Assembly: GCA_964586255.1 (NCBI GenBank) | Contig: CAZPGE010000004.1 | Coordinates: 32,693 to 96,692, forward strand | DNA length: 64,000 nt | DNA from: an uncultured Candidatus Saccharibacteria bacterium | GTDB lineage: Bacteria > Patescibacteriota > Minisyncoccia > Phycocordibacterales > UBA2100 | Reading direction: 5' to 3' | Shown here: piece by piece, positions 1-64,000 of the stretch | How the letters are laid out: the number at the start of each line of letters is the position of its first letter | How positions within the stretch are numbered: the stretch's first letter is position 1 | Translations under genes and position numbers: made by a program | Notes under the pieces: generated by a model | Seen by the model: the letters and a program-made list of their open reading frames with translations, nothing else | Database searches by the model: none | Told to the model about the DNA's origin: nothing

Positions 1-969
1 GATGAAAACCCCTCCGATGTGCTGCGCAATAACATCATCACGCTTGTCGGCCTCTTCCGCATCATGCTCGGCGGGCTCACGCCCGAGGAAGACGCCATTA
101 TCGACAAGGCCATCACCGAGACGTACGCCCTCAAAGACATCACGCCGGAGGCCAATTTCGCCGCTGTAGAGCCGCCGCTTCTCTCCGACTTTGAGCTCGT
201 GCTCTCCGGTATGGAAGGCTCAGAGAGTCTCGTGCAGCGCCTCTCCAAGTACACCAAGGGTACCTGGTCAGGCTTTATGAACAGACCGACCAACGTCGAC
301 ATGAACAAAAAGCTCGTCGTCTTTTCCGTGCGCGACATGGAAGACGACCTCAAGCCGGTCGCGATGTACATCATTACGCACCACATCTGGAATACGGTGC
401 GCAAAGAACTACGCAAGCGCCTGCTTGTCATCGATGAAGCTTGGTGGATGATGCGCTCCGAAGATACCGCATCCTTCCTTTTCTCAATTGCGAAGCGAGG
501 TCGTAAATACTATCTAGGCATCTCGACGATTACGCAGGACGTGTCCGACTTCTTGAACTCTCCGTATGGCATCCCGATGATTACAAACTCGTCGATTCAG
601 CTTCTTCTGCGCCAATCGCCAACCTCAGTCGACTTGGTGCAATCCACATTCAAACTTTCCGACGAAGAGAAGTATCTCCTTCTCGAGAGTGATGTAGGGG
701 AGGGCATCTTCTTCGCAGGTCTCAAGCATGTCGCGATTAAGGTCATCGCGTCGTACACCGAAGACCAGATTATTACTTCTGACCCGTCACAAATTCTCGC
801 CATCAAGAAGGCGAAACAAGATCTTGATGCCGTGGACACGCCGACATCCGCAGGCGCTGCTGCTGCCCCCGCACCCGCCCCGATGCTTTCTTCTGCCCCG
901 GCTGCACCGGGCGCTGACACCGCGCCGGTGGGGAAGGCGTTCAGTAGCTCTGACTTGAAAGAGGTATGA
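1..969 (+). CDS. VirB4/TraC-like type IV secretion/conjugation ATPase, C-terminal part (5' end lies outside the window); Ala/Pro-rich tail
   Basis: Reading frame is open from nt 1. Walker-B-like 'LLVIDEAWWMM', 'AKRGRKYYLGISTITQ' and the downstream pattern fit the VirB4 family C-terminal domain. The stop overlaps the next start (ATGA). Confidence 0.6.
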   Translation, partial: DENPSDVLRNNIITLVGLFRIMLGGLTPEEDAIIDKAITETYALKDITPEANFAAVEPPLLSDFELVLSGMEGSESLVQRLSKYTKGTWSGFMNRPTNVDMNKKLVVFSVRDMEDDLKPVAMYIITHHIWNTVRKELRKRLLVIDEAWWMMRSEDTASFLFSIAKRGRKYYLGISTITQDVSDFLNSPYGIPMITNSSIQLLLRQSPTSVDLVQSTFKLSDEEKYLLLESDVGEGIFFAGLKHVAIKVIASYTEDQIITSDPSQILAIKKAKQDLDAVDTPTSAGAAAAPAPAPMLSSAPAAPGADTAPVGKAFSSSDLKEV

Positions 970-1991
970 GAATCGTCGCGCTTTTGGCAATCCTGTTCCT
1001 GGCTTCCCCTGCCTATGCGCAGCAGTTTGATATCCCGGGCGCATCAAATGCGCTCCAGATAGTCACGAGTCCTGCGCAGCCGGCACCGAAAAGCACGGTG
1101 CGTCTCACGCTTCAGAGTCCGATTTTCGACCTCGACGAAGGTGTTATCTCGTGGAGAGTCGACGGAGAACCGCTCTCCGAAGGCATGGGTCTCCGCACGG
1201 TGTCTGTCAACGTCGGTGACGTGGGGCAGTCGATAGATATCTCTGCCACATACGTGAGCGGAGATGACGAGGCACTCGCATTTCTTACCATCACACCCGC
1301 CGGACTTGGCCTCCTCTGGGAAGCTGAGGGCCTGACGCCGGCATTTTACAAGGGGAGGACTCTTCCAGCTGCCGGTGCACGACTTACATTTGTTGCATAC
1401 CCGACCTTCGTCCGGAATGGCGCTCCTGTTGCCGAAAAGGACCTCATCTTCACGTGGCGGCGCGGAGACACGGTACTTGGTACGCTTTCGGGTCGCGGTA
1501 AATCCACGGCAATCATAGACTCGACTGCCTTTTTTGCTTCCGATGTTATATCCGTCGAGGCGCGCACAACAGACGGCTCCATTTCATCCCGTGCGTCGGC
1601 ACGGCTTGTGAGCCCCGAGACCCCCCTGCGGCTCTATGAAAATCACCCGCTCTTCGGACCGCTGTATCACAAGGCATTTGGCGCGACGACCTTTACACCA
1701 GATTCGGAAATGACCTTTATCGCGATACCGTACTTCGCGCCCGCGGCCAACGAGAACAGCTCGGCGCTGCAGTATGAATGGCGAGTCAACCAGCAAAGTG
1801 TTGCGGCCGACACAAAGCGTCCGTCACAGGTAACGATCAACGCATCAGGCTCATCTGGCGTCGCACTCATTGAACTTCTTGTGAGTCATGCCACAAATTT
1901 CTTCTTCGGTTCTGAGGATTCGTGGCAGGTCACATTCTCAAGAGCGGGAGGAACGACCGGGGGAGATTACCCCTTTGGCGCTCAACAATAA
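966..1991 (+). CDS. secreted hypothetical protein (N-terminal signal peptide MRIVALLAILFLASPAYAQQ)
   Basis: Signal-peptide-like N-terminus. Translationally coupled to the VirB4-like gene. No recognisable catalytic motif. Confidence 0.5.
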   Translation: MRIVALLAILFLASPAYAQQFDIPGASNALQIVTSPAQPAPKSTVRLTLQSPIFDLDEGVISWRVDGEPLSEGMGLRTVSVNVGDVGQSIDISATYVSGDDEALAFLTITPAGLGLLWEAEGLTPAFYKGRTLPAAGARLTFVAYPTFVRNGAPVAEKDLIFTWRRGDTVLGTLSGRGKSTAIIDSTAFFASDVISVEARTTDGSISSRASARLVSPETPLRLYENHPLFGPLYHKAFGATTFTPDSEMTFIAIPYFAPAANENSSALQYEWRVNQQSVAADTKRPSQVTINASGSSGVALIELLVSHATNFFFGSEDSWQVTFSRAGGTTGGDYPFGAQQ

Positions 1992-1994
1992 TCT

Positions 1995-3239
1995 ATGAAA
2001 CTCGGCACACCACTACTTCGGTACATAGTCGCGGCCATCATCGTCGTGGTTCTCGGCGGTCTCGGGGGTTGGTACATGTTTATCAATAAGCAAATAGGTT
2101 CTACGGAGGCGCAGGATACCGCGCGCGGGTATGGAGAGGCGGAGACGTTTGGAGGTGGAATCGGGGGCACAATCAACAACCTCGTCGGTGATGTGATTGG
2201 TGGAATACTCAGCAACGACAAGGGGCCGAGTGCTGCGTCTGCACCGAAGCTCTGGCAAATAACACGCACCCCCGTAGCAGGCCATGGCTTCGCGAGTTCG
2301 AGTCCTCGTCTCTATTTCGCAGAACGCGCCTCAGGCAACGTCCTTCTTGCAGACCCCACGACGACAAACGTACAGCGTCTTACCAATACGCTCATTCCCA
2401 AGGTCTTAGAGGCGTACTTCGCGACAGACGGTTCGGTCGTATTGCGCTCTTTAGACGATGACGGGAAGATCCAGTCGTACGCCGCACGAATTGCGACGAG
2501 CACAAGCCCTGCAGCGGGTGACACGCCAAACAAACTGGAGGGTGCATTCCTGCCAGAGGGTATCGTGTCGATGGGAGTGCACTCGACGCCCGACGAGTTG
2601 TTTTTCATCGTGCGGGAGAACAGTGGGTCCGCGGGTATCGTGTCGGGATGGCTCGGTGGAAATCAGAAGCGCACACTCGTATCCGCGCTCTCGGATTGGC
2701 AGGCCATTTTTCTCCAAGATGGCAGCAAATACCTGGTCCAGAAAGCATCGGATGATGTCGCGGGGTATGCATTCAAAATCACCGGGTCCGGGTCCTTGGA
2801 GCGAGTCATGGGGGATTTGCCCGGACTCATCATATTGCCGCGCTCAAACTCGCAGGCGATGCTCTTCAGCACAGCATCAGCCGGCCAGATAGCACTTTTT
2901 GCCCGCGTAAATTCGCAGACTTCTGATGTACGGCTTGCCATCAGGACCCTCGCCGAGAAGTGCGTATGGGCGCCCGATACAAGACTGATTGCCTACTGTG
3001 CAGTGCCGCAAACCGCACCGAGTGGCACCATCCTCCGTGATCGGTACGACGGTAGTGCACACACCGCAGATGCATGGTGGCGCGTCGATGTCTCTGCAAA
3101 TACCGCAGAACAAATATATACACCTGAAATATCGGTGGCGCTCGATGTGGAAAACCCGCAGATAAACAGCGCCGGCACTCACATCGCTTTTATGAATGGG
3201 ACTGACAAGACACTGTGGATGCTAACCCTGAATAAATAG
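1995..3239 (+). CDS. membrane-anchored TolB-like beta-propeller (PD40/WD40-like repeats) protein
   Basis: N-terminal TM helix. Repeated 'SPxL.F..R..G.....D...' and 'GTHIAFMNGTDKTLWML' PD40-like motifs. Lies 4 nt after the previous stop. Confidence 0.45.
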   Translation: MKLGTPLLRYIVAAIIVVVLGGLGGWYMFINKQIGSTEAQDTARGYGEAETFGGGIGGTINNLVGDVIGGILSNDKGPSAASAPKLWQITRTPVAGHGFASSSPRLYFAERASGNVLLADPTTTNVQRLTNTLIPKVLEAYFATDGSVVLRSLDDDGKIQSYAARIATSTSPAAGDTPNKLEGAFLPEGIVSMGVHSTPDELFFIVRENSGSAGIVSGWLGGNQKRTLVSALSDWQAIFLQDGSKYLVQKASDDVAGYAFKITGSGSLERVMGDLPGLIILPRSNSQAMLFSTASAGQIALFARVNSQTSDVRLAIRTLAEKCVWAPDTRLIAYCAVPQTAPSGTILRDRYDGSAHTADAWWRVDVSANTAEQIYTPEISVALDVENPQINSAGTHIAFMNGTDKTLWMLTLNK

Positions 3240-3240
3240 T

Positions 3241-3687
3241 ATGCACGCGCTCCGCATCACGATACAGCTCGCGGTAATCACTCTTGGCGCATGCGCCCTC
3301 GCGCTTCTCAGTGTTGATTTCGCGCACGCACAAGGCAGTTTTGTACCACTCGCACCTGCACCATCAGGCTCGAGATTGGGTCAAATCTACACTTCAAACT
3401 CTCTGACGGGATTCATCAACGGGCTTTTCACGGCAGCCATCGCGGTGGGTGCGATTCTCGCCGTGATGCGACTCGCTTTCGCAGGATACCTCTACATGAC
3501 GACCGATGCTTGGGGCCAAAAGGGAAAGGCGAAAGAGGTGATAGGAGATGTCATTATGGGGCTTCTTCTCCTCCTATCTATTTGGCTCATCTTGAGACAG
3601 ATAAATCCGAAGCTCCTCGACCTCGACATACTACAGAGCCTGAGGCCGACTTCGCAGCTTATTCAGCAAACAGAGAGAGCAACATAG
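3241..3687 (+). CDS. VirB2/TrbC-like pilin-type small membrane protein (signal peptide plus two hydrophobic helices)
   Basis: Signal peptide ending AHA|QG followed by two hydrophobic helices (GLFTAAIAVGAILAVMRLAFAGYLYM; VIGDVIMGLLLLLSIWLIL). This topology is typical of T4SS pilins. It is the last gene of the operon. Confidence 0.4.
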   Translation: MHALRITIQLAVITLGACALALLSVDFAHAQGSFVPLAPAPSGSRLGQIYTSNSLTGFINGLFTAAIAVGAILAVMRLAFAGYLYMTTDAWGQKGKAKEVIGDVIMGLLLLLSIWLILRQINPKLLDLDILQSLRPTSQLIQQTERAT

Positions 3688-3733
3688 CAGATAGCCCACC
3701 TGGTGCGGTGCAGTGTTCAACAAGACCTCGTGA

Positions 3734-4243
3734 TTATTCAGCGGAGTACTTGATGACGACACGCCTGTTTCGTCCCTCGCCCTGTGACTCCGTCTTCACG
3801 TTTGGAGCGTCTTGGAGTGTCGTGTGCACAATGAGTCGCTCGTACGCGCTCATTGGAGTGAGTTCTACGTCGTATTGAAATGAACGTGCTCGCTCAGCCA
3901 TCATCAGCGCCTTCGTCTGTATGTCCCGTATCTGTTTGGCCCGGTAGTCGTTGACGTCGATGAGAAACATCGGCGCCTCTTCACCCGCAGGGAGAGGAGC
4001 ACGCTTCTCGACAATCTTTTTCACAAGCATATCAATAGCCTGGATAGTGTCCCCATGCATGCCGATGAGCCGGCGGGCATCATCGGTCTCGATAGAGTAG
4101 ATAGTCTGGCCGGCCATGTCGGACTTCACAATCTTCGAGTATGAAATCCCGAGCGTATCGAGCATTTCTTTGAGGACATCTTCGACTGCATAGGACACTG
4201 CCATATGGTGCGCACTATACCTCGTGAGGCGGTAAATCGGCAA
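3734..4243 (-). CDS. jag: Jag/KhpB RNA-binding protein (KH + R3H domains)
   Basis: R3H/KH-like motifs ('GMHGDTIQAIDMLVKKIV', 'RRVVIKYSAE'). Conserved position downstream of yidC. TTG start with an AGAGGG RBS; an alternative ATG at 4204 is possible. Confidence 0.75.
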   Translation of the reverse strand: MPIYRLTRYSAHHMAVSYAVEDVLKEMLDTLGISYSKIVKSDMAGQTIYSIETDDARRLIGMHGDTIQAIDMLVKKIVEKRAPLPAGEEAPMFLIDVNDYRAKQIRDIQTKALMMAERARSFQYDVELTPMSAYERLIVHTTLQDAPNVKTESQGEGRNRRVVIKYSAE

Positions 4244-4308
4244 TACAAAGCCCTCTTACGGCGTGTTCTAATATCACCCCCCTCCGTCCGCGCTCTAGAG
4301 CGAGAACG

Positions 4309-5037
4309 CTATTTGTTACCCCCGAATCGACGGCCCGAAAGCAGCTCCTGTCCTATCATAAAAAGGTTACTGGTGAGCCAATAGAGTGGCGCTGCAGCTG
4401 AGATGAAGTACGCGATGCCGGCGACCATGACGGGAAGAATGTACCGCGCCTGAAGATCAAACGTGCGTGCCATCTCTGCAGAGAACGATGCCTCAGCCGC
4501 CACCACAGACCCGCGCGGCCCCATAGAGAGTCGCGTGTAGATGAACTGTGAGATGCCCGCAAGTACGGCGAGCACCATACTCTTGCCCGCCATGTCGATG
4601 AGGCCAAGGAACTCCATGTTCACGTTTGCGGGTACCGGAACGAACGCGTAGAGAATATCGGCGTTGATGGTCGGCAATCCGCCGTTGGCGAACACGAAGT
4701 AGAGTCCGAGTAGAACGGGGAGCTGAATGAGGAGGAGAAGGAGCCCCGCAAACGGACTCACTCCACGCTCGCGGTACAGTGCGAAAATTGCTCGACCCTG
4801 TTCTTCCGGCTTGTCTTTGTATTTTTTCTTGAGCTCCTCAATCTCTGGCGCAACACGTTTCATGTCCATCTGCGCCTTGATCGCTTTGCGAGAAAGCGGG
4901 AAGAGAATAAAGCGGACGATGATAGTGACTATGATAACGGCGACACCCATGTCGTGCGTTGGGACCACGTCAACAAAGTACACGAGCGCGTTGTATATCG
5001 GGTCGTACACGACCGTATGGAAGAGAGTGCGTATCAT
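4309..5037 (-). CDS. yidC: membrane protein insertase YidC (short, Gram-positive/CPR-type)
   Basis: Multi-TM protein with YidC/Oxa1 signature. Part of the rpmH-rnpA-yidC-jag synteny. Confidence 0.85.
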   Translation of the reverse strand: MIRTLFHTVVYDPIYNALVYFVDVVPTHDMGVAVIIVTIIVRFILFPLSRKAIKAQMDMKRVAPEIEELKKKYKDKPEEQGRAIFALYRERGVSPFAGLLLLLIQLPVLLGLYFVFANGGLPTINADILYAFVPVPANVNMEFLGLIDMAGKSMVLAVLAGISQFIYTRLSMGPRGSVVAAEASFSAEMARTFDLQARYILPVMVAGIAYFISAAAPLYWLTSNLFMIGQELLSGRRFGGNK

Positions 5038-5070
5038 AGGGTGGGTTGCGGCGTATTGTACCGCCTCGGC

Positions 5071-5400
5071 TTACCGAGCGCTACGGACCTCGCGCAGTAG
5101 TGCCTCGATGTCGTGTGCAAGCTCCTGGTACGTTGCTTTCGCCGCATCTTTCTTTGCAAGAAACAGGTACACGCCAGGTGGCGTCAATTGTGCGCTCTTC
5201 TCAAGCACGGCGCGACATCGGCGCCGAATAAGGTTGCGCGTCACTGCTTTCATGGCGACCTTTTTTGACACGACGCACGCAAACTGTGCACTGCCCGTGC
5301 GCGATGCCGATATCGACACAGAGAAAAAACCGCCATGTAGACGGCGAGGGGAGCGCAGCTCCCTGATCTCGGCGCCCGTGAGGCGGTTTTTCTTTGGCAT
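5071..5400 (-). CDS. rnpA: ribonuclease P protein component
   Basis: Basic ~109-aa protein with an RnpA-like sequence, located immediately downstream of rpmH. Confidence 0.85.
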   Translation of the reverse strand: MPKKNRLTGAEIRELRSPRRLHGGFFSVSISASRTGSAQFACVVSKKVAMKAVTRNLIRRRCRAVLEKSAQLTPPGVYLFLAKKDAAKATYQELAHDIEALLREVRSAR

Positions 5401-5403
5401 CGT

Positions 5404-5544
5404 TTAAACGGAAGCGGAGAGGCGCTTGCGTCCTTTTGCGCGACGGCGGTTCAGAACCTTGCGGCCCACCGTGGTCGTCGTTCGTGAACGGAAGCCGTGC
5501 GCTTTGGCGCGCTTTTGCTTCTTCGGCTGATAGGTTCGTCTCAT
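5404..5544 (-). CDS. rpmH: 50S ribosomal protein L34 (46 aa; below the ORF-track size cut-off)
   Basis: Translation [46 protein letters not shown] matches the L34 consensus. The stop lies 4 nt before the rnpA start. Confidence 0.85.
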
Positions 5545-5822
5545 GTGCGCGACTATACGTTATATAGCGCCAGATTTCAAGCATTTTCACTCCTTACCCA
5601 TCATTGCAAGAGGGGAGGGGTTTCGTGAGGTGTCGCGCAGGCCGACGGGCCGAGCGGCAGCGCTGCGCGAGCACGCGCAGACAGCGACCTCACGAAACCT
5701 CCTCCCGTTTTGCGATGTCCACACCTTGTCCACAGGTTGTAAACATGGTCTCGCGTAGCGCATTCGCTTCCCAGCGCGAGCGACACGCGTATAATGCGTG
5801 AGCTTCGAAGACTAATGTACCT
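5545..5822. promoter_or_regulatory. rpmH/dnaA divergent intergenic region: candidate oriC part with two tandem DnaA-box-like 9-mers, a 13-17 bp inverted repeat, and a TATAAT -10 element for dnaA
   Basis: ATGTCCACA (5715-5723) and TTGTCCACA (5726-5734) resemble TTATCCACA. Inverted repeat GGTTTCGTGAGGT (5619-5631) / ACCTCACGAAACC (5687-5699). TATAAT at 5790-5795, 28 nt upstream of the dnaA ATG. Confidence 0.45.
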
Positions 5823-7175
5823 ATGATGACCAATCGAGAATTATGGCAGAACGCATTGGTCCAAATAGAACTCGGGACGACGCAGGCGTCGTTTAGAACC
5901 TGGTTTCGCAATACTGACATCGCAAATCGTGACGGGGGAGTCGTCCAAGTCGCCGTCCCGTCAAAGATTGTAAAGGAGTGGCTGCTTGAAAAACACCACA
6001 AGCTTGTTTTGAAGGCACTGCGCAGTCTCGACAACACCATCCGCACCGTTGAGTACGTGGTACACCGCTCCGCGCCGAGCGCCGAGCGAAAAGCTCCGCG
6101 CGCCGAGAAGCCCCAAGAGAATGCGTCGTTCGATTTACAATCTCTCTATATAGATAAGCGCGACAACCTGAACCCGCGTTACACTTTTGAGACATTTGTC
6201 GTCGGTCCCTTCAACCAACTCGCTCACGCGGCGGCAAAAGCGGTGCTCGATAGACCCGGCCTCACGTACAATCCTCTCTTTATCTATGGCTCCACCGGGC
6301 ATGGAAAGACACATCTCATACAAGCAGTGGGCAACTACTTCAAGAAAGCGCACGCCAACAAGAAAGTGCTCTATGTCACATCGGAGCGCTTTGCGGTGGA
6401 TTACATCAACTCCGTGCGTGCGGGACGAGCCAACAACTTCAAAGACCAGTACCGTCAGTACGACGTGCTCATCATGGACGACATCCAGTTCATTGCGAAC
6501 ACAGAAAAGACGCAGGAAGAGCTCTTCCACCTCTTCAACGCACTCCACGACAACAACAAACAAATCGTGTTCTCGAGCGATAAACACCCGTCACTTCTCC
6601 CCGGCTTTGAGGAGCGCCTCAAGGGCCGCTTTGCCGCGGGCGTGATTGCTGAGATACCCGAGCCCGACGTGGAGTCACGCATCGCCATCATCAAGGCGAA
6701 GATTGAGCAGCACGGCTTCTCAATCCCTGAAGACATCATCCAATACATTGCAGAGAACGTACGGGGCAACATACGCGAACTCGAGGGGGTACTCAATATG
6801 ATCGTTTGCAAATCGCAGCTCAAGGGAAAGGCAATATCCCACGCCGACGTGCGAGCGCTCATCAAACACAACGTAAAGCCCAATAGAGGTGTCTCTATAG
6901 ACGAGGTGGTCCGCAGGATAGCGCAATACTACGAAGTGCCGGAGAAGAGCATCTACGAAAAGACTCGCAAAAAGGAGGTGGTGAAGCCCCGTCAAATAAT
7001 CATGTACATGCTCCGAGAAGAATTTAGTGTCTCGTACCCGTCGATAGGAGAGAAACTTGGGGGTCGTGACCACACCACCGTCATCCACTCGTGCGAGAAG
7101 ATAAAGGAAGAGATAAAAATGAACAACGCACTCGAGCAAGAACTCGACCACATCCGTACTCTCATCCACGCATAG
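5823..7175 (+). CDS. dnaA: chromosomal replication initiator DnaA
   Basis: AAA+ Walker A 'GSTGHGKTHL', 'VLIMDDIQF', and a C-terminal DNA-binding domain. Confidence 0.95.
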   Translation: MMTNRELWQNALVQIELGTTQASFRTWFRNTDIANRDGGVVQVAVPSKIVKEWLLEKHHKLVLKALRSLDNTIRTVEYVVHRSAPSAERKAPRAEKPQENASFDLQSLYIDKRDNLNPRYTFETFVVGPFNQLAHAAAKAVLDRPGLTYNPLFIYGSTGHGKTHLIQAVGNYFKKAHANKKVLYVTSERFAVDYINSVRAGRANNFKDQYRQYDVLIMDDIQFIANTEKTQEELFHLFNALHDNNKQIVFSSDKHPSLLPGFEERLKGRFAAGVIAEIPEPDVESRIAIIKAKIEQHGFSIPEDIIQYIAENVRGNIRELEGVLNMIVCKSQLKGKAISHADVRALIKHNVKPNRGVSIDEVVRRIAQYYEVPEKSIYEKTRKKEVVKPRQIIMYMLREEFSVSYPSIGEKLGGRDHTTVIHSCEKIKEEIKMNNALEQELDHIRTLIHA

Positions 7176-7471
7176 TGTATGAACACAGCCTTCATTGGTA
7201 TTTCCGTCGATACACAGCGCGGCGTTGTTCGTGCACCGAAAAAAGTCTCTGTATATCCTGTGGAAAACACGGGGAGAGTGGTCGCACAACTCACGAATAA
7301 GTTTGCCGGAAAAGCCATGGCGCGAGTTACCCCCGTTTCATCCCCGCTTCACGCAAGAGTTTTCAACAGGTCACGTACAACTATTTCATCTAGATTCTGC
7401 GCGATATTTCCGACTTGTCCCCGCTATACACAGGACTAATAGTAGTAATAGAATATATAAGTAAAAAGTAT
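7176..7471. promoter_or_regulatory. dnaA-dnaN intergenic region with a DnaA-box-like site and an AT-rich stretch (possible DNA-unwinding element / second oriC module)
   Basis: TGTGGAAAA (7259-7267) is the reverse complement of TTTTCCACA. AT-rich 7380-7470 lies immediately upstream of dnaN. Confidence 0.3.
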
Positions 7472-8569
7472 ATGAAGATAACAACAACAAAAGAAAAACT
7501 TCTTAACGCGATATTGATGGTAGAGAGAATCACAGGAAAAAAAGAATCTCTCCCGATACTTTCTTGTGTTCTTATCGATACGACGAGTGACATAACACTT
7601 CGCGCTACAAATCTTGAAGCCGGTATTGAAGTGACCGTTCCCGGTGAAATATCAGAAAAAGGAGTTGTAGCTGTTTCAGCTACGATACTTTCACAAACTA
7701 TCCGCTCGATAGGTGGCGATAAAATATCGCTCTCAAGCGAAGAGGGGAATCTTCTTATCGAATCTCGCGGGACCAAGACACTTATAAAGGCAGTGCCTCA
7801 TGAGGAGTTCCCTGTGCTCTCAAGTGAATCAGGAAAATCAAACGTCTCTCTTTCCAGAGAGCGACTCATTCACGGTATTCAATCGGTTTCATACGCTGCA
7901 TCACCTTCGATGATTCGGCCGGACCTCGGAAGTATCTATATTTCTATCCAGGATGGTTCGATGGTCTGTGTCGCGACCGATTCGTTTCGTCTCGCCGAGA
8001 AGGTGGTTTCTGAGACCGGTTCTAAGACGTCGGATGAACTCCTTATCCCTCTCAAGCATGCACTCGAGCTCGTCCATGTACTCGAAAAACTCGATGATGA
8101 GAAGATTTCACTCTCGGCCGATGATTCACAGCTTGTTGTTGTGGGCTCCGGGACACGGTTTGTATCTCGTGTGGTCGATGCCACATTCCCCAACTATAAA
8201 GAAATTATTCCGAAAAAGTTTACGACTGAGGCCACAATGCTCAAAAATGACCTTGGTGAGATGCTCCGCAAAGCACGCGTGTTTTCAGGGAATGAGATGC
8301 ACGTGGGCCTCCATGTGTATCCGAAGAAAAAGATTTTTACTGCGACCGCGCGTAGTGCTGATGTAGGTGAGATGTCCGACTCTATCGATGCGGCCCTCTC
8401 AGGAGAGGATCTCGATATCAATTTCCACATAGGATATCTCGCCGACTGCCTGAGCTCTATCGCATCAGATTCTGTGATACTGAGTTTCTCCGGTGCAGGC
8501 CGTCCACTCGTGATTCGTGGTGTTTCGGATAGCAATTTCACATACCTGGTGATGCCACTCAACCGATAG
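7472..8569 (+). CDS. dnaN: DNA polymerase III beta sliding clamp
   Basis: 366 aa from the ATG at 7472, with three-domain clamp-like sequence. The ORF-track start at 7415 is probably an upstream extension. Confidence 0.9.
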   Translation: MKITTTKEKLLNAILMVERITGKKESLPILSCVLIDTTSDITLRATNLEAGIEVTVPGEISEKGVVAVSATILSQTIRSIGGDKISLSSEEGNLLIESRGTKTLIKAVPHEEFPVLSSESGKSNVSLSRERLIHGIQSVSYAASPSMIRPDLGSIYISIQDGSMVCVATDSFRLAEKVVSETGSKTSDELLIPLKHALELVHVLEKLDDEKISLSADDSQLVVVGSGTRFVSRVVDATFPNYKEIIPKKFTTEATMLKNDLGEMLRKARVFSGNEMHVGLHVYPKKKIFTATARSADVGEMSDSIDAALSGEDLDINFHIGYLADCLSSIASDSVILSFSGAGRPLVIRGVSDSNFTYLVMPLNR

Positions 8570-8586
8570 TCGTACAGGATACGACG

Positions 8587-11001
8587 TTACTGAATTGTGA
8601 GAGGCACGCTCGTCACTTCTGATTGGCCTGTGAGCGTCTGTGCGACCGCTTGCAGCATCGAAGGCCCATATATCGTCGGTACATACGTGATGGCATACGG
8701 CGGCTGCGTAGCGGAGCCTATAAGCTGTCCGTTGAGGTAGTACGCAATAGAAACTATGTTCTGCGGATTCGGATAGTACGCAGAGATAGCGAGAGGCGTC
8801 CATGCGGGAGCAAAGCTACCAGGTGCGGGGGTGAGGATTCGGAATGCCCCGCTGTCAGTTGCTGGGGTAGTCGAGCTCAGCGAGAGCTGGCCCGCTGCCC
8901 ACATCTGCACAGGTGCATCCCAGTACGCGAGCTGCCTGTCGCCACGAGAGGTGCCGCCGGAGCGCGGGGAATCTTTGTTGACCCAGTAGAGAATCTCGTG
9001 CACGCCCTGCCCAGGGTCGCTATTCCATACACCACGGAGGACTGGAGGAAGCGCATCGCGCTCAGGCTCAGGAGAAGGCTCTATGAAGTCCCCCGCAGGG
9101 TATTTCTCCATCGCGTACTCCATAAACTCGTGCCACATCGGCGCGATGATAAACGCGGCGATACGTTTCTCGAGAGGCTCATTGTCGTTGTTGCCAGCCC
9201 ATGCCCCCACGGTCATATGAGGCGTGTAGCCCATTATCCAGACATCCCAGTAGTCGTTGGTGGTACCGGTCTTCGCGGCGACATCTTCACCAGGGAAGTA
9301 GAGCGGTGAGTTGGCGCCAAATTCCGGTGTGCGCGCGACGTTGTCTGAGAGGATGTCGCTAATCTGCCGTGCTGTTTGAGGATCGAGTGCGCGCGATTCT
9401 TCCTGTTTGAATTCTTCAAGTACGTTGCCCTTCATATCTTCGACGCGAAGTATCGCTGTGTGCGGATTACGCATGCCGTCATTGGCGAACACCGAGTACG
9501 CGCTCGTAAGCTCAAGGAGTGTCACATCGCCGCCGCCCAGTACGAGCGAGAGACCGTAGTTGGAGACATCGACGAGTGTGGTGATACCGACACGCTCTGC
9601 GACAGAGACAGCTTCTTTGACGCCCACGAGATAGAGAGTTTTCACTGCGGGTACGTTGAGCGACTGCGCGAGTGCCTCGCGGATAGTGATGGGTCCTTTG
9701 AAATTACCGTCGAAACTTGTTGGCGCGTAGCAAGGTGGTGTCGAGTTGAGTACATCTTGCGGAGCGCAAACGGTTGAGAACTGGGTGGGGAGATCGAAGA
9801 GCATGGTCTCTGGCGTGTATCCTTTTTCGAGCGCCGCTGCGTAGACGAATGGTTTAAATGCGGAGCCCGGTTGTTGGTGCGAAGTCGCTACGTTGACCTT
9901 GCCGTCTATAGTGTCGTCGAAATATCCCCGTGAGCCGACCATCGCGAGGACCTGGCCCGATGTCGGGTCTATCGCGACCATACCTTCGTTTGATGCATTG
10001 AAATTGGCCTCCATGCCAGGCGCATACTTGCCCACGACATCCTCCGCTTTTTTCTGGAGGTCGTAATCAAGTGTCGTAATCGCGCGGAGGCCCTCGCGGT
10101 TGACCGCATCGACACCATACTTACTCTCGAGATATTCGCGGACGTAGAAGACAAAGTGCGGTGCCTTTATTCCTGCCTCCGCCTCGTCTTTAAACTGCAC
10201 CTCTTCACTCGCGGCCTCGTCGTGCTCCTCTTGCGAGATGAATCCATGTTCGAGCATTTTTGCGAGCACCAGGTTTTTCCTGCGCTCGAGGAGGTCACGG
10301 TTGTTGCCATAGGGAGAGTAGCGCGTAGGAGCTTGCGGAAGTGCCGCAAGGTATGCCGCTTGAGCGAGGTCGACATCGCTCGCGTCTACCCCGAAGAAAT
10401 ACTGGCTCGCTTCTTGTATGCCGTATATTGTCCCCCCATACGGATTCTCATTGAGGTACGTCGCGAGTATTTGGTCTTTTGTATAGATGCGCTCCAAGCG
10501 GATAGCGAGAATGATTTCTTTTATCTTACGTGTGACCTTCTTGTCCTGTGTGAGAAGCGCATTTTTTACTACCTGCTGTGTGATGGTCGAACCGCCCTGG
10601 CCGCCGAGGAGGTCGCCGGTGGTGAGGTTGATCCATATTGCGCGGGCGAAGGCGAGCGGGCGGAAACCGAAGTGTTCATAAAATGATGCGTCTTCGATGG
10701 CGATAGTCGCTTTTTGGATATAGGGAGAGATGCTATCGAGCGGCACCGCGGTGCGTCGCATCGAGCCGTGCACATCGTAGAGCACGATGTTGCCCGTGCG
10801 GTCGAAGATCTTTGTCGATTGCGCGACCGCTCGATTCTCGAAATTGTCTATCGAGGGAATAGGCGTGAATGCAGCCCACGCGATGACACTTCCCAGCCCG
10901 AAAAATCCAAGCGCGATGAGGCCGATGAGCGAGAGCTTGAGCCACTCAGGGAGACGAGAGAAAAGGCGAACGGTGCGCCTGTAAAGCCGCTTTATATTCA
11001 T
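8587..11001 (-). CDS. mrcA: class A penicillin-binding protein 1A (GT51 transglycosylase + transpeptidase) with a ~150-aa C-terminal extension
   Basis: 'IAIEDASFYEHFG', 'GGSTITQQVVKN' (GT51 motifs), and the SxxK/SxN/KTG transpeptidase region. Confidence 0.9.
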   Translation of the reverse strand: MNIKRLYRRTVRLFSRLPEWLKLSLIGLIALGFFGLGSVIAWAAFTPIPSIDNFENRAVAQSTKIFDRTGNIVLYDVHGSMRRTAVPLDSISPYIQKATIAIEDASFYEHFGFRPLAFARAIWINLTTGDLLGGQGGSTITQQVVKNALLTQDKKVTRKIKEIILAIRLERIYTKDQILATYLNENPYGGTIYGIQEASQYFFGVDASDVDLAQAAYLAALPQAPTRYSPYGNNRDLLERRKNLVLAKMLEHGFISQEEHDEAASEEVQFKDEAEAGIKAPHFVFYVREYLESKYGVDAVNREGLRAITTLDYDLQKKAEDVVGKYAPGMEANFNASNEGMVAIDPTSGQVLAMVGSRGYFDDTIDGKVNVATSHQQPGSAFKPFVYAAALEKGYTPETMLFDLPTQFSTVCAPQDVLNSTPPCYAPTSFDGNFKGPITIREALAQSLNVPAVKTLYLVGVKEAVSVAERVGITTLVDVSNYGLSLVLGGGDVTLLELTSAYSVFANDGMRNPHTAILRVEDMKGNVLEEFKQEESRALDPQTARQISDILSDNVARTPEFGANSPLYFPGEDVAAKTGTTNDYWDVWIMGYTPHMTVGAWAGNNDNEPLEKRIAAFIIAPMWHEFMEYAMEKYPAGDFIEPSPEPERDALPPVLRGVWNSDPGQGVHEILYWVNKDSPRSGGTSRGDRQLAYWDAPVQMWAAGQLSLSSTTPATDSGAFRILTPAPGSFAPAWTPLAISAYYPNPQNIVSIAYYLNGQLIGSATQPPYAITYVPTIYGPSMLQAVAQTLTGQSEVTSVPLTIQ

Positions 11002-11022
11002 AGAGATACCTGCATTTTAGCG

Positions 11023-11529
11023 CTAATTTGCCTTTGAATGAAGCGCTTTCGCTGCAAGCATCTTGTACATCGCCAAATGCGTGACGCCGACCGCTATCGC
11101 ATCGTATTCATCGTCTAGACGCACAGGCTTCTCAATCTTTACAAGCGCATGAAGCATCTTTATCACCTGCTTTTTGTCAGCACCGCCAAAACCTGCCGCA
11201 GCCGCTTTCACCTCGGAGGGCGAGTACTCAAATACGGCAAGTGACGATTCTCCTGCGATGGAGAGGATGGCGCCGCGCACTTCGGCGACGCGCAGACCCG
11301 TCGTACGACTTTTTGCGAAATACAGTTTCTCCATCGCAAGACAATCCGGCGCATGTGAGCGGATAAGTCGACGGCACTCGGCAGCTACCGTGTTGAGACG
11401 CTCGGTAAATTCCGTGGTCGGAGATGTCTCGATGCAGTCGGAATAGAGGAGGACGTCGGTAGCACCTTGGCGCTCTACGACGGCGACACCGCACCGGCCG
11501 TAGCCCGGGTCGATAGCAAGGACCTTCAT
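11023..11529 (-). CDS. ruvC: crossover junction endodeoxyribonuclease RuvC
   Basis: 'LAIDPGYGRCGVAV' catalytic Asp motif and RuvC length. Confidence 0.9.
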   Translation of the reverse strand: MKVLAIDPGYGRCGVAVVERQGATDVLLYSDCIETSPTTEFTERLNTVAAECRRLIRSHAPDCLAMEKLYFAKSRTTGLRVAEVRGAILSIAGESSLAVFEYSPSEVKAAAAGFGGADKKQVIKMLHALVKIEKPVRLDDEYDAIAVGVTHLAMYKMLAAKALHSKAN

Positions 11530-11568
11530 AGAGAGAAGTGTAGCACCGCGAAGTGGTACGATACGGAG

Positions 11569-12063
11569 ATGCAGCCGTCGAAACTCCGTAGCGCGCTCTT
11601 TTTGCGCAATCTCGTGTTTGGCGTCGAGGATGGTCTCGTCTCCACAGTTGGTCTGCTCTCCGGAATTGCGATTGCAGGCGTCGACCGCGACACGATTTTC
11701 CTGACGGGTGTCGTACTTATTTTTGTCGAGGCGTTCTCCATGGCAGCAGGAAGCTTTCTCTCGGAAGCGTCAGTAGAAGAGATGGACGGCGGTACCGACG
11801 ACACGAGAGGCTCACTCGCTGCGGGCGCCATTATGTTTGCATCGTATTTCGTAGCGGGCTTTGTGCCGCTCTTCCCGTACGTGATCTTCGGTGTCTCGGA
11901 TGCGTTTTGGATATCAATCATCTCTTCGGTCTTCGTCCTCTTTGTCCTTGGATACTGGAGTGCGATGCACACGAAGAAGCCGTGGCGTAAAGCACTGCGC
12001 ATGGGTCTCGTTGGCGGACTTGCGATACTCGTCGGTGCCGCGTCAGGAAGCTTCCTTTCATAA
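11569..12063 (+). CDS. VIT1/CCC1-family membrane protein (putative Fe/Mn transporter)
   Basis: 'LRNLVFGVEDGLVSTVGLLSGIAIAG' VIT-family motif. Start taken at the ATG at 11569, divergent from ruvC. Confidence 0.7.
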   Translation: MQPSKLRSALFLRNLVFGVEDGLVSTVGLLSGIAIAGVDRDTIFLTGVVLIFVEAFSMAAGSFLSEASVEEMDGGTDDTRGSLAAGAIMFASYFVAGFVPLFPYVIFGVSDAFWISIISSVFVLFVLGYWSAMHTKKPWRKALRMGLVGGLAILVGAASGSFLS

Positions 12064-12098
12064 AAAAGAAATGCCCGACATGAAGTCGGGCTTTCGAA
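12064..12098. terminator. bidirectional intrinsic terminator between the convergent VIT gene and the glutaredoxin-like gene
   Basis: A-tract, then GCCCGAC-atgaa-GTCGGGC hairpin, then TTTCG. Confidence 0.5.
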
Positions 12099-12116
12099 TC
12101 TCCTCTGCGTCGGGGC

Positions 12117-12464
12117 TTACCGTACGCAGAGATTCATCTTGATGGCGGTCACGTCGAACCCGAGGATTTTGCCGCGCTCGGTGGCAATCACGGGCACGCC
12201 ACGTCGTGCGATTTCGCGGACCTCCTGGTTGTCGGTCTTTTCGACGTCGATTTCGAAAAAGTCGACACCGATTGCCCTAAGGTACCAACGAGCAGCGTGA
12301 CACTGCGAGCACCAGGTAGTCATGTAGAGCACGACTTCCTGTGTCTGGCAGTGTGCCGTCTGCGCGGAAGCACTGCCCAAGCTCAGCATGGTCGCCAGAA
12401 TGGCGACGAGAATAATACGCATGACAGCGTCTCCATCTAGAGGGAACTGCTTACATAGTACCAT
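12117..12464 (-). CDS. secreted glutaredoxin/NrdH-like thioredoxin-fold protein (CxxC)
   Basis: 'TTWCSQCHAARWYL' CxxC motif plus 'VPVI'. Signal-peptide-like N-terminus. The true start is probably the internal Met ('MRIILVAIL', about 12422). Confidence 0.6.
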   Translation of the reverse strand: MVLCKQFPLDGDAVMRIILVAILATMLSLGSASAQTAHCQTQEVVLYMTTWCSQCHAARWYLRAIGVDFFEIDVEKTDNQEVREIARRGVPVIATERGKILGFDVTAIKMNLCVR

Positions 12465-12520
12465 ATTTCAGCGGAAAAAGCAAGTCCCGGCAGCCCACTA
12501 TTCTGCCCATATATGAAGCC

Positions 12521-12553
12521 AAAAAAACGGACCGTCGCGGTCTGCGACGGCCC
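12521..12553 (-). terminator. intrinsic terminator downstream of the HD-domain gene
   Basis: On the minus strand, a GGGCCGTCGC-loop-GCGACGGTCC hairpin followed by a T-run (seen as A-run 12521-12527 on the plus strand). Confidence 0.5.
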
Positions 12554-12568
12554 ACCCCGCGGGGTCTC

Positions 12569-13291
12569 CTACGCGGCCAAACGCCGCTCGACGATGCTCA
12601 TGGTGTCTTCGAATTCATGCACGAGCATGTGGTACTTCTCGGCCAGGGGCAGGATGAAGTCTTTCGTCTCGGAGAGCTTCCTCCGGATGCGTGCCTCGTC
12701 TTGTCCCCAGATCGTGATGATGTTGTGAAGTCGCTCGGGCAGCTTCACGCAGAGCGCCTTCCTCGGCGCTTTGCTGAGTCGGCGATGATATCGGCGGTCG
12801 ATATCGTCGGACGTCTCGTGGCCTCCGTTGGCGACAGGCTTGGTGACCCACCAGACGAGATTCGCAATCTTCCTGTTGAACTCCGCCGCAATGCGGTTGA
12901 AGTTCCACTCATCGGGGCAGTCCTCGATGCAGTCGTGCATGAGAATCGCACAGATGATGTTGGCGTTGCGGACCCGCATGTACACGATGGCAATCAGCGC
13001 GCTCACCCGGAGATGTTCGAAATACTGATCTCCGTTGTCGCGCATCTTGTTGCGGAAGCTCCGCTCCATCGCGTCGTAGGCGCGCTCGATGAGCAGGTAC
13101 TGCTTGCTCAAGCACGGCCAAATTTCGCCGATGCGGGCGAAGAACGACTCTTTCGTCGCCGCCTTGTCGAGCACTCCTGCAAGTTTTTCCTCGAGCCACC
13201 GGGGCAGGTTGGTCCCCGACAGCAGTTGCTTCTTGGATTCTTTTTGGCGCGTACTCGCGCGGGATTGTATACCCGAATGGCTCTGTGCCAT
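12569..13291 (-). CDS. HD-domain (p)ppGpp hydrolase-like protein (hydrolase domain of the RelA/SpoT family only; small alarmone hydrolase-like)
   Basis: 'ILMHDCIEDC' (HD motif) and 'KLPERLHNIITI' (cf. SpoT 'KLADRLHNMRT'). High-GC gene with strong GC3 bias. Confidence 0.6.
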   Translation of the reverse strand: MAQSHSGIQSRASTRQKESKKQLLSGTNLPRWLEEKLAGVLDKAATKESFFARIGEIWPCLSKQYLLIERAYDAMERSFRNKMRDNGDQYFEHLRVSALIAIVYMRVRNANIICAILMHDCIEDCPDEWNFNRIAAEFNRKIANLVWWVTKPVANGGHETSDDIDRRYHRRLSKAPRKALCVKLPERLHNIITIWGQDEARIRRKLSETKDFILPLAEKYHMLVHEFEDTMSIVERRLAA

Positions 13292-13357
13292 GGTGTCCTC
13301 CCGTCATGCCAAAATGGCTGCGGCGACCATAGCACTGAGTGACCTATGAATCAATGT

Positions 13358-13888
13358 TCACGCAGCGTTGGTGTGTACCTCTTCCACATCGTCGTACGCA
13401 TCGATTTCTTCGAGAATTTTCATGAGTGCCTCGTTCTCGCCTTCGGTGAGCTCCACGGTCGTCTTGGGTTCGTACCCTTCGGCGGTCTTTTCAAAGGCCC
13501 ACATCGCTGAACCGGGGGAAGCAAGCGCGATGCCGTTTTTACTGAGTAGGTGTTTTATCTCCTGCGCCGTCCTGTTGCGGCTATCGGTGAGGACATCTAT
13601 CAAGATAGCGGCGCCGCCCGGACCGTACGCTTCGTACGTAATGCTCTCAAGCGCAGCCGAATCCGCCGCGATACCTTTTGCCACGGCGCGGTCGATAGTG
13701 TCTTTGGGCATGTTTGTTTTCTTGCCGCGCTCAATCGCTGCGCGGAGGCCCGGCGCATTCACATCGCCCTTCGCCAGCTTGCTCTCTACCGCGATGCGCT
13801 TACCCATCTTGCCCCAGAGGTTGCTCTTGGCTTTGTCGGCAGCGCCTTTCTGTCTTTTTATTTGCGCCCATTTGTTGTGACCGGACAT
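13358..13888 (-). CDS. YebC/PmpR-family transcriptional regulator, unusually short (about 176 aa)
   Basis: 'MSGHNKWAQIKRQKGAADKAKSNLWGK' and 'YEAYGPGGAAILIDVLTDSRNRTAQEI' match YebC. The C-terminal domain is about 65 aa shorter than in E. coli YebC. Start taken at the internal ATG. Confidence 0.75.
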   Translation of the reverse strand: MSGHNKWAQIKRQKGAADKAKSNLWGKMGKRIAVESKLAKGDVNAPGLRAAIERGKKTNMPKDTIDRAVAKGIAADSAALESITYEAYGPGGAAILIDVLTDSRNRTAQEIKHLLSKNGIALASPGSAMWAFEKTAEGYEPKTTVELTEGENEALMKILEEIDAYDDVEEVHTNAA

Positions 13889-14027
13889 GAGAGTAGGGTA
13901 TAGGGGAAGGAAAGAAAATGCAAAATACTCCGGTGGGGTGCGTAGAATCCTTGTGTAATGGGGCGCGAGGAGTAGGCTTCCACCCAGGTCTCCCGGCCGG
14001 GAGCTCAAAAAGACTTGTGAGGCCGCA

Positions 14028-14258
14028 ATGCTTGCAATCCATCTTGCCGGAAACGGCCACCTGATGCTGACTGCCCCCGATGGTGCTACGCCATCGGACG
14101 AACAAATTCGTGCCGCCGCTTCCCGGATTTGTCCGGAAAGTAAACTCGAAGTTCTCAATCGTGGGTTCGGGGGAGGAGTCGTCTTCGATTTCCCCGACTC
14201 GTCGCCCGTGGATCACGCGCGTCTCCTGCTGCATCTCGACGCGCACCACATCGAGTAG
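14028..14258 (+). CDS. small acidic protein, paralog 1 of a tandem pair (76 aa)
   Basis: GAGG RBS 6 nt upstream. Conserved about 100-nt upstream leader shared with the 14433 gene. Followed by an intrinsic terminator. C-terminus 'DFPDSSPVDHARLLLHLD' is similar to paralog 2. Confidence 0.45.
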   Translation: MLAIHLAGNGHLMLTAPDGATPSDEQIRAAASRICPESKLEVLNRGFGGGVVFDFPDSSPVDHARLLLHLDAHHIE

Positions 14259-14289
14259 TACTCGCCTGCGTTGGTATTGGTATTGCGTA

Positions 14290-14321
14290 ACCGCCCATGA
14301 AAATGGGCGGTACTCTTTTTA
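14290..14321 (+). terminator. intrinsic terminator after small gene 1
   Basis: ACCGCCCAT-gaaa-ATGGGCGGT hairpin followed by ACTCTTTTTA. Confidence 0.6.
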
Positions 14322-14432
14322 TATACGTGCTGAATACACAGATTTTGCAAAATACTCCTTGTGCTCTTGCTCGCTGGCGGTACGCTTTGTGTAGGTCTCC
14401 CAATCGGGAGCTGAAAAAAGTGCGAGGTAGCC

Positions 14433-14639
14433 ATGTCTGCAATCCGCGCTATCGACGACCAGGCGCCCGACTCGAACGTTTCAATACTGCCGAAAGCAAA
14501 TCTCGGACAGGCAGCGACCCAGGTCAGCTCCAGCTCCGAGACCGACGTGTTCGGGTACGATCCTGATGATACGGATATCATCGATCTCCCCGGTTCGTCC
14601 GTCGGACGATTGCACCTGCTGCGATACCTCGACATCTGA
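14433..14639 (+). CDS. small acidic protein, paralog 2 of a tandem pair (68 aa)
   Basis: Same leader architecture (GCAAAATACTCC ... GGTCTCCCnnnCGGGAGCT ... GAGG-N6-ATG). C-terminus 'DLPGSSVGRLHLLRYLD'. Own terminator. Confidence 0.45.
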   Translation: MSAIRAIDDQAPDSNVSILPKANLGQAATQVSSSSETDVFGYDPDDTDIIDLPGSSVGRLHLLRYLDI

Positions 14640-14670
14640 GTCGAGACGAACTCCACCGGAGTTTACGGAA

Positions 14671-14699
14671 CCGCTCACGAAAGTGAGCGGCCCCCTTTT
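14671..14699 (+). terminator. intrinsic terminator after small gene 2
   Basis: CCGCTCAC-gaaa-GTGAGCGG hairpin followed by CCCCCTTTT. Confidence 0.6.
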
Positions 14700-14767
14700 G
14701 TGGTGTGTGCCAAAAAGAAAAGGCGGCCGCGATGCGGTCGCCCTCGAGTCTCGAAGCCCTGCGGAGC

Positions 14768-15265
14768 TCACGCTCCTTGGAATGCGTCCGCTACCACCTC
14801 CTCGCGCTGCGGCGGCTCCCAGTGGGCCGGCATCACGTTGCATGACGCGAAGTAAAATCCGCAGACGAAAAATATCGTGCCGAATATATTGCACACGTTG
14901 CCCATAATCGGTGTGAAGGGAAACACATTTACGATATTGAAGAGAAGCAGGAACGCAGGCACCACCCTGAAATACCAATGCGCTTTCGCGGGGTTCATGT
15001 GGTGCGGTCGCGTGACCACCAGATGCTCAGCATTCGAGAGCGACATCATCACGCCGAGCCAAGCGAGCCCCATGAGGGGGCCGAAGAATCTCAAAAGCGC
15101 CGGCTCCGTGAGTCCCCATCCGAGAGTGTGACACAGTGCTCCCAGCGTGTAGCCCGTGCGCGAAAGGTCGAAGCAGTTGTACCCGAATCGATACTCGATA
15201 CGCCATGCAAACGGTTCGGCGATTTCGTTGATGATGCGCTCGTCAGTGCGTGCAAAGAAGCCCAT
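14768..15265 (-). CDS. hypothetical integral membrane protein
   Basis: Four to five hydrophobic helices. No recognisable family. Confidence 0.45.
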   Translation of the reverse strand: MGFFARTDERIINEIAEPFAWRIEYRFGYNCFDLSRTGYTLGALCHTLGWGLTEPALLRFFGPLMGLAWLGVMMSLSNAEHLVVTRPHHMNPAKAHWYFRVVPAFLLLFNIVNVFPFTPIMGNVCNIFGTIFFVCGFYFASCNVMPAHWEPPQREEVVADAFQGA

Positions 15266-15640
15266 GGATTCCTCCCCGATTCACTGCGGGGAATATGGCA
15301 TGTGCGAGACTGGCCTGTCAAAGGCAGTGTTTATGCACAGGGATATCCACATACTTATACACTGCATATCCACTCGAAATCCCCCGAAATAGGGGAAAGT
15401 GCTCGATGTGCATGATTGCGCACGCATATATACTCACTTTATCGATGCGCTTTACCGTGCGTCGGTCGCCACCGAGAGACAAGTAGAAATACTTTTCTCC
15501 TCGGAGGCAGTTCCCTGGGTAAGTCCATGCGCAAGCTAGAGACAATGCGGGAGCAGTCGGTCAGAGCATTGAGGTGATAGCTGTAGTACGAGGAGATCGT
15601 ATCAAGCCGGACTGGAGGTATCATTCATCCGAAATGGCCG

Positions 15641-15678
15641 AAAACGAAAAGGGTCTCCGCAAGGAGACCCTTTTCGCT
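15641..15678. terminator. bidirectional intrinsic terminator inside a ~490-bp non-coding stretch
   Basis: A-tract, GGGTCTCC-gcaa-GGAGACCC (15651-15670), then TTTT. Confidence 0.45.
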
Positions 15679-15755
15679 ACCGTGCGTGTGCATTCATTGT
15701 ACAGACCGCATGTGAGGGGACACGCTGCTTATCCCCACACACGCCCGGCCTCAAT

Positions 15756-16097
15756 TTGATGGAAGATAGTTTGGAACATGTGCAGCACCTCTTCGACTCT
15801 TCGGGGTTTTGGATAGCTTTTCGTTTTGATCGCAATATTTTCGATACCGTCGGCAACTGGGTAGGGTGGCTTCCTTTTGAAGATGACCACGCTGAGGTCC
15901 ACGACACCAAGGGTACCTACCTCGGCCACATCTATCCCGGCAATCGCTTCTATCGTAATTTCAGATTCATTCGCCGCGAGGCTATCGAGAAGCCCTCACG
16001 CCCCGCCTACATCCGCCGCCAAACATTCCCCGGCTCTATCGGCCCTTCACGGCTCCCCATCGGCTGCAGCGACATCCGTCTAAGCGCGCATGTGTGA
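15756..16097 (+). CDS. hypothetical protein (113 aa)
   Basis: ORF with gene-like mixed composition. No recognisable motif. Confidence 0.3.
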   Translation: MMEDSLEHVQHLFDSSGFWIAFRFDRNIFDTVGNWVGWLPFEDDHAEVHDTKGTYLGHIYPGNRFYRNFRFIRREAIEKPSRPAYIRRQTFPGSIGPSRLPIGCSDIRLSAHV

Positions 16098-16197
16098 GCT
16101 AAGGAGCGCGGCCCTGATTACTTCTCGGCGCTGAATCTTCCGCAAATCTTCATGGAGAGAGGGTTAGGCTGAGGGCTTACGATAACTTCTTATCTCC

Positions 16198-16560
16198 ATG
16201 ACAACCGATGATTCGCAAAAAGGTGTAAAGCCTCTCTACAGAGGCACGCAGGTAGTGTGGTACATATTCTCAGTCGTCGAAGTGCTCCTGGTATTCCGCT
16301 TCTTGCTCAAGCTTCTTGGTGCAAATCCGGAGGCAGGATTCACCGCGTTTATTTACACGCTCAGCTATCCGCTCGCTGCACCATTTCTCTATGTGGTGCG
16401 TTCGACACAAGTATCGGGAAGTGTGTTTGAATGGACCACTCTGCTCGCCATGCTCGTGTATTGGATAGTCGCCTGGGGGATTGTGCGCCTGTTTGTTATG
16501 GGCAAACCAGTTTCACGCGCAGAGGCCAACGTGAAGCTCCAAGCGCAAGACGTCGCATAG
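16198..16560 (+). CDS. YggT/Ycf19-family small membrane protein
   Basis: 'VVEVLLVFRFLLKLLGANP' is the YggT hallmark. Two TM helices. Confidence 0.6.
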   Translation: MTTDDSQKGVKPLYRGTQVVWYIFSVVEVLLVFRFLLKLLGANPEAGFTAFIYTLSYPLAAPFLYVVRSTQVSGSVFEWTTLLAMLVYWIVAWGIVRLFVMGKPVSRAEANVKLQAQDVA

Positions 16561-16670
16561 CGACTGCTCAAAAAAATTCTTGTCCGCACGACAGTTGCCT
16601 CGATTGCACTTTCTGCTATGGTCGAGGCGGATATACCAGGTCTCGAACATGGTCATGAGGGAGAACCGCG

Positions 16671-16991
16671 ATGAGGAAATGGGGAACGACACAGCTAGGC
16701 TGGGGGCCGCACCGCAGTGTGGCGGGAGGACGAATTCAACGTAAGCTTTCCCGCCTGAGCGTCCGCGGGAAGTCACTTCCCGATGATTCCGGTCTAAAGG
16801 CCATTTTTGACGCGGTCGTCGCAGGCCGTGAGATTCAGATCGTAGAGCGCGACAGTCGATCGGTGACGCTCGAAGCTCCAGACGATGACGCAGTCTGGAA
16901 CCTGCTCTTGCCGAAAATTGCGGAAGCCATCGACGCTCCGGCAATTGCGGAAAGAAAGGCACGGCAGCAGACACGGCGTAGACGGCATTGA
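16671..16991 (+). CDS. hypothetical small basic protein
   Basis: GAGGGAGA RBS upstream. Intrinsic terminator immediately downstream. Confidence 0.35.
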   Translation: MRKWGTTQLGWGPHRSVAGGRIQRKLSRLSVRGKSLPDDSGLKAIFDAVVAGREIQIVERDSRSVTLEAPDDDAVWNLLLPKIAEAIDAPAIAERKARQQTRRRRH

Positions 16992-17007
16992 AGAAATGCC
17001 AAGGAGA

Positions 17008-17033
17008 GCGGGCCTCGTGCCCGCCTTTTTCTT
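17008..17033 (+). terminator. intrinsic terminator (GCGGGC-ctcgt-GCCCGC then CTTTTT)
   Basis: Hairpin plus T-tract. Lies between the convergent 16671 gene and ruvB. Confidence 0.5.
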
Positions 17034-17056
17034 TGGGAAAGTCCCGGAAGGGCGCG

Positions 17057-18076
17057 TTAAGCGATCAATTTCTTTTGGCCTGAGCCTGGCTTTTCGATGC
17101 CGAGATGTGCGTACCCCTTTTCCGTCACGGTGCGTCCCCGAGGAGTCCGTTCGATGAGACCGGTCTGCATGAGGTAGGGCTCGTTGACCTCTTCTATCGT
17201 CGCCTCTTCCTCAGAGAGTGCCGCTGCAATCGTCTTGAGTCCCACGGGACCGCCGCCAAACTTTTCGCAAAGCAGTGTGAGGATGTCGCGGTCGGTCTGG
17301 TTGAGACCGATTTCATCTATCTCAAGAAGTGCGAGTGCCTTTTTCACCGTCTTGATGTGGAGCGTCTCTTCGCTTACCGCGGCGAAGTCTCGCGCGCGCT
17401 TGAGGAGATAGTTGGCGGTGCGTGGCGTGGCGCGTGAACGACGCGCGACTTCGAGAAGTGAGTCGGCATCCATCTCGATGCCGAGGATTTTTGCAGAGCG
17501 ACGAAGTATTTCTGCTATCTCGGCATCGGTGTAGTACTGCAATCGGAATGTGCCGCCGGAGAATCGCGAGCGCAGCGGCGCGGAGAGCATCGATATTCTT
17601 GTTGTTGCAGCAATCAGAGTGAAAGGAGGGAGCTCGAGCTGCACCGTGCGCGCAGCGGGGCCTTTGCCGATGACGATATCGAGCACGCCCGCTTCCATAG
17701 CAGGATAGAGGACCTCTTCTATAGTGCGATTGAGGCGATGTATCTCGTCGATAAAGAGGACATCACCCGGTGAGAGGTTGGTGAGGATGGATGCGAGGTC
17801 GCCCACGCGCTCTATCGCAGGGCCCGATGTGCTGCGCAGGCTCGCACCAATCTCTTTTGCCATGAGATGTGCGAGCGTGGTCTTACCAAGACCCGGTGGA
17901 CCATAGAGGAGCACGTGCTCTGGCTGATGATTGCGCCCCTTTGCGGCGGTGAGGAGGATGCGAAGGTTCTCTTTGATAGCCTCCTGGCCCACATATTCTT
18001 TCCACGAATCAGGGCGAAGCGCCTGGTCGAGGCTGCGGGGCGACTTTTCTATCTGTTTGTGTTCGGTATCGGTCAT
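17057..18076 (-). CDS. ruvB: Holliday junction branch-migration ATPase RuvB
   Basis: 'LLYGPPGLGKTTLA', 'LFIDEIHRL', sensor/arginine finger, and C-terminal winged helix. Confidence 0.9.
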   Translation of the reverse strand: MTDTEHKQIEKSPRSLDQALRPDSWKEYVGQEAIKENLRILLTAAKGRNHQPEHVLLYGPPGLGKTTLAHLMAKEIGASLRSTSGPAIERVGDLASILTNLSPGDVLFIDEIHRLNRTIEEVLYPAMEAGVLDIVIGKGPAARTVQLELPPFTLIAATTRISMLSAPLRSRFSGGTFRLQYYTDAEIAEILRRSAKILGIEMDADSLLEVARRSRATPRTANYLLKRARDFAAVSEETLHIKTVKKALALLEIDEIGLNQTDRDILTLLCEKFGGGPVGLKTIAAALSEEEATIEEVNEPYLMQTGLIERTPRGRTVTEKGYAHLGIEKPGSGQKKLIA

Positions 18077-18120
18077 ACGGAGGCTCTACGAAGCCCTGAG
18101 GAGGGGAGCGAAGAGGCTGC

Positions 18121-18148
18121 TTGACAAATGGCTCTAATATGCTATATT
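18121..18148 (+). promoter_or_regulatory. sigma70-like promoter (TTGACA, 16-nt spacer, TATATT)
   Basis: Consensus -35 and near-consensus -10. Transcription would run toward the 18413 membrane-protein gene. Confidence 0.35.
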
Positions 18149-18412
18149 GGAGAGAGAAGCGGAATCAACCCCGCTTTTTCCTTTTGTAGAGACGCATAGC
18201 TTCGGGCAATGGTGGTTTTTCCAAGGACGTGGTGGCGCCGCTGCCACTATCCTCAGGTCCAGACTGCAACATTCGCCAGAATGCATTGCCCGAAATTGTG
18301 CGTCTCCAACTCCTGTTTGCAATCTAACACCGCATTGCGCTCGCGCAATGCGGATTTGTGGTCTAAACATATGCACCTGCGTGCGGTGGAGTGCGCCTGC
18401 GCGCTGCTATGA

Positions 18413-18853
18413 TTGCGATACATGCCCACAGCAAAGAAGCAGTCGGCCAATTGGCGCATCGCCGCAGTACACGCCCTCATCGTCGGGCTTGCTGTACCGT
18501 TTGTCGGCGGTTTGGCGCTCACTTTTTTCTACTATTACGCGCTTCCAGTGCTCACCGATACGACATATCTCCTGCTCGGTGTGGGCGAGACGATGATGCT
18601 GACTTTCATCGGCGTCGTACTGGGTGCGAAGTATATTCGTAGAAAATATCGAGTCTCCGACGCATCGTCCATCGTAAATCTTTCGACCGCATACGTCGTC
18701 GTGCTCACGGGTCTGTGGATGAGCGCCGATATGTTCTTCCTCTCGCAGCTTGCAGAAGTGCCTACTATCGAGATGGCAATCGCGTCCGCCGAGTCCGCTC
18801 TGGGAATCTTGGTGTTCTATTTCGCGAGTAAAAAATACATTCGCGCAAACTAG
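18413..18853 (+). CDS. hypothetical integral membrane protein
   Basis: Four hydrophobic helices. No recognisable family. Confidence 0.45.
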   Translation: MRYMPTAKKQSANWRIAAVHALIVGLAVPFVGGLALTFFYYYALPVLTDTTYLLLGVGETMMLTFIGVVLGAKYIRRKYRVSDASSIVNLSTAYVVVLTGLWMSADMFFLSQLAEVPTIEMAIASAESALGILVFYFASKKYIRAN

Positions 18854-18930
18854 CGAATCAATATATTAAAAAGATTTCAGGCGCCGCTTCGAAAGAAGCG
18901 ACGCCCGTTGTACATGTCGTCGATGCCGCG

Positions 18931-19386
18931 TCAGGCGGCGATGGCGATGCGTTCGCTCGTATACATCACGCGCTGCGTGAGCCGGCGTGCGGAGTCCTCG
19001 GCGGCGAGGATGTCGAGCCAGGCCTTGGTCAGGGCGGCGTACTCGGCGTCGGCGCCGCTGGTGCCATGGCTGTAGGCGTAGAAGCCCAGATCGGCGGCCT
19101 GCTTGTAGGTCTCGAGCAAGCGGCCCTTGCCCATGTTGGCATTGAACGAGCCGTAGACCTGACCGACGACGCACCCGCAGTCGTACTTGATGTCGAGCGA
19201 GCCGCCGTCAATCCTGGAGCGCCAGCCGGGTTCGGTGTTGTCCATGAACGCGATGCCGGCCATAGCGCGCTCGTGCACGGTCGGTCCGGAAGAAGCGATT
19301 TGCAACATCTTGCAGTCCCTTTCCTGGTTGCGGGGGCTCCTAGACCCTCCAATCAAATTAGTAGCATCCCCGGGAATATCCCGCAA
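18931..19386 (-). CDS. hypothetical protein (high-GC island gene A)
   Basis: High GC (about 64%) with strong GC3. Terminator hairpin downstream (about 18878-18905). No recognisable family. Confidence 0.4.
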   Translation of the reverse strand: MRDIPGDATNLIGGSRSPRNQERDCKMLQIASSGPTVHERAMAGIAFMDNTEPGWRSRIDGGSLDIKYDCGCVVGQVYGSFNANMGKGRLLETYKQAADLGFYAYSHGTSGADAEYAALTKAWLDILAAEDSARRLTQRVMYTSERIAIAA

Positions 19387-19399
19387 TCATTCCGCGCAC

Positions 19400-19437
19400 C
19401 TACGAAATCGTCTCAAGCATGACCTCATTGTTGAGGT
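19400..19437. repeat. 38-bp direct repeat: duplicated copy of the 3' end of pilB (second copy at 19956-19993, 36/38 identical)
   Basis: CTACGAAATCGTCTCAAGCATGACCTC[A/G]T[T/C]GTTGAGGT. The 19956 copy encodes ...NDEVMLETIS* of pilB. The 19400 copy is non-coding. Confidence 0.65.
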
Positions 19438-19458
19438 TTTGTAATCTAAAAAGAATAG

Positions 19459-19481
19459 GGCGCCGGCAGAGTGCCGGCGCC
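19459..19481 (-). terminator. intrinsic terminator downstream of island gene B
   Basis: GGCGCCGGC-agagt-GCCGGCGCC hairpin followed by a T-run on the minus strand. Confidence 0.5.
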
Positions 19482-19500
19482 TGATTTCGTCCACCTGAGG

Positions 19501-19884
19501 TCAGAGAGACCTGCGCAGATGCGCTTCCCAGAAGGACTGAAGCGTGCCGTACATGGTGTTGGGATCGTTCTCATCCCTCGCAAGCCCGTAGGCGATGCCG
19601 ATGCGATACGACATGTCGGCGCTGAGCAGAGCATCAGCAAACGTGAGGCCCTCCTGGCTGATGATCAGCGCCTTGAGCCTATCCACGTCCTGGAACATTC
19701 CCGTGCGGTGCGCCGTCTCGACGACGGCAAGCATGCACTTGTGCGGGTCGGCCATGACGAGAGGGCAGCGAGATGCGACCTGCCGCCACCACGGCCGCTT
19801 CGTGTCGAAGTGGTTCGCAATACCTCTCAAGACACGGCGCCTTGCAAGGCGGTTTTCGGCTTCCTTCGCTTGAACAGCGTTCAT
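19501..19884 (-). CDS. hypothetical protein (high-GC island gene B, 127 aa)
   Basis: High-GC ORF between the two copies of the pilB 3'-end repeat. Has its own terminator. Confidence 0.4.
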   Translation of the reverse strand: MNAVQAKEAENRLARRRVLRGIANHFDTKRPWWRQVASRCPLVMADPHKCMLAVVETAHRTGMFQDVDRLKALIISQEGLTFADALLSADMSYRIGIAYGLARDENDPNTMYGTLQSFWEAHLRRSL

Positions 19885-19955
19885 CGAGAATCTCCCTTGT
19901 GCTGCGTACTACGAGCAGTGAATAGTAGTATCACCGGGGCTGAGGTAGGTCAACG

Positions 19956-21647
19956 CTACGAAATCGTCTCAAGCATGACCTCGTCGTTGAGGTCGACGAC
20001 GCGGGAGAGTTCGTCGTACGAGGTGACACCTTGGAGTATCTTCACCGCACCGTCTTGTGACATGCGGCGGATTTTCTGATGCTTCGCTGCGGCCCAGATA
20101 TCGCGTTCGCTCGATGAGTGGCGCACGCACTCTTCTATTTCTTTATCCATAAGAATCACTTCCACTACGGCGATGCGTCCTTTGTATCCGAGGCCGCCGC
20201 ATTTGTCGCAGCCTTTGGGGAGCCACATGGTGTCGCGATTTTGCGGGAGCTCATCGGCGTGCGGTATGTGCGCGAGGAGCTGCTCCATCTTCGTCTTGAT
20301 ATCGCCGGTAATCGGTGTCGGTACGCGGCACACGGGGCAGAGGCGGCGCACGAGGCGCTGCGCCATCGCGGTCGTGAGAGCAGCGCCGAGGATGTCCGGC
20401 GCGACACCCATATCGACGAGGCGGGGGAATGTACCTGCTGCATCGTTGGTGTGTAGCGTGGAGAACACGAGGTGACCGGTAAGCGATGCGTTGACCGCCG
20501 TCGAAGCGACTTCAGCATCGCGGATTTCGCCGACCATGATGATGTCGGGGTCTTGGCGGAGTGTGGAGCGGAGGCCCTGTGCAAAGGTGTAATCCCGTGA
20601 GACTTGTGTCTGCACGATACCGGGCAGGTGGTATTCGACCGGGTCTTCGATGGTGACTATCTTTATTTCCGGTGAGTGCACTTGGCGCAAGAATGCGTAG
20701 AGTGTCGTCGTCTTACCGCTGCCGGTCGGTCCTGTGTTGAGAATCATACCGTTGGGCTTTGCGATTTCTTTCGCGAAAATATCCATGAGGTATTTGTCGA
20801 AGCCGAGCGCTTCCATCGGGAGTGCAATCGTCGTCGGGTCGAGGAGGCGCATGACGATAGTCTCTGCGTACGAGCCTGGGAGTACCGATGCGCGTATTTC
20901 GACTTCTTTACCACCCACCACGATAGAGAAGCGGCCGTCTTGTGCCGCGTTTTTGATGTTGAGCTTGAGGCCCGAGAGCAGCTTGAGGCGGCTCGACACG
21001 AGTGAGTATGTGGCGGCGTCAAACATGAGCACCTCCACGAGCACGCCGTCGAGGCGATAGCGCATACGCACACCTTCTTCTTCCGGCTCGAGGTGCACGT
21101 CGGATGCACCGAGCGCGAGTGCGCCGGCCATGATGATTTCGAGCACGCGTGAGATGCGGTGCGCGTCTTTGCTGCCCGTGTGGCTCGCAATCTCTGTCTT
21201 TACATCCTGGAGCGTCTTGAGCTTCTCAAGCATTTGTTGAATCGTCTCGTTGGAGAGGGTGAGGATGCCTGCTTCCGTCTCGGTCGCGTATGAAAGGTCG
21301 TGAAAGCGGTCCCACGCGTGTTCGAGCGAGGCCTGAGAGACGATAAAGCGCCGCACCTCGTAGCCGAGGCGTTCGATAGTCTGGAGCGACTTGAGCGAAT
21401 CCTCGCGCTCTGGAGCGCGCATTCCTACGAAAATGATTTTATTCACCTTGCGAAAAGGGGCGATCTCCACCGCGCGCGCCTCGTCCTCAGGTACGAGCTT
21501 GAGCGCATCGGTATCGATGGATTTGCTCGTAAGGTCGACGTACTCGACGCCGTATCGATGCGAGAGCATCTCGGCGAGCTGCTCCTCCTCTTTTGCGCGC
21601 AGCTCAGTCAGGCGCTCCGCTGCTTTCTTGTCGTTGAACGTCGCCAT
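19956..21647 (-). CDS. pilB: type IV pilus assembly ATPase PilB (GspE family)
   Basis: 'GPTGSGKTTTL' Walker A, Asp/His boxes, and a tetracysteine 'CPVC...CDKCGG'. ATG at 21647; the ORF track extends to an upstream GTG at 21665. Confidence 0.85.
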   Translation of the reverse strand: MATFNDKKAAERLTELRAKEEEQLAEMLSHRYGVEYVDLTSKSIDTDALKLVPEDEARAVEIAPFRKVNKIIFVGMRAPEREDSLKSLQTIERLGYEVRRFIVSQASLEHAWDRFHDLSYATETEAGILTLSNETIQQMLEKLKTLQDVKTEIASHTGSKDAHRISRVLEIIMAGALALGASDVHLEPEEEGVRMRYRLDGVLVEVLMFDAATYSLVSSRLKLLSGLKLNIKNAAQDGRFSIVVGGKEVEIRASVLPGSYAETIVMRLLDPTTIALPMEALGFDKYLMDIFAKEIAKPNGMILNTGPTGSGKTTTLYAFLRQVHSPEIKIVTIEDPVEYHLPGIVQTQVSRDYTFAQGLRSTLRQDPDIIMVGEIRDAEVASTAVNASLTGHLVFSTLHTNDAAGTFPRLVDMGVAPDILGAALTTAMAQRLVRRLCPVCRVPTPITGDIKTKMEQLLAHIPHADELPQNRDTMWLPKGCDKCGGLGYKGRIAVVEVILMDKEIEECVRHSSSERDIWAAAKHQKIRRMSQDGAVKILQGVTSYDELSRVVDLNDEVMLETIS

Positions 21648-21703
21648 GGCGCTATTGTAACGCACTTCGCTCGTGAACGAGGTGTTACAATTTGCTCATC
21701 TAT

Positions 21704-23602
21704 ATGAGTGAGGCCCCCAAAAGAGAACGACGTTTGAGCACTGAGCCTCACGAAGAATTTGGATTGGGTCACGAAGCGCCCGTGAGCGACTTGGTGAGTG
21801 TTAATCGGAACGGAGAAGAGGTCTGGGTACATCCCGACGAAGTGGCGCAAGTGCTGAGTGACGCCAAAAAGGCACCTTCTCCCAGTGAGTCGGGACCATC
21901 GCCTGACTCGAAGCGAACGGGACCCGAAATCCCCGCCGGAAAGAAGCCGAGAGAAGCGTTTCTGAGTGGGGTGCGTGAAGTCGGTCGCAACTTTGGACCC
22001 GGCGGACACAAGGTAAAAGACGAGAGCGTCTTTAGGGCGGCACTCGGGAAGTATGCCGACTACCGTACACGGTGGGGAGGCGCGGAAGCGTTTGCCGCGG
22101 CCGTGAACGATCTCGAAGTTGACGATGTGAAAGCATTCCGCGAACGCACTACGGAGCTTGAACAGGAGCTTGCCGATAAAAACCTCTCCAAGCCCGAAGC
22201 ACCGGAAAGTTCGACGAACTCTCGCCCAGGAGAAGCGCCTGACGCTACAGGGCGCATGACAGAAGAGGAGCTGCTTAAAGGTCTTGAGGGACTATCGGAG
22301 CCAGAGGCAGCGTCCAATACCATCCCGCCCCACTTCGAGACAGCATATAAGCGACTCGTAGAGAAATTTAGAAAAGATGGAACGCGTCGTGAGGATCAAA
22401 TACCGCTCGCATCGAGAGGTGTGATTGGGAATAGTGAGTACGCAGCGTTCAAAGCATTCGTCGACGAGCGAGACGCAGCGGCTGAGCGAGCAAAACAGGC
22501 AGCAAAGAGCGCGAGAAAAAGCGATGGCGGAAGTGCGGGAAAAGAAAAGGGTCCTGCACCGAAGGAGTCGGCCAAAGACAGAGATGCGCGACTCGCGGTT
22601 CTCGCCGACGATTTCGACAAGAAGGCCGGAGCCGATAATTCGATCGCTATGGACTTGTTTCAAGACATCGACGCGACACTCTCAGATGAAGAGAGAGGTA
22701 TCTTTATCGAAAAAGTACGAGGCCTCGGCTGGAAAATAAACGGCGATGTCCATCAAGTGCCCGGAGCTCTCGAGCTCATACCGCTTGGTAACACGGCAGA
22801 GAAGCTTACCGAAGCGCTCGGAGCGCCAGCAGGTAAAGTCGACGGGATTCCGTTTTGGGTACTTGAAAATGGTGATGGCGTAATGCTCAGTGGTGGCCCG
22901 CAAGAGGGGCGCTATCCGCAGCGATATCAAGACGGTGGGTTCTCGGAAATCCGGGGCTCACTCTATGAATACAAAGACGGGAAATTCCGAAAAATAAGTG
23001 AAAAAGAAGTCGCGGCGCGTCGTGCTGCTGCTATCGCCGTAAATGAGCAAGACAAGGCTGCGTCGAAAGAGCAGCTAAGAGAAAAGGCTAAGCGAGAGCG
23101 TACACAACCAGAGCCGGAAAGAGATCGCATAGAGCCAGAGGAGCGCGCGGCTGAGCGACCGGCACGCGACGAAACTCGTAGGGAGCGCCCTGAGGCGCGC
23201 AGGGAGGAGCGCGCCGAGAGGGAAAGCTCAGAGAAATCGCGCTCGTTTGAGGAGGCGCTCAAGATATTTGTGAAGACCTACAGCAAAGAAAAAAGAAATG
23301 CGGGGAGAGCCTTCCGCGATGCGATAAGCGGCTTGTCGGACAAAAATAGAAAGAGACTCATCGAATTTGCCGTCGAGACCACTGATATACCACGCCCAAT
23401 TCTCGAGCGCATACATCGTGACGTCGGTGATGAGAGCGAACGTGACGAAAGTAGCGATGGAGTAGCGCGCCCGGCACCGGTAGAGCGTGAAGTCGACAGG
23501 ATGCTCTCCGGTCGCGCGCAGCCACGTGTGAGCGAGCGTAGGGAATCACGAGAGAGTGAAAATATCGACGACGAGATAGATAGAATGCTCGGACTCAAAT
23601 AG
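21704..23602 (+). CDS. hypothetical highly charged (E/R/K-rich) protein, about 632 aa
   Basis: Long ORF, divergent from pilB. Low-complexity ER-rich segment. No recognisable domain. Confidence 0.5.
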   Translation: MSEAPKRERRLSTEPHEEFGLGHEAPVSDLVSVNRNGEEVWVHPDEVAQVLSDAKKAPSPSESGPSPDSKRTGPEIPAGKKPREAFLSGVREVGRNFGPGGHKVKDESVFRAALGKYADYRTRWGGAEAFAAAVNDLEVDDVKAFRERTTELEQELADKNLSKPEAPESSTNSRPGEAPDATGRMTEEELLKGLEGLSEPEAASNTIPPHFETAYKRLVEKFRKDGTRREDQIPLASRGVIGNSEYAAFKAFVDERDAAAERAKQAAKSARKSDGGSAGKEKGPAPKESAKDRDARLAVLADDFDKKAGADNSIAMDLFQDIDATLSDEERGIFIEKVRGLGWKINGDVHQVPGALELIPLGNTAEKLTEALGAPAGKVDGIPFWVLENGDGVMLSGGPQEGRYPQRYQDGGFSEIRGSLYEYKDGKFRKISEKEVAARRAAAIAVNEQDKAASKEQLREKAKRERTQPEPERDRIEPEERAAERPARDETRRERPEARREERAERESSEKSRSFEEALKIFVKTYSKEKRNAGRAFRDAISGLSDKNRKRLIEFAVETTDIPRPILERIHRDVGDESERDESSDGVARPAPVEREVDRMLSGRAQPRVSERRESRESENIDDEIDRMLGLK

Positions 23603-23624
23603 CGGTGAGCGCGTTTGATATGCT

Positions 23625-24077
23625 GTGCGGATGACTCGCACTATCAAGACTCGTGAAGAGATGCTCGCTTTCGCGGGTGAGACCATCGGCCCGCTCGCGC
23701 CGAGAGTGCTCGCGACAGTCATCACGCTCTCTGGTGAGCTTGGCGCTGGGAAAACCACGTTTGCTCAGGGCGCTGCTCTTACCTTGGGAGTCACGGAGAC
23801 CGTACAGAGTCCGACCTTTGTGCTCGAAAAGATTTATGCTCTCGAAAATCAGAAGTTTACGCACCTTGTCCATATAGACGCGTATCGCCTCAAAAGTGCG
23901 CACGAACTCCGGGTGCTGGGGTGGGAAGAGCTCGCGCGCGAGCCCGGCAACCTCATACTTATAGAGTGGCCCGAGCGCGTGGCCGAATGTATGCCGAAAG
24001 ACGCCATCCGTCTGCGGTTCGACATCGACGGGGATGCGCGTATCATCACGATTAATGACGGCCAAAAAAACAGTTAA
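23625..24077 (+). CDS. tsaE: tRNA threonylcarbamoyladenosine biosynthesis ATPase TsaE
   Basis: 'LSGELGAGKTTFAQG' P-loop and TsaE/YjeE length. Confidence 0.8.
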   Translation: MRMTRTIKTREEMLAFAGETIGPLAPRVLATVITLSGELGAGKTTFAQGAALTLGVTETVQSPTFVLEKIYALENQKFTHLVHIDAYRLKSAHELRVLGWEELAREPGNLILIEWPERVAECMPKDAIRLRFDIDGDARIITINDGQKNS

Positions 24078-26475
24078 ACGGGAGCCGAAAGGTGAGAAAC
24101 CGGAGTCTGAGCGACAAAGCAGGCTCGTGATTCTCGACTCGCACGCGATACTCCATCGCGCATACCATGCGCTGCCGGATTTCTCTTCGAACAAGGGTGA
24201 GCCGACAGGCGCGCTCTATGGTCTCATCCTCATGCTCCTTAAAATCGTGTCAGAGCTGAAGCCGGATTACATCGTGGCCGCGAGAGACCTGCCGGGCCAG
24301 ACGGTGCGGCACGAGATGTTTGAAGCATACAAAGCCAAGAGGGTAAAAGCGGAGGATGAGCTGATTGCGCAGCTCATTCGCGCACCAAAAGTATTCGAAG
24401 CCTTTGGCGTACCCGTGTACTCATGCGAGGGGTACGAGGCCGATGACGTGCTCGGCACGATTGTGAAGCAGGTGAGTCAGCGCTCCGACCTCGAAGTGAT
24501 TATCGCATCGGGCGATATGGATACACTCCAGCTTGTGGGCCCGCGCACGCGCGTATTCACGTTGCGCAAAGGTCTTTCAGATATTGTCATGTACGACGAG
24601 CAGGCGGTGGTAGATAGGTACGGATTTACTGCGGCGCAGGTGGTGGATTACAAGGCGCTTCGAGGCGACCCGTCCGACAACATCCCCGGCATCAAAGGTA
24701 TCGGCGAGAAGACTGCGACCGAGCTCATCAAAGAATTCGGCACACTCGAATCAATTTATCGTGAGCTCGAAAAAGGTCCCGAGGCTCTCGAGAAGCGCGG
24801 CGTGAAGCCACGCATCGTGCAATTGCTCCTTGCGGGCAAGTCCGATGCGGCATTTTCGAAGCAACTGGCGACAATCCATCCTGAAGTGCCAATACACTTC
24901 GAACTTCCGAAGCGCCATTGGCATATCGAGGACCATGCCGGTACCATCGTGCCGATTCTCGACGAGCTCGAATTCCGAGCGCTCAAAGAGCGTTTGCGCG
25001 AGTCGCTCAAGATTGTGGCTGAAGAAAAGCCCGCGGATTTTTCCGGCAAGGAAGTCGACACGCAAGCACTGCAGGAGACATCGATCGCGCTCTGGCTATT
25101 GCGCAGTGACCTCACCACGCCCGATGTGCAAGATATTTTGAATTTTGCGGGTACCGACGATTTTGAAAAGGCGCGCGAATCGATTTTCAAGACACTCCGT
25201 GAGACGGGGGAGCTCATCGCGGTGTATGAATCTATCGAGAAGCCGCTTATGGCGATTGTGCGCAAGATGAACGAAGTCGGCATTCGCGTCGATGCAGAAT
25301 ATCTCAAAAAGCTTTCGAAGGAATACACCAAAGGTCTGGGCGAAATAGCGGGTCGCATCTACCAGCATGCGGGCCACGAGTTCAACATCAATTCTCCAAA
25401 GCAGCTTGGCGACGTCCTCTTCGATGAGCTCAAGATTGGTTCGGGCAAACAGAAAAAAACTGCCACGGGTGCGAGGACCACAAAGGAGGAGGAGCTTTCG
25501 AAAATGGCCGACTTGCACCCCATCATCGGGGATATCCTGGCATACCGCGAACTCCAAAAGCTCCTTTCGACGTATATAGAGAAAATACCCGCGCTTATCG
25601 GCAAAGACGGCAGACTGCATGCGGAATTCTTGCAGGCAGGGACCACGACCGGCCGCATGTCGAGTCAGAATCCAAATCTCCAGAACATACCGATTCGCAC
25701 CGAGTATGGAAAGCGGATTCGCGAAGCATTTGTGGCTGACAAAGGGTATCTGCTTGCTGCCATCGACTATTCACAGATAGAACTGCGCATCGCGGCAGGG
25801 CTCTCGGGCGATGAGAAGCTCACGGAGATATTTAAAAAGGGCGGCGATGTGCACACGGCAGTGGCAGCACAGGTGTTCTCGGTACCTCCCGAGCACGTCG
25901 ATAGAGAAATGCGCCGACGCGCAAAGGTAATCAACTTCGGCATCCTCTACGGCATGGGAGTCAACGCGCTCCGAGCAAATCTCGGTTCGAGTGTTTCTCG
26001 TGAAGAGGCCTCGAAGTTTCTCGAAGACTATTTCAAAAACTTCTCGGGCATAGCGAGGTACATGGAAAACACGAAAGCGGAGGCTGCGCGGCTCGGCTAC
26101 ACAGAGACACTTTTCGGACGTCGCAGGTATTTCCCGGGCTTTCAGTCGGTGCTGCCAAATCTTCGTGCACAAGCGGAGCGCATGGCTATCAACGCGCCGA
26201 TACAAGGCACGCAGGCCGATATCATCAAGCGCGCGATGGTAGAAGCGGACACGCTTATTGCAAAAGAAAAGTGGGAGGATAAGGCGCGCCTTCTCCTTCA
26301 GGTCCACGACGAACTTGTGTACGAAGTGGAAGAAAAAGATGCAGAAGAGATTGCGCGCACGCTCCGCAATGTGATGGAAAATGTCGTTGATCCGAAGCTC
26401 CTCGGGGGCGTGCCCATCGTCGCTGAGATAGCGCTCGGCAAAGATTGGGGCAACACAAAAAGAATCGAGCGATAG
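24055..26475 (+). CDS. polA: DNA polymerase I (5'-3' exonuclease + polymerase domains)
   Basis: 5'-nuclease N-terminus. 'RMSSQNPNLQNIP' (motif A region) and 'QVHDELVYEV' (motif C). Confidence 0.9.
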   Translation: MTAKKTVKREPKGEKPESERQSRLVILDSHAILHRAYHALPDFSSNKGEPTGALYGLILMLLKIVSELKPDYIVAARDLPGQTVRHEMFEAYKAKRVKAEDELIAQLIRAPKVFEAFGVPVYSCEGYEADDVLGTIVKQVSQRSDLEVIIASGDMDTLQLVGPRTRVFTLRKGLSDIVMYDEQAVVDRYGFTAAQVVDYKALRGDPSDNIPGIKGIGEKTATELIKEFGTLESIYRELEKGPEALEKRGVKPRIVQLLLAGKSDAAFSKQLATIHPEVPIHFELPKRHWHIEDHAGTIVPILDELEFRALKERLRESLKIVAEEKPADFSGKEVDTQALQETSIALWLLRSDLTTPDVQDILNFAGTDDFEKARESIFKTLRETGELIAVYESIEKPLMAIVRKMNEVGIRVDAEYLKKLSKEYTKGLGEIAGRIYQHAGHEFNINSPKQLGDVLFDELKIGSGKQKKTATGARTTKEEELSKMADLHPIIGDILAYRELQKLLSTYIEKIPALIGKDGRLHAEFLQAGTTTGRMSSQNPNLQNIPIRTEYGKRIREAFVADKGYLLAAIDYSQIELRIAAGLSGDEKLTEIFKKGGDVHTAVAAQVFSVPPEHVDREMRRRAKVINFGILYGMGVNALRANLGSSVSREEASKFLEDYFKNFSGIARYMENTKAEAARLGYTETLFGRRRYFPGFQSVLPNLRAQAERMAINAPIQGTQADIIKRAMVEADTLIAKEKWEDKARLLLQVHDELVYEVEEKDAEEIARTLRNVMENVVDPKLLGGVPIVAEIALGKDWGNTKRIER

Positions 26476-26477
26476 GT

Positions 26478-27104
26478 ATGTTGTACTTCTATAGCGGGAC
26501 CGATACAGACAAGGCGAGAAATGCTCTCAACGGTTCTGTTGAAAAGCTGGCAAAAAAGACTCCCGTGGTTCGTATCACTGATGTGCATACGAGAGCAGAT
26601 GTAGACGCTGCACTTCAGGGTGGGGGCATGTTTGGAGGGGAGCGCGTTGTCGTTTTTGACAATGTCTATGCGAACGACGACTTACGAGAAGTTCTTGCAG
26701 AATCGCTACCAAGGATTGCTAAGTCTAAAGATATTTTTTTCATGATTGAGGGCGCGCTTGATGTCGCTACGCGAAAGTCGGTGGAGAAGTATGCGACCGA
26801 ATTTGAGCGCTTTGATGCGAAGAAAGCTGCCAAAGAGGAGACGATTTTCTCGCTCGCCAACGCGCTTCAGGCAGGGAAGAAGAAAGACCTGTGGGTCGGC
26901 TATCAGCGAGAGCTCCATAGTGGCAAAGCTCCGGAGGCGATACATGGCGTGCTTTTTTGGGCTGCAAAGCAGCTCCTCTTAAAATCTGATACACCAAGAG
27001 CCCGAGAGCTTGTGGCGGAGCTCGCCGCGCTGCCGCACGAAGCGAGGCGACAAGGCTTTGAGCTCGAATATGCACTCGAACACTTTGTCCTCTCACGCAC
27101 GTGA
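26478..27104 (+). CDS. holA: DNA polymerase III delta subunit-like protein (short HolA-like)
   Basis: Position and pattern ('VVVFDNVY...', 'LLK...AELAALPHEARRQGFELEYALE') resemble short delta subunits. Weak call. Confidence 0.45.
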   Translation: MLYFYSGTDTDKARNALNGSVEKLAKKTPVVRITDVHTRADVDAALQGGGMFGGERVVVFDNVYANDDLREVLAESLPRIAKSKDIFFMIEGALDVATRKSVEKYATEFERFDAKKAAKEETIFSLANALQAGKKKDLWVGYQRELHSGKAPEAIHGVLFWAAKQLLLKSDTPRARELVAELAALPHEARRQGFELEYALEHFVLSRT

Positions 27105-27121
27105 TAGTATTTATCTCACGT

Positions 27122-28870
27122 ATGCTCAAACAAATGCGAACAGCTTTTGTTGTCGTCTTTCTTAGTATCGTCGTCTCTGCTGTGTTTCTAGGCGCCCTTT
27201 CTTACATGCCACGTGAGACTGGGGCACTCTTCATGGACGCAGACATGATGTATTGCATCGGCTTGCCGTGCCCGTGTGGCAAAGGACCAGGTGGGAATCC
27301 CCCATCACCTTGCGGGGGCGTGGGGAAAGGCGTCCTTCAATGTCCATGCAAAGATTTGACAAGCGGATTCAGTACTACGGGGAAATGCTCTGCAGTCGGC
27401 GTTTGTACAGCTTCGGGCACGAGCGGTAAGGATGGTTTCGGTCTCGACCAAGTTTCGAAGATTCTCGGCGATCTCATGGGGAAGCTCATGGGGCAAAAAG
27501 GGGGGGATACGGCGCAACCGCCTCCACCGCCGGGCGGAGACACAGCCAGCAAGATTCCCCCCACATGTACACTCACCTCTAGTACGGTTTCTTCCAATGC
27601 ATCGTCCACCACAGCGACGCTCTCGTGGTCGAGCTCGTATGAAGCTACGAGCGCTTCGATAACGCCCAACATTGGCACCGTCTCAGTCAATGGCTCCCAA
27701 TCGATTACTATCACTGAGACGACCCCATACTCCATGTCGGTGACTGGGCCAGGAGGTACAGGGTACTGCTCTTCGATTGTGGTGGGTTTTGGCGACGGAA
27801 GCACAGACAAGTGCTCGGGCATCTTCGCAGATATCTATGGATGTGAAGATGATGGCGACGATGACGAAGAAACACCGGACACCAGCACTACGACCCCGGG
27901 TCTTTCGGCGAGTCCAACAGGTGGCACGGCACCTCTCACTGTCGTATTCACAGGCAATGCAGGCAGTGCGGGGTACACCATCAAGTATGGTGACGGTAAG
28001 ACCAATGCGGTCGGTTGCGAACACGGAAGCTGCTCACCGAGCGCTTCGCCACTCACCATCAACAGGAGTCACGTGTATGAACAGCCAGGTACGTACACCG
28101 CGAAGCTTCTCAAGCACTTCACCTCCGTGCAATCAAATTGCGCGGGCGAGGATTGCAACGCAATCGATTCCGTCACGATTACAGTCACCGCGCAGCAGAC
28201 TACTTCCGGTACGACGAACACGACAAGCTCAACAACCGTCCCTGTGTTCTCGAACCCCGCGTACCTATTGCCGGGCTTAAGGGGAGATATCAAAATGTTG
28301 AATTCTGGCGGCACGGTCGTCGTGGGTGCGCGCAATCAAAACAACACGGAGGTAGCAGGATTTTACGGCGGCACTACGTTCTCCGGGCCTGCGACTGGCG
28401 TGGTGGCGACGCTCTGCCGCACGCGACCGTGGGCAGGTAACTTCCTCTCGTATATACTCCCGGCCAATTTCTTTGACAGTCTCTGTGTCGCACGCGGCTA
28501 CACCGTCGGTGCGCCTGCTACTCAGCAGACAAGCGGCAGCGCGCAGACGACGGGCACGTCTCAGGCCAAGCCAAAGCCGACACAGAAGCCCGCAACTTCG
28601 ACCCCATCTGTATCCAATGTTCCTCCCAAAGTGCGGGTATGGGCAGTGCCGTCTACGGTGCCACTTGGCTCTCGTGCTTCGGTATTCTGGACTTCGCAGG
28701 GTGTGGCGAGCTGTCTCGTGGCGAGCCCAGACGGAAGTTTCTCTCAGACGACACTCTCTGGAGGTGCGTCCACTGTATCTCTCACGGGACCGACCACGTT
28801 TACGATTTCATGCCTCACCGCAGATGGGACTCCCATCACTGACTTCGTGACAATCAATCTCGCGATCTAG
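27122..28870 (+). CDS. Cys-rich, Ser/Thr-rich cell-surface protein with an N-terminal membrane anchor and Ig-like C-terminal modules
   Basis: N-terminal TM. Many Cys, a poly-P/G linker and an acidic DDGDDDEE stretch. The C-terminal about 85-aa module ('VWAVPSTVPLGSRASVFWTSQGVASCLVASP...ISCLTADG') is homologous to modules in the 35720 protein. Confidence 0.5.
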   Translation: MLKQMRTAFVVVFLSIVVSAVFLGALSYMPRETGALFMDADMMYCIGLPCPCGKGPGGNPPSPCGGVGKGVLQCPCKDLTSGFSTTGKCSAVGVCTASGTSGKDGFGLDQVSKILGDLMGKLMGQKGGDTAQPPPPPGGDTASKIPPTCTLTSSTVSSNASSTTATLSWSSSYEATSASITPNIGTVSVNGSQSITITETTPYSMSVTGPGGTGYCSSIVVGFGDGSTDKCSGIFADIYGCEDDGDDDEETPDTSTTTPGLSASPTGGTAPLTVVFTGNAGSAGYTIKYGDGKTNAVGCEHGSCSPSASPLTINRSHVYEQPGTYTAKLLKHFTSVQSNCAGEDCNAIDSVTITVTAQQTTSGTTNTTSSTTVPVFSNPAYLLPGLRGDIKMLNSGGTVVVGARNQNNTEVAGFYGGTTFSGPATGVVATLCRTRPWAGNFLSYILPANFFDSLCVARGYTVGAPATQQTSGSAQTTGTSQAKPKPTQKPATSTPSVSNVPPKVRVWAVPSTVPLGSRASVFWTSQGVASCLVASPDGSFSQTTLSGGASTVSLTGPTTFTISCLTADGTPITDFVTINLAI

Positions 28871-29635
28871 CTAGAGGACGATAAAGAAGAATGCCGCTGC
28901 CGCGAGGATACGGTAGATGCCAAACGGTATAAACGTGTGGTTGCGGACGAAGTGCAAGAGAAACTTGATTGAGAGGAGCGCGACGACAAATGAGACGATA
29001 AATCCTATGGCGAGCGCGCCCAGGTGCTCTGACGTAAACGCCGGAAGATTCTTCACAAGATCAAGACCTGTTGCCGCAGCCATGGTGGGTACGGCAAGCA
29101 AAAAAGAAAATTCCACAATTGTGCGTCGGGGGATACCTATCATCAGTCCGCCGAGTATCGTGGCAGCAGAGCGGGATACACCGGGGACAATCGCTATCGA
29201 TTGAAAGAGTCCCACGATAAATGACTGTGTGTACGAAATATGCGAGACCGGAAGCTCCTCCGGCGTCTCGCGGTAGAGCAGCTCAAATACGATGAGCACG
29301 ATGCCCCCTAGAAAAAGAGAAGAGAGGACGATGAGTGGGCTATCGAGCAGGTACGATTTGAGAAAAGGATATGCGGCAAGGCCGATGATGCCCGTCGGTA
29401 TAAAACCAACGACGAGTTTCTTGAGAATTTCAATATCGAGAAGAAGTCGCCAGTAAAGCGCGACGACGGAGAGGATGGCGCCAAACTGAATAGATATTTC
29501 AAATGACTTGAGAAAGTCTGAAGAGGGGATGCCGAGGAGTTCGCTCGCGAGGATAAGGTGACCTGTCGATGAGATAGGAAGAAATTCCGTGACCCCCTCT
29601 ATGATGCCGAGCAGTGCCGCCTGAAGTAAGTCCAT
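28871..29635 (-). CDS. uppP: undecaprenyl-diphosphate phosphatase
   Basis: 'GVTEFLPISSTGHLIL' and 'AAMVGTASK...RRGIPI' are BacA/UppP motifs. Confidence 0.85.
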   Translation of the reverse strand: MDLLQAALLGIIEGVTEFLPISSTGHLILASELLGIPSSDFLKSFEISIQFGAILSVVALYWRLLLDIEILKKLVVGFIPTGIIGLAAYPFLKSYLLDSPLIVLSSLFLGGIVLIVFELLYRETPEELPVSHISYTQSFIVGLFQSIAIVPGVSRSAATILGGLMIGIPRRTIVEFSFLLAVPTMAAATGLDLVKNLPAFTSEHLGALAIGFIVSFVVALLSIKFLLHFVRNHTFIPFGIYRILAAAAFFFIVL

Positions 29636-29691
29636 ACGTGGGTTGCATTATATATGAAGCTCCAGGGCTCTTGTGTTATATTTCGCCCTAA

Positions 29692-29764
29692 CCGCCCGTA
29701 GCTCAGTCGGTAGAGCACCTGCCTTTTAAGCAGAGGGTCGTTGGTTCGATTCCAACCGGGCGGA
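29692..29764 (+). tRNA. tRNA-Lys (anticodon TTT)
   Basis: Cloverleaf: acceptor CCGCCCG/CGGGCGG, D-arm GCTC/GAGC, anticodon loop CTTTTAA, T-arm GTTGG-TTCGATT-CCAAC, discriminator A. No encoded CCA. Confidence 0.85.
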
Positions 29765-29902
29765 CTGAAACGAAGTGTAAGAACGCCCGGTTGCGAAGGG
29801 GGTCGGGGAAACAGCTGTTTCCCCGTGGAGGAAGGCAGCCGCGCAGCGGCGTTGGAAAACCGTGGGTTTCCAAGGCAACTGGGGCGGACATGACGTCACA
29901 AA

Positions 29903-29923
29903 CAGTGCCTGCGCACTGTTTTT
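29903..29923. terminator. intrinsic terminator-like hairpin (CAGTGC-ctgc-GCACTG then TTTTT), nested in a larger inverted repeat
   Basis: Stem-loop plus T-tract, preceded by an A-rich run. Lies within the structured GC-rich region 3' of tRNA-Lys. Confidence 0.45.
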
Positions 29924-30063
29924 GCATTCATGTCCGGGCCGGAGCGTTGTCGCACAAGCTTGTGCGACCGCGAGGCGGGGGCTGCGACCGAGGCGAGTGA
30001 CGACGAGTCGAGAGTCGTGGCCGACTGGCTCGTCTGAATCATCGGACGAAGTCGCGTAACTCT

Positions 30064-30306
30064 CTACTCGCCCTTCTCTTCTAGAATCTCGGCAGCCTTA
30101 AGGGCACTGTCCTGCAGGTCTGCAATTTTGGCATCAGCGAGGCGTGCTGTTACCGCATCGGAAAAAGAAGCAAGCAGCATCTCGCTCTGCGTATCTTCCG
30201 GTAGTTCGGAAAAGTGTTCGAGCATAAAATCCTTGAGCGCAGATTCGTCGCCGGCGTCCAAAAGGCGATCTATCTCGGCGCGAAGTTGTTCTTGATTTAG
30301 GGCCAT
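30064..30306 (-). CDS. hypothetical small acidic protein (80 aa)
   Basis: Overlaps the upstream gene end by 10 nt (operon-like). Helical, acidic. Confidence 0.45.
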   Translation of the reverse strand: MALNQEQLRAEIDRLLDAGDESALKDFMLEHFSELPEDTQSEMLLASFSDAVTARLADAKIADLQDSALKAAEILEEKGE

Positions 30307-31487
30307 AGTGATGCAGCGTGAGTTTTAATGTCTGGTTTTGATTTGAGGAATAGATTGAGAAGCGCCGTAAAGATGCCTTTACCAACCTTTTTCTTTTGAA
30401 GAGTTACTTCAGAATCTACAAATGAGTCGATGAATGCGCTCTTCTCTGCGGGGGAGTACGCCGACAGGCTCTTCTTCTTGAGTCGTTTACTCTCCGCTTT
30501 CAGCGCTTCACCAAAGCGCTTCTTCACTGCCCCCTCCTCAAACTCTTCTCGTGCTGCTCGGAGGTCTTGGATGGTGTTGACGTTGGTTTCAGGCATGTCC
30601 TTCATCTTCCCGCCCTCTATCATGACGCGCTGCATCTCGAGCCGCATTTCAGGGGTGATAGAGGCCTTGAGGACCTTTGCGATATCAGCTAAGTGAAGGT
30701 TGCTCTTTTGGAGTAGATCGCGCTGGTGTTGAAATGACTCGACAAGAGTGCGGGCGCGTCGATGAGAAATAGCGCTCCCGCTGACGATGTCGGCGACTCT
30801 CATCATAATGTTCATGCTTTCTCGCGCGGTACGTTCAATCATCGACTTCTCACCTGAGTCGAATCCGCTCGAAAGGCCCAGACTCTTTGTGACGTACCGC
30901 GCGAGCTCACTTTCTGGGATTCCCGTCTTTTCTAAAGCGGCAGAGACTTTCGTATTCACGCTCCGTGCCCAACCGCCCTCGCTGAGGGTACGCTCTTCCG
31001 ACATCGACTTAACAAGTTTTGAGTATGCCTTTGCATCTTCTCGCGAGAGTGTATCGAGTCGGCTCTTGAGAAAATCGTGGGCCCTTTCAAGTCCAATCTG
31101 TTTGACCATGAGGCCAACACTCTTGTCCGTATCGGCAATGTCGCGGACGTAGTCCGGTGTAAAAATCTGCTCGAGCCGGCCCATCTCGGCACTGCGTATG
31201 TTGTAACCTTTGACCGACTCATCGACGTAGGTCTGCTGGCTTTCTGTCAAAAGACGCTTGTTTTCAAGAGCATCAATGATTGGCTTTGCCTTGCGGCTGT
31301 CTTTCGCTCCGAGAAACTGCAGAAACTTGGCCTGCTCCTCAGGATCCTGCCAGATATCCTCCTGCGACTTTGCGTGTTCGCCGAGCTCCATCTGCTCGCC
31401 GGAAAGAGGGTCTTTGACAGCAGCTTTCTCAGCCTTTTCCTCGATACTTCTCCGTACTTTGCGGAGTTCTATTCCCATACGCAGCAT
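30297..31487 (-). CDS. hypothetical alpha-helical protein (396 aa)
   Basis: Long ORF with no recognisable motif. Confidence 0.5.
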   Translation of the reverse strand: MLRMGIELRKVRRSIEEKAEKAAVKDPLSGEQMELGEHAKSQEDIWQDPEEQAKFLQFLGAKDSRKAKPIIDALENKRLLTESQQTYVDESVKGYNIRSAEMGRLEQIFTPDYVRDIADTDKSVGLMVKQIGLERAHDFLKSRLDTLSREDAKAYSKLVKSMSEERTLSEGGWARSVNTKVSAALEKTGIPESELARYVTKSLGLSSGFDSGEKSMIERTARESMNIMMRVADIVSGSAISHRRARTLVESFQHQRDLLQKSNLHLADIAKVLKASITPEMRLEMQRVMIEGGKMKDMPETNVNTIQDLRAAREEFEEGAVKKRFGEALKAESKRLKKKSLSAYSPAEKSAFIDSFVDSEVTLQKKKVGKGIFTALLNLFLKSKPDIKTHAASLWP

Positions 31488-31543
31488 TGTGGCATGCGAA
31501 AAGTGTCCCGCAATGCTGGAGCTGTGTAGAGAACTAAGAGGCC

Positions 31544-31888
31544 TTAGAGGGGGAGGTCGAGCGCGAAGGCGCCGGGACCGGTAACAACGAGGGAGAGCGC
31601 GATGATGAGTGCGAGGGCGACAGAGCTTTTCGGGAATATGCGCATGTCATGAAAGAACATACTTGCAAAGAGCCACGCAGCTGCGAAAAGTGCCACAGGC
31701 TGTGTCCACGCCCCTACCATGAGAGATACTGCCGTCGCGGCCTCAATGAGAGCCCAAATACGCGGGAGTGTTTCTGGACGCGATACATGTGCCCATGCAG
31801 TGAAGAGAAGAGTGGCAGCGAGCGAGAGTCTGAGCGCGAGCGCGGCAAACGGTGCGAGAAAGAGTATTTCAGGAAATATCGAAAGCAT
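31544..31888 (-). CDS. DoxX-family membrane protein
   Basis: Four TM helices. DoxX-like 'GAFALDLPL' C-terminus. Confidence 0.65.
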   Translation of the reverse strand: MLSIFPEILFLAPFAALALRLSLAATLLFTAWAHVSRPETLPRIWALIEAATAVSLMVGAWTQPVALFAAAWLFASMFFHDMRIFPKSSVALALIIALSLVVTGPGAFALDLPL

Positions 31889-31955
31889 ACCGGCAAGTAT
31901 AACGCAGTGGAGAGGAGAAGTGAACGAGTATGAGCGGGTATGCTAGTCTCTCGCT

Positions 31956-32426
31956 ATGAAAGAAGTGGCAGTACTTTTGCACAACATTCGGAGCGCATAC
32001 AATGTGGGCTCGATATTCCGCACCTGTGATGCGGCGGGCGTCACGCATGTCTATTTGAGCGGCTATACGCCGCGTCCCATCGACCGATTCGGTCGATCGC
32101 AGAAAGATATCGCCAAGACGGCTCTTGGTGCCGAGACGTCAGTACCGTGGCACTTTGTGAAATCTCCCGGCCCACTTCTGCGCGCAGCGCGCGCAGACGG
32201 GTGGTGTATTGTCGGCATCGAGCAACATGCGCACTCGACTGATTATCGGGCGCTCAAGAAAGGGGAGCGGACACTTTTTATTCTTGGCAATGAAGTGCGA
32301 GGCATTTCTTCACAGTTGCTCGCGAATTGCGACGAAATCGTCGAGATACCCATGCATGGGAAGAAAGAGTCACTCAATGTTTCGGTCGCCGCCGGTGTAG
32401 TGCTCTTTGGTACGCTCGAGAATTAG
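31956..32426 (+). CDS. SpoU/TrmH-family RNA 2'-O-methyltransferase (TrmL-like size)
   Basis: 'NVGSIFRTCDAAGV', 'LGNEVRGIS' and 'IPMHGKKESLNVSVAAGVVLF' are SPOUT motifs. Confidence 0.75.
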   Translation: MKEVAVLLHNIRSAYNVGSIFRTCDAAGVTHVYLSGYTPRPIDRFGRSQKDIAKTALGAETSVPWHFVKSPGPLLRAARADGWCIVGIEQHAHSTDYRALKKGERTLFILGNEVRGISSQLLANCDEIVEIPMHGKKESLNVSVAAGVVLFGTLEN

Positions 32427-33397
32427 TACGTTACAGAATCGACCGTCTGGCCGTTTTCATCGAGTAGACGGATGACATCGTGCGTGTTACCCCACAGCTC
32501 GACTGGTGAACCAAGGTAGAGCCGCCATGTATCAAGGGCAAAATTTGCTTCATGGCGATATGTCTGTACGCAGCCGTTGTACGAGAATGTGTTAGCGATA
32601 TATATGCGACACGCAGGTGCGAGCGATGTAGGAATGGTCGTCGGGTACGTGCACTGGGGAAGAGATTGCACATAATCTACGCAGTCACCACCGTACCGTA
32701 AAAGATTTTGATCGGTAAGCGACATGCTCTCTGCGGGTGAGGGGCATGCATTGGCGAGCGACGGCTCAAACGAGAGATTCTGTGCAAGGTATCCGGTGCA
32801 CCTGTTTTCACGGAACGAGACGCCGGCAGGGGAGAAGCCCGAAATCACAATAGCGCTCGTGCCCGGCTCAAGCGAAACAGTGCGGACGTTGTTGAGTGTG
32901 CCATGCTCGTATACCGTCGTGGCAAGAGGAATCGGAGCGATAGCTCCGGTGAGCATGCTCATGAGTGACCACCCGGCGAGAGATGCGCCTCCAGAAGCAT
33001 CGATGACGAGATATTCATTTGAAGCGGCTGCTTCTGTTGCCGCAGCGCGAGAGAGGGAGACCTTACCCGCATATGGCGACCGCCCGAGCTTAGCAACGTC
33101 TTTTTGGATTGAATCGTACTGGCGCTGCATTTCGTCGAGGCGTTCTTCGGCGCTCATGTTTTCATATGCCTCACCCTCTTGTGCGAGGCCCTCGATATCT
33201 GGGCCCTGAGGGATGGGGAGCTGCCAGGGGAGCTCAATTTTGTAGGTGGATGTGCTGGTGCCCCACAAAATGTCGATAGGATTGGCTATCGTTTTGACGA
33301 AGCTCACGATGCGCGATGCGCCACCAACCCACAGCCAGGCGCCCGCGAGAAGTATCACCATCCCAATAAGGACGTACCAGAGGACAGTGCGTACCAT
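32423..33397 (-). CDS. hypothetical membrane-anchored protein
   Basis: N-terminal TM (MVRTVLWYVLIGMVILLAGAWLWVGG). The start is taken at the internal Met so that it abuts the Mur ligase stop. Confidence 0.45.
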   Translation of the reverse strand: MVRTVLWYVLIGMVILLAGAWLWVGGASRIVSFVKTIANPIDILWGTSTSTYKIELPWQLPIPQGPDIEGLAQEGEAYENMSAEERLDEMQRQYDSIQKDVAKLGRSPYAGKVSLSRAAATEAAASNEYLVIDASGGASLAGWSLMSMLTGAIAPIPLATTVYEHGTLNNVRTVSLEPGTSAIVISGFSPAGVSFRENRCTGYLAQNLSFEPSLANACPSPAESMSLTDQNLLRYGGDCVDYVQSLPQCTYPTTIPTSLAPACRIYIANTFSYNGCVQTYRHEANFALDTWRLYLGSPVELWGNTHDVIRLLDENGQTVDSVTY

Positions 33398-33404
33398 GCA
33401 CGTA

Positions 33405-34640
33405 TTATAACGCTCCTCCGCGGAGTCGTTGTATCTCTTCTCGGGCAACCTCGGCGTCGCTCCACGGTATCTTCGCGCCGCCTTTTCCGTAGATAGGATC
33501 GATGCCTTTGCCTGTTATGAGGACAGTGTCGCCCGCACGTGCGATTGAAAAAGCCCTACGTATCGCCTCGCGCCGGTCGAGAATAATCTCAGGTCGCTTG
33601 GTCATCCCGGAAGCTATTTCATCGACGATTTTCTGGGGGTCTTCGTCGTACGGGTCGTCGTTGGTGAGTATCACGACCTCACACTTTTCCTCAGCGGTCT
33701 TACCCATGACCGGTCGCTTCCACGTATCGCGGCCGCCTCCCGCTGAACCGAGAAGACATATTTTTCTTCCTGGATACGCATCACAGAGGGCTGCGAGTGA
33801 GTCGGGTGTATGCGCGTAGTCCACGACGACGATAAAGTCTTGCCCTGCTTCGATGCGCTCGGCTCTCCCGGGGATGCGTGTAAGCGAGGCGAGCCCCTTT
33901 TGTATCGCATTGAGGTCCGCACCAAACGCGTACGCGACCTCGGCAGCGGCAAGTGCGTTCTTGAGAGAAAATTCTCCGGGCTGAGGGACGTCGATGACGC
34001 GTCCTTCGTAGGTGAATGTGCCACCGTCTGCCGATGCGTGCCAGGGTTCTTGTTTGGTGAGAGAAAATGCGATGCGAGATTCTATGGGCAGTGCGAGGTA
34101 TCGAGCAGATTCTTTGTCGTCGGCGCTTGCTATCACGGCTCGAGGGCGCTTCGCCGAGTTTGCAAGCGCGAGTCCGAGCTCGTACTTCGCATCTGCGTAC
34201 GCTTCATACGATCCGTGCGACTCGATGTGTTCGGGGGCAAGGTTGAGAAACACGAGTGCGTCGAGTTCGATTCCTCGATGTCGATGCTGTCGCGCACCCT
34301 CAGACGTCATTTCTATGACAGCGTACGTACATTTCTCGCGCACAGCATCACGCAAGAATTTTTGAAGCCGAGCTCTACCGGGCATCGAGCGCCCGATAGT
34401 GTTGCGCTGCTTCTTCTGCCCAATCTTGATTCGAATCGAATTTATGAGCGCAGTTTTCTCGCCCGTAGCCTCGAGTATGGAAGATATCATCTCACTTGTG
34501 CTGGTCTTGCCTTTCGTTCCCGTGACCGCGATGACTTTTATAGAACGAGAGGGGAAGCCATAAAGAAATGCACCGCCAAGCGCTATCGCGAGATGGTACG
34601 CGGAGATGAGAGAGTCGGGCAAGAATCTTCTCAAGAACAT
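33405..34640 (-). CDS. Mur ligase family protein (MurE-like, short N-terminal domain)
   Basis: 'VTGTKGKTSTSEM' P-loop. C-terminal 'TNDDPYDEDPQKI' and 'TGKG' resemble MurE motifs. Confidence 0.6.
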   Translation of the reverse strand: MFLRRFLPDSLISAYHLAIALGGAFLYGFPSRSIKVIAVTGTKGKTSTSEMISSILEATGEKTALINSIRIKIGQKKQRNTIGRSMPGRARLQKFLRDAVREKCTYAVIEMTSEGARQHRHRGIELDALVFLNLAPEHIESHGSYEAYADAKYELGLALANSAKRPRAVIASADDKESARYLALPIESRIAFSLTKQEPWHASADGGTFTYEGRVIDVPQPGEFSLKNALAAAEVAYAFGADLNAIQKGLASLTRIPGRAERIEAGQDFIVVVDYAHTPDSLAALCDAYPGRKICLLGSAGGGRDTWKRPVMGKTAEEKCEVVILTNDDPYDEDPQKIVDEIASGMTKRPEIILDRREAIRRAFSIARAGDTVLITGKGIDPIYGKGGAKIPWSDAEVAREEIQRLRGGAL

Positions 34641-34641
34641 A

Positions 34642-35208
34642 TTACTTTCCGAGCATCTTTAGTGCTGCTCGCAATCTGTCGTTGCCCCCTTCGATGTCTT
34701 GAGGGACGTTGCGGAGCGCGTCACGAGCTTCGGCGGCGGAGTACCCGAGACTCCGCATTGCTTCAAGTGCCTCTTCATCGCCCTTGAGCGCACCGGAAGA
34801 TGCAACGTCTGCGGCGCTCATTTTGTCTTTGAGTTCGAGCACTATTTTTTCCGCGGTCTTCTTGCCTATGCCTGAGACATTGGTGAGATAGCTTGCGTTG
34901 CCGGATGCGATGGCGCTTCTCAGTGTCTCGACAGACGCGATATCGAGTACGCCGAGCGCGGACTTTGGGCCGATGCCAGACACCGTGAGGAGGAGCTCGA
35001 AAAATCGCAGCTCTTCCTCATGGACGAAGCCATAGAGGTCGAGCGCATCTTCCCGTACGGCGAGATGGGTCCAAAAAGTCTGCTCTCCCTCTGTAGAGCG
35101 CAGGATGGTTTCCTTGAGTGTAAACACTTTGTATCCGATGCCCTGTACATCAATAATGAGATGCGTCGGACGTGTAGCTTTTATAGAGCCTCGGATGTAG
35201 CCAATCAT
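34642..35208 (-). CDS. ruvA: Holliday junction DNA helicase subunit RuvA
   Basis: 'MIGYIRG...', HhH motifs 'VSGIGPKSALGVL' and 'VSGIGKKTAEKIVLEL'. Start taken at the internal ATG. Confidence 0.85.
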   Translation of the reverse strand: MIGYIRGSIKATRPTHLIIDVQGIGYKVFTLKETILRSTEGEQTFWTHLAVREDALDLYGFVHEEELRFFELLLTVSGIGPKSALGVLDIASVETLRSAIASGNASYLTNVSGIGKKTAEKIVLELKDKMSAADVASSGALKGDEEALEAMRSLGYSAAEARDALRNVPQDIEGGNDRLRAALKMLGK

Positions 35209-35285
35209 GGGGCAATCATAGCATCGGCCTCGCCTGCGGGCGGATTCTTGCGCAGACCACAGAATTAATGTAGCATCGCTAGGCA

Positions 35286-35552
35286 ATGGCAAATACAACG
35301 TCAGCAAAGAAGGCACAACGAGCGGCAGAGAAGCGCCGCGTCTTCAACGCGCGCCGCAAGAAGGCGATGAAAGATACGCTCAAGACGGTTGAGAAACTCC
35401 TCGTGGCCAAGAAGGGCGCGGATGCTGCAAAGGCACTCCCTGACCTCTATCAGGCAATCGACAAGGCTGCCAAAAACGGCACTATCAAGCCCAACACTGC
35501 ATCCCGCATGAAGTCCCGCATCTCCAAGCAGGTTGGCGCTCTCACTAAGTAA
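35286..35552 (+). CDS. rpsT: 30S ribosomal protein S20
   Basis: 'MANTTSAKKAQRAAEKRRVFNARRK' is S20-like. Confidence 0.85.
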   Translation: MANTTSAKKAQRAAEKRRVFNARRKKAMKDTLKTVEKLLVAKKGADAAKALPDLYQAIDKAAKNGTIKPNTASRMKSRISKQVGALTK

Positions 35553-35608
35553 TTTCCAGCAGTTTTTGCTGGATTTACATACGAGTCTAGGATAGACTCG
35601 TCTTCAAC

Positions 35609-35680
35609 GCTCCCGTCGTTCAACGGATAGGACGCATCCTTGCGGAGGATGTAATGTAGGTTCGATTCCTGCCGGGAGCA
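35609..35680 (+). tRNA. tRNA-Arg (anticodon GCG as read; unusual)
   Basis: Cloverleaf: acceptor GCTCCCG/CGGGAGC, D-loop AACGGATA, anticodon stem CATCC/GGATG, loop TTGCGGA, T-arm GTAGG-TTCGATT-CCTGC. Preceded by the rpsT terminator hairpin GAGTCTA-ggat-TAGACTC. Confidence 0.7.
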
Positions 35681-35719
35681 CAGATATGAGCGCAGCGAAA
35701 TAGTTGTGCTCGCAGAGAA

Positions 35720-38197
35720 GTGCGGGAGATTCCTGCAAAAAAGCAAAGAAAGAGGTTCTTTTCCCCACGCGTTTCATTGCGTCGCCTCGGCGCAGGGCGC
35801 ATCATGGTGGACATGAGGAAGCGCTTTACGAGTCGCGGTTATTCTATTCTTGCCGCGCTCGTATTCGTCGCGCTCTTGGGGAGCATCACGGTCGCCGTAA
35901 ATTTCGCCACTCCATCAGTCAATCGGATGGCGATGTCAGCACTTGCTCCCGCGACGGGCAACGTACCTACGAGTGCGCCTGCAAGCACGGGAAAGGAGAG
36001 CGGACAGAAACAGCAATGCCAACCCGGATACGATTATGTAGTGAACAAAGATTCGAAAGGAAAACCCCAGGTTGCTGCGCAGCCAGTCTGTCCGCCTCCG
36101 GGCGAAGCTCCCAAGGGTCCCGAACAGATAAAGAGCACTCAGCAGGGTGCGGCGGCGCTCGCCCTCGCGCCAGGCACATTCGGGGAGCGCAACGACCCGG
36201 TGCGATGCGAGCTTGATGCCAAGACCAAGCAGTACAAACCTAAGAGCGACTATAAGTGCAAGGTCAAATACTGCATACCGGTTGGCGGCAACAAAAGTGA
36301 GTGTAAAGAAGTAGATAATTTGTTTGGAGCGAATAGCAGTATCGATCCTTCGGCCGTAGAGAAAGAATTGAGAGAGCCTTTGATCAAAGATATTTTAAAG
36401 AATACCGACCCATCTGAGCATCAAAAACTTCTGGGCGAAATGGGGGTATCTTCAGCGGATCAAGACATATTGAAAAAAGCATATGAGGAAGACAAGACGG
36501 AGACAAAGGCTGAGATTGCACGGAATAACAACAGATTGTCCGAAATAGAACAGGCGCTTTCAAATTGCGCATACGGTGGATGTGATGAAGGGCGCAATGC
36601 GCGAGATGCAAAGTTGCTAGAGGCCGAAAAAGCGGCGCTCGACGCAAGAAATGAGTCACTGCAGAAGCGTCTCAGTGTTCTCTCAGCTGCTGAACAACAG
36701 CATCTTAAGCCCGGCGTAGTGCCTGGCACCGACCAACCGGGCGTTGCGCAGGTCTGCAGCACGGCAGGTGGATGTGTAGGGCCAGATGGCAGACCGGTGC
36801 CCAAAAACACTTTCCGTGATCCGGGACCTGCTGCGCCGCAGGGACCCGCGGGGCCTGATTCGCCAGCACCGAGAAGTGGAGGTAATCCGATGGGATCTCT
36901 TGGCTCGCTCTTGCAAGGGCTCTTGAAGGGATTGAGCGGCTCAGGTGCGGGACAGGGTGCTCCATGCGCGTCTGATCCAAACGCGTATCAGCAACAACAG
37001 CAGCAGTATCAGATGCAGATGCAGCAGTACAACTACCAGCTGCAGCAATATAATTACCAACAGCAACAAGCGGCCACGTTTGGCGGCCCGCAGCCCCTTG
37101 CCCCTGTGCCTCCAGCGGCATGCACGCCGAACGCGGATTCAAATACATGTCCTGCCGCTCCTGTGCAGCCGAAGACGGGATGCGCCAATGGCTCATGGAA
37201 GCCCGTGACTACACAGGGGTCAAATGGACGCCAGTGCACTACAAACTGGCAGTGCACGCCAAGCAACGCGGTCACGCCGACCGCGGAACTCTCATGCCAG
37301 CCAAAGGTCGCCGATGTGGGAATGTCAGTGGCCATATCTTTTTCATGCGCCAACGCGACAGGAAGCTCGGGTGCTGGCGGGGGATTCTCCACCGACAATC
37401 AAACATCGGGTTCGACGACGACCGTGATAGCGACCCCGCCGACGGGTGCTACGGGCATCACGTACGCGCTCACATGCCGCAACGAGAATCTGACTGCTCG
37501 CGCTGAATGTAGTGTGCAGATATCAAAACCGACCATCGTGTTACTTGCCAATCCGAAGAATGTTGTCTCTGGGGAGTCCTCGAGAGTCGGATGGGTGACC
37601 AGTGGCATGCAGTCGTGCGTCGTATCGAGCCCTCAGATGCCGGGTTTCACTACGCAAAACGCGAGCAATAAAAACGTAAATGGTGTCGCAACAACCTCGC
37701 CACTCACACGCAATACCACGGTGGTACTGACATGCCAGACTATCGGGGGTAGCACAAAAGCGGCTTCGACCACAATAGTGGTGGGCAACAGCACATCGAC
37801 ATCGGTCATGACGGTCTCGTCGACTATTGATGGTCGGACGGATGTAAAACATGGCGCCTCTACGACGATTTCATGGCAGACACCTTCGGCACCGTCCAAC
37901 TCTGCGGTCGCGCTCTGGCTCGTCGATTCTCAGAGTGGTCAGGCGACAGGACTCATCCACCGCTCGGCAAACACGTCGGGCTCGTACGTGTGGGCGATTC
38001 CGGCCACGAGCTCACCATGCGCAGTCGATTCTCCTGCAGTTTGTGGTGCGGATCTCGTCGTTGGTCGCACGTATTCGATACAGGCGTCGCTTTTCACACC
38101 TCCCAATGCGTATCTTGGCGGACTTCCGCCAGCAGACCCTATAACACCGACGTACCTCGACGAAGCATCTACGGCGAACTTCAAGGTGAGTAACTAG
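35720..38197 (+). CDS. large Cys-rich, Q/N-rich cell-surface protein with repeated Ig-like modules (N-terminal membrane anchor)
   Basis: GTG start per the ORF track; an alternative ATG is at about 35804. Poly-Q/N tract QQQQQYQMQMQQYNYQLQQYNYQQQQ. Repeated modules 'V.W.SxG..SCxV.SP...........LTC.T.GG' are shared with the 27122 protein. Confidence 0.5.
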   Translation: MREIPAKKQRKRFFSPRVSLRRLGAGRIMVDMRKRFTSRGYSILAALVFVALLGSITVAVNFATPSVNRMAMSALAPATGNVPTSAPASTGKESGQKQQCQPGYDYVVNKDSKGKPQVAAQPVCPPPGEAPKGPEQIKSTQQGAAALALAPGTFGERNDPVRCELDAKTKQYKPKSDYKCKVKYCIPVGGNKSECKEVDNLFGANSSIDPSAVEKELREPLIKDILKNTDPSEHQKLLGEMGVSSADQDILKKAYEEDKTETKAEIARNNNRLSEIEQALSNCAYGGCDEGRNARDAKLLEAEKAALDARNESLQKRLSVLSAAEQQHLKPGVVPGTDQPGVAQVCSTAGGCVGPDGRPVPKNTFRDPGPAAPQGPAGPDSPAPRSGGNPMGSLGSLLQGLLKGLSGSGAGQGAPCASDPNAYQQQQQQYQMQMQQYNYQLQQYNYQQQQAATFGGPQPLAPVPPAACTPNADSNTCPAAPVQPKTGCANGSWKPVTTQGSNGRQCTTNWQCTPSNAVTPTAELSCQPKVADVGMSVAISFSCANATGSSGAGGGFSTDNQTSGSTTTVIATPPTGATGITYALTCRNENLTARAECSVQISKPTIVLLANPKNVVSGESSRVGWVTSGMQSCVVSSPQMPGFTTQNASNKNVNGVATTSPLTRNTTVVLTCQTIGGSTKAASTTIVVGNSTSTSVMTVSSTIDGRTDVKHGASTTISWQTPSAPSNSAVALWLVDSQSGQATGLIHRSANTSGSYVWAIPATSSPCAVDSPAVCGADLVVGRTYSIQASLFTPPNAYLGGLPPADPITPTYLDEASTANFKVSN

Positions 38198-38664
38198 AGT
38201 CCGAAGAATTCTACAACTTTGTGTGTGAACGGTTCTTGCATGTGTCGTTCCTCGATGCGCTCTTTAAGATATGCGCGCACAAGTGATGGCTCTATGTGTT
38301 CTATCGGCAGAATCATATTGGGCGAGAGCCACTTCGTCGTGTCGATGAGGAGCATAGGGCTATCATCATGGTCGTCTTCGACCCAGAACGCGAGTATTTC
38401 ACGATACGGATGCATTTTTCCGTTGATACGGATTCCCTTATCCGAAAGTTCAAAATGCGCAATCTCCGGCGGAGTGCGAGAGATAAGCGCAAGTGTTCCG
38501 GCGGCCAGGAGTATCAGAAGCGCAAAAAAGAAATCCTGAAAAAGCACGCTTGTTACAGCGACAGAGATGGCGACAACACCAAGCGCCCAATACCAATCAC
38601 TGCCTCTTTCGATGTGCTCGTGTTCGTATGCGCTCCACCGAAGGACGACATTTTCTTCAGACAT
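38194..38664 (-). CDS. hypothetical membrane protein
   Basis: Start taken at the internal ATG (MSEENVV...). The ORF-track N-terminal extension runs through tRNA-Ser. Confidence 0.4.
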   Translation of the reverse strand: MSEENVVLRWSAYEHEHIERGSDWYWALGVVAISVAVTSVLFQDFFFALLILLAAGTLALISRTPPEIAHFELSDKGIRINGKMHPYREILAFWVEDDHDDSPMLLIDTTKWLSPNMILPIEHIEPSLVRAYLKERIEERHMQEPFTHKVVEFFGL

Positions 38665-38740
38665 AACGTAAGATTTATACGCATTGTACCATCGGACGCT
38701 GTACGAGGACCTGAAACGTGGTACAACGTCAGCTACAGAG

Positions 38741-38825
38741 GGAGGGGTGGCAGAGTGGTCTAATGCACCTGTCTTGAAAACAGGAGTGGGGCAACCCACC
38801 GTGAGTTCGAATCTCACCCCCTCCG
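38741..38825 (+). tRNA. tRNA-Ser (anticodon TGA), type II with a long variable arm
   Basis: Acceptor GGAGGGG/CCCCTCC, anticodon loop CTTGAAA, variable arm GTGGGGCAACCCAC, T-arm GTGAG-TTCGAAT-CTCAC, discriminator G. Confidence 0.85.
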
Positions 38826-38896
38826 CCTTCGCCTCGCAGTAGCTCGGCTTCGGCGTGACGCAGTCCGCAGAAGAAGAGCGAAGGCGGGAAAATAAT

Positions 38897-39139
38897 ATGT
38901 ATTACGCATATAGTCTAAGATGCAAAGATGGTTTCTATGTTGGCTGTACTGATGATATTCAAGAGCGATTAGAGCGTCACCAAAAGGGGCAGGTCCCTGC
39001 AACCGTAGATCGTCTGCCTGTCGCGCTTGAGTTCTACTTTGCCATTGAAGATAAGTACAAAGCTTTTGAGTTTGAGAAATATCTTAAGTCGGGTTCAGGT
39101 CGAGCATTTATCAACAAACATTTTGTTAAGATGAGCTAA
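38897..39139 (+). CDS. GIY-YIG nuclease-superfamily small protein (UPF0213-like), AT-rich
   Basis: 'MYYAYSLRCKDGFYVGCTDDIQERLERHQKG' shows the GIY...YIG motif. About 42% GC against about 57% for the flanks. Immediately 3' of tRNA-Ser. Confidence 0.65.
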   Translation: MYYAYSLRCKDGFYVGCTDDIQERLERHQKGQVPATVDRLPVALEFYFAIEDKYKAFEFEKYLKSGSGRAFINKHFVKMS

Positions 39140-39202
39140 CTTCCTCGAAGGGTAGTGTCAGAAGAAGAATGTTCCGCCGTATCTGACCCATAGAGATGGA
39201 GA

Positions 39203-39577
39203 ATGGAAAAAATAAAACCGCCCTATCAAAGTCGCATGAACACATTTAAAGGAATTGTGCAGGAGGGCTCCAAGCGAGCGCGGGCACTTGGGTATCCGAC
39301 CGCAAATATCAAGCAAGACGACCGCTCGATAAGCGGTGTGTATGCCGCAATCGTGCGTATCGACAAGGCGATGTATCATGCGGTGGCTTTTGCAGACCCT
39401 GCGAGGCAGCTTCTCGAAGCGCACATATTTGGAGTCAACGAATCGATGTACGGCCGGAATATGTCGATAGAGTTGATGCAGAAAATTCGCGAAACGGTGC
39501 GGTTCGAAGACGACGAAGCGCTTCGTCTTGCTATCGAAGAAGATATTGCAAAAGTCCGCGAATACTTTAATACATAG
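39203..39577 (+). CDS. monofunctional riboflavin kinase
   Basis: 'FKGIVQEGSKRARALGYPTANI' is a riboflavin kinase motif. The true start may be the internal Met (about 39236). Confidence 0.7.
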   Translation: MEKIKPPYQSRMNTFKGIVQEGSKRARALGYPTANIKQDDRSISGVYAAIVRIDKAMYHAVAFADPARQLLEAHIFGVNESMYGRNMSIELMQKIRETVRFEDDEALRLAIEEDIAKVREYFNT

Positions 39578-39582
39578 TGTAT

Positions 39583-40167
39583 ATGTTTGCCGGCATCATA
39601 GAAAAAAAGGCACGGGTTCTCAGTGCCGAGAAAAGTGGGCGGATTCTCCGCGTGCGCGTGGAAAAGCCACGTGCATGGAAGCTCGCACTCGGACAGAGTG
39701 TCAATATTGATGGCGTATGCTCGACGGTCGTCCACACTTTGGCCGCATCTTTCGATGTCGAATACATGCCCGAGACGCTCTCAAAGACGGCGGCCGGCTC
39801 GCTTGCGAAAGGGCGAGTGGTCAATCTCGAGCGCTCGCTCACGTATGGTCAGCGGATTGATGGGCATCCGGTGCAAGGTCATGTCGATACTTCGACACCG
39901 GTACACGAAATCCGTTCGCTTGGAAAATCGAAAGAGATTACCATCAAGCCGAGTGTACTTCTCGCTAGGCAGGCAGCGCTTCACGGTTCGATTGCTCTCA
40001 ATGGCGTGAGCCTCACGATTGCACGCAAACACGGGCCCAACATTACGGTCGCGCTTATCCCACACACGCTCTCTTCGACAAATCTCGGGGCGCTCAAGGT
40101 GGAGGATGAAGTTAATGTCGAATTCGACCACTCCGCCGCTTATCTGGCTGGGCTGCAAAAGAAGTGA
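39583..40167 (+). CDS. ribE: riboflavin synthase alpha subunit
   Basis: 'MFAGIIE' N-terminus and a duplicated lumazine-binding repeat ('GQSVNIDGVCSTV' / 'SIALNGVSLTI'). Confidence 0.8.
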   Translation: MFAGIIEKKARVLSAEKSGRILRVRVEKPRAWKLALGQSVNIDGVCSTVVHTLAASFDVEYMPETLSKTAAGSLAKGRVVNLERSLTYGQRIDGHPVQGHVDTSTPVHEIRSLGKSKEITIKPSVLLARQAALHGSIALNGVSLTIARKHGPNITVALIPHTLSSTNLGALKVEDEVNVEFDHSAAYLAGLQKK

Positions 40168-40179
40168 TACGGTGCCTGT

Positions 40180-40644
40180 ATGTTACGAAAAGAATTTCTC
40201 AAAAAGGCGCAGGTGCAAGATGCGTCAAAGCTGAAAATCGGCATTGCGGTCGCCGATTTTAATCCCGACATCACGGGGAGTATGCTGAGCGGCGCTCTCG
40301 AAGTACTCGGAGAATGGGGCGTCAAAGAAAAAAACATCACCGTATACCATGTATACGGCTCTTTCGACCTCACGTATGCGAGCGAGCTACTGCTGCGAAG
40401 CAAAAAGCCGGATGCGATTATTACGATCGGCTGCATCGTGAAAGGTGAGACCGACCACGACAAACACATCGCGTCTGCGGTATTCAATGGCCTCACGAAT
40501 CTCACTATCAAGTATGGGAAGCCGATTTCACTCGGTATCCTGACGACGAACAATCTTGCACAGGCAAAAGAGCGCTCGCGCGGCAAGACAAATCACGGCG
40601 AAAAGGCAGCCATCGCCGCCATGCGTGCCGCCCTCCTCAAGTAA
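40180..40644 (+). CDS. ribH: 6,7-dimethyl-8-ribityllumazine synthase
   Basis: 'KIGIAVADFNPDIT', 'VYHVYGSFDL' and 'IITIGCIVKGETDH' match the lumazine synthase family. Confidence 0.85.
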   Translation: MLRKEFLKKAQVQDASKLKIGIAVADFNPDITGSMLSGALEVLGEWGVKEKNITVYHVYGSFDLTYASELLLRSKKPDAIITIGCIVKGETDHDKHIASAVFNGLTNLTIKYGKPISLGILTTNNLAQAKERSRGKTNHGEKAAIAAMRAALLK

Positions 40645-41058
40645 ATGACGCGCGTCATGGTCTTTGGGACGTACGACATGCTCCACGAGGGGCATCTCGA
40701 CTTTTTCCGCCAGGCGCGCTCACTGGCTCCGGACTCAGCACTCATAGTCTCCGTTGCGCGCGATACGGCCGTCGCGCGAATAAAAGGCGCCAGTCCGCGC
40801 CGCTCGGAAGAGAAGCGACTTGCACTCGTGAGCGCGTGCGAGCTTGTTGATGAAGCAGTTCTCGGGGATACAGAGGGGTACATTGCGCATATTCTTGAAG
40901 CGCGACCCGAGATTATCGCGCTAGGCTATGACCAAGAGGGAGAATATGTGCAATCGCTTGAAGATGATTTGCGACGTGCGGGACTTGTCACCACAGTGAC
41001 GCGGCTTGCCGCATACAAACCGGATGTGTACAAAACCTCCTTCTTGTCGCAGGATTAA
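40645..41058 (+). CDS. cytidylyltransferase-fold FAD synthetase, archaeal RibL-like (FMN adenylyltransferase)
   Basis: '[14 protein letters not shown]' (HxGH nucleotidyltransferase motif) and '[15 protein letters not shown]'. Gene context is the riboflavin cluster. Architecture resembles archaeal RibL. Confidence 0.55.
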
Positions 41059-41061
41059 TGT

Positions 41062-41475
41062 ATGAGGTACTTGGGAATTGATTTTGGCGCGAAGCGCATA
41101 GGCGTCGCAATATCCGACGAGGGCGGTTCAATCGCATTTCCGCGTGCGGTTCTCGACAATACCAAGCAGACACTCTCGCTTCTCAAGAAAGATATCGAAG
41201 AACAAAAAATTGGCTGCATCGTCGTGGGAGACACGATGAGCTACTCAGGACTCCGCAATCCTGTGACAGACGATGTCGACACATTTATAGACGCGCTAAA
41301 GAGGGAGACGGGGATACCTGTCGAGCGTGCATTTGAGGCGGGGAGTTCAATCGAGGCATCGCGGTATGCGCCGGATGGCGCACCACACGACGACTCGGTG
41401 GCGGCAGCCGTAATACTCCAACGATTTCTCGAAATGAAGGTGCGCTCCGATGACCATTCTCCAGGACACGAATAA
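41062..41475 (+). CDS. ruvX: YqgF/RuvX-family putative pre-16S rRNA nuclease / Holliday junction resolvase-like protein
   Basis: 'MRYLGIDFGAKRIGVAISD' with catalytic Asp, and 'GCIVVGDT'. Confidence 0.8.
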   Translation: MRYLGIDFGAKRIGVAISDEGGSIAFPRAVLDNTKQTLSLLKKDIEEQKIGCIVVGDTMSYSGLRNPVTDDVDTFIDALKRETGIPVERAFEAGSSIEASRYAPDGAPHDDSVAAAVILQRFLEMKVRSDDHSPGHE

Positions 41476-41576
41476 CTTTCTGCTGAAAGTTTTCTCTGCT
41501 CGCACTGTCGTGCTTCGCACGGTCCTGTCAAACGGTCATGCTCCGCTAAATCAGGGAAATGCGCTAGAATCAATTC

Positions 41577-41909
41577 ATGGCTGATGAGATTACATACGAC
41601 GATTTTGCAAAATTGGAGATTCGTATAGGCACCGTGATTGCAGCGGAGTTGGTGCCCGATACAGACAAGCTCATCAAATGCACGATAGATTTCGGCGAGT
41701 TTGGTGAGCGCACGATTGTTTCCGGCATCGCAGAGTGGAAGAAACCCGAGGAGCTCGTCGGAAAACAGCTCCCATACATCGTGAATTTGGCACCGCGCGT
41801 GTTGCGTGGCGTGGAAAGCCAGGGAATGTTGCTCGCACTCTCTGATTCAGAAGGACTTGCGCTGTTACAGCCAGAAAGATTTGTAGAAAAAGGTACGAAA
41901 GCAAAGTAG
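41577..41909 (+). CDS. tRNA-binding domain protein (CsaA/Trbp111-like OB fold)
   Basis: 'LEIRIGTVIAAELVPDTDKLIKCTIDFGE...' resembles the MetRS C-terminal/EMAP-II tRNA-binding domain. Confidence 0.65.
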   Translation: MADEITYDDFAKLEIRIGTVIAAELVPDTDKLIKCTIDFGEFGERTIVSGIAEWKKPEELVGKQLPYIVNLAPRVLRGVESQGMLLALSDSEGLALLQPERFVEKGTKAK

Positions 41910-41938
41910 CGCGAATTTCTCTTGGTATAATTGCTCGT

Positions 41939-43075
41939 ATGAGTTTGTCCTCAGGGCAGTCTGCTTTTGCACAGCGGACACGTTCTCTATCTCACGCACT
42001 CACGCGTGCCTTCCCCACACCATCGCTGCTTACGCCTCCGGCGGCAGGCATCGATATCTCGGACTCTTCCATAAAATGGATGGTCCTTTCCCCGCATCCC
42101 GAGACCCATCGCATCATCACATACGGCGAAATGCCGCTTGAGCAGGGGATAGTGACTGGCGGGATTGTTCGCGATGTGGCCAAGCTCTCAGCAGTCCTGC
42201 GCCAGGTCCGCTCGGAGCTTGGAGGCGTATCGAGCGTACACGCCGCACTTCCCGAAGAAGCAGCGTATGTGTTTGGCATGCATGTGCCACGAGGGACAGC
42301 GCGCCAACAGACGCTCCGCATGATTGAGTTTGAATTCGAGGATCGTGTGCCCATACCGCCATCTGCGGCTGTGTACGATTACAGCGTCATTCTTCCTCGC
42401 GACACCGAAGTTGATGATGAGATAAGCGTCGTGGTGTTTCCGCGAGAGATTGCGGAGGCATACACAGAGGCGTTTGAGAAAGCGGGGATAACACTCCTCT
42501 CTCTCGAGATTGAAGCTCGTTCTATCGCGCGGGCGGTCTCTTTGCGCACTTCTGATGAGCCCATCACCTTGCTTGTCGACTTTGGTCGCGCGCGAACAGG
42601 TTTTGCGGTTGTGAAGCACGGATATCCCATTTTCACTTCAACCGTCGAGGTGGGGGGTGATCTCATGACGTCGGCACTTATGCAGTCGCTCTCGCTGACC
42701 CCCGAAGACGCAGAGTTGTTCAAGAACGAGCACGGCCTTGTTCCTACTGAGGGAAAACTCGCGAAAGGTCTCGAGGTCGTGAGTGGCGTCGCTTCCGCGC
42801 TCGCAGAGGAAGTCGCGCGGCATTACCACTATTGGGATACGCGTCGCAACGATAAGGGTGAGCGCATGACCCCTGTAGGAAAAATTATTCTCATAGGAGG
42901 AAGTGCGAACTTGCGCGGACTGCCTGAGTATATTGCGGGTAAAGTGCACGCACCCACAGAGATAGGAAATGTATGGCAACACGTAACGAAGTTTGAAGAC
43001 TATGTCCCGCCGATAGATAAGCGAGAATCATTGCAATTCGCGACTGCTGTAGGTCTTGCATTGCGCGGCATCTAA
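41939..43075 (+). CDS. pilM: type IV pilus assembly protein PilM (actin-like ATPase)
   Basis: Actin-fold motifs ('GIDISDSSIKWMVL', 'LLVDFGRARTGFAVV', 'IILIGGSANLRGL'), followed by pilN/O-like genes. Confidence 0.8.
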   Translation: MSLSSGQSAFAQRTRSLSHALTRAFPTPSLLTPPAAGIDISDSSIKWMVLSPHPETHRIITYGEMPLEQGIVTGGIVRDVAKLSAVLRQVRSELGGVSSVHAALPEEAAYVFGMHVPRGTARQQTLRMIEFEFEDRVPIPPSAAVYDYSVILPRDTEVDDEISVVVFPREIAEAYTEAFEKAGITLLSLEIEARSIARAVSLRTSDEPITLLVDFGRARTGFAVVKHGYPIFTSTVEVGGDLMTSALMQSLSLTPEDAELFKNEHGLVPTEGKLAKGLEVVSGVASALAEEVARHYHYWDTRRNDKGERMTPVGKIILIGGSANLRGLPEYIAGKVHAPTEIGNVWQHVTKFEDYVPPIDKRESLQFATAVGLALRGI

Positions 43076-43077
43076 AT

Positions 43078-43596
43078 ATGGCAAACGTACTACCAATCGC
43101 ATCGCAAAAGAAAGTATGGGCCATGTATCGCTCAAGGCTCATTCTCGTGACAAGTCTCGTACTCCTCGGGCTTGCTGCCGCTACTGCGCTCACGCTTTTC
43201 CCAAGCTACGTCGCACTGCAGATAGTGACCTCTTCTGAGGCGAATGCGAATGCGGCTCCTGAGGAAGACAGAACAAGCGCGTTTGCACTCGAGAGAAGCC
43301 AGTTTCTGATTCGTGAGTTGAGGCCAATTTTGGGAGCGACATCGTCGCCGATGAGTGCGGTGGAATCAGCGCTCGCGGTCAAGCCAGCCGGTGTGCGCAT
43401 TACACGAGTAATCTACATGGGTGGTGAAGGCGAGGGGCGGGTCACTCTAGTCGGCGCCGCGAGTCGTGACCAGGTCAGTGCGTACAAAGACGCGCTCACC
43501 AACTCAGGCCTCTATACATCCGTATCAGTTCCGGTAGGCGCGCTTGTTGGCTCGGAGGGGGGAGGGTTCTCGATTGTGTTCTCAGGCGCATTCTAA
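43078..43596 (+). CDS. pilN: PilN-like pilus assembly protein (single N-terminal TM)
   Basis: Single TM near the N-terminus, located immediately after pilM. Confidence 0.6.
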   Translation: MANVLPIASQKKVWAMYRSRLILVTSLVLLGLAAATALTLFPSYVALQIVTSSEANANAAPEEDRTSAFALERSQFLIRELRPILGATSSPMSAVESALAVKPAGVRITRVIYMGGEGEGRVTLVGAASRDQVSAYKDALTNSGLYTSVSVPVGALVGSEGGGFSIVFSGAF

Positions 43597-43599
43597 ATT

Positions 43600-44151
43600 A
43601 TGCACAAAACCATTACATATCTTTCGTGGCTCGCGCTCGCGCTCGCGTTCGTCTCATGGGGTGGTGTAGTGTACGGAAGTCTGTGGTTGCGGGATGAAGC
43701 GCGTGTGAGAGGGGCGAGCGTCCAGAGCGCTGAACAGAAGACTGCGCAGGCTGCGTACGCCTCGCGCCTCAAATCACTGGCGCGCGAGACAGAAACTGAC
43801 CGTGCGAACCTTGAGACTTTATCGCGCAGCGAAATCGTGGCCATCGCCAATGCCATCGAGGCAGCAGGTCGTAGTATCGGTGTTGCGGCAAAAGTGAATG
43901 CTGCGATACCGGCGGGCAATGCAAAAGATATTCCTGGCGGTGCGCCTTTGAACAGTGTTGCATTCATCGTTCAGGGAGAGGGCTCGTTCTCGGGTGTCGT
44001 CCAGCTCGTGCGCGTGCTTGAAAAATTCCCGGGTTTTTCGCAGGTAGAACAATTTGAGTTTGAGCGAGCTCAATCTATTGAAGGAGCGAAGCAGCCGTGG
44101 CGAACAACTATACGTCTTCGGATTTATACGACCGCTGATATCGCATCATGA
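43600..44151 (+). CDS. pilO: PilO-like pilus assembly protein
   Basis: N-terminal TM and coiled segment. Position within the pilMNO operon. Confidence 0.55.
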   Translation: MHKTITYLSWLALALAFVSWGGVVYGSLWLRDEARVRGASVQSAEQKTAQAAYASRLKSLARETETDRANLETLSRSEIVAIANAIEAAGRSIGVAAKVNAAIPAGNAKDIPGGAPLNSVAFIVQGEGSFSGVVQLVRVLEKFPGFSQVEQFEFERAQSIEGAKQPWRTTIRLRIYTTADIAS

Positions 44152-44480
44152 ACTCTCTAACGCACATATGGAATTCCCTGAGGACCTTTTATGAGGCCCG
44201 TCACGAACCGGAGAATATGCGCCCTCTTGCAGAGGTGTATTGGCGCGTGCTTCTCGTGTCCGCGCTCGTCGCCCTTGCCGGGATACTTGCGTTTGGTGTG
44301 TGGGAATTTATCGGCGTCACACAGAAGCTCAATGCGGGCGCAGGCCTCAAGAGCTCGGAGCAATCGGACGTACTTTCGAGAAAGGAGCTTACTGAAGTGC
44401 TCGATCTCTACCAGGCGCGCCAAGCCGAATTTGATGCAGCGAAAAGGAGCAGGGCGACAGTACCTGACCCTTCCAGATAA
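44148..44480 (+). CDS. small membrane protein (possible pilus-assembly accessory, PilP-position)
   Basis: Overlaps the pilO stop. Single TM. Confidence 0.4.
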   Translation: MNSLTHIWNSLRTFYEARHEPENMRPLAEVYWRVLLVSALVALAGILAFGVWEFIGVTQKLNAGAGLKSSEQSDVLSRKELTEVLDLYQARQAEFDAAKRSRATVPDPSR

Positions 44481-44528
44481 TTGACCGCGCCCGTCTGTGC
44501 GGTTACGCTGTGCATGTTCTCGGAGTCT

Positions 44529-44600
44529 GCCCTCGTAGCACAATGGATAGTGCAGGACTCTTCTAAGGTCTTGATGGGGGTTCGATTCCCTCCGAGGGCA
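44529..44600 (+). tRNA. tRNA-Arg (anticodon TCT)
   Basis: Acceptor GCCCTCG/CGAGGGC, D-loop AATGGATA, anticodon loop CTTCTAA, T-loop TTCGATT. Confidence 0.85.
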
Positions 44601-44604
44601 ATAG

Positions 44605-44678
44605 GCGCGCTTAGCTCAGTTGGTTAGAGCATCTCGTTTACACCGAGAGGGTCGGGGGTTCGAATCCCTCAGCGCGCA
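44605..44678 (+). tRNA. tRNA-Val (anticodon TAC)
   Basis: Acceptor GCGCGCT/AGCGCGC, anticodon stem TCTCG/CGAGA, loop TTTACAC, T-loop TTCGAAT. Lies 4 nt after tRNA-Arg. Confidence 0.85.
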
Positions 44679-44724
44679 CCGGAATTTGCCGTTTGTGGGG
44701 CGTGGTGTTATAGTGCCGCGACGT

Positions 44725-45183
44725 ATGGCATTCACAATATCGCCGGTAGACGTGGAATCGCGCAAAAACCTCGACCTTAGGCCGGGCGATACGGTGCGTG
44801 TACACCAGAAAATAGAGGAAAAAGGCAAGACAAGAATCCAGATTTTTGAGGGTCTTGTGCTCGCGCGCAAGCATGGCACTGAGGCTGGAGGCACCTTTAC
44901 GGTCCGCCGTGTCTCAAGCGGTGTGGGCATCGAGAAGATTTTCCCACTCTACACTCCGATGATCGACAAGATTGAGGTGGTGAAGCGTGCAATCGTCCGC
45001 CGCGCGAAGCTCTACTACATCCGCGAGAAGGTCGCGCGTGAAGCACGCCGTATGCTCCGCCGCACCAAGATGGTGGTCAATGTTTCAGGCACGACCAAGA
45101 TTGTCGCGGCAGAGGACGCACCCATCGAGCCTTCAGCAGAGGAGGCTGCTGTGCAGGAGGCTGCTGCGGAGAAGGCAGAATAA
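44725..45183 (+). CDS. rplS: 50S ribosomal protein L19
   Basis: '[29 protein letters not shown]' matches L19. Confidence 0.9.
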
Positions 45184-45203
45184 ATCCCATACATTAAAAA
45201 GAA

Positions 45204-45236
45204 GGGGACCGGATATCCGGTCCTTTTCTTTTTTGT
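45204..45236. terminator. bidirectional intrinsic terminator after rplS (GGACCGG-atat-CCGGTCC flanked by A- and T-tracts)
   Basis: Perfect hairpin with a long T-run. Confidence 0.6.
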
Positions 45237-45267
45237 ATTCAGTGCTGATTAATAAGAGGGGCGAAAA

Positions 45268-45858
45268 ATGTCTATGCGGTATAGTGAAGACGTGGAAAAA
45301 TACGACGAATCTAAAATTGGCCGCCGCATCGCTTGGGGTCGTTCTCATTCTGTGTATCACTACGGTGAAACTGAAGTCATTCGATTTCCTCGTGCAGAAC
45401 GTTGGCTCGCATGGTTGCTTCGCGACGGATTAAGCCTTCGCGAGAGGTTCACCCGCGATATTTCGGTATGCGAGCAATACCTAGGGAACTATGTTTTAAC
45501 AACTCGCGTAGTGGAAAGTTCGCAAGGGCAAATCGCCACAATACAACCCTATATTTCGGGTCGTTACTTTTCGAAAAATGACCTGCAAAACGAAGCAATA
45601 AAAGCTCAATTTCAAGACTTGATTGCTCGATACGAAACAATGTATGCGGCGGGATACCTAGTGGACCTTATTGGACAAGGTGGAGTGTTGCGGCGACGCT
45701 TGAGTAATATCCTCGTGCTCGGCGATAATAATCTAAAATTATTCGATGCGGGCCTCGCAGATATGCGAATAATCGACAGGGCGCCGTATATCATTCAATC
45801 CGCCACAAAGCTGATTCTTAAACGACAGCGTTCGACGCTCCGATACCTGCTTTCTTGA
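45268..45858 (+). CDS. hypothetical protein with an atypical protein-kinase-like core (catalytic-loop/DFG-like 'NILVLGDNNLKLFDAGLA'); AT-rich gene
   Basis: Gly-rich N-terminal segment and 'LKLFDAGLA' resembling a kinase DFG region. GC is clearly lower than the flanks. Confidence 0.4.
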   Translation: MSMRYSEDVEKYDESKIGRRIAWGRSHSVYHYGETEVIRFPRAERWLAWLLRDGLSLRERFTRDISVCEQYLGNYVLTTRVVESSQGQIATIQPYISGRYFSKNDLQNEAIKAQFQDLIARYETMYAAGYLVDLIGQGGVLRRRLSNILVLGDNNLKLFDAGLADMRIIDRAPYIIQSATKLILKRQRSTLRYLLS

Positions 45859-46012
45859 TTTCAGCGGGAGACTCGGTCACGCGTTAGCCTGAAGACTCGA
45901 CCAAGAGCTCGTTTGGTCGCCGTCGCGACCAAACTCCTCTCGGCCCTGTTCGCGCCGTCCCATCTGCTGATGGGTCCCGCGTCGCTCACTTTCTCGTCTC
46001 CCCCCGCTGAAA

Positions 46013-46049
46013 ACAGCACGACGCCGGAGACATGCTCCGGCGTCGGCTG
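46013..46049. terminator. bidirectional intrinsic terminator (GACGCCGGAG-acatg-CTCCGGCGTC then GGCTGTTTT)
   Basis: 10-bp stem. T-tracts on both strands. Separates the kinase-like gene from tRNA-Leu. Confidence 0.55.
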
Positions 46050-46055
46050 TTTTAG

Positions 46056-46140
46056 TGCGCGGGGGGAGACTCGAACTCCCATGCCCTTAACGGGCGCTAC
46101 CACCTCAAGGTAGTACGTCTACCAATTTCGCCACCCGCGC
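46056..46140 (-). tRNA. tRNA-Leu (anticodon GAG), type II
   Basis: Minus strand: acceptor GCGCGGG/CCCGCGC, D-loop AAATTGGTAGA, anticodon loop TTGAGGT, long variable arm, T-arm GGGAG-TTCGAGT-CTCCC. Confidence 0.85.
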
Positions 46141-46245
46141 GTGGGGCGCATGATAGCAAAAGAGGTGCCATATGGCGAGCGAGCCTTGACCTCAGCGCGC
46201 ATTGCCTGTATACCCGATGCAGTGAATCGGCAATGGAGCTTCGTC

Positions 46246-46551
46246 ATGTTTGGAATTGTCATATCGCTTTTGGCTGCAGTGTGGGCCGGCCGGAGTGCGA
46301 GAACATCCTTTTCAAGGGGTCAGCGGTACCCGTTGATCCGCGCGTCAATCACGACATGCGGCCTCTCGGCGTTCGGTGGCTTCCTCGACGTCGTCTCTGG
46401 CACCTGGCGAGCACTCGGCGTTCTCGCTATCCATTCGGACACGGGAGCGTTTGTGACGTACCTGCTCGGGTACGTGGCCGTGTCCCTGTACCTGATGCTC
46501 GCGGTGTACTATGGCCGCGTCGTGCCGATTACTTTCAGCGCCGCTCGCTGA
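46246..46551 (+). CDS. hypothetical small membrane protein
   Basis: Three hydrophobic helices. Start taken at the internal Met because the ORF-track start (GTG 46141) abuts tRNA-Leu. Confidence 0.4.
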   Translation: MFGIVISLLAAVWAGRSARTSFSRGQRYPLIRASITTCGLSAFGGFLDVVSGTWRALGVLAIHSDTGAFVTYLLGYVAVSLYLMLAVYYGRVVPITFSAAR

Positions 46552-46605
46552 AATCCGCCGGGGTTCTGCCAACGCAGGACCCCGGCGTTTGCTATCATTG
46601 CGTGC

Positions 46606-47166
46606 ATGGCACTCTTCACCGGAAAAGGCGACGGTGGTTCCACCAAACTTTTTGATTCGGAGCCCGGCAAACGGGTTTCAAAGGCAGCGCCTGTCTTTGA
46701 GTGCCTCGGCATGCTCGACGAGCTCAATACGCTTGTCGGTTGGTGCAAAGCGGGAAGCCCTGACGACTTTATAGTGCAGGAGCAAAAATTGCGCATGGTG
46801 CTGCACGACGTGCAAAATCATCTTTTTACGATTCAGGCGGAAGTCGCCGGCGCAGAAAAATCCATCCCGCTTTCGAGTGTCGAAGCACTTGGAGTGTTTA
46901 TCAATAGGATAGAAGCAGAGATGCCCCCCATCACCACCTTTCTTGTGCCGGGCGCCACGGAGCTCTCTTCGAGACTCGACATCGCGCGCGCGGTGGCACG
47001 GCGTGCTGAGCGGAGACTCGTCACTTTGCACGAAAGCGGGGAGCGGCAGGTGAGCGAATCGAGTCGCTCATATGCCAACAGGCTTTCTTCGCTCCTTTAT
47101 GCGCTCACGCGTCTGGTGAATCACAAATCAGGAGTACAGGAAAATCCTCCCTCATATCTCTCATGA
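46606..47166 (+). CDS. PduO-type ATP:cob(I)alamin adenosyltransferase
   Basis: 'FTGKGDGGSTKL' N-terminus plus 'ECLGMLDELNTLVGW' resemble PduO/YvqK-type adenosyltransferases. Confidence 0.7.
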   Translation: MALFTGKGDGGSTKLFDSEPGKRVSKAAPVFECLGMLDELNTLVGWCKAGSPDDFIVQEQKLRMVLHDVQNHLFTIQAEVAGAEKSIPLSSVEALGVFINRIEAEMPPITTFLVPGATELSSRLDIARAVARRAERRLVTLHESGERQVSESSRSYANRLSSLLYALTRLVNHKSGVQENPPSYLS

Positions 47167-48260
47167 TTCGAAAATATTTACCAAAAAACACCGAGGAGCT
47201 CATCCACTGGTATGAGCGGTACGTATCTCCGTTTGCACTCCTCGGTGGCTTTCTTCTCGACAATTTCGTATTCCTCGACCGCATAGACTCTCTACAGAGC
47301 TACGTGCTCCTCACCTCCTATATGGCCCTCGCTGCGGGCGGCATTGTGCTCATTCACCTCATAGAGACGGGGCGGCTTCGAGAGAGGATGGTGCTTTCCG
47401 TTGCGCCATTTGTACCAGTAGTCATCCAATTTGCTTTTGGAGGTCTCTTCAGCGGCTTTTTGGCTGTATATTCGCGTAGCGCATCGGTCGCGGTGAGTTG
47501 GATTTTCGTGATTGCTATCGCAGCGCTCCTCATCGGTAATGAGCGCTTTCGACAGCACTATATGAAGCTGCCGTTTCAGATAAGTGCGTACTTTATCGTA
47601 CTGTTCTCTTTTTTCATTTTCTTTTTGCCCATTCTATTTCACCGGATTGGCTCCTTGATGTTCGTGCTTAGCGGCATCGCCACGCTCATTGTCACCCTGC
47701 TTTTGCTCTACGCCATTCGCACTCTCGTGCCTGAGGTCTGGAAAGAGGAGCGCACCCGTGTCGCTCGAGCGATTACGGTGATATTTCTTATGTTCAACTT
47801 GTTGTATTTCACGAATGCCATACCGCCGCTTCCGCTCGCACTGAAAGATGCGGGCGTGTATCACGGCGTAACTCGCGTGGGTGATGAGTACGTACTGCAA
47901 GCGGAGCCTGTGCCGTGGTACAAGCGCTACCTGCTCTACAATACACTCTTTCACCGCGAGGTCGGCAAGCCGGTCCATGTCTTCTCCGCAATATACGCGC
48001 CCTCTGGCCTTACTACTCCCGTTCTGCACCAATGGCAGCATAAGAACGAGGAGGGAGAATGGATTACAGAGAGCGTGGTCCCATTCACTATCTCGGGAGG
48101 GAGAGAGGGGGGATATCGCGGATACTCTACAAAGAATGCTCTGGCCGAGGGAAAGTGGCGCGTGAATGTGCTTACGAAGAATGGACAAATCATCGGGAGG
48201 GTAGCGTTCACCGTGATTGCTGCGTCTTCTACCCCGCTCGTGGTGGAGATACGACGATAG
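47163..48260 (+). CDS. hypothetical polytopic membrane protein with a C-terminal soluble domain
   Basis: About 7 TM helices, then a beta-rich C-terminal domain. Confidence 0.5.
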   Translation: MIRKYLPKNTEELIHWYERYVSPFALLGGFLLDNFVFLDRIDSLQSYVLLTSYMALAAGGIVLIHLIETGRLRERMVLSVAPFVPVVIQFAFGGLFSGFLAVYSRSASVAVSWIFVIAIAALLIGNERFRQHYMKLPFQISAYFIVLFSFFIFFLPILFHRIGSLMFVLSGIATLIVTLLLLYAIRTLVPEVWKEERTRVARAITVIFLMFNLLYFTNAIPPLPLALKDAGVYHGVTRVGDEYVLQAEPVPWYKRYLLYNTLFHREVGKPVHVFSAIYAPSGLTTPVLHQWQHKNEEGEWITESVVPFTISGGREGGYRGYSTKNALAEGKWRVNVLTKNGQIIGRVAFTVIAASSTPLVVEIRR

Positions 48261-48349
48261 CTCAATCCACCGAGGTACCTTGACGCCATTTTCATGAGGC
48301 TCACAATTGCCGTATCAGGGTCGAGATACGTGAAATCTTATTCATAAAC

Positions 48350-48778
48350 GTGCTCAATAATACTCAGCAACATATGGCTAAAAAATTGGCTCTCGCAGTG
48401 GGCGTCATTCTCACCGCTGTCGGTGTTCTCGGGTTTGTGCCGGGGGTAACAAGTGCTGACGGACTCCTTCTCGGAATCTTTGAGGTAGACACCATTCACA
48501 ACATCGTACATATCCTCACGGGCGTTCTTGCGCTCATCGCAGCGATGGGATCGGGCGCGTATGTCGGCCTGTACTTCAAAGTGTTTGGCGTAGTGTACGC
48601 ACTTGTCGCAGCCTTGGGGCTCGCGATGGGCAGTCCGATACTCGGACTCATCAGTGCCAACACGGCAGACCATGTCCTTCATATCGCGCTTGCGGCGCTT
48701 TTCCTGTATGCCGGCTTCGGCATGAAATCGGAATCAGCTCCCGCAATGAGCGGCATGTCTGCGAATCCCGTAATGTAG
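48350..48778 (+). CDS. DUF4383-like small membrane protein
   Basis: 'MAKKLALAVGVILTAVGVLGFVPG' N-terminus is typical of DUF4383. Four TM helices. Confidence 0.5.
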   Translation: MLNNTQQHMAKKLALAVGVILTAVGVLGFVPGVTSADGLLLGIFEVDTIHNIVHILTGVLALIAAMGSGAYVGLYFKVFGVVYALVAALGLAMGSPILGLISANTADHVLHIALAALFLYAGFGMKSESAPAMSGMSANPVM

Positions 48779-48868
48779 GCGGAATCTATTATGAAGAAGC
48801 GCCTGCCCGTGGCTGGCGCTTCTTTCGTGCTAAACGCCGGTTTTTTTGCTATAAATCGCCGTGTAGAT

Positions 48869-48941
48869 GGCGACTGTGGTGTAACGGTTAACACTGGAGC
48901 TTGTGGAGCTCTCGATCAGGGTTCGATTCCCTGCAGCCGCC
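48869..48941 (+). tRNA. tRNA-His (anticodon GTG) with encoded G-1
   Basis: G-1 plus acceptor GCGACTG/CAGCCGC (one A-C mismatch), D-loop AACGGTTA, anticodon loop TTGTGGA, T-arm CAGGG-TTCGATT-CCCTG, discriminator C. Confidence 0.8.
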
Positions 48942-49128
48942 CAAAAAATAACAAAGCAGATGCGAAGCATTTGCGAGTTCTATTTTTCGGAGTGGCTGCA
49001 GGGAATCGAACGGCGGAGCGTGGTGAGGCCAGCAGGCCGAACCGCGAGCCGGTGCCCAACCCGAGTCGCGCGACGGTGCGACGAGAGGTGAGGGAGATTC
49101 CCGCTTAGGTAGCTCATGAACGGGTCTT

Positions 49129-49614
49129 TTGCGCGGGTATAATACCCCCATCTCTATGAAAAAAGGTGAAGATTTCATCGGCATCACGGTTTCTTTCCTT
49201 TGTCATGATGGTAAGGGCAATGTGCTCCTCTCAAAGCGAGGCGAAAACGCTCGCGATGAACATGGGCGCTGGGACTGCGGAGGAGGGGGCGTAGAGTTTG
49301 GCGATACGGTTGAGGCTACGTTGCGGAAGGAGATTCAGGAAGAATATTGTACAGACGTGCTCGATGCGGAGTTCCTGGGGTTTCGTGATGTATTCCGAGA
49401 AAAAGACGGACGCAAGACTCACTGGGTGTCGCTTGATTACCTCGTGCTCGTCGACGCGGAGATGTGGGGTAATGGAGAGCCGCACAAGCTCGAAGAAGTA
49501 AAGTGGTTCCCTTTTGCTGCATTGCCCGAGCCGATGCATTCACAATGGCCGATGTTTCTCGAACAGTATGCGCCAAAGCTGATACAATTGAAAAATGGAA
49601 CAAGAGCTCAGTGA
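49129..49614 (+). CDS. NUDIX hydrolase
   Basis: Nudix box 'GGGVEFGDTVEATLRKEIQEE'. A TATAAT-like -10 lies upstream. Confidence 0.75.
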   Translation: MRGYNTPISMKKGEDFIGITVSFLCHDGKGNVLLSKRGENARDEHGRWDCGGGGVEFGDTVEATLRKEIQEEYCTDVLDAEFLGFRDVFREKDGRKTHWVSLDYLVLVDAEMWGNGEPHKLEEVKWFPFAALPEPMHSQWPMFLEQYAPKLIQLKNGTRAQ

Positions 49615-49792
49615 ACGTTTGCGAGCACTAGAGGCCAAGATTGATGCGACGTTTGTGAGTGCCGAAAAGACCCGCAAATATTTCCTCACCATCATTATTG
49701 TCAGCGTGATTGCTTTCGTGCTCCCGCTCATAGGCCTTGCGTTTGCGGTGCCAGCAATGCTTTCTTCGTATAGCGAGCTGCTCACGCTGTAA
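49595..49792 (+). CDS. hypothetical small membrane protein (65 aa)
   Basis: Single TM helix. Overlaps the NUDIX stop. Confidence 0.3.
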   Translation: MEQELSERLRALEAKIDATFVSAEKTRKYFLTIIIVSVIAFVLPLIGLAFAVPAMLSSYSELLTL

Positions 49793-49859
49793 GGAATTGA
49801 GGGGCATTACGTCGTAGTGGTATACTAAAGTTCTTAACCGGATTTTCACCTATTCTCGT

Positions 49860-50687
49860 ATGCCAGAAAGAAATGCGTTTGCCGAGACTATTCAGTCAAA
49901 TTATTGGTATCGCGTAGCAGGGCTTGCCGTGCTCGCACTCCTCGCCCTGTATCTTTTTGTATTGGTCATCAGCGAATTTAAAGCGATGAGATACATAGGG
50001 AGCGGCGTGAGCGCATCTAATACCATCACGGTTTCCGGCGAAGGCGAGGTCACCGCGGTACCTGACATGGCGACATTTAGCGTGACCATCCAGGAGCGCG
50101 CGTCGACCGTGAAAGCGGCGCAAGAACTCGCTACGAAAAAGACCAATGACATCGTCGCGTACCTCAAAGATCAGGACATCGACGAAAAGGATGTTCAGAC
50201 GAGTGATTACAGCGTGTATCCCGAGTATGACTACGAGACAAAGGCATGTGCGCCAGGCGAATACTGCGTACCGGGCAAGCAGGTACTCCGCGGATACCAG
50301 GTGTCACAGACACTCACTGTAAAGGTGCGTGATACGGAGCAGGCGGGAGACCTTCTCACAGGCGTAGGTGAGCGCGGTGCTACCCAGGTCAGCGGTCTAT
50401 CATTTACCATCGACGATGAGGAAGCGCTAAAAGCATCTGCTCGCGACGAGGCCATTGCACAGGCAAAAGACAAGGCAGACGAGCTCGCGCGAGCTCTTGG
50501 GGTCAATGTGGTGCGCGTAGTCGGATTCTCAGAGAATGATTACTATCCTCCGATGCCGTATGCGTACGGTCGCGGTGGAGCCACTATGGATACGGCAGTA
50601 GCGCAGGAAGCAAAAGCAGCCCCGGAGATTCCGACAGGGGAAAACAAGATCGTTTCCAACGTGACCATTACTTACGAGATAAGGTAG
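49860..50687 (+). CDS. SIMPL/DUF541-domain protein
   Basis: N-terminal TM. 'ITVSGEGEVTAVPDMATFSVTIQE' and the overall pattern match SIMPL family proteins. Confidence 0.65.
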   Translation: MPERNAFAETIQSNYWYRVAGLAVLALLALYLFVLVISEFKAMRYIGSGVSASNTITVSGEGEVTAVPDMATFSVTIQERASTVKAAQELATKKTNDIVAYLKDQDIDEKDVQTSDYSVYPEYDYETKACAPGEYCVPGKQVLRGYQVSQTLTVKVRDTEQAGDLLTGVGERGATQVSGLSFTIDDEEALKASARDEAIAQAKDKADELARALGVNVVRVVGFSENDYYPPMPYAYGRGGATMDTAVAQEAKAAPEIPTGENKIVSNVTITYEIR

Positions 50688-50695
50688 TCAATTCT

Positions 50696-50989
50696 ATGGG
50701 TTCTAAACAGATGCGCGCGAGAGCGCAGCGTGCCGCTCGCGTTTTCAAACTTGCCTCGAGCGCCTCGCGCTCGCATATTCTGCTCGTTCTTGCCGAGAAG
50801 TCGGCGTTGCCGGTGCAGCAGATTGCAGACTCTGTGGGCATGACACATTCGGCGGTCAGTCACCAGCTCGGGCTTCTCTCGAGTGCGAAAATCGTAGCCT
50901 TCAAAAAGGAGGGAAGGATAGTGCGCTATTCCATTGCGTCGAATGCGGAAGCGAAGGCGCTTGTGAAATTCGTCCGGGCCCTTGCTTGA
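50696..50989 (+). CDS. ArsR/SmtB-family transcriptional regulator
   Basis: HTH 'LPVQQIADSVGMTHSAVSHQLGLL'. Confidence 0.75.
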   Translation: MGSKQMRARAQRAARVFKLASSASRSHILLVLAEKSALPVQQIADSVGMTHSAVSHQLGLLSSAKIVAFKKEGRIVRYSIASNAEAKALVKFVRALA

Positions 50990-51016
50990 CTCGGGACCCC
51001 AAGCGGATTACTATAT

Positions 51017-51040
51017 TTTAAACCCCGCGAGGGGTTTTAA
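51017..51040. terminator. bidirectional intrinsic terminator (TTTTAAA-CCCC-gcga-GGGG-TTTTAAAA)
   Basis: Short GC stem flanked by A/T tracts, lying between arsR and secE. Confidence 0.45.
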
Positions 51041-51067
51041 AATTGGCTTAAAATATCATTAATTTCT

Positions 51068-51328
51068 ATGGGACTCGGACAATATCTCAAAGATACGCAG
51101 GCAGAGCTTCGTCATGTGGCATGGCCGACGCGTGCGCAGACGATTATCTTCACCGTGCTTGTGGCACTGGTCTCTGTCTTTGTTGCCCTGTACCTTGGTC
51201 TTTTTGACTACGTGTTCACCACGAGCCTCACCAACTTCCTCGGCACACTCCCTGCAGCAGAGGTCGCGCCTGCGGCCACGTCTTCACCCGTTGTCGACGT
51301 AATCGTCGGTACGAGCACAATCCAGTAA
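51068..51328 (+). CDS. secE: preprotein translocase subunit SecE (with a C-terminal extension)
   Basis: 'VAWPTRAQTIIFTVLVALVSVFVALYLGLFD' with a single TM. Immediately upstream of nusG. Confidence 0.8.
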   Translation: MGLGQYLKDTQAELRHVAWPTRAQTIIFTVLVALVSVFVALYLGLFDYVFTTSLTNFLGTLPAAEVAPAATSSPVVDVIVGTSTIQ

Positions 51329-51332
51329 ATAT

Positions 51333-51878
51333 ATGGCTAAGCAAACATACGGTTCAGAGAGAAAGTGGTATGCGGTACACACGTATTCAGGATATGAGGA
51401 CGCGGTAGCACGCAACTTGAAGCAGCGCATCGATTCTTTCGGCATGGGAGAGCAAATCTTCAATGTCGTAGTCCCGATTGAAAAGAAAATAAAAATCAAG
51501 AACGGCCGCAAGACTGAAGCTAAAGAGAAGATATTCCCCGGATACGTACTCGTCGACATGATAGCGACCGACGATGCGTGGAGCGTGGTGCGCAACACGC
51601 CGCAGGTTACCGGCTTCGTCGGTACCGCCAATCAGGCTGTCCCTCTCTCGCAGGAGGAAGTAGATAAGATTCTCAAGAGAAGCGAAGGCGATACCGTCCG
51701 CCATGCGATAGATCTTGCGGAAGGAGATGCAGTCATTATTATCGACGGCCCGTTCAAGGATCTCGAGGGTAAAGTAGGCGAGATTGACGAAGAGCGCGGA
51801 AAAGTTAAAGTGCTCGTACCTATGTTCGGTCGTGAGACTCCTGTGGAGCTCGAAGCCGACCAGGTGCAGCGCGTATAA
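51333..51878 (+). CDS. nusG: transcription termination/antitermination factor NusG
   Basis: NGN domain '[15 protein letters not shown]' and KOW '[18 protein letters not shown]'. Confidence 0.9.
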
Positions 51879-51885
51879 ATCATGT

Positions 51886-52311
51886 ATGGCAAAAGAAGTC
51901 ACAAAAATAATTAAGCTCCAGATTGAAGCAGGTAAAGCGACTCCGGCTCCTCCGGTCGGTACGGCTCTTGGTCCCGCGGGCGTCAACATCGGTGAATTCG
52001 TCAACCAGTTCAACACCCTGACGCGTCCGCTCATGGGTTCGACGCTCCCTGTCGTCCTCTCAGTGTACAAGGACCGTACCTTTAGCTTCATCGTGCGAAA
52101 GCCGCCAGCGTCTCGCGCCATCCTTAAGATGCTTGGTCTCGAGAAGGGTTCTCAGCGCCCACACACGGACAAGGTGGGGAAGCTTACGAACGCGCAGCTC
52201 GAGCAGCTCGCCAACGACAAGATGGAAGATCTCAATGCGACTGATATCGAACAGGCGAAGAAGATTATCGCCGGGACTGCCCGATCAATGGGGATTGACG
52301 TGCAAAAGTAA
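51886..52311 (+). CDS. rplK: 50S ribosomal protein L11
   Basis: '[27 protein letters not shown]' matches L11. Start at the internal ATG (51886). Confidence 0.9.
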
Positions 52312-52412
52312 CGTCAATCGACCTTTCGAGATATTTTTGAGCGAATGCGAAAAAAATATCCGAAAGGTGTACTGTTCCTGTAAGGAATCGACACTCAGAA
52401 ATAGAAAGAAAA

Positions 52413-52440
52413 GCCCCGGACAGACCGGGGCCTTTCTTTT
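52413..52440 (+). terminator. intrinsic terminator after rplK (GCCCCGG-acaga-CCGGGGC then CTTTCTTTT)
   Basis: Hairpin plus T-tract preceded by an A-run. No rplA follows. Confidence 0.5.
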
Positions 52441-52482
52441 GCGCTTGCGCTGGAGGCTCGCAGCTGTTTTAGTGAGTCGTAC

Positions 52483-53115
52483 ATGAGCAAACTTATCGTC
52501 TTCGAAGGCATAGACGGCGCTGGCAAGGCCACGCAAGTAAAACTCTTGGCCAAACGGCTTCGTGCACAGGGAAAGCATGTGACCGTTTTCGCTTCGCCAC
52601 GATACGACCTCCCCACGGGAAAGCTCGTGCGTTCCGCGCTCCACGGCGCGTTCGGAGACTTTGTAGGACTCTCCCCGTATTTCTCGGCGCTCCCGTACCT
52701 CGTGGATTTCGCCGCATGGCGAGATGAAATCCAAGACGCGCTCAAAAAAGGGGTCGTGATTTGCGACAGGTATGTGCCGAGCACAGTCGCGTATCACAGC
52801 GCCAAGCTCTCAGGGAAGAAGACGGCGGATTTCGTCCGCTTTGTCGAAGATATTGCGTACCTCCGGCTGAAGCTCCCCAAGCCGAGTCTCGTCGTATACC
52901 TGCATGTACCGGTAGCGGAAGCTCAGAAACTCACTCGCACGCGAAAGCGAAAGCGCGACCAGCATGAAAGAGATGACTCATACCAAAAGCGCGTGGCAGC
53001 GATGTATGCGGCGCTCTGCAAGAGGCCCCATTGGAAGTCGGTCGACTGTATTGAAGCTGGCGCGATGCGCTCACCCGAGGCTATCCATGAGGAAATCATA
53101 AGACTCACGAGATAA
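52483..53115 (+). CDS. tmk: thymidylate kinase
   Basis: 'IVFEGIDGAGKATQ' P-loop and 'DRYVPSTVAYH' DRY-like motif. Confidence 0.85.
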   Translation: MSKLIVFEGIDGAGKATQVKLLAKRLRAQGKHVTVFASPRYDLPTGKLVRSALHGAFGDFVGLSPYFSALPYLVDFAAWRDEIQDALKKGVVICDRYVPSTVAYHSAKLSGKKTADFVRFVEDIAYLRLKLPKPSLVVYLHVPVAEAQKLTRTRKRKRDQHERDDSYQKRVAAMYAALCKRPHWKSVDCIEAGAMRSPEAIHEEIIRLTR

Positions 53116-53139
53116 TCGACTCCCTGCTACAATGCCCGC

Positions 53140-54804
53140 ATGAATGTCCGCGAGAGTTTGCATGTAAAGTTGGCAGAGGCATTGAGGGCCGCCGGTGTTG
53201 AGGAGACTGTCGTGCATGTGGAGCATCCAGCGGATTTTTCCCATGGGGATTATGCGACTGGAGCGGCGCTCCAGTACGCCAAACACGTCGGTCTTACGCC
53301 GAGAGGGCTCGCTGAGCGCATCGTCGCTGCTATCGCCGATGTGCCAGGCGTTGCTTCTATAGAGATAGCGGGCCCTGGCTTCATCAATTTTAGACTTTCG
53401 GGCGACGCGCTCGCTGAGTCGGTAGTCGCAGCAAGGGAGAGCGACATGTGGGGCTCTATAGACACGTACGGCGGCAAAAAAGTGATGGTTGAGTATACCG
53501 ACCCGAATCCGTTTAAGGAGTTCCACATCGGACATCTCATGAGCAATGCCATCGGAGAATCGCTCTCTCGACTTTTTCAATTTTCCGGCGCAGAAGTGCG
53601 CCGCGCCAACTACCAGGGGGATGTGGGTCCGCATGTCGCAAAAGCGATATGGGGAATCAAGAGACTCTCGCTCGACCCAGGAAGTGCCGCATCGCTCGGT
53701 ATGGCATACGCAGCGGGAGCGAAAGCATACGAAGAAGATGCAGTCGCAAAAGAAGAAATCGAAGCGATAAACAAAGCCGTATACGAACACACCGATGCGG
53801 AAATCGACGATATCTATAACAAGGGTCGCGAAGCGTCCCTGAAGCACTTTGAAGAGCTGTATGAAATGCTCGGTACGAAATTCGACCATTACTTTTTTGA
53901 GAGCGAGACTGCGATTCGTGGAGTAGCTCTTGTCCGCTCACGCCCAGACATATTTGTGGAGAGTGACGGCGCCACAGTGTACAAGGGGGAGGACGAAGGG
54001 TTGCACACACGAGTATTTCTCACCTCCAAGGGGTTGCCCACGTACGAGACCAAGGACCTCGGCCTCGCACAGATGAAGGCCGAAGTATGGGATGCGGACA
54101 TGCTTGTGACGGTCACTGCAAATGAACAGAAAGATTATTTCAAGGTCATGCTCGCCGCTATGCACAAAGTCCTGCCCGACGTCGCCGCAAAAGTGGTACA
54201 CGTGACCCACGGCATGATGCGGTTCGCCGAGGGGAAGATGTCGTCGCGTACCGGCAATGTGGTCACGGGCGAGTCACTTTTAAACGAACTTATTGAAGTC
54301 GCCAAAGTCCGCGCACAAGAGAGTCGCGCAGAAAGCCCCGAGAGGCTCGCGAGAGATGTCGCGGTAGCTGCCATCAAATATCAAATTCTCAAGCAGGGCT
54401 CGGGAAAAGATATTATTTTCGACCGCGAGCGAGCACTTTCCGTGGATGGTGACTCAGGACCGTATGTGCAGTACGCGCACGCACGTACACATCAAATAGT
54501 GGAGAAAGCGTTGGTGTCGAATGTGGTGCCGTATTTCGATGCTGTCGCGCCAACCCATGACATAGCGCGCCTCCTACATCGCTTTCCAGAAATCGTGGAG
54601 TATGCGACAGAACAAAAAGAGCCACATATCGTGACGAGCTACCTCATAGAGCTCGCGGCGGCGTTCAATAGCTGGTATGCACAAGAACAGATACTCGACG
54701 GTACGCCTGCGGCGGCTCACAAGGTGGCTCTCACCGATGCGGTACGCCGCACGCTCAAAAATGGGCTTTGGATACTCGGCATGCCGGCGCCGGAGAAGAT
54801 GTAG
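53140..54804 (+). CDS. argS: arginine--tRNA ligase
   Basis: Class I 'HIGH'-like 'NPFKEFHIGHLMSNAIGE'. The C-terminal DALR anticodon-binding domain contains 'KMSSRTG'. Confidence 0.9.
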   Translation: MNVRESLHVKLAEALRAAGVEETVVHVEHPADFSHGDYATGAALQYAKHVGLTPRGLAERIVAAIADVPGVASIEIAGPGFINFRLSGDALAESVVAARESDMWGSIDTYGGKKVMVEYTDPNPFKEFHIGHLMSNAIGESLSRLFQFSGAEVRRANYQGDVGPHVAKAIWGIKRLSLDPGSAASLGMAYAAGAKAYEEDAVAKEEIEAINKAVYEHTDAEIDDIYNKGREASLKHFEELYEMLGTKFDHYFFESETAIRGVALVRSRPDIFVESDGATVYKGEDEGLHTRVFLTSKGLPTYETKDLGLAQMKAEVWDADMLVTVTANEQKDYFKVMLAAMHKVLPDVAAKVVHVTHGMMRFAEGKMSSRTGNVVTGESLLNELIEVAKVRAQESRAESPERLARDVAVAAIKYQILKQGSGKDIIFDRERALSVDGDSGPYVQYAHARTHQIVEKALVSNVVPYFDAVAPTHDIARLLHRFPEIVEYATEQKEPHIVTSYLIELAAAFNSWYAQEQILDGTPAAAHKVALTDAVRRTLKNGLWILGMPAPEKM

Positions 54805-54894
54805 CGCGGGCGCTTGCGAAAAAGTTTCTCAGGTATAGGCTGGTGCCAGCGTTGCGTAATCGTCAACAACCGCAACAGCTGCAAAGAGGCTGAA

Positions 54895-55071
54895 ATGTCA
54901 GACAGACTTACTGACGCAGCCCGCGAGCGAATCGAGAGGTTCGCAAGCGAGCATGGTACCGAGATGCCGCCGATTCCGCATCTCGACTTCGGATCGGAGG
55001 CTCTCGCCGACGGCGTGCGCGCCCGCATCGAGGACCACACGACCAAGAACGGTGCGCCAGCGCGCACCTGA
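54895..55071 (+). CDS. hypothetical small protein (58 aa)
   Basis: Short ORF followed by a strong intrinsic terminator. Weak call. Confidence 0.3.
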   Translation: MSDRLTDAARERIERFASEHGTEMPPIPHLDFGSEALADGVRARIEDHTTKNGAPART

Positions 55072-55094
55072 CGTACTTCTCCCGGGGGTACAAG

Positions 55095-55126
55095 GCCGGC
55101 GCTTTTTGCGCCGGCTTTTGTTTTTT
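55095..55126 (+). terminator. intrinsic terminator (GCCGGCGC-ttttt-GCGCCGGC then TTTTGTTTTTT)
   Basis: Perfect 8-bp GC stem followed by a long T-run. Confidence 0.6.
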
Positions 55127-55152
55127 GCCTGTCTGCCGTACGGCAGGCTACA

Positions 55153-58100
55153 ATGACCCACATGTCCGAATCTCAGAAAAGCGACGTATCTAAGCGCGAA
55201 GAGGCTACACTCGCGTTTTGGAAAGAACACCAGATTTTCGAAAAATCGGTCAAAAAACACGCGCCTTTGGGCGAATATGTCTTTTACGACGGGCCACCAT
55301 TTGCTACAGGACTCCCGCACTATGGGCATATCGTGGCATCGGTCATAAAAGATGTGATACCTCGCTACTTCACGATGCGAGGCTACAGCGTGCCGCGCGT
55401 GTGGGGCTGGGACTGTCACGGACTTCCGATTGAAAATATCGTTGAAAAAGAGCTTGGTTTCAAACACAAGAAAGACATCTTGGAGATGGGTGTCGCGAAG
55501 TTCAACGAGCTCTGCCGCTCGAAAGTATTCACGTATGCGGATGAGTGGAAGAAGGTAATCCCGCGTATCGGTCGCTGGGCAGATATGGAGAAGCCGTATT
55601 TCACGATGAGCCGCGACTTTATGGAAAGCGTGTGGTGGGCTTTCAAACAGATATACGACAAAGGTCTCGTCTACGAAGACTATCGCTCAATGCATATCTG
55701 TCCGCGCTGCGAGACGACGCTTTCACAAAGCGAAGTCGCAGAAGGGTACAAAGATGTGAAAGACCTTGCTGTCACAGCGAAATTTAAGATAAAGAACCCG
55801 GAAAAGATTGGTTTGTCTGGAGATGTGTACATCCTTGCGTGGACGACAACGCCATGGACGCTGCCTGGCAATGTCGCGCTCGCCGTTGGGAATGAAATTG
55901 AATACGTAAAAGTTACCAATAAAGGTGCACATTCAACTTCAGTAACGATGGAATTGAAAAGCGGTGAAGTAACGAGACAAGTAAATCTTTCACCTGGAGT
56001 GTACATAATGTCTAAGGATTTCTTCCAGAGGAACGTCTATTCAAATGCGGGCGTCATGGAAGTTCGATACATGCTCGGAGATCCCGAAGAGACAAAACGT
56101 AACGTTCTAAAATATGCAAATGATTTTCAAGGATTTGCGGCGGTGTATGGCGTTGAGATTGTTAAAGGTGTGTCACTTGCAGGTCTCGCGTACGAACCAC
56201 TTTTCGACAGTTACTCTTCTGATACCAACCTCAAAAACAAAGAGAATGGCTGGAAAGTGTATGCAGCGGATTTCGTTACGACTGAAGATGGTACGGGTGT
56301 GGTCCATATCGCGCCCGCGTTTGGTTCCGACGACATGGCGCTCGGGAAAAAAGAGAATCTCCCGTTTGTGCAGCACGTCAGGATGGACGGTATCATAAGG
56401 CCCGAGGTGAAGGAGCTTGCCGGTCTTTCGGTAAAGCCGATAGATGATATTCAGTCGACGGATGTTGCAGTTATCAAATATCTGGCGGAAAAGGGACTGC
56501 TTTTTTCAAAGGAAAAATACGAGCACTCGTATCCGCATTGTTGGCGTTGCGATACGCCACTCATCAACTACGCGACCTCGTCGTGGTTTGTGAAAATCGA
56601 AGACCAGAAATCTGCACTTCTCAAAAATGCCGCGCCCATCAACTGGTCTCCAGCGCACATCAAAGAGGGGCGGTGGGGCAAGTGGCTCGAAGGTGCGCGT
56701 GACTGGTCTATATCACGCCAGCGCTTCTGGGCGAGCGTGATACCGATATGGGTCTGCGAAAAGTGCAAAGCGAAGCGGGTATTTGGCAGTGCCACAGAGC
56801 TCGAGGAAGCCAGTGGGAAAAAGATAGACGACTTGCACAAACATATCGTCGATGAGATTTCGTTTTCTTGCTCAGAGTGCGATGGCGTGATGCGACGCAT
56901 CCCCGATGTGCTCGATACGTGGTTTGACTCAGGCTCGATGCCGTATGGCCAGGCGCACTATCCCTTTGAGAACAAAGCTGCTTTTGAGAAGACGTTTCCG
57001 GCGCAATTCATCGCAGAAGGACAGGATCAGACACGCGCATGGTTTTACTACCTGCACGTGCTCTCCACGTCTATCTTCGGCAGGAATGCGTTTCAAAACG
57101 TAATCGTGAACGGCATCGTGCTCGCCGAGGATGGCAAGAAAATGTCAAAGCGCTTGCAAAACTACCCTGACCCGATGGAGATCGTGGAAAAATACGGCGC
57201 AGATGCGCTCCGCTATTACATGCTCTCGTCACCCGTCGTACAGGCTGAGAATCTCAATTTTTCTGAAAAAGGAGTTGATGAGGCGCTCAAAAAGAATATC
57301 GGACGTCTCGGCAACGTGCTCGCGTTCTACCAGCTGTACGCCGATGGTACGGTGCGCGATTGGAAGAGTGAGCACGTACTCGATACATGGATTATCGCGC
57401 GACTTGATTCGCTTATCGAAGAAGTCACCAAGGCGTTTGATGCGTACCAGCTCGACGCGGCGACGCGCCCGCTCGCACTCTTCATCGATGACCTCTCTGT
57501 ATGGTATCTGCGCCGCTCTCGCGACCGCTTTAAAGAAGATGGGGATGATAAAAAGGCGGCGCTCGCGACGCTGCGTTTTGTACTGCATAGGCTCTCACTC
57601 GTGATGGCGCCGTCGATGCCTTTCTTCGCAGAGCACCTCTTTCAGGCCGTGCGAGAGGGTGAGGATGAGGAGAGTGCACACCTTGCCTCATGGCCATCGG
57701 TCTCGTACCAGCCACGCTTCTGGGCGAAGCTCTTTGGGGGAAAGGACTCACGCTTGGTGCTCGAGGCGATGCAGGTTGCACGCAATGTCGTATCAAGCGC
57801 TCTTGAAGAGCGCGATACGGCTGGCATAAAAGTACGTCAGCCGCTCTCCAAGCTCTCCATACCATCTTCCCTCAAACTCGCGGAGGAGTACCTCGCAATC
57901 ATTGCCGACGAGGTGAATGTGAAAAAAGTGGAGAGGCTTGGCGATGCTATAAGACTTGATGTTGAGATTACCGACGAATTGAAAGAGGAGGGAGTTGTGA
58001 GGGATACTATTCGCGAAATACAGGCATTTCGTAAAGAGCAGGGACTCAAGCCAGGAACATCTGCCACATATACGTTTGTAAAAGACGAACCTCGACGGAG

Positions 58101-58167
58101 TGTTATAGAGAAGAATCGCACGAAGATAGAAGACACGACATCGACAATGATTGTGTTTGTGGAATAG
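55153..58167 (+). CDS. ileS: isoleucine--tRNA ligase, type 2 (eukaryote/archaea-like form)
   Basis: 'GPPFATGLPHYGHI' (type-2 HIGH region), 'KMSKRLQNYPDP' (KMSKS), CP1 editing domain. 1004 aa. Confidence 0.9.
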   Translation: MTHMSESQKSDVSKREEATLAFWKEHQIFEKSVKKHAPLGEYVFYDGPPFATGLPHYGHIVASVIKDVIPRYFTMRGYSVPRVWGWDCHGLPIENIVEKELGFKHKKDILEMGVAKFNELCRSKVFTYADEWKKVIPRIGRWADMEKPYFTMSRDFMESVWWAFKQIYDKGLVYEDYRSMHICPRCETTLSQSEVAEGYKDVKDLAVTAKFKIKNPEKIGLSGDVYILAWTTTPWTLPGNVALAVGNEIEYVKVTNKGAHSTSVTMELKSGEVTRQVNLSPGVYIMSKDFFQRNVYSNAGVMEVRYMLGDPEETKRNVLKYANDFQGFAAVYGVEIVKGVSLAGLAYEPLFDSYSSDTNLKNKENGWKVYAADFVTTEDGTGVVHIAPAFGSDDMALGKKENLPFVQHVRMDGIIRPEVKELAGLSVKPIDDIQSTDVAVIKYLAEKGLLFSKEKYEHSYPHCWRCDTPLINYATSSWFVKIEDQKSALLKNAAPINWSPAHIKEGRWGKWLEGARDWSISRQRFWASVIPIWVCEKCKAKRVFGSATELEEASGKKIDDLHKHIVDEISFSCSECDGVMRRIPDVLDTWFDSGSMPYGQAHYPFENKAAFEKTFPAQFIAEGQDQTRAWFYYLHVLSTSIFGRNAFQNVIVNGIVLAEDGKKMSKRLQNYPDPMEIVEKYGADALRYYMLSSPVVQAENLNFSEKGVDEALKKNIGRLGNVLAFYQLYADGTVRDWKSEHVLDTWIIARLDSLIEEVTKAFDAYQLDAATRPLALFIDDLSVWYLRRSRDRFKEDGDDKKAALATLRFVLHRLSLVMAPSMPFFAEHLFQAVREGEDEESAHLASWPSVSYQPRFWAKLFGGKDSRLVLEAMQVARNVVSSALEERDTAGIKVRQPLSKLSIPSSLKLAEEYLAIIADEVNVKKVERLGDAIRLDVEITDELKEEGVVRDTIREIQAFRKEQGLKPGTSATYTFVKDEPRRSVIEKNRTKIEDTTSTMIVFVE

Positions 58168-58169
58168 TC

Positions 58170-58742
58170 ATGTACCAGAAATACAACACCGAAGCGCTGG
58201 TCTTGGGGAGTCGAGAGAGCGGGGAGAGCGACCGCACGATGGTGCTCTTCACAAAGGACTTTGGACTCGTTCGCGCTCGTGCGACTGCCGTGCGGAGCGA
58301 AAAATCAAAGATGCGCTATGCGCTGCAAAACTACTCGCTCGCCAATGTCTCGCTCGTGCGAGGAAAGAAGAGTTGGCGAGTGGCGGGCGCGACCGCGCTC
58401 AAGCTTGCGACTGGTGATGTCCGCGCTGTCGGCACATTTGCTCGTTCGTCGGAGCTCGTCGTCAGGCTCGTCCATGGCGAAGAGCAGAATCCGTACCTCT
58501 ATGCGGCTCTCGTGGAGGCACACAGTGCTCTCATGCGAGACAATGTTGAGGCGTTCGGGACCATAGAAATCGTCTGTGTAGCCCGAGTCCTGTATTCGCT
58601 CGGCTACATTTCTGCGGAAGCTCTCGAGACAGCGCTGTTTACGCATACTGCATATACGGGTGAACATCTCATGGAAGCAGAGACCATGCGCGACAAACTA
58701 CTTTCTTCTATCAATAAGGCCATTGCGGAAACACAGCTCTAA
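58170..58742 (+). CDS. recO: DNA repair protein RecO (short form)
   Basis: N-terminal OB-fold 'TEALVLGSRESGESDRTMVLFTKDFGLV' is RecO-like. Abuts the ileS stop. Confidence 0.65.
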   Translation: MYQKYNTEALVLGSRESGESDRTMVLFTKDFGLVRARATAVRSEKSKMRYALQNYSLANVSLVRGKKSWRVAGATALKLATGDVRAVGTFARSSELVVRLVHGEEQNPYLYAALVEAHSALMRDNVEAFGTIEIVCVARVLYSLGYISAEALETALFTHTAYTGEHLMEAETMRDKLLSSINKAIAETQL

Positions 58743-58757
58743 AGCTAATCTCTCCGT

Positions 58758-59195
58758 ATGATAACCATTTCTCAACTTACAGAAGCGACAGCGAACTCTA
58801 TTGCCGAACTTAATACGCTCATGCGCGAACTCCGCACCGAACAATCCGGCGATGCCATTAACAGTGTCGACGACATGACGCTGCTGCTGAGCGATAAAAA
58901 TATTGTCGTCATGACGGTGAAAGACGACGAAAAGATTGTTGGTGTTGCCACTCTGTATATAGTGCCCAAAATCGGGAAGACCGTCGCGTACATCGAAGAT
59001 GTCGTCGTGAGTAGCGCGTATCGTGGACAGGGGTTGGGCGAGAAACTCGTGCGCAAAGTCATCGAAACCGCGAGAAGTAGGCATGTCAAAAGTGTAGGGC
59101 TTACCTCGCGTCCGGCACGAGAAGCAGCAAATAAGCTCTACCAAAAGATTGGCTTCAATCGCAAGGAGACGAACGTCTACAAGCTCGCTCTCTAA
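58758..59195 (+). CDS. GNAT-family N-acetyltransferase
   Basis: Acetyl-CoA binding motif 'VVVSSAYRGQGLGEKLVRKVIETAR'. Confidence 0.75.
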   Translation: MITISQLTEATANSIAELNTLMRELRTEQSGDAINSVDDMTLLLSDKNIVVMTVKDDEKIVGVATLYIVPKIGKTVAYIEDVVVSSAYRGQGLGEKLVRKVIETARSRHVKSVGLTSRPAREAANKLYQKIGFNRKETNVYKLAL

Positions 59196-59199
59196 CCAT

Positions 59200-60354
59200 A
59201 TGGCGCGGGTGAAGATAAGCGAATATAAGGCGAAGAAGATTCTCTTTGGGGAGGCGTACGATGGTCTACAGTTGCGCACAGGCGAGTCCATGAATATCCC
59301 GGATGGACACTGGGTGGCGAAAGTCGACCAGGGCGTCAAGAAGCGCTTCAAGCAAGGGCTTGTCGCTGTCGACAAACCGAAGGCTGAGATACTCACTGCA
59401 ATCGCCGAGTGGGAGAAAAAAGGATTCACGCAATTCGTCCTTGAGCCGTATTTTGAACACGAGGAGACAGAGGAGCAGTACCTCTCTCTCGAGAGAGTCC
59501 GAGGAGGAGTGCGCGTGCTGCATGCGTCGGGAGGAGGGATCAATATAGAGGAGCACCCTGAAGCGGTCGGACGTTACATTATATCTGAGGAAGCTGATAT
59601 CGCAGGAATTGCGAAAAAGACCAAGGTTCCGGAGTCTTTCCTGTCGCGCCTGTACGCAATATTCAATGCGAGCCACTTTTCATTCTTGGAGATTAATCCG
59701 CTCATCGTGCGAAGTGAAGACGTGTATGCGCTCGATGCGGCCGTGCTCGTCGACAGTGCGGCGGAGTTTTTCGTTTCTGGCATCTGGAGCGACGATGACG
59801 TCGTGAAGACAAAAGCGAAACATGTCGCCGAGGAGCGCGTAGAAGCGCTTGCGGCGACCACACCCGCGGCTCTCAAGCTCTCCGTAATCAATCCCAACGG
59901 CGCGCTCTTCTTCCTGCTCTCAGGTGGAGGCGGAAGTATCGTAATTGCTGATGAGGCACAGCTTGAGGGTGTCGGACACCTCATAGCGAATTACGGAGAA
60001 TACAGCGGCGGTCCGACTCGCGAAGAAACATACCTGTATTCAAAAGAGATAATCGGCATGATGATTGAATCGAAGGCGCACAAGAAAGCGCTCGTGATTG
60101 CGGGCGGGGTCGCAAATTTTACCGATGTGAAAAAGACTTTTCTCGGTATCATAGATGCGCTCAAAGAGCGCTCGGAAGAATTGCGGACGCAGGGTACAAA
60201 GATATTTGTTCGGCGTGGTGGTCCCAATGAAAAGGTGGGCTTGCAGCTCATGCGCGATTTCTTACAAAACGAAGGGCTTCTAGGCGCAGTCTACGGCTCG
60301 GACGTCGTCATTACACAAGCGGTGGACGATGCCATTCAATATATCCGCATATGA
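59200..60354 (+). CDS. aclB: ATP-citrate lyase beta subunit (ATP-grasp, citrate-binding)
   Basis: Strong similarity to the ACLY N-terminal half: 'FSFLEINPLIV...VYALDAAVLVD', 'ANYGEYSGGPTREETYLYSKEI', 'IAGGVANFTDVKKTF', 'IFVRRGGPNEKVGLQLM'. ATG at 59200; the ORF track extends upstream. Confidence 0.8.
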   Translation: MARVKISEYKAKKILFGEAYDGLQLRTGESMNIPDGHWVAKVDQGVKKRFKQGLVAVDKPKAEILTAIAEWEKKGFTQFVLEPYFEHEETEEQYLSLERVRGGVRVLHASGGGINIEEHPEAVGRYIISEEADIAGIAKKTKVPESFLSRLYAIFNASHFSFLEINPLIVRSEDVYALDAAVLVDSAAEFFVSGIWSDDDVVKTKAKHVAEERVEALAATTPAALKLSVINPNGALFFLLSGGGGSIVIADEAQLEGVGHLIANYGEYSGGPTREETYLYSKEIIGMMIESKAHKKALVIAGGVANFTDVKKTFLGIIDALKERSEELRTQGTKIFVRRGGPNEKVGLQLMRDFLQNEGLLGAVYGSDVVITQAVDDAIQYIRI

Positions 60355-62150
60355 AAACTATACTTGAAGAAGTGAGAGCGGGTGCAGACGGAATCCTCGT
60401 CGTCGGAAATCATCCGCAGATTGTGCAGGCGATTCTCGATTTCGATTACTTGGCAAGCAAGGAGAGCCCTTCGGTCGTCGGAGTTATCTCGGGTACACGC
60501 AAAGCGCAAAAGTTCTTTTACGGTACGGGAGAAGTGCTCGTACCGTGCTTCGGCAGTGTTCGTTTGATGCCTGAGACGCTGCGACCGCGTGTGAAATGGA
60601 TGCTTAACGCACAGTCGGGTCGGCGTACCTTCGAGTCGACCGTCGCCTTCTTTGAGACTTTTCCCGACGCACTCGGAGGTCACTTGTTTGCGGAAAACGT
60701 GCCGGAGATTCATGCGACCGAATTAATACGCCGTTTCGGAAAAAAATATGTCATCGCGGGACCGTCCGGCGTGGGCATCCTCGTGTCCGGTGCACTCAAG
60801 CTAGGTGCGATAGGCGGTACCGACGCGTCGCAAATACGAGCGAGCAAGCTCGCATCGCGGGGCTCTGTCGCCGTCGTATCGACTTCAGGGGGCATGACCA
60901 ACGAACTTATTCGTGCGGTCTCGGGTGCTGGAAAACGCGTGTCATTCTCGATATCGATAGGCGGAGACCGGTTCCCAGTGACAGGTCTCTCTGACGTGCT
61001 CCGCTTGGCTGAGAGCGACGTTGATACAAAAGCCATCGTCTATTTCGGGGAGCTCGGTGGCTCTGACGAATACGAGATAGTGGAGATGCTTGAGAAAAAA
61101 GAGCTGACGAAACCCATAATTTGTTACATTGCGGGAGTTATCGACGAAGCATTCGATGAGCACATGCAGTTTGGACACGCGAAGGCGCTCGTGGCTACAA
61201 AGGACCAAAGTGCGCGCGCGAAGCGAAGCGCTCTCGCGTCGGCTGGTGCCACGGCGCCCGAGACATTCCCCGGGTTTCTCAAGGCACTTACTGAGCTGCC
61301 GCTTCCGGATATTCGTGATACCGTCGTGGATATGGATCCACTTGAGAATCGTAAAGCGAGCATCCTTTCGACGAGAGAGATAGTTGATTTGGATACAGTG
61401 CCTGTTTTTGTACAAGCAGGTGCACTCGTAAAGCAAAAAGAAAATGCATTTGCGGGGGCGACGATGCAGGCTCTTCTCGGGCATGAAGTGTCGCCTGAGA
61501 CTGCTGCATTTGTAGAAAATATATTTGAACTCCTTATCGACCATGGGGGCCATGTCTCCGGCGCAGTCAATACGATGGTGAGTGCTCGCGCAGGAAAGGA
61601 CATGGTGTCGTCGCTCGCATCAGGTCTCCTTACGATAGGTCCACGCTTTGGCGGCGCGGTCAATGAAGCGGCGCGTGCATGGCTCGAGGGCAGCGAATCG
61701 GCCGTGCCCGCGATGGAGTATGTGGAGAAAAAGACTCGTGCGGGAGCACTCCTGAGCGGCATTGGCCACCGCAAATACCGCGTAGGGATTCCTGATCCGC
61801 GTGTTGCAGCGCTTTCAGAGTTTGCATCGCTGCTCAAAAAGCATCCATACTACGATTTTGCACGCGAAGTGGAGAAGGTGACGACCGGGAAGAACGGCAA
61901 CCTCATACTCAATGTCGATGGTGTTATGGCCGCGCTCCTTCTCGACATGCTCGCCGAGAAAGAAGGCGTATCAAAAGAAGAGCTTCACGAGCTTGTGGAT
62001 GCGGAATTTTTCAACGCACTCTTCATAATTCCGCGATCTGTGGGCTTTATCGCTCATTTTCTCGAACAGAAACGCAACGACGAAGGGCTCTTCCGTCTTC
62101 CTGACGAGCTCCTCTTTGAGAAGAAAAGCGAAAAAAAGAAGAAGAATTAG
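60351..62150 (+). CDS. aclA: ATP-citrate lyase alpha subunit (CoA-binding + phosphohistidine domain + citrate-synthase-like C-terminal domain)
   Basis: 'STSGGMTNE' (SucD-like), phospho-His loop 'QFGHAKALV', C-terminal 'SGIGHRKYRVGIPDPRV' (citrate-synthase-like). Start overlaps the aclB stop (ATGA). Confidence 0.8.
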   Translation: MKTILEEVRAGADGILVVGNHPQIVQAILDFDYLASKESPSVVGVISGTRKAQKFFYGTGEVLVPCFGSVRLMPETLRPRVKWMLNAQSGRRTFESTVAFFETFPDALGGHLFAENVPEIHATELIRRFGKKYVIAGPSGVGILVSGALKLGAIGGTDASQIRASKLASRGSVAVVSTSGGMTNELIRAVSGAGKRVSFSISIGGDRFPVTGLSDVLRLAESDVDTKAIVYFGELGGSDEYEIVEMLEKKELTKPIICYIAGVIDEAFDEHMQFGHAKALVATKDQSARAKRSALASAGATAPETFPGFLKALTELPLPDIRDTVVDMDPLENRKASILSTREIVDLDTVPVFVQAGALVKQKENAFAGATMQALLGHEVSPETAAFVENIFELLIDHGGHVSGAVNTMVSARAGKDMVSSLASGLLTIGPRFGGAVNEAARAWLEGSESAVPAMEYVEKKTRAGALLSGIGHRKYRVGIPDPRVAALSEFASLLKKHPYYDFAREVEKVTTGKNGNLILNVDGVMAALLLDMLAEKEGVSKEELHELVDAEFFNALFIIPRSVGFIAHFLEQKRNDEGLFRLPDELLFEKKSEKKKKN

Positions 62151-62186
62151 GGCGAGCAGGGTCTTCGGAGTGGTAGAATTGTCTGA

Positions 62187-64000
62187 ATGGACGACTTTGA
62201 GCAGGAGAAGATAGAGCGCTTACGAAGGGCGATGTATAGCCGGTCTCTCTCAGGGAATCTCAAAGAGCGTCCGCGCCGCGACTTTGCGGGCGTCGACCCA
62301 CTTGTAGGCGAAGACTGGGCGGAAGACGATGAGCCTCTTTCAGGTTCGCGTGTGGCGCCGCGCGTCATCGGGTACACACGCAAAGCGCTGTGGTGGTTCT
62401 TGGGCGCATCGATAGCATTTTTTATCGTTGCCCTCGGATTCTTCGTGTACTACTTCACGCTCGGTGGCGGAAGTGCCGCAGCTGCACCCGGAAATATAGA
62501 CATCACGATTTCAGGCCCACCGCAGATTGCGAGCGGGGAACCTACGAAACTTCAGGTTGAGGTGACCAACCGCAACAAAGTCTCACTCGAGCTCGCAGAC
62601 CTTATCATCACGTATCCTGATGGTACGCGTTCACCGCTCGACTTCCAGACCGACTTTCCAAGCCAACGCATCACACTCGGCTCAATCGAGCCGGGAGGTC
62701 GCAGGCAGGGCACCGTCACCGCCGTATTTTCGGGTGAGAGTGGTGTCGCGGAACAAGTGCATGTGGAGCTTGAATACCGCGTGCAAGGCTCGAGCGCGAT
62801 ATTTGTCGCTAAAGAGGATTACAGTCTTGTGCTCAGTACATCGCCAATTACACTTTCAATCGACGGCAACACACAGACGACATCCGGCCAGCCAGTACAA
62901 TTCACCATCAATGCATCCTCTAATGCGAGTGCGCCTCTTCGCGATGTGCTCGTGAGTGTCGCGTACCCGTTTGGTTTTAAATTCACCTCGTCGACGCCGG
63001 CCCCCGTCGGACAAGGTCTCTGGGCGATAGGCGATCTTGCACCAGGAGAGAGGAAGTCGATATTTGTAAGTGGCGTGCTCTCGGGTGAGAGTGGCGATGA
63101 GCGGGTCTTCCGCATCACGACGGGGACCCGTCCTTCTGCTGACGTGACGACGATTTCCAACGTGCTGGCCACCAATTCGTACGAGGTGCAGATATCGCAG
63201 GCGTTCTTGGGTCTTGCGGTGACGGTCAATAAGCAGAGCGGCTCAAACGTCGTCGCTGCGCCGAGTGAAAACGTGCTTGTCACCGTCTCGTACCAAAACA
63301 ATCTCTCCACTGAGATAACTGATGCCATCGTCGTCGCTCGGCTTACCGGGCTCTCTATTGATGGCGCATCGGTGCATTCGATAGACGGATTCTATCGCTC
63401 CACCGACGAGACGGTCTTGTGGGACAAAACGACAACGGGTGGTGCACTTGCGTCACTTGCACCGGGCGCAAAGGGGACGCTGTCGTTTTCTTTTCAAATG
63501 CCCTCTAACGAAGAGCTCAAAAATATTGTAAATCCCAAGCTCTCACTTAGTATCAATGCTGCGGGCAAACGTGTTTCTGAGAGCGGCGTCCCGCAAAGTC
63601 TCCAATCGGCAGTGCGACAGGACGTGAAGCTCGCCTCTGACCTTCAGCTCAACGCGCAGGGGCTCTACTATGCAAACCCATTTGGTTCTACGGGCCCGAT
63701 ACCTCCAAAGGCCGGTACCGAGACCACCTATGCGCTCGTACTCACTATCACCAATACCACCAACAAGCTCACGGGCGCGAAAGTGACCGCGGCGCTCCCT
63801 TCGTATGTGCGATGGATTGGCTCGTATGCTCCGGCAAGCGAACAGCTCAAATTTAATGAGACAGACGGAACGTTTACGTGGACAATCGGAGATATCGGGG
63901 AGAATGTAGGAGTCGGAGGCAATCAGCCGAAACAAATTGCCATCGGCATTGCGCTGACCCCATCGACCAGTCAGATAGGACAGCAGCCGGCTTTGTTGCA
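62187..64000 (+). CDS. large cell-surface protein with repeated CARDB/DUF11-like beta-sandwich modules (partial; continues beyond the window end)
   Basis: ATG at 62187 and an open frame to nt 64000, checked codon by codon. N-terminal TM 'ALWWFLGASIAFFIVALGFFVYYF'. Repeated 'LAPGERKSIFVSGVL' and 'LAPGAKGTLSFSFQM'-type motifs. Not in the ORF track because no stop lies in the window. Confidence 0.55.
   Translation, partial: MDDFEQEKIERLRRAMYSRSLSGNLKERPRRDFAGVDPLVGEDWAEDDEPLSGSRVAPRVIGYTRKALWWFLGASIAFFIVALGFFVYYFTLGGGSAAAAPGNIDITISGPPQIASGEPTKLQVEVTNRNKVSLELADLIITYPDGTRSPLDFQTDFPSQRITLGSIEPGGRRQGTVTAVFSGESGVAEQVHVELEYRVQGSSAIFVAKEDYSLVLSTSPITLSIDGNTQTTSGQPVQFTINASSNASAPLRDVLVSVAYPFGFKFTSSTPAPVGQGLWAIGDLAPGERKSIFVSGVLSGESGDERVFRITTGTRPSADVTTISNVLATNSYEVQISQAFLGLAVTVNKQSGSNVVAAPSENVLVTVSYQNNLSTEITDAIVVARLTGLSIDGASVHSIDGFYRSTDETVLWDKTTTGGALASLAPGAKGTLSFSFQMPSNEELKNIVNPKLSLSINAAGKRVSESGVPQSLQSAVRQDVKLASDLQLNAQGLYYANPFGSTGPIPPKAGTETTYALVLTITNTTNKLTGAKVTAALPSYVRWIGSYAPASEQLKFNETDGTFTWTIGDIGENVGVGGNQPKQIAIGIALTPSTSQIGQQPALL

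Follow-up and report, generated by a model that had tools for sequence, protein, structure and literature searches.

A probable Patescibacteria-clade T4SS operon beside dnaA in a Kaiserbacteria-like genome, with two conserved extracytoplasmic proteins

The closest described relatives of the locus studied here are the T4SS of Patescibacteria. VirB4 occurs in 2,417 of 3,035 Patescibacteria genomes (about 80%), often next to dnaA, dnaN, rnpA, rpmH and ksgA (PMC12102498), a frequency at odds with the first-pass annotation of this DNA, which held conjugation-like machinery to be uncommon in reduced CPR-type genomes. The cluster type, its position near dnaA and the absence of relaxases were described in the same work (Quinonero-Coronel et al. 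2025). In Southlakia epibionticum, whose T4SS cluster (SEML1_0006-0019) has been studied experimentally, Tn-seq showed that the T4SS and pilin genes are essential for epibiotic growth (PMC10633639, Wang et al. 2023). No T4SS had previously been shown to be essential for its own bearer. The function of the Patescibacteria T4SS is called unknown (PMC12857230, PMC11665869), and a role in DNA uptake or host interaction is a speculation already found in the literature.

The window, i.e. the whole stretch of 64,000 nucleotides that was analyzed, begins inside such a cluster. Its first 3,687 nucleotides hold four tightly coupled plus-strand open reading frames. The first is already open at base 1, extends to 969 and has its 5' end beyond the window start. 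The upstream part comes from the parent contig (ENA ERZ27247837 k141_1173019, 178.8 kb); window and contig showed 0 mismatches over 11,991 nt. The features are as follows.

1..969, plus strand: virB4, 3' part, coding for the C-terminal 322 residues (340-661) of a T4SS ATPase of 661 aa
966..1991, plus strand: ORF2, 341-aa secreted protein, Sec signal peptide followed by three tandem Ig-like beta-sandwich domains
1995..3239, plus strand: ORF3, 414-aa bitopic membrane protein with an extracytoplasmic beta-propeller
3241..3687, plus strand: VirB2-like T4SS pilin precursor, 148 aa, PF18895 match
3734..4243, minus strand: jag/khpB, R3H and KH RNA-binding protein (R3H 4.3e-16; Jag_EloR 8.9e-30)
4309-5037: yidC
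5071-5400: rnpA
5404-5544: rpmH
5823-7175: dnaA
7415-8569: dnaN open reading frame
19956-21665, minus strand: PilB (T2SSE 2.4e-114)
41939-43075: PilM

The virB4/ORF2 junction is a 4-nt ATGA overlap with a ribosome-binding site (AAAGAGG) upstream; ORF2 and ORF3 are separated by 3 nt, and ORF3 and the pilin gene by 1 nt. These coordinates and junctions agree with the first-pass annotation, which had described four coupled genes with overlapping or adjacent stop and start codons. It had also seen the operon running off the window start, and the missing part is indeed present on the parent contig; the separate type IV pilus set that it mentioned is represented by PilB and PilM. Homologue searches returned 95 matches for ORF2, 158 for ORF3 and 77 for the pilin, and gene order and strand are kept in 80 related genomes. 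Because of these homologues, the conserved arrangement and the confident models obtained for ORF2 and ORF3 (see below), the four genes are taken as real and not as chance reading frames. The convergent jag/khpB gene, which does not belong to the T4SS, delimits the operon on its 3' side; dnaA begins 2.1 kb after the pilin stop codon.

Altogether, the four genes are probably the distal third of a chromosomal Patescibacteria-clade T4SS operon of approximately 12 kb, derived from MPF_FATA conjugation machinery and without a link to plasmid or ICE transfer. The T4SS belongs to a Kaiserbacteria-like bacterium of the class Paceibacteria; the named relatives of the neighboring genes are all Kaiserbacteria, Paceibacterota or Patescibacteria MAGs. 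The system belongs to a type that is already known (described 2023-2025), the chromosomal, relaxase-less T4SS of Patescibacteria.

The VirB4 fragment in the window matched Pfam P-loop_TraG (4e-15) and the NCBIfam models conju_CD1110 (1.3e-44), TraC (1.7e-28) and VirB4_CagE (1.6e-15). The full-length protein of 661 aa scored 363 bits against conju_CD1110, above the cutoff of 325, thus establishing the truncated gene as the VirB4-family T4SS ATPase for which it had been taken; the protein does not resemble FtsK. Both Walker motifs are intact in this ATPase of monoderm (FATA) type. Walker B (LLVIDEAW) starts at window nt 421 and Walker A (AKSGAGKS) was read from the sequence of the 5' part, upstream of the window. 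The C-terminal tail is rich in Ala and Pro.

On the parent contig, the operon runs from genes without a family match through a putative VirB6-like gene, PrgI/VirB3, TrsD, VirB4, ORF2 and ORF3 to a single pilin gene. Four conserved upstream genes (291, 254, 546 and 191 aa) matched no family. PrgI/VirB3 passed its cutoff (35.7 bits for 27). A 220-aa protein matched TrsD (1.1e-6) and the N-terminus of VirB4 models (2.8e-10); TrsD is the N-terminal domain of VirB4 made as a separate polypeptide. TrsD is conserved in 66 and PrgI in 63 of the 80 related loci. The 778-aa polytopic protein, in which a charged C-terminal region comes after several predicted membrane segments, had no family match itself, and 3 of 30 syntenic homologues matched Pfam TrbL/VirB6 (best 1.9e-10). 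By this transitive assignment it is a putative VirB6-like channel protein. Scanning of the reading frames from -10 kb to +60 kb, several large ones of which in the window were not assigned to a family, gave no family match to a relaxase or VirD4 coupling protein, although such a gene may lie elsewhere in the genome. No integrase was detected near the cluster, and the 74 kb around it showed no relaxase with a VirD4/TcpA coupling protein. Within the cluster, neither a hydrolase nor VirB8 was detectable.

The 148-aa protein passed the cutoff of Pfam PF18895 (T4SS_pilin; 27.8 bits for 26.6), a family matched by 28 of its 32 relatives (best 1.1e-10), and it matched the NCBIfam Mbov_0395 pilin-like conjugal transfer protein at 1.1e-3. 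Its hydrophobic segments (residues 3-30, 54-86 and 97-123) comprise a signal peptide and two helices. The T4SS pilin call made in the first reading is thereby upheld, for a gene that shares the operon with virB4 and lies 2.3 kb further downstream. Cleavage is predicted at a site conserved among the 32 relatives, between AxA and Q (here between AHA and QG, after residue 30), leaving a predicted mature pilin of about 118 aa with a pI of 9.6. Among these relatives the two helices (about 54-86 and 97-123) and the loop between them, YM-TTDAWGxKGKAKE, are conserved as well. Agrobacterium VirB2 and RP4 TrbC (PF04956), which are pilins of diderm systems, have the same layout: the protein is small, its long signal peptide can be cleaved off, two hydrophobic helices form a hairpin, and the gene lies in a virB4 cluster. 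The mature form described here is longer, and direct sequence similarity is not significant. PF04956 gave E=0.21 for the pilin itself and matched 3 of 32 relatives at <=0.01, and hhalign against Agrobacterium VirB2 gave E=0.11, although in register. No pilin was found when the PDB sequences were profile-searched with the family. From its family membership, the protein would be expected to polymerize into a pilus.

ORF2 carries a Sec-type signal peptide with predicted cleavage after MRIVALLAILFLASPAYA and before QQ, in agreement with its earlier description as an exported protein. The AlphaFold2 model (mean pLDDT 89.1) is all-beta, and Foldseek matched it to arrays of Ig domains, i.e. phage Hoc (1.2e-7), Sidekick and complement C3; family members gave weak matches to Ig_3, BiPBP_C, PKD and Invasin_D3. 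The sequence contains zero cysteines, no membrane anchor and no sortase motif. ORF2 was found directly 3' of virB4 in 70 of the 71 related loci containing virB4; in Paceibacteria it is thus a conserved accessory gene of the T4SS cluster.

ORF3, likewise a conserved accessory gene of the cluster, has a membrane helix at its N-terminus (about 5-43), then a disordered linker rich in Gly (about 48-77) and a beta-propeller (86-411). C323 and C335 are the only cysteines in the protein, and both are invariant. In the AlphaFold2 model (mean pLDDT 86.6) the propeller is most likely seven-bladed, and it resembles WD40-type folds; neither ORF3 nor its relatives matched any Pfam propeller family. The propeller family comprises about 3,700 cluster representatives and is not covered by Pfam. 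ORF3 had been labeled TolB-like, a name that does not hold. TolB combines a six-bladed PD40 propeller with an N-terminal alpha/beta domain, loses its signal peptide by cleavage and belongs to a tol-pal operon. The two proteins share an extracytoplasmic beta-propeller, but the folds matched by ORF3 are of WD40 type and it does not combine a PD40-repeat propeller with the TolB N-terminal domain. Unlike TolB, it is anchored by a membrane helix and encoded in a T4SS operon between virB4, ORF2 and the pilin gene, and this identity was rejected. No tol or pal genes were found in the window or in the 10 kb upstream.

Conservation was followed in 80 related loci from different species-level genomes (Kaiserbacteria and other Paceibacteria). 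These loci were recovered via ORF3, and the synteny counts are therefore conditional on it. ORF3 lay inside a T4SS cluster in all 80; yidC was seen in 73 and dnaA in 64, i.e. in most loci with enough flank. The pilin gene can stand on either side of ORF3, the order being ORF2-ORF3-pilin in 45 loci and ORF2-pilin-ORF3 in 27. VirB4 is 69-95% identical across the loci. Its median identity exceeds that of DnaA both in close relatives (89% vs 86%) and in distant ones (74% vs 52%). ORF2, ORF3, the pilin and the VirB6-like protein evolve fast (27-50% identity); for surface-exposed parts the rate is two to three times higher. Such strong conservation of VirB4 together with fast-evolving surface parts is more in keeping with a core apparatus that faces the host than with a mobile element.

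In the mechanism that we propose, the pilin would be inserted by Sec and processed by signal peptidase beforehand; VirB4, seated on the VirB6-like channel by way of TrsD and VirB3, would then use ATP to extract it from the membrane. The pilin would polymerize into a short pilus or conduit across the wall, and the tethered ORF3 propeller and the secreted Ig array of ORF2 may serve as extracytoplasmic scaffold or adhesive parts. The apparatus would touch the host cell and move macromolecules between the two cells, without conjugation of a mobile element.

The best family matches of the cluster are conjugation proteins of Gram-positive ICEs and plasmids (CD1110, TraC, TrsD, PrgI), as expected if an integrated conjugative element, intact or degraded, used it as its mating-pair-formation module and exported DNA to other cells. 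This reading is disfavored, and we hold it to be highly improbable: the locus occupies the same chromosomal place by yidC and dnaA in 80 species-level genomes, the window shows a uniform GC content, DnaA is less well conserved than VirB4, and integrase, relaxase and T4CP were not detected nearby. Moreover, relaxases occur in just 103 of 3,035 Patescibacteria genomes, rarely near virB4 (PMC12102498). Since the position is fixed, the GC uniform, VirB4 better conserved than DnaA and no relaxase or VirD4 detected, the operon is best regarded as chromosomal and not mobile. A related question is how much of it belongs to the T4SS. ORF2 and ORF3 could be unrelated envelope proteins that bind wall or host and are co-transcribed by chance, with VirB4 and the pilin as the only T4SS genes. 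An Ig array and a WD40-type propeller are generic folds, the two proteins match no known T4SS component family, and no T4SS is known to have a propeller subunit. Chance co-transcription is nonetheless quite improbable, as their place between virB4 and the pilin gene is kept down to 25-30% identity, with the pilin gene even lying between them, both genes are coupled to their neighbors through start and stop codons, and the ORF3 family is confined to the cluster throughout the sampled loci. Translational coupling, co-occurrence in 70 of 71 loci, the pilin gene on either side, and the extracytoplasmic and fast-evolving character of both proteins thus argue that ORF2 and ORF3 belong to the machine. 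Their putative roles come only from synteny and predicted location, the folds being generic. It is possible, and we suggest it tentatively, that they are Paceibacteria-specific structural subunits, a wall-spanning collar and a distal adhesin replacing the undetected VirB8, VirB5 and adhesin. If so, this would be a hitherto undescribed T4SS architecture with a propeller subunit, in which fast-evolving surface parts would set host specificity.

The machine might also import DNA, a VirB4-powered pilus and channel taking up host or environmental DNA for nucleotides or recombination, as in archaeal Ced and H. pylori ComB. The cluster without relaxase or coupling protein would suit this role, the T4SS has been put forward as a possible way of acquiring nucleotides, given that S. 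epibionticum can dispense with comEC (PMC11665869), and it co-localizes with competence genes in the class ABY1 (PMC12102498). Full-length VirB4 also gave a partial match to NCBIfam DNA_import_CedB (1.3e-8), but this covers approximately 70 residues around Walker B, the generic ATPase core, and its 33.9 bits are far under the cutoff of 700. No CedA-like, ComEC-like, ComB-specific or DNA-binding component was found in the cluster. We consider DNA import unlikely, and it overlaps with the host-contact mechanism proposed above, being the same machine with another substrate and direction.

Compared with known systems, the cluster shares with Ced and ComB a VirB4-family ATPase without relaxase or coupling protein, and possibly the uptake direction, whereas its ATPase core alone matches CedB and neither CedA nor ComB-specific components were detected. 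With the conjugative MPF_FATA T4SS of monoderms (pGO1 trs, pCF10 prg, C. difficile CTn2/CD1110 type) it has in common the VirB4 family, PrgI/VirB3, a protein like TrsD and a polytopic protein that is putatively VirB6-like, and both lack outer-membrane core proteins. Those systems are borne on plasmids or ICEs, have a relaxase, T4CP, VirB1-type hydrolase and VirB8-like proteins, and have no VirB2 pilin; the cluster described here has a fixed chromosomal position and a pilin, without detectable relaxase, T4CP, hydrolase or VirB8.

Agreement is closest with the Patescibacteria-clade T4SS, which shares the MPF_FATA-type VirB4 with adjacent TrsD, PrgI/VirB3, the putative VirB6-like protein, the PF18895 VirB2-like pilin, the lack of relaxase and coupling protein, and the chromosomal site by dnaA, dnaN, rnpA, rpmH and ksgA. 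The locus adds no new kind of system. It is a clean and complete T4SS example from the Kaiserbacteria/Paceibacteria branch, which is almost without cultured members. It differs from the clusters of Saccharimonadia in having one pilin gene instead of an array of six divergent pilins, and the peptidase or lysozyme genes after virB4 are replaced by the protein with three Ig domains and the membrane-anchored propeller; neither protein is mentioned in the publications consulted, and the words "propeller" and "immunoglobulin" have 0 occurrences each in PMC12102498. Between virB4 and the pilin gene the locus thus reveals a pair of conserved extracytoplasmic proteins that had no annotation, and these, with the other parts of the operon, are candidates for structural and genetic work on the connection between ultra-small epibionts and their hosts.

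The first 3,687 nt of the window carry four plus-strand ORFs, which together with their junction spacings bear out the four tightly coupled genes of the first-pass annotation. The virB4 and ORF2 genes overlap by 4 nt (ATGA), with AAAGAGG ahead of the overlap, and gaps of 3 nt and 1 nt separate ORF2 from ORF3 and ORF3 from the pilin gene, respectively. The genes at this end of the window are:

1-969, plus strand: 3' part of virB4, in frame from base 1 and running off the window start
966-1991, plus strand: ORF2, 341 aa
1995-3239, plus strand: ORF3, 414 aa
3241-3687, plus strand: pilin gene, 148 aa
3734-4243, convergent with the operon: jag/khpB, the next gene after the pilin gene
after jag, minus strand: yidC, rnpA and rpmH
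5823-7175, plus strand: dnaA, followed by dnaN on the plus strand

Scanned for plus-strand terminators, the stretch between the pilin and jag stop codons yielded none. Searching the window ORFs (hmmsearch) with the three profiles returned no paralogue of ORF2, ORF3 or the pilin, and the pilin gene is single rather than part of an array.

The parent contig was retrieved by exact-protein look-up (ENA ERZ27247837 k141_1173019, 178.8 kb). Its locus, L001, showed 0 mismatches to the window over 11,991 nt and added 10 kb upstream. With this extension, which the first-pass annotation had called for, eight same-strand genes appeared after ksgA, up to the full VirB4. In order (coordinates in L001), they encode:

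291 aa: a membrane helix at the N-terminus; without a family match
254 aa, or 275 aa if started at a GTG further upstream: without a family match; only the longer form has a membrane helix
2280-3920, 546 aa: upstream of the putative VirB6-like gene; secreted, 12 cysteines, no Pfam, NCBIfam or PDB sequence match
778 aa: membrane protein, polytopic, its C-terminal region charged
191 aa: without a family match
171 aa: PrgI/VirB3, 35.7 bits (cutoff 27)
7391-8053, 220 aa: matches to TrsD (1.1e-6) and to the N-terminus of VirB4 models (2.8e-10)
8019-10004, 661 aa: VirB4, passing NCBIfam conju_CD1110 with 363 bits (cutoff 325)

The VirB4-like ATPase was thus confirmed at full length. The part inside the window covers residues 340-661, Walker B included. 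This fragment alone matches the VirB4, TraC and CD1110 families (1.3e-44 to 1.6e-15), as well as Pfam P-loop_TraG; the FtsK-like alternative, named beforehand as refuting, is therefore not the case. The N-terminal VirB4 domain is encoded apart, as a TrsD-like polypeptide of 220 aa, whose gene overlaps that of the 661-aa ATPase by 35 nt in another frame. TrsD and VirB4 are likewise separate matches in most related loci (66 and 71, respectively). Two MAGs whose isolate names begin with MFD have virB4 split over several ORFs (nine in locus L063, three in L071), probably by frameshift error rather than as a pseudogene.

The 778-aa protein has no family match of its own. Pfam TrbL/VirB6 (PF04610) is matched by 3 of its 30 syntenic homologues (best 1.9e-10), and by transitivity from these three only it would be VirB6-like. 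The 546-aa protein, which phmmer found in closer relatives only (30 loci), is conserved, with 5 of its 12 cysteines invariant. When profiles of the 778-aa and 546-aa families were searched against PDB, they retrieved nothing, or no more than noise from low-complexity or coiled-coil sequence.

The T4SS pilin proposed for the 148-aa protein was upheld. The protein passes Pfam PF18895 (T4SS_pilin; 27.8 bits, cutoff 26.6) and shows a weak match (1.1e-3) to Mbov_0395, a pilin-like conjugal transfer protein of NCBIfam. Among 32 relatives, 28 match PF18895 (best 1.1e-10) and three match TrbC/VirB2 PF04956. Alignment and hydropathy profile indicate a signal peptide, whose AxA|Q site is conserved, and after it two hydrophobic helices flanking a loop conserved as YM-TTDAWGxKGKAKE. 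For the mature form, 118 aa and a pI of 9.6 are predicted. Similarity to canonical pilins is weak when sought directly: against PF04956 the 148-aa protein itself gives E=0.21, which is not significant. Comparison of the family with Agrobacterium VirB2 (from pTi1D1609) by hhalign was in register but not significant (E=0.11); the link to canonical VirB2 therefore rests on PF18895 and the literature. Searched against PDB sequences, the family profile retrieved no pilin, only a chance XPF match (E=0.66). By family membership and topology, the 148-aa protein is a predicted VirB2-like pilin.

ORF2 carries a Sec-type signal peptide, and its sequence is devoid of cysteine, membrane anchor and sortase motif. 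Its AlphaFold2 model (mean pLDDT 89.1) contains three tandem Ig-like beta-sandwiches, for which Foldseek returned generic Ig arrays; family members show weak Ig_3, BiPBP_C, PKD and Invasin_D3 matches. In the ORF3 model (mean pLDDT 86.6), a membrane helix at the N-terminus leads through a disordered, Gly-rich linker into an all-beta domain with 27 strands. ORF3 had been called a TolB-like propeller. The model and Foldseek agree with a propeller; however, TolB ranked only 23rd amid hundreds of generic propellers and no family member matches any Pfam propeller family, so "TolB-like" is wrong and "propeller" right. The only two cysteines of ORF3 are both invariant, which fits an extracytoplasmic location. 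Its family lacks annotation and is a large one: at E<=1e-3 it counts 3,686 representatives of 50%-identity clusters.

Named homologues come from Candidatus Kaiserbacteria, Paceibacterota and Patescibacteria MAGs. Synteny was assessed by mapping the cluster proteins with phmmer onto 80 loci, obtained by an ORF3-profile scan of species-representative genomes and belonging to Kaiserbacteria, Nomurabacteria, Zambryskiibacteria, Taylorbacteria and other Parcubacteria-type MAGs. As it was chosen via ORF3, this sample supports the statement that ORF3 is always in the cluster, not that every cluster has ORF3. The conserved order is (254)-(546)-778-191-PrgI-TrsD-VirB4-ORF2-ORF3-pilin, then jag and yidC on the opposite strand, dnaA and dnaN. 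ORF2-ORF3-pilin was found in 45 loci and ORF2-pilin-ORF3 in 27 more distant ones. ORF2 is present in 70 of the 71 virB4-containing loci, and all cluster genes lie on one strand in 78/80.

Median identity to the window proteins in related loci (L010-L088), close then distant relatives
VirB4: 89%, 74%
DnaA: 86%, 52%
TrsD: 80%, 56%
PrgI: 62%, 45%
pilin: 50%, 34%
ORF2: 40%, 27.5%
ORF3: 39%, 27.5%
VirB6-like: 33%, 25%

The cytoplasmic motor is constrained like core replication proteins, and the exposed parts are fast-evolving, the extracytoplasmic cluster proteins showing 25-50% identity. Across Paceibacteria, VirB4 is conserved above DnaA in close and distant relatives alike.

Cumulative GC skew reaches its minimum at dnaA/dnaN (window 5823-8569). 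Consequently, the 12-kb T4SS operon (L001 500-12722, window 1-3687) is on the lagging strand, head-on towards the origin, an orientation kept in 78/80 related loci; jag-yidC-rnpA-rpmH is co-directional with replication. For the origin proximity of the cluster, the literature treats a gene-dosage effect only. One locus labelled as a Nanoarchaeia archaeon (L069) carries the bacterial cluster, and many records labelled Saccharibacteria hold the Kaiserbacteria-type locus. Thus, record titles are unreliable for taxonomy.

Gene content, predicted topologies and folds, a conserved chromosomal position and the lack of conjugation-specific genes nearby are what was observed. We consider it likely that the locus encodes the T4SS identified here and that this machine, a pilus or conduit, is directed at the host and not conjugative. 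By analogy with established T4SS biology, Sec/YidC would insert the pilin and signal peptidase would process it; VirB4 hexamers, docked at the membrane on VirB3 and VirB6, would drive its extraction and polymerisation. From location and synteny, the tethered ORF3 propeller and the ORF2 Ig array may be extracytoplasmic scaffold or adhesive parts; that they are co-transcribed passengers appears improbable.

A role in DNA import would involve the same machine with a different cargo, and we regard it as rather unlikely. An ICE or conjugation module is hardly credible: neither the 10 kb upstream nor the scanned ORFs of the 64-kb window gave a family match for relaxase, VirD4 or integrase, and GC content is uniform. 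This reading was rejected on the fixed position, the high conservation and the lack of relaxase and T4CP.

A separate type IV pilus set had also been annotated for this genome. Its pilB and pilM were recovered; of the small genes after pilM, the two scanned lack a family match. The genes of this pilus lie at scattered sites, apart from the T4SS. These and other features elsewhere in the window are:

19956-21665, minus strand: PilB, T2SSE 2.4e-114
41939-43075, plus strand: PilM, PF11104
43123-44480, plus strand: three small genes after PilM (157, 183 and 110 aa; two scanned), which may be pilN/pilO-like
about 39.2-40.7 kb (L089 7298-8706): riboflavin-related genes in a reduced genome, namely flavokinase, Lum_binding (riboflavin synthase-type) and DMRL synthase
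59149-60354, plus strand: Citrate_bind 2.4e-50, Citrate_synth_N 1.3e-27
60351-62150, plus strand: Citrate_synt 1.3e-26, Ligase_CoA 1.4e-12
21692-23602, 27101-28870 and 35720-38197, plus strand, and 30297-31487 and 32423-33448, minus strand: five large ORFs (636, 589, 825, 396 and 341 aa, respectively) lacking a Pfam match at E<=1e-3

The two overlapping genes at 59149-62150 match ATP-citrate lyase families; such a pair, AclB/AclA-like, seems surprising for a reduced genome of the Kaiserbacteria-like kind.

Conjugation-like machinery had been taken as uncommon in CPR genomes. This is incorrect, VirB4 being present in 2,417 of 3,035 Patescibacteria genomes, as a monophyletic clade nested in MPF_FATA (PMC12102498). 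In Southlakia epibionticum, T4SS genes and pilins are essential for epibiotic growth by Tn-seq, and coupling and relaxase proteins are missing (PMC10633639). The function has been called unknown, with effector delivery or host-molecule uptake speculated (PMC12857230, PMC11665869); this class of system is topical. The locus offers two conserved candidate subunits, ORF2 and ORF3. The words "propeller" and "immunoglobulin" are absent from PMC12102498, and the fold-level description of these proteins, along with the strictness of their synteny, may add a little to the literature.

Altogether, the initial observation is confirmed and its interpretation largely right, and the system is an already described one, not a new kind. 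In Patescibacteria, virB4 is accompanied by TrsD, PrgI/VirB3, VirB6 and VirB2-like pilins (PF18895 or PF04956), usually without a relaxase, and the clusters of Paceibacteria and Microgenomatia are located close to dnaA, dnaN, rnpA, rpmH and ksgA (PMC12102498). The locus studied here agrees with that description of the Paceibacteria/Microgenomatia cluster.

Follow-up and report, generated by a model that had tools for sequence, protein, structure and literature searches.

Does the stand-alone HD-domain gene at this locus encode a genuine alarmone hydrolase, and is it, as the original prediction proposed, a horizontal addition to a minimal genome? The question is raised by a 240-residue open reading frame in the window (the whole stretch of 64,000 nucleotides analysed here), whose remaining proteins have their matches in MAGs of Parcubacteria and Minisyncoccota. 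Parcubacteria are tiny-genome "CPR" bacteria. The explanation that best accommodates the evidence as a whole, to which we assign a probability of roughly 65%, is that the gene encodes a small alarmone hydrolase (SAH), most likely a (p)ppGpp hydrolase, and is a vertically inherited Parcubacteria housekeeping gene. Such an enzyme would most likely convert (p)ppGpp to GDP or GTP and pyrophosphate; its gene would have been handed down within the Parcubacteria (Minisyncoccota) lineage, possibly being transcribed together with yebC and ending at its own terminator. Taken singly, this is an RSH hydrolase of an ordinary sort that can rightly be recognised as one; its modest interest lies in its family. 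The features of the locus, with the evidence for each, are as follows.

12569..13291, minus strand: coding sequence of the 240-aa stand-alone RSH-type hydrolase (SAH); ATG-started ORF, domain matches, structural model and dN/dS
13297..13301, minus strand: Shine-Dalgarno sequence GGAGG, 5 nt 5′ of the SAH ATG; direct reading of the sequence
12635..13081, minus strand: HD_4 hydrolase domain, aa 71–219, bearing HD1–HD6; Pfam envelope, alignment to mycobacterial Rel and family residue counts
12734..12736, minus strand: GAG codon for Glu186, in place of the metal-ligand Asp of HD5; sequence
13112..13216, minus strand: predicted family-specific N-terminal helices, about aa 26–60; AF2 secondary structure and pLDDT, and a conserved block
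13220–13291, minus strand: predicted disordered basic tail, aa 1–24, before the N-terminal helices; AF2 secondary structure and pLDDT
12517..12558, minus strand: intrinsic-terminator-like hairpin with T-tract; fold prediction
13358..13888, minus strand: short yebC, 176 aa, upstream of the SAH gene; Pfam and NCBIfam, conserved neighbour

The SAH gene is real. Its reading frame carries both motifs by which it had been recognised, LMHDCIEDC at aa 117–125 and KLPERLHNI at aa 183–191, and the claim that it ends at a terminator of its own also stands: a hairpin (12558..12524 on the minus strand) followed by a T-run lies 11 nt past the stop codon, with a predicted folding energy of −27.7 kcal/mol (z = −2.4). 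At the other end of the protein, an N-terminus of the form MAQS, MAES or MANS is common to the orthologs P0001–P0004. The family-wide profile match spans positions 26–232, and the predicted N-terminal helices coincide with a block conserved across the family, NLPxWLxxKL...FFARIGEI, that falls outside the segment alignable to the Rel proteins of the PDB.

The domain content of the protein is that of a hydrolase and nothing else. Pfam HD_4 (PF13328) is matched well above its gathering cutoff (41.2 bits against 27.2; E = 1.9e-10) over profile positions 1–152 of 156, while TIGR00691 (spoT_relA) is matched over the first 148 of its 687 positions only (E = 1.6e-15), and an HMM of long RSHs aligns only from position 19 or 22 to position 202 of 743. 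Neither Pfam nor the long-RSH HMM detected a synthetase, TGS or ACT part in the protein, and no other Pfam match was significant. A hydrolase fold lacking these parts is therefore classed as an SAH, in agreement with the original prediction, which had called the protein SAH-like and devoid of a synthetase domain. The predicted fold, all-helical as in RSH hydrolases, agrees as well. With the AF2 model (pLDDT 87.2, pTM 0.83) as query, every Foldseek match at E ≤ 0.001 was a Rel, SpoT or SAH structure, and the best 45 PDB matches were all structures of Rel, RelA, SpoT, SAH, Mesh1 or (p)ppApp hydrolases. By sequence, the best PDB matches are the hydrolase domains of mycobacterial Rel (2e-13 with the single sequence, 4e-24 with the family profile), followed by Staphylococcus aureus and Bacillus subtilis Rel and SpoT, and then by RelH (1.5e-15), Mesh1 (1e-12) and PaSAH (3e-5).

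Judged by these PDB representatives, the hydrolase domain of the family is closer in sequence to long Rel/SpoT proteins than to the characterised SAHs. The long enzymes, represented by Mycobacterium tuberculosis and M. smegmatis Rel (5XNX, 8FR8), RelSeq (1VJ7) and Acinetobacter baumannii SpoT (7QPR), supply the best sequence and profile matches and have the same fold; their motifs HD1–HD4 and HD6 are identical to those of the SAH, in which the Lys of "VTK" and the "RLHN" block are retained too. Unlike them, the SAH has no synthetase, TGS, helical or ACT regions, and carries a two-helix N-terminal extension specific to its family. The structurally solved bacterial SAHs, namely RelH of Corynebacterium glutamicum and L. 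levettii (7QOC, 7QOD, 7QOE), PaSAH (6YVC), TdActApo2 (7P1Y) and Bacteroides caccae Aph1 (7SMG), are likewise single-domain RSH hydrolases of about 180–240 aa, sharing the fold (target-normalised TM-score 0.64–0.73) and the same set of catalytic motifs; their sequence similarity to the protein is nevertheless much weaker than that of long RSHs, with TdActApo2 at 7e-9 between RelH and PaSAH, and Aph1 gave no match by sequence in the profile search of the PDB. Within the CPR, the long RSH of Microgenomates (Collierbacteria/Woesebacteria), about 600 aa, shares about 32% identity with the SAH over its HD_4 domain. That protein, however, contains a RelA_SpoT domain (PF04607) and sometimes TGS, belongs to a different lineage and family, and actinobacterial Rel proteins are at least as close to the SAH.

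The family profile matches, at E < 1e-30, at least 143 clusters formed at 50% identity, nearly all of them 200–250 aa long. Every member that bears a taxonomic name is assigned to Parcubacteria, Minisyncoccota/Minisyncoccia, Kaiserbacteria or Patescibacteria. A scan of genome contigs with the family alignment gave, among the matches listed, only distant ones at 26–36% identity, brought in by the generic long-RSH motif KL[A]DRLHN, and text searches of the literature found no characterisation of any member. The family thus appears, from its sequence distribution, to be large, experimentally uncharacterised and specific to the Parcubacteria part of the CPR.

Whether the protein could act as a hydrolase turns on the six motifs, HD1–HD6, defined for (p)ppGpp hydrolases (PMC9293644). 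These correspond here to R84 (HD1), H93 (HD2), H119-D120 (HD3), E123-D124 (HD4), E186-R187 (HD5) and N190 (HD6). Five of the six are intact; the sixth, HD5, reads Glu186-Arg in place of the usual Asp-Arg. Across 157 family members R84, H93, H119, D120 and E123 are invariant, and D124 (133 members), N190 (152), K183 (153) and T193 (135) are each kept in the great majority. The catalytic residues are thus largely conserved, the only replacement being that of the HD5 Asp by Glu. At this site 142 of the 157 members have Asp and 13 have Glu, against Asp-Arg in all 73 of 73 long RSHs. The Glu is fixed in one subclade spanning 50–96% identity, in which the other catalytic residues are invariant. A second departure lies directly after the HD1 Arg, where 110/157 members carry an acidic residue (Asp or Glu) and long RSHs mostly Lys. 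In RelSeq this Lys, K45, hydrogen-bonds the substrate (PMC9293644), and the substrate preference of the family may therefore differ.

Two alternatives to a (p)ppGpp hydrolase arise from the active site itself. In the solved SAH structures the HD5 Asp is a direct ligand of Mn2+ (PMC9293644), and the rarity of Glu at this position within the family might suggest a catalytically impaired pseudo-enzyme that serves as a regulatory or binding protein. We regard this as highly improbable: Glu retains the carboxylate, the remaining catalytic residues are invariant throughout the Glu subclade, and the low dN/dS described below speaks against it too. The subclade offers a natural test of what RSH hydrolases need at their metal site. 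The other alternative is a phosphatase resembling metazoan Mesh1 (3NQW, 3NR1, 5VXA), acting on NADPH or other 3′-monophosphates rather than as a pyrophosphohydrolase. Mesh1 is also a stand-alone RSH hydrolase with the same fold and the HD/ED motifs in common, and its structures are among the Foldseek and profile matches; in Mesh1, Asp91 is the phosphatase determinant (PMC11554896). The residue that hhalign places opposite Asp91, using a hand-entered human MESH1 sequence, is Lys151. This site is Lys in 130/157 family members, never Asp among the residues listed, and Lys also in 62 of the 71 long RSHs in which the motif could be located. Lys151 at this position favours a 3′-pyrophosphate substrate, and sequence similarity to Mesh1 (E = 0.26 with the single sequence) is far below that to Rel, so that a Mesh1-like activity is very unlikely. 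For the preferred reading, an active (p)ppGpp hydrolase, we infer the substrate, the metal and the activity with the HD5 Glu variant.

The SAH gene is under purifying selection. Its dN/dS is 0.065 against relative L003 and 0.09 against L090, or about 0.07–0.10 overall. Its dS is the lowest of five genes in the comparison with L090, and is low against L003 also. A recent gene-sized recombination is an unlikely source of the low dS against L003, because the same gene ranks lowest in the independent L090 comparison. An overlapping gene was also considered as the cause of the low synonymous divergence: an antisense ORF of 241 aa (12617..13342, plus strand) runs in the codon-complementary frame. 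It was rejected because the frame is interrupted in L001, whose SAH is 96% identical, as well as in L087, while in L004 it collapses. That it stays open here is due to the absence of TTA, CTA and TCA codons from the SAH gene.

If the protein is a hydrolase, where would its substrate come from? The window, a further 20 kb of flank and the loci of eight other family-bearing contigs (~209 kb in total, overlaps included) gave no RelA_SpoT (PF04607), TGS or ACT signal, and the 84 kb screened from the 179-kb source contig gave no (p)ppGpp synthetase. A search with the C-terminal part of the Collierbacteria RSH recovered the Microgenomates-type family only, which does not bear on synthetases in Parcubacteria. 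One may picture an SAH in a genome devoid of its own alarmone synthetase, acting as a salvage or detoxification enzyme on alarmones from outside instead of forming half of a stringent-response cycle. An episymbiont might import (p)ppGpp along with the nucleotides of its host, or receive (p)ppApp and other pyrophosphorylated compounds made by competitors' toxins. There are precedents, in that some archaea, animals and Rickettsia conorii are SAH-only organisms (PMC3153485), and phage and bacterial SAHs neutralise the products of toxSAS toxins (PMC7229694). The family's departure from long RSHs directly behind the HD1 Arg, where the substrate is contacted, fits as well, and text searches for work on alarmones or the stringent response of Parcubacteria, Patescibacteria or CPR returned nothing relevant. 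The screen, however, covered about half of one contig, and 84 kb says little for a genome of ~1 Mb; Microgenomates, which are also CPR, do have long RSHs with a RelA_SpoT domain; and the HD1 Arg, the HD6 Asn and Thr193, which form the guanine-side motifs, are retained. We consider a synthetase-less genome unlikely on balance. The fuller conjecture, that the family-bearing Parcubacteria lack any alarmone synthetase and that a hydrolase with HD5 Glu and an acidic post-HD1 residue is dedicated to foreign alarmones, is distinctly doubtful. Were it true, the host or attackers would have to supply the substrate, obligate episymbionts would be drawing on the stringent-response toolkit in a "hydrolase-only" way, and the finding would bear on how they handle scavenged nucleotides.

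The SAH gene sits between yebC and ruvC, close to the replication origin, and its neighbours are the core genes yebC, grx, ruvC, PBP1A and dnaN/dnaA, together with VIT1. No terminator is predicted in the 66-nt spacer between yebC and the SAH gene, and the two may be co-transcribed. The order yebC–SAH–(grx–VIT1)–ruvC is conserved in orthologs at 96, 87, 76, 55 and 52% identity, and the adjacency of yebC and the SAH gene is seen in L001–L003, L089, L091 and L093. This setting weighs against another conceivable role, that of an antitoxin in a toxSAS system or of a phage-derived anti-defence SAH. Two SAH subfamilies, PbcSpo and PaSpo, have members in such roles (PMC7229694), and the protein gives weak PHROG matches (phrog_990, 1.5e-14; phrog_15275, 4e-11), which are to generic HD hydrolases. 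Yet no SAS gene (PF04607) is adjacent in any context examined, PADLOC returned no match, and the neighbours are core genes; the idea is barely credible.

The surroundings also bear on the question of origin, as does composition. The gene and its flanks had been described as markedly GC-richer than their neighbours, with a GC3 bias. The bias holds: at a GC3 of 0.80 against 0.60 ± 0.064 (z = 3.1) the gene ranks second among 64 ORFs, and it is an outlier in codon usage too (z = 4.9 by synonymous resampling, rank 3/49). The total GC was overstated: at 0.584 against a gene mean of 0.544 the gene is only mildly rich (z = 1.3) and ranks among the highest 5% of windows of its size. Of its flanks, the upstream one is at 0.53, and the downstream one reaches 0.587 only because the terminator stem lies in it. 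The window has a uniform GC of ~54% and does not show a GC-rich island in a low-GC genome. A recent horizontal acquisition of a compositionally foreign gene would account for the GC3 and codon-usage values. It would also sit well with the generally patchy, HGT-shaped distribution of bacterial SAHs (PMC3153485) and with the other gene contexts that more distant family members occupy. It is contradicted, however, by synteny, since relatives down to 52% identity fill the same yebC–ruvC slot. Orthologs show the same GC3 excess relative to their own loci, and their GC3 scales with the GC of each host genome; one ortholog has a GC of 0.39 inside a 0.38-GC genome, so the gene has been ameliorated to its host. 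The SAH gene has no integrase, transposase or tRNA gene next to it, and the named members of the family are confined to Parcubacteria or Patescibacteria. The horizontal acquisition proposed originally is not borne out by this evidence and has very little probability left; the SAH gene is most likely a long-resident, vertically inherited gene and not a recent import. As for the GC3 excess itself, a codon bias from translational optimisation was rejected as its reason. The presumed ribosomal-protein block of the window, named without a family search, has a GC3 of about 0.55–0.60, so the bias of the SAH gene would not be the pattern of those genes.

The hydrolase gene is an ATG-started open reading frame (ORF) on the minus strand (12569..13291), preceded by a GGAGG 5 nt 5′ of its start codon and encoding a protein of 240 aa. 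Both peptides named in the original prediction, LMHDCIEDC (residues 117-125) and KLPERLHNI (residues 183-191), lie in this frame, and a GC-rich hairpin followed by a T-run (12558..12524; −27.7 kcal/mol, z −2.4 against shuffles) stands 11 nt past the stop codon, so that gene, motifs and the gene's own terminator are all confirmed. HD_4 (PF13328), above cutoff, is the sole Pfam match; the NCBIfam RelA/SpoT model is matched over the first 148 of 687 positions only, and an HMM from 73 long RelA/SpoT superfamily (RSH) enzymes over positions 22-202 of 743 only. The best PDB sequence match is the hydrolase domain of mycobacterial Rel (single-sequence search 2e-13, family-profile search 4e-24), followed by S. 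aureus and B. subtilis Rel, SpoT and RelSeq; stand-alone hydrolases come after these long enzymes (RelH 1.5e-15, Mesh1 1e-12, PaSAH 3e-5). An AlphaFold model from 23 family sequences (pLDDT 87.2) is disordered only in residues 1-24, and all its significant Foldseek matches in the PDB are Rel, SpoT, small alarmone hydrolase (SAH), Mesh1 or (p)ppApp-hydrolase structures. In architecture the protein is thus an SAH lacking a synthetase domain, as proposed.

The 22 close relatives returned by a word-indexed search are 44-96% identical and range from 164 to 253 aa; each is a stand-alone HD_4 protein. When the family profile was run with HMMER against 1.84 billion cluster representatives, at least 143 clusters matched at E≤1e-30. 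Almost all of these clusters are 200-250 aa long, and most match over profile positions ~26 to ~232, a span that takes in N-terminal helices outside HD_4. Every taxonomically named member belongs to Candidatus Kaiserbacteria, Minisyncoccia or the "Patescibacteria group"; the window's DnaA, RuvB and citrate-lyase proteins likewise cluster with proteins of "Parcubacteria group bacterium Athens0416_74" and Minisyncoccota MAGs. In databases the members appear as "HD domain-containing protein" or under misleading bifunctional names, and a literature search found neither a characterised member nor papers on alarmone metabolism in Parcubacteria or Patescibacteria. The hydrolase is a member of an uncharacterised, Parcubacteria-specific SAH family, with a glutamate variant of the HD5 catalytic motif. 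A different stand-alone HD_4 protein of 234 aa, 29% identical to the query, is encoded in another Patescibacteria MAG (locus L046, 9890-10594 (+)), so that CPR bacteria possess SAH-like proteins of at least two kinds.

Six HD motifs have been defined for SAHs and Rel enzymes (PMC9293644). HD1 (R84), HD2 (H93), HD3 (H119-D120), HD4 (E123-D124) and HD6 (N190) are all present; among 157 aligned family members R84, H93, H119, D120 and E123 are invariant, with D124 kept in 133 and N190 in 152. Conservation of the catalytic residues fails only at HD5, where Glu186 replaces the metal-ligand Asp, the Arg that normally comes next being kept. Of 157 family members, 142 have Asp here and 13 have Glu; all 73 long RSHs examined have Asp-Arg. 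The query and its nearest relatives in their joint alignment (P0001-P0003, P0005-P0009, P0013), down to ~50% identity, account for ten of the 13 glutamate sequences; the other three are P0028, P0031 and P0054, and P0004 (76% identity) keeps Asp. The residue after the HD1 Arg is acidic (Asp or Glu) in 110/157 members, whereas long RSHs mostly have there a Lys that contacts the substrate (PMC9293644). Retention of Glu among relatives as distant as ~50% identity points to a conservative substitution under selection rather than decay, which makes a dead enzyme very improbable. The gene is under purifying selection, dN/dS being 0.065 for the ortholog at 96% identity and 0.09 for the one at 87%, somewhat more relaxed than yebC, ruvC and PBP1A (0.01-0.03). 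Lys151 falls at what we take to be the position of Mesh1 Asp91 in an alignment to the MESH1 sequence; this argues for cleavage of pyrophosphate and leaves a Mesh1-like phosphatase with scant credibility. In Mesh1, Asp91 turns the enzyme into a 3′-phosphatase (PMC11554896).

Judged from sequence and modelled fold, the protein is probably (about 0.65) a stand-alone metal-dependent 3′-pyrophosphohydrolase that lowers (p)ppGpp. H93, H119, D120 and E186 would coordinate the metal, the E123-D124 pair would bind a second metal or activate water, and R84, N190 and T193 would hold the guanine. Two family-specific N-terminal helices may serve as a dimer interface, by analogy with other SAHs (PMC9293644). 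The gene may be co-transcribed with the yebC directly upstream, across a 66-nt spacer in which terminator prediction was negative, and transcription would stop at the hydrolase gene's own terminator.

The main competing explanation holds that these bacteria have no synthetase and that the enzyme handles alarmones of foreign origin. Six-frame searches with two HMMs, the custom one for long RSHs and another built on 67 Microgenomates RSHs, covering the window, 20 kb of extra source-contig flank and loci of eight other family-bearing contigs (~209 kb including overlaps), found the hydrolase domain only, and Pfam scans of 45 window ORFs and precomputed flank annotations contained no RelA_SpoT domain. 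This absence of a synthetase covers ~84 kb of the 178,812-bp metagenomic source contig and does not imply absence from the whole genome, and long RSHs do occur in other CPR groups, including a family of ~600 aa with HD_4 and RelA_SpoT domains in Collierbacteria and Woesebacteria; the explanation is unlikely, at perhaps one chance in five. A role as an antitoxin is far less probable still: no synthetase (SAS) gene adjoins any family member examined and PADLOC gave no match, so that a toxin-antitoxin or anti-defence function is unlikely. About ten of the Microgenomates RSHs (P0185-P0255) lack a precomputed PF04607 match. In one (locus L050, 9800-11617 (+)) visual inspection suggests degenerate synthetase motifs, such as "VEVAFTTRK" in place of an expected "EVQIRT".

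Gene order bears on the proposed horizontal acquisition. The order yebC, SAH, glutaredoxin, VIT1, ruvC is shared by L001-L003 (96% identity) and L090 (87%); in L091 (76%), L093 (55%) and L089 (52%) the SAH gene comes directly or almost directly after yebC, with ruvC following it in the last two, and the L092 contig (71%), where the gene has no Pfam-annotated neighbours, is uninformative. More distant members lie elsewhere (TGT-SAH-uvrB, ychF-SAH-leuS, gltX-SAH-M23 peptidase). Around the yebC slot the genes are core ones close to the origin (PBP1A, dnaN, dnaA), and none is a mobility gene. With the yebC slot retained to 52% identity and a high third-position GC (GC3) that is heritable and follows the host, the evidence speaks against horizontal acquisition of the gene, at least a recent one, and recent transfer merits hardly any weight. 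The adjoining yebC (13358-13888 (-)) is short: its 176-aa product matches the YebC/PmpR model (245 positions) only over about 1-137, a form common to all relatives examined, and a mechanical TTG-started ORF of 266 aa over-extends it. A probable replication origin region lies some 4-5 kb from the hydrolase gene, with dnaA and dnaN (5823-8569), a dip in GC to 0.455 at about 7000-8000 and an upward turn of the cumulative GC skew. Compared with its relatives L001 and L002 (96% identity), the window carries a ~680-bp insertion (~14650-15330) containing a 165-aa ORF (14768-15265 (-), GC3 0.72) without Pfam or PADLOC match.

The gene and its flanks had been described as markedly more GC-rich than the neighbouring genes, with a GC3 bias, of which the bias stands. 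The window is ~54% GC end to end, so this is not a GC-rich gene within an AT-rich genome. Total GC is 0.584 for this gene and 0.544 on average over genes (z 1.3), and the interval originally delimited (12465-13357; GC 0.580) is within the top 5% of same-size windows; the upstream spacer is at 0.53, and the downstream one reaches 0.587 only because the terminator stem lies in it. What truly stands out is the third codon position, with a GC3 of 0.80 against 0.60 ± 0.064 (z 3.1), second highest among 64 ORFs. Codon usage is likewise an outlier against the rest of the window (z 4.9 by synonymous resampling, rank 3/49); only a type II/IV secretion ATPase gene and a small ORF nearby rank higher. Other GC3 outliers (0.72-0.84) are a T2SSE-type ATPase gene and two small adjoining unannotated ORFs (18931-19386, 19501-19884 and 19956-21665, all (-); codon-usage z 5.2-5.6 in two); dnaN (7415-8569 (+); GC3 0.45) departs in the opposite direction.

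The high GC3 is inherited with the gene. At most loci examined the ortholog ranks first or close to first in GC3 (0.78 against 0.66-0.74; 0.85 against 0.76-0.84; 0.74 against 0.56-0.59; 0.70 against a locus mean of 0.61), the one in L089 being only slightly above its locus mean (0.69 against 0.65), and the ortholog in a 38% GC genome has 0.33 against 0.27, so the gene follows host composition. Its dS is 2-3× below that of neighbouring genes in two independent comparisons (0.34 against 0.46-1.19 with L003; 0.88 against 1.16-3.3 with L090), and the excess nucleotide identity is limited to the coding sequence. Low dS and heritable GC3 point to a gene-specific constraint on synonymous sites rather than foreign origin. 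An overlapping antisense gene of 241 aa (12617-13342 (+)), exactly codon-for-codon opposite, was rejected as a by-product: in the closest relative its frame is interrupted, and here it stays open solely for want of TTA, CTA and TCA codons in the hydrolase gene. Nor does codon preference look ribosomal-protein-like, against ORFs assumed to be ribosomal-protein genes.

At and beyond the window start is a type-IV-secretion-like cluster (19-969 (+), 3241-3687 (+); locus L095, 5842-8975) with TraG P-loop ATPase, T4SS pilin, PrgI-like and TraC-like genes and several large ORFs without family match. Near the other end lies an ATP-citrate-lyase-like gene pair:

59149-60354 (+), first gene, ATP-grasp and Citrate_bind domains
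60351-62150 (+), second gene, Ligase_CoA and citrate synthase C-terminal domains

In Parcubacteria MAGs, relatives bear the label "ATP citrate (pro-S)-lyase"; such a central-carbon enzyme would not be expected in a reduced CPR genome.

Follow-up and report, generated by a model that had tools for sequence, protein, structure and literature searches.

The direct repeat at the 3′ end of pilB is probably the seam of a recombination event, in which two divergent versions (A and B) of a single slot gene would have been stacked one behind the other. The repeat lies in a window of 64,000 nt, which is the whole stretch of DNA analyzed, and comprises nt 19400-19437 and nt 19956-19993. The two copies are 38 nt long, stand 556 nt apart and are identical at 36 of the 38 positions. 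The earlier note had claimed such a repeat of the pilB terminus, and the claim is borne out by direct comparison and by shuffling: the exact core of 27 nt occurs in the window at these two sites only, and none of 100 shuffles (0/100) contained any match. Copy 1 (nt 19956-19993, minus strand) is the working 3′ end of pilB, consisting of its last 12 codons and the TAG stop. Copy 2 (nt 19400-19437, minus strand) is noncoding, a displaced remnant of a pilB 3′ end that lies immediately before the promoter of gene B. An identical arrangement recurs in five contigs, which come from different samples and were built with two assembly pipelines, and an assembly artifact is excluded because five samples gave it independently.

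pilB itself (nt 19956-21647, minus strand; 563/569 aa) encodes a type IV pilus/T2SS-E ATPase, recognized through PF00437 T2SSE (E 2.4e-114) and MshEN. Its reading frame can be extended to a GTG at nt 21665; the relatives begin at MATFNDKK (nt 21647). The protein shares 99.5-99.6% aa identity with those of the related loci L001 and L002, and the gene has a dN/dS of 0.004-0.008 against them. The repeat falls inside the pilB 3′ end, which is 89-100% identical in nucleotides among the close relatives L001, L002, L012 and L013.

An empty site is preserved in L012, whose pilB 3′ end is 92.5% identical in nucleotides to that of the window. There the TAG of pilB is directly followed by the leader of gene B, and the real pilB end stands where copy 2 stands relative to gene B. 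Therefore, exactly 556 nt are extra in the window, namely a promoter, gene A, a terminator and one copy of the repeat. In L001 and L002 only gene A is found, with gene B gone and the join located inside the last codons. Close relatives display three states of the same site: L012 has it empty, the window has it stacked, and in L001/L002 it is replaced. For the deletion in L001/L002, a shared heptamer, ACGCATT, is a candidate microhomology; the tail sequences need extra indels to be reconciled.

Gene A (nt 19501-19884, minus strand) codes for an A-type small protein of 127 aa, whose copies after pilB in L001/L002 are 80-85% identical in amino acids. Its leader (nt 19885-19955, minus strand), conserved in L001/L002, carries the ribosome binding site AAGGGAGA and a sigma-70-like promoter predicted from the sequence, with TTGACC at nt 19953-19948, a 17-nt spacer and TGa-TACTAC at nt 19930-19925. 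The gene is closed by the intrinsic terminator term1 (nt 19459-19481, minus strand), in which a T-run comes after a GC-rich stem of 10 bp; the core of this stem, GGCGCCG...CGGCGCC, is similar to the slot-closing terminators of L008/L010. The only relatives of gene A are small proteins in the pilB-ruvB slot of related CPR genomes (L001, L002, L022, L023, L024), the slot position being judged only where the contig DNA was readable; remote homologs stand directly 3′ of pilB in L022 and L023. A search of phage genomes for gene A gave no match. A PADLOC hit of gene A to RmrT (14 bits, E 0.0066) was treated as noise, and its AlphaFold2 model was unusable (pLDDT 46).

The cassette of gene A ends with the tail TTTAGATTACAAAACC (nt 19435-19450, minus strand), a relic of the right-hand boundary of the slot, that is, of the ncRNA terminator tail next to ruvB. 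Every related locus searched has a single copy of the motif TTTAGACCACAAAWCC, in each case at the ncRNA boundary, and the window has two, at nt 18367 and nt 19450 (14/16). The second copy sits between term1 and the pilB relic. Since cassette A ends in a slot-boundary relic, its source would have been the corresponding locus in a related genome. The last three bases of the tail (ACC) overlap repeat copy 2, and this overlap may mark an illegitimate junction.

Gene B (nt 18931-19308, minus strand) encodes a B-type small protein of 125 aa. Its ATG at nt 19308 is the more likely start than that of the longer ORF at nt 18931-19386, judged by the ribosome binding site AGGAAAGGGA and by an N-terminus supported by homologs. 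The leader (nt 19309-19399, minus strand) holds a predicted promoter of TTGCGG (nt 19386-19381), a 17-nt spacer and TGc-TACTAA (nt 19363-19358), and the layout of TTGCRR, 16-17 nt and TGCTACTAA is kept in L008, L010 and L012. The intrinsic terminator term2 (nt 18878-18907, minus strand) is conserved in L001, L002 and L012. The earlier description of a pair of small genes on the minus strand, each closed by a terminator, is accordingly correct: the ORFs at nt 19501-19884 and nt 18931-19386 and both hairpins are present. Genes of the B type follow pilB directly in L008/L009, L010, L012, L019 and L025, and gene B appears to be the ancestral resident of the slot. An AlphaFold2 model of gene B reached a pLDDT of 84 and had no fold match. 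The distant relatives of the gene B protein include proteins of Streptomyces phages, to whose N-terminal domain it is homologous, and homologs of the B-type domain were also found on metagenomic contigs of similar size and on one actinophage-like contig.

A and B are probably remote homologs that belong to one fast-evolving superfamily of small proteins. Alignment of the two family profiles by hhalign gave a probability of 94.5% and an E of 7.6e-8 over nearly the full length, with about 19% aa identity over the aligned columns, while the leaders are not alignable. The motif TGNTACTAHT has only two occurrences in the 64-kb window, one before gene A and the other before gene B, and a similar pair of TTGCYG and TGCTACTA lies upstream of the L024 genes. 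Both proteins evolve fast yet are under purifying selection, with dN/dS of 0.34-0.45 for gene A and 0.27-0.48 for gene B (0.27-0.48 for both together) versus 0.004-0.014 for pilB. Pfam, PHROG and NCBIfam scans gave no match for either protein and PADLOC nothing credible, in agreement with the earlier statement that neither belongs to a recognizable family. Because of the fast evolution, the allelic turnover and the homologs in an accessory-gene region of actinophages, our best guess, held with low confidence, is a role in conflict or interaction.

From the sequences compared, the interval between the pilB stop and the ncRNA appears to be a variable slot in a Minisyncoccota/Kaiserbacteria-like CPR lineage. 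Usually the slot would hold a single cassette, made of a promoter with a TGNTACTA -10 element, a gene of about 125 aa and an intrinsic terminator, and lineages differ in having the A or the B type. A-type genes follow pilB in L001, L002, L013, L022 and L023. More complex slots also exist. L024 carries B, B and A in tandem, and a perfect 35-nt terminator repeat flanks its A-type gene; genes 1 and 2 of this array share 73-79% nt identity with a period of 490 nt and look like a local tandem duplication. L025 carries B plus a third gene type, whose link to the A/B family (hhalign E 0.0016, probability 16%) is suggestive only, and a search of L025 for a pilB relic found none. An optional occupant is the gene of a variable membrane protein of 143 aa (nt 18422-18853, plus strand), which shares 67-84% aa identity among close relatives, is present in L001, L002, L012 and L023 and is absent in L008, L010 and L016. 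It is convergent with gene B and ends just past term2. The right-hand boundary of the slot is formed by the terminator tail of a conserved structured ncRNA next to ruvB (nt 18149-18362, plus strand), with its own promoter (nt 18121-18148) and terminator (nt 18330-18353). RNAalifold folded this RNA with 70 pairs, 19 of them with compensatory changes, and an Rfam search of nt 17900-20100 gave no match at E <= 1.

The composition of the segment had earlier been put at 63-65% GC. The value measured for nt 18866-19993 is 59.8%; gene B alone reaches 65.3%, gene A has 60.7%, the flanks have 55.6-57.9% and the window 54.3%. The strong GC3 noted for both genes was upheld, as B (0.88, z = 5.2) and A (0.77, z = 3.1) have the two highest values among about 72 ORFs of the window (mean 0.59, sd 0.056). 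An equal GC3 excess occurs in all of the B-type homologs after pilB listed above, and the GC3 of gene A is in line with that of the A-type and core genes in the genomes of its relatives (0.74-0.77).

The empty site, the occupancy of the slot by either type, the probable homology of A and B, the boundary relic and the lack of inverted repeats and of a recombinase near the insert are observed; from them we infer by which pathway the DNA recombined, how it entered and in which direction the event ran. The donor would have been a related genome with an A-type gene, and the recipient a genome with a B-type gene. The fragment would have spanned at least 38 nt of the pilB end, gene A, its terminator and 16 nt at the start of the ncRNA boundary. 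Homologous exchange in the pilB 3′ end would have produced one border, and an illegitimate join at the ACC(T) microhomology the other. The fragment may have been circularized before one crossover integrated it; alternatively, it may have stayed linear and been joined by its end 38 nt upstream of the recipient pilB stop. The mirror image, in which a B cassette is placed behind a resident A, would yield the identical sequence. pilB is left intact, the old pilB end is kept as a noncoding relic upstream of the gene B promoter, and the terminator of gene A would insulate gene B. The DNA may have entered by natural transformation; natural competence has been demonstrated in Patescibacteria (PMC10633639). 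Homologous exchange at one end combined with an illegitimate join at 3-10 bp of microhomology has been described, as has duplication of the homologous segment by circularization and single crossover (PMC3240628).

The insert is contiguous with its homologous anchor in the donor type, in that the A-type gene follows pilB in L022 and L023, and it ends with the right-boundary motif. Tail and relic share ACC, or ACCT if the donor resembled L018, and 3-4 bases may agree by chance. The exact donor layout, an A-type gene with this terminator directly followed by the ncRNA boundary, was not found in the genomes searched. A length of 38 nt is short for exchange of the RecA type, which counts against the stacking of two alleles. 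For an event older than the split from L001/L002 (dS about 0.34-0.56), the repeat copies differ at surprisingly few positions, two of 38. Either the event was recent, or the relic may have been kept similar by gene conversion or selection. Across the 492 nt of pilB available, the positions at which the window and L012 differ are evenly distributed, with no signal of a donor tract.

Alternatively, gene A could be a non-autonomous mini-cassette inserted at an att site in the pilB 3′ end, with its recombinase encoded elsewhere and a replacement pilB end supplied. The insert is framed exactly by direct repeats and pilB is made whole again, the repeat holds a small palindrome (GACCTC-N6-GAGGTC), and the A-type cassette of L024 is likewise bounded by a perfect direct repeat. 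However, the Pfam-annotated genes in the 10 kb to each side include no recombinase, the only ORF in the 518-nt unique part is the 127-aa one, which has no family match, and both mismatches of the repeat lie in the would-be spacer of the palindrome. The bounding repeat is the pilB end here and a terminator in L024, a difference between loci that leaves no common att site. The model also fails to explain the 16-nt relic of the ncRNA boundary, and we consider it unlikely, although a site-specific recombinase acting in trans may be encoded outside the 64-kb window. A transposon or insertion sequence with target-site duplication was rejected, since there is no transposase (the only ORF is the 127-aa gene A), no terminal inverted repeats pair the ends of nt 19438-19955, and 38 nt compares with 2-14 bp for such duplications. 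Of the insertion with a duplicated pilB terminus put forward in the earlier note, the 556 nt in excess of L012 stand, but not a duplication of the transposase type, given the lack of inverted repeats, the lack of a recombinase within 10 kb and the presence of the boundary relic. A toxin-antitoxin or immunity pair was rejected as well: gene A has a terminator before gene B begins, gene B has a promoter of its own, the two are probable homologs of each other, and no domains were found. The suggested HMM hits did not materialize, as Pfam, PHROGs, NCBIfam and PADLOC returned no toxin, immunity or recombinase domain in either protein; scans of viral contigs gave no relatives of the A and B families.

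Gene B is a syntenic resident after pilB in the B-type loci, lies outside the duplicated borders and has an equal GC3 excess in many relatives, all of which tells against the earlier proposal of a two-gene foreign high-GC island (e.g. from an actinobacterial host) in the pilB terminus with target-site duplication. Such an origin would fit the GC3 of A and B, far above the window mean, and the B-type domain homologs in Streptomyces phages and on actinophage-like contigs. A foreign high-GC source retains some basis for B, distantly related to phages of high-GC Streptomyces, but not for A, whose relatives, where readable, are confined to the CPR pilB-ruvB slot and whose GC3 is locally normal. With no transposase, no inverted repeats and a repeat far longer than transposase-type duplications, the island is very improbable, and the empty site in L012 together with the synteny of gene B largely refutes it. 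If a unit of pilB 3′ end, promoter, gene and terminator had been duplicated in tandem on the spot and its copies had then diverged into A and B, this would account for their probable homology and for the common cassette layout and promoter motif, and genes 1 and 2 of L024 do resemble local tandem copies. Nevertheless, the repeat is 95% identical whereas aa identity between A and B is about 19% and no alignment of their leaders is possible, each type stands alone in other genomes, and a ncRNA-boundary relic lies inside the array; the chance of this origin is slight indeed. A chimeric metagenome assembly of A-type and B-type strains is barely credible. Strain variants of the slot clearly exist, but the five contigs agree, no exact run of more than 27 nt is shared, and the tail-to-relic junction occurs in neither simple allele.

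The stacking of two slot alleles recalls homology-facilitated illegitimate recombination (HFIR), reportedly described by de Vries and Wackernagel in 2002. As in that process, one border is homologous (pilB) and the other would be an illegitimate join with a few microhomologous bases, and as in its single-crossover variant the homologous segment is duplicated on both sides of the insert. The classical outcome, insertion plus deletion, resembles the A-only state of L001/L002; classical HFIR usually deletes rather than duplicates recipient DNA (PMC3240628). In contrast, the retained homology is 38 nt here versus 109-950 bp in the E. coli experiments (PMC3240628). Moreover, the donor here would be an allele of the same locus instead of unrelated DNA, and the case is deduced from sequence comparison only.

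Cassette displacement is familiar in CDI/Rhs systems as well. There a new cassette enters by recombination within the conserved gene upstream, the displaced 3′ end and small gene are retained, and orphan toxin-tip/immunity modules behind the polymorphic toxin genes build arrays of divergent small genes. The likeness lies in the displacement of an old 3′ end with a small gene and in the arrays of divergent genes. However, pilB does not encode a toxin and its C-terminus does not vary, its relic consists of 38 conserved nt and not of a variable tip, and toxin/immunity domains were not detected. Elements that integrate into 3′ ends (tRNA/tmRNA-type att) similarly leave the target 3′ end repeated at both borders and the gene intact, but the insert here is 0.5 kb with one orphan ORF and no integrase in or near it, and it carries the boundary relic of a homologous locus in place of a common att site. 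Integron arrays share the small single-gene cassettes, each ending in a hairpin. Here no IntI is nearby, the cassettes have their own promoters, and the hairpins are ordinary terminators with a GC stem and a T-run. The consensus of integron attC sites is RYYYAAC/GTTRRRY; the cassette junctions differ between loci and, by eye, do not fit it.

The event itself is ordinary, a recombination scar with two versions of one locus stacked. Its value is as a clean example, resolved to the nucleotide, of the gain and loss of small accessory genes in CPR genomes with no machinery of mobile elements involved. A more far-reaching but doubtful idea is that the pilB-ruvB slot is a dedicated locus of recombination-driven diversity, whose cassettes would be swapped between CPR strains, perhaps via pilus-dependent natural transformation, and whose proteins would act in phage/host conflict or modulate PilB. 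If so, the pilB relic or the hairpins might serve as promoter-upstream elements or recombination signals. Outside the CPR genomes compared, the family was found only in the Streptomyces phages, the metagenomic contigs of similar size and the one actinophage-like contig. Three by-products of the analysis, perhaps of more use than the repeat, are a conserved, covarying ncRNA adjoining ruvB that is absent from Rfam, an uncharacterized small-protein superfamily always found after pilB in this clade that is shared with actinophages, and a promoter motif specific to the A/B family.

The 38-nt direct repeat reported in the earlier note is confirmed. Its two copies (19400–19437 and 19956–19993) are identical at 36 of 38 positions with a spacing of 556 nt, and the 27-nt exact core occurs at just these two sites in the 64-kb window (0 of 100 shuffles matched). 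Copy 1 comprises the final 12 codons and the TAG stop of a minus-strand gene for a PilB-type ATPase (PF00437, E 2.4e-114). Directly downstream of this stop, on the same strand, lie a 71-nt leader (19885–19955), gene A (19501–19884, 127 aa), its terminator (19481–19459), the tail TTTAGATTACAAAACC (19450–19435) and repeat copy 2 (19437–19400), which is a displaced, non-coding relic of the pilB 3′ end. A 91-nt leader (19309–19399), gene B (18931–19308, 125 aa) and its terminator (18907–18878) follow, also on the minus strand, and beyond them in the orientation of pilB is a convergent membrane-protein gene. The start of gene B is most likely the ATG at 19308, which fits the N-terminus conserved among gene B homologues. 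Judged from the sequence comparisons, this arrangement is probably a recombination scar left by the stacking of two alleles of a variable slot, the interval between the pilB stop and a conserved ncRNA beside ruvB.

The source organism is a CPR bacterium whose nearest named records are a Minisyncoccota MAG and Candidatus Kaiserbacteria GW2011_GWA2_52_12. In a set of 5.8 billion sequences, gene A is represented by only three clusters at 90% identity, namely itself and relatives at 85% and 80%, and the window arrangement is reproduced exactly in five contigs from different samples. Three states of the slot, empty, stacked and replaced, exist among genomes about 90% identical in nucleotides. In the related loci L012 and L011 the site is empty, with the gene B leader directly after the pilB stop; the window is therefore longer by exactly 556 nt, with a repeat copy at each border of the addition. 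The window is the stacked state, in which pilB is followed by gene A, the pilB relic and gene B. In the replaced state (L001, L002, L013), pilB is followed by a gene A whose C-terminal tail differs and then the stop codon and terminator of gene B. About 581 nt are gone here, a gap that opens at gene A codon ~123 and closes in the final codons of gene B. A B-type gene is also found immediately 3′ of pilB in more distant relatives (L008/L009; L019, 67% aa identity; L010, 51%). The two-gene island of the earlier note is contradicted by these loci and L012/L011, where gene B already stands directly after pilB. The slot of L016/L017 contains no gene, and that of L018 (5530–6110) is occupied by an antitoxin gene of RHH (CopG-like) type and, after it, an apparently frameshifted ParE/RelE-like toxin frame, both domains being assigned by eye on the translations.

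The 143-aa membrane protein adjoining the slot (18422–18853, plus strand) is itself optional and fast-evolving. It shares 67–84% aa identity among genomes with pilB >99% identical, and is absent from L008, L010 and L016. The gene lies downstream of the ncRNA terminator, and a consensus scan detected no promoter for it. On the other side, divergent to pilB, a 636-aa Glu/Arg/Lys-rich protein (21692–23602, plus strand) without a Pfam match has orthologues in L001/L002 that are just 84% identical; at 362 aa its L010 counterpart is far shorter and is 36% identical in the part that aligns.

The right-hand edge of the slot is marked by the motif TTTAGACCACAAAWCC, the reverse complement of the ncRNA terminator tail, which occurs once per related locus searched, at the start of the ncRNA element adjoining ruvB. 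In the window, the normal copy is at 18367; a second one (14/16), at 19450–19435, comes after the gene A terminator and before the pilB relic, with which it overlaps by ACC. The gene A terminator resembles the GGCGCCG-stem terminators that precede TTTAGACCACAAAWCC in L008 and L010. Cassette A, the segment with gene A, therefore carries both edges of the slot, the left one being a pilB end and the right one the ncRNA boundary. By this reading of its ends, cassette A was copied out of this locus in a related genome and is neither a mobile element nor host DNA.

The ncRNA itself, about 210 nt (18121–18365, plus strand), separates the membrane gene from ruvB and adjoins ruvB in every related locus covering the interval. 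Its promoter (TTGACA, 16 nt, TATATT) is close to the consensus; the other elements are a hairpin at the 5′ end, a long core with branches and an intrinsic terminator. RNAalifold on 7 sequences gives 70 pairs, 19 with compensatory changes, and Rfam 15 gives no match at E ≤ 1.

Genes A and B are probably remote homologues, versions of one family. Profile–profile comparison aligns them along almost their entire length with a probability of 94.5% (E 7.6e-8), and the two profiles share GI..D...P.WR, an invariant Cys, GF and Y..L...W. Queried with the gene A alignment, a full HMMER search gives 13 proteins (E ≤ 0.001), and three remote relatives had readable contig DNA. Of these, P0092 (E 7.5e-19) is encoded directly 3′ of a T2SSE gene in L022, P0093 lies in L023 in the order polA-tsaE-pilB-[A-type]-membrane-ruvB, and P0101 is gene 3 of an array in L024. 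This array (1–1450) has two B-like genes and an A-like gene in tandem in the same slot. Genes 1 and 2 share 73–79% nt identity at a 490-nt period, which indicates local tandem duplication, and the A-type gene is flanked by a perfect 35-nt terminator repeat (860–894, 1387–1421). An L025 array pairs a B gene with a third type, whose relation to the family is only suggestive. The leaders of genes A and B also share a promoter-like pair (TTGACC or TTGCGG, a 17-nt spacer, TGnTACTA), placed immediately after the pilB stop for gene A and after the relic for gene B. TGNTACTAHT occurs in the window solely in these two leaders, and it is seen again ahead of members of the family in L008, L010, L012 and L024. 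Between the −10 box and RBS of the gene B leader is a short GC-rich hairpin-like element (19315–19345, minus strand), GGAGGGTCTAGGAGCCCCC in the window, GGGGCTCGGGGAGCCTCC in L008 and GGGTCACGGTGGCCC in L010, and it has a counterpart at this position in L012; the sequence varies and the pairing potential seems to be kept.

Import of foreign high-GC DNA was the reading of the earlier note. The segment 18866–19993, stated there as 63–65% GC, measures 59.8% (gene B 65.3%, gene A 60.7%, window 54.3%). The strong GC3 is borne out: gene B (0.88, z = 5.2) and gene A (0.77, z = 3.1) are the top two among about 72 ORFs (mean 0.59, sd 0.056). However, B-type genes are equally raised over their neighbours elsewhere (L012 0.80, L008 0.88, L010 0.745, L024 0.85, L025 0.84), and A-type genes in L022, L023 and L024 (0.74–0.75) are on par with pilB and ruvB there (0.74–0.78), so that the high GC3 is no evidence of recent import. 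The only support for a high-GC link is the B-type domain in Streptomyces phages, which bears on how the family first arose and not on the insertion. For the intervals 19956–21665 and 17057–18076, the pilB GC3 of 0.72 is above the window mean and below genes A and B. GC-biased gene conversion is one possible cause of above-mean GC3 at a recombination-prone locus.

A dedicated mobility system is likewise disfavoured. Neither a transposase or integrase nor any other family match was found in the insert (Pfam, PHROG, NCBIfam; no credible PADLOC match), no recombinase is present among genes within 10 kb on either side, and terminal inverted repeats of the insert were not found. The bounding repeats differ among loci (the pilB end in the window, a terminator in L024), viral contigs contain no relatives of either gene, and phage genomes none of gene A. 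Of the insertion proposed at the pilB terminus, the 556 repeat-bounded nt in excess of L012 hold, but a mobile-element target-site duplication does not, given the relic of the ncRNA boundary and the lack of a transposase in the insert.

Stacking of slot alleles, the favoured reading, could proceed by recombination. One junction of the insert lies inside homology, the pilB 3′ end, and the other is an abrupt join (...ACAAAACC|TCAAC...) at a candidate microhomology of 3–4 nt. In homology-facilitated illegitimate recombination, one end is exchanged by homology and the other is joined illegitimately at a microhomology of 3–10 bp; alternatively, a fragment is circularised and a single crossover duplicates the homologous segment on both sides (PMC3240628). 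Both pathways yield such a structure. The window fits the duplication outcome. L001/L002 resemble either the classical outcome, insertion with deletion, or the product of a later deletion in a window-like state. L024 mirrors the window, in that its duplicated flank is the right-hand one (the terminator). Patescibacteria are documented as naturally competent (PMC10633639), and we infer that competence may have been the entry route for the cassette. Gene A may have been placed before a resident gene B, or gene B behind a resident gene A. Two positions, both in one codon, distinguish the relic from the working pilB end, whereas a neutral relic as old as the lineage splits (dS 0.3–0.56) is expected to have about 6–10 changes; therefore, the stacking is probably recent or the relic constrained. 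Every B-type genome naturally has the pilB end a short way before the gene B promoter. The stacking is a known kind of event; the locus and the lineage are new.

Genes A and B are real and under purifying but relaxed selection, since their dN/dS (0.34–0.45 and 0.27–0.48) compares with 0.004–0.014 for pilB and 0.008–0.017 for ruvB. AlphaFold2 predicts a helical domain with a terminal helix of roughly 40 residues for gene B (pLDDT 84), without a match among solved and viral folds; the gene A model (pLDDT 46) is unusable. A role in conflict or interaction can be proposed only at low confidence. The B-type domain forms the N-terminal domain of roughly 230-aa Streptomyces phage proteins, for instance Stella gp85 (42% identity over 89 residues), whose C-terminal part is phrog_5368, a family without assigned function. 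Small hypothetical genes surround gp85, with an ArdA-like anti-restriction gene a few genes away, and a short B-type protein is also encoded on an actinophage-like contig with WhiB.
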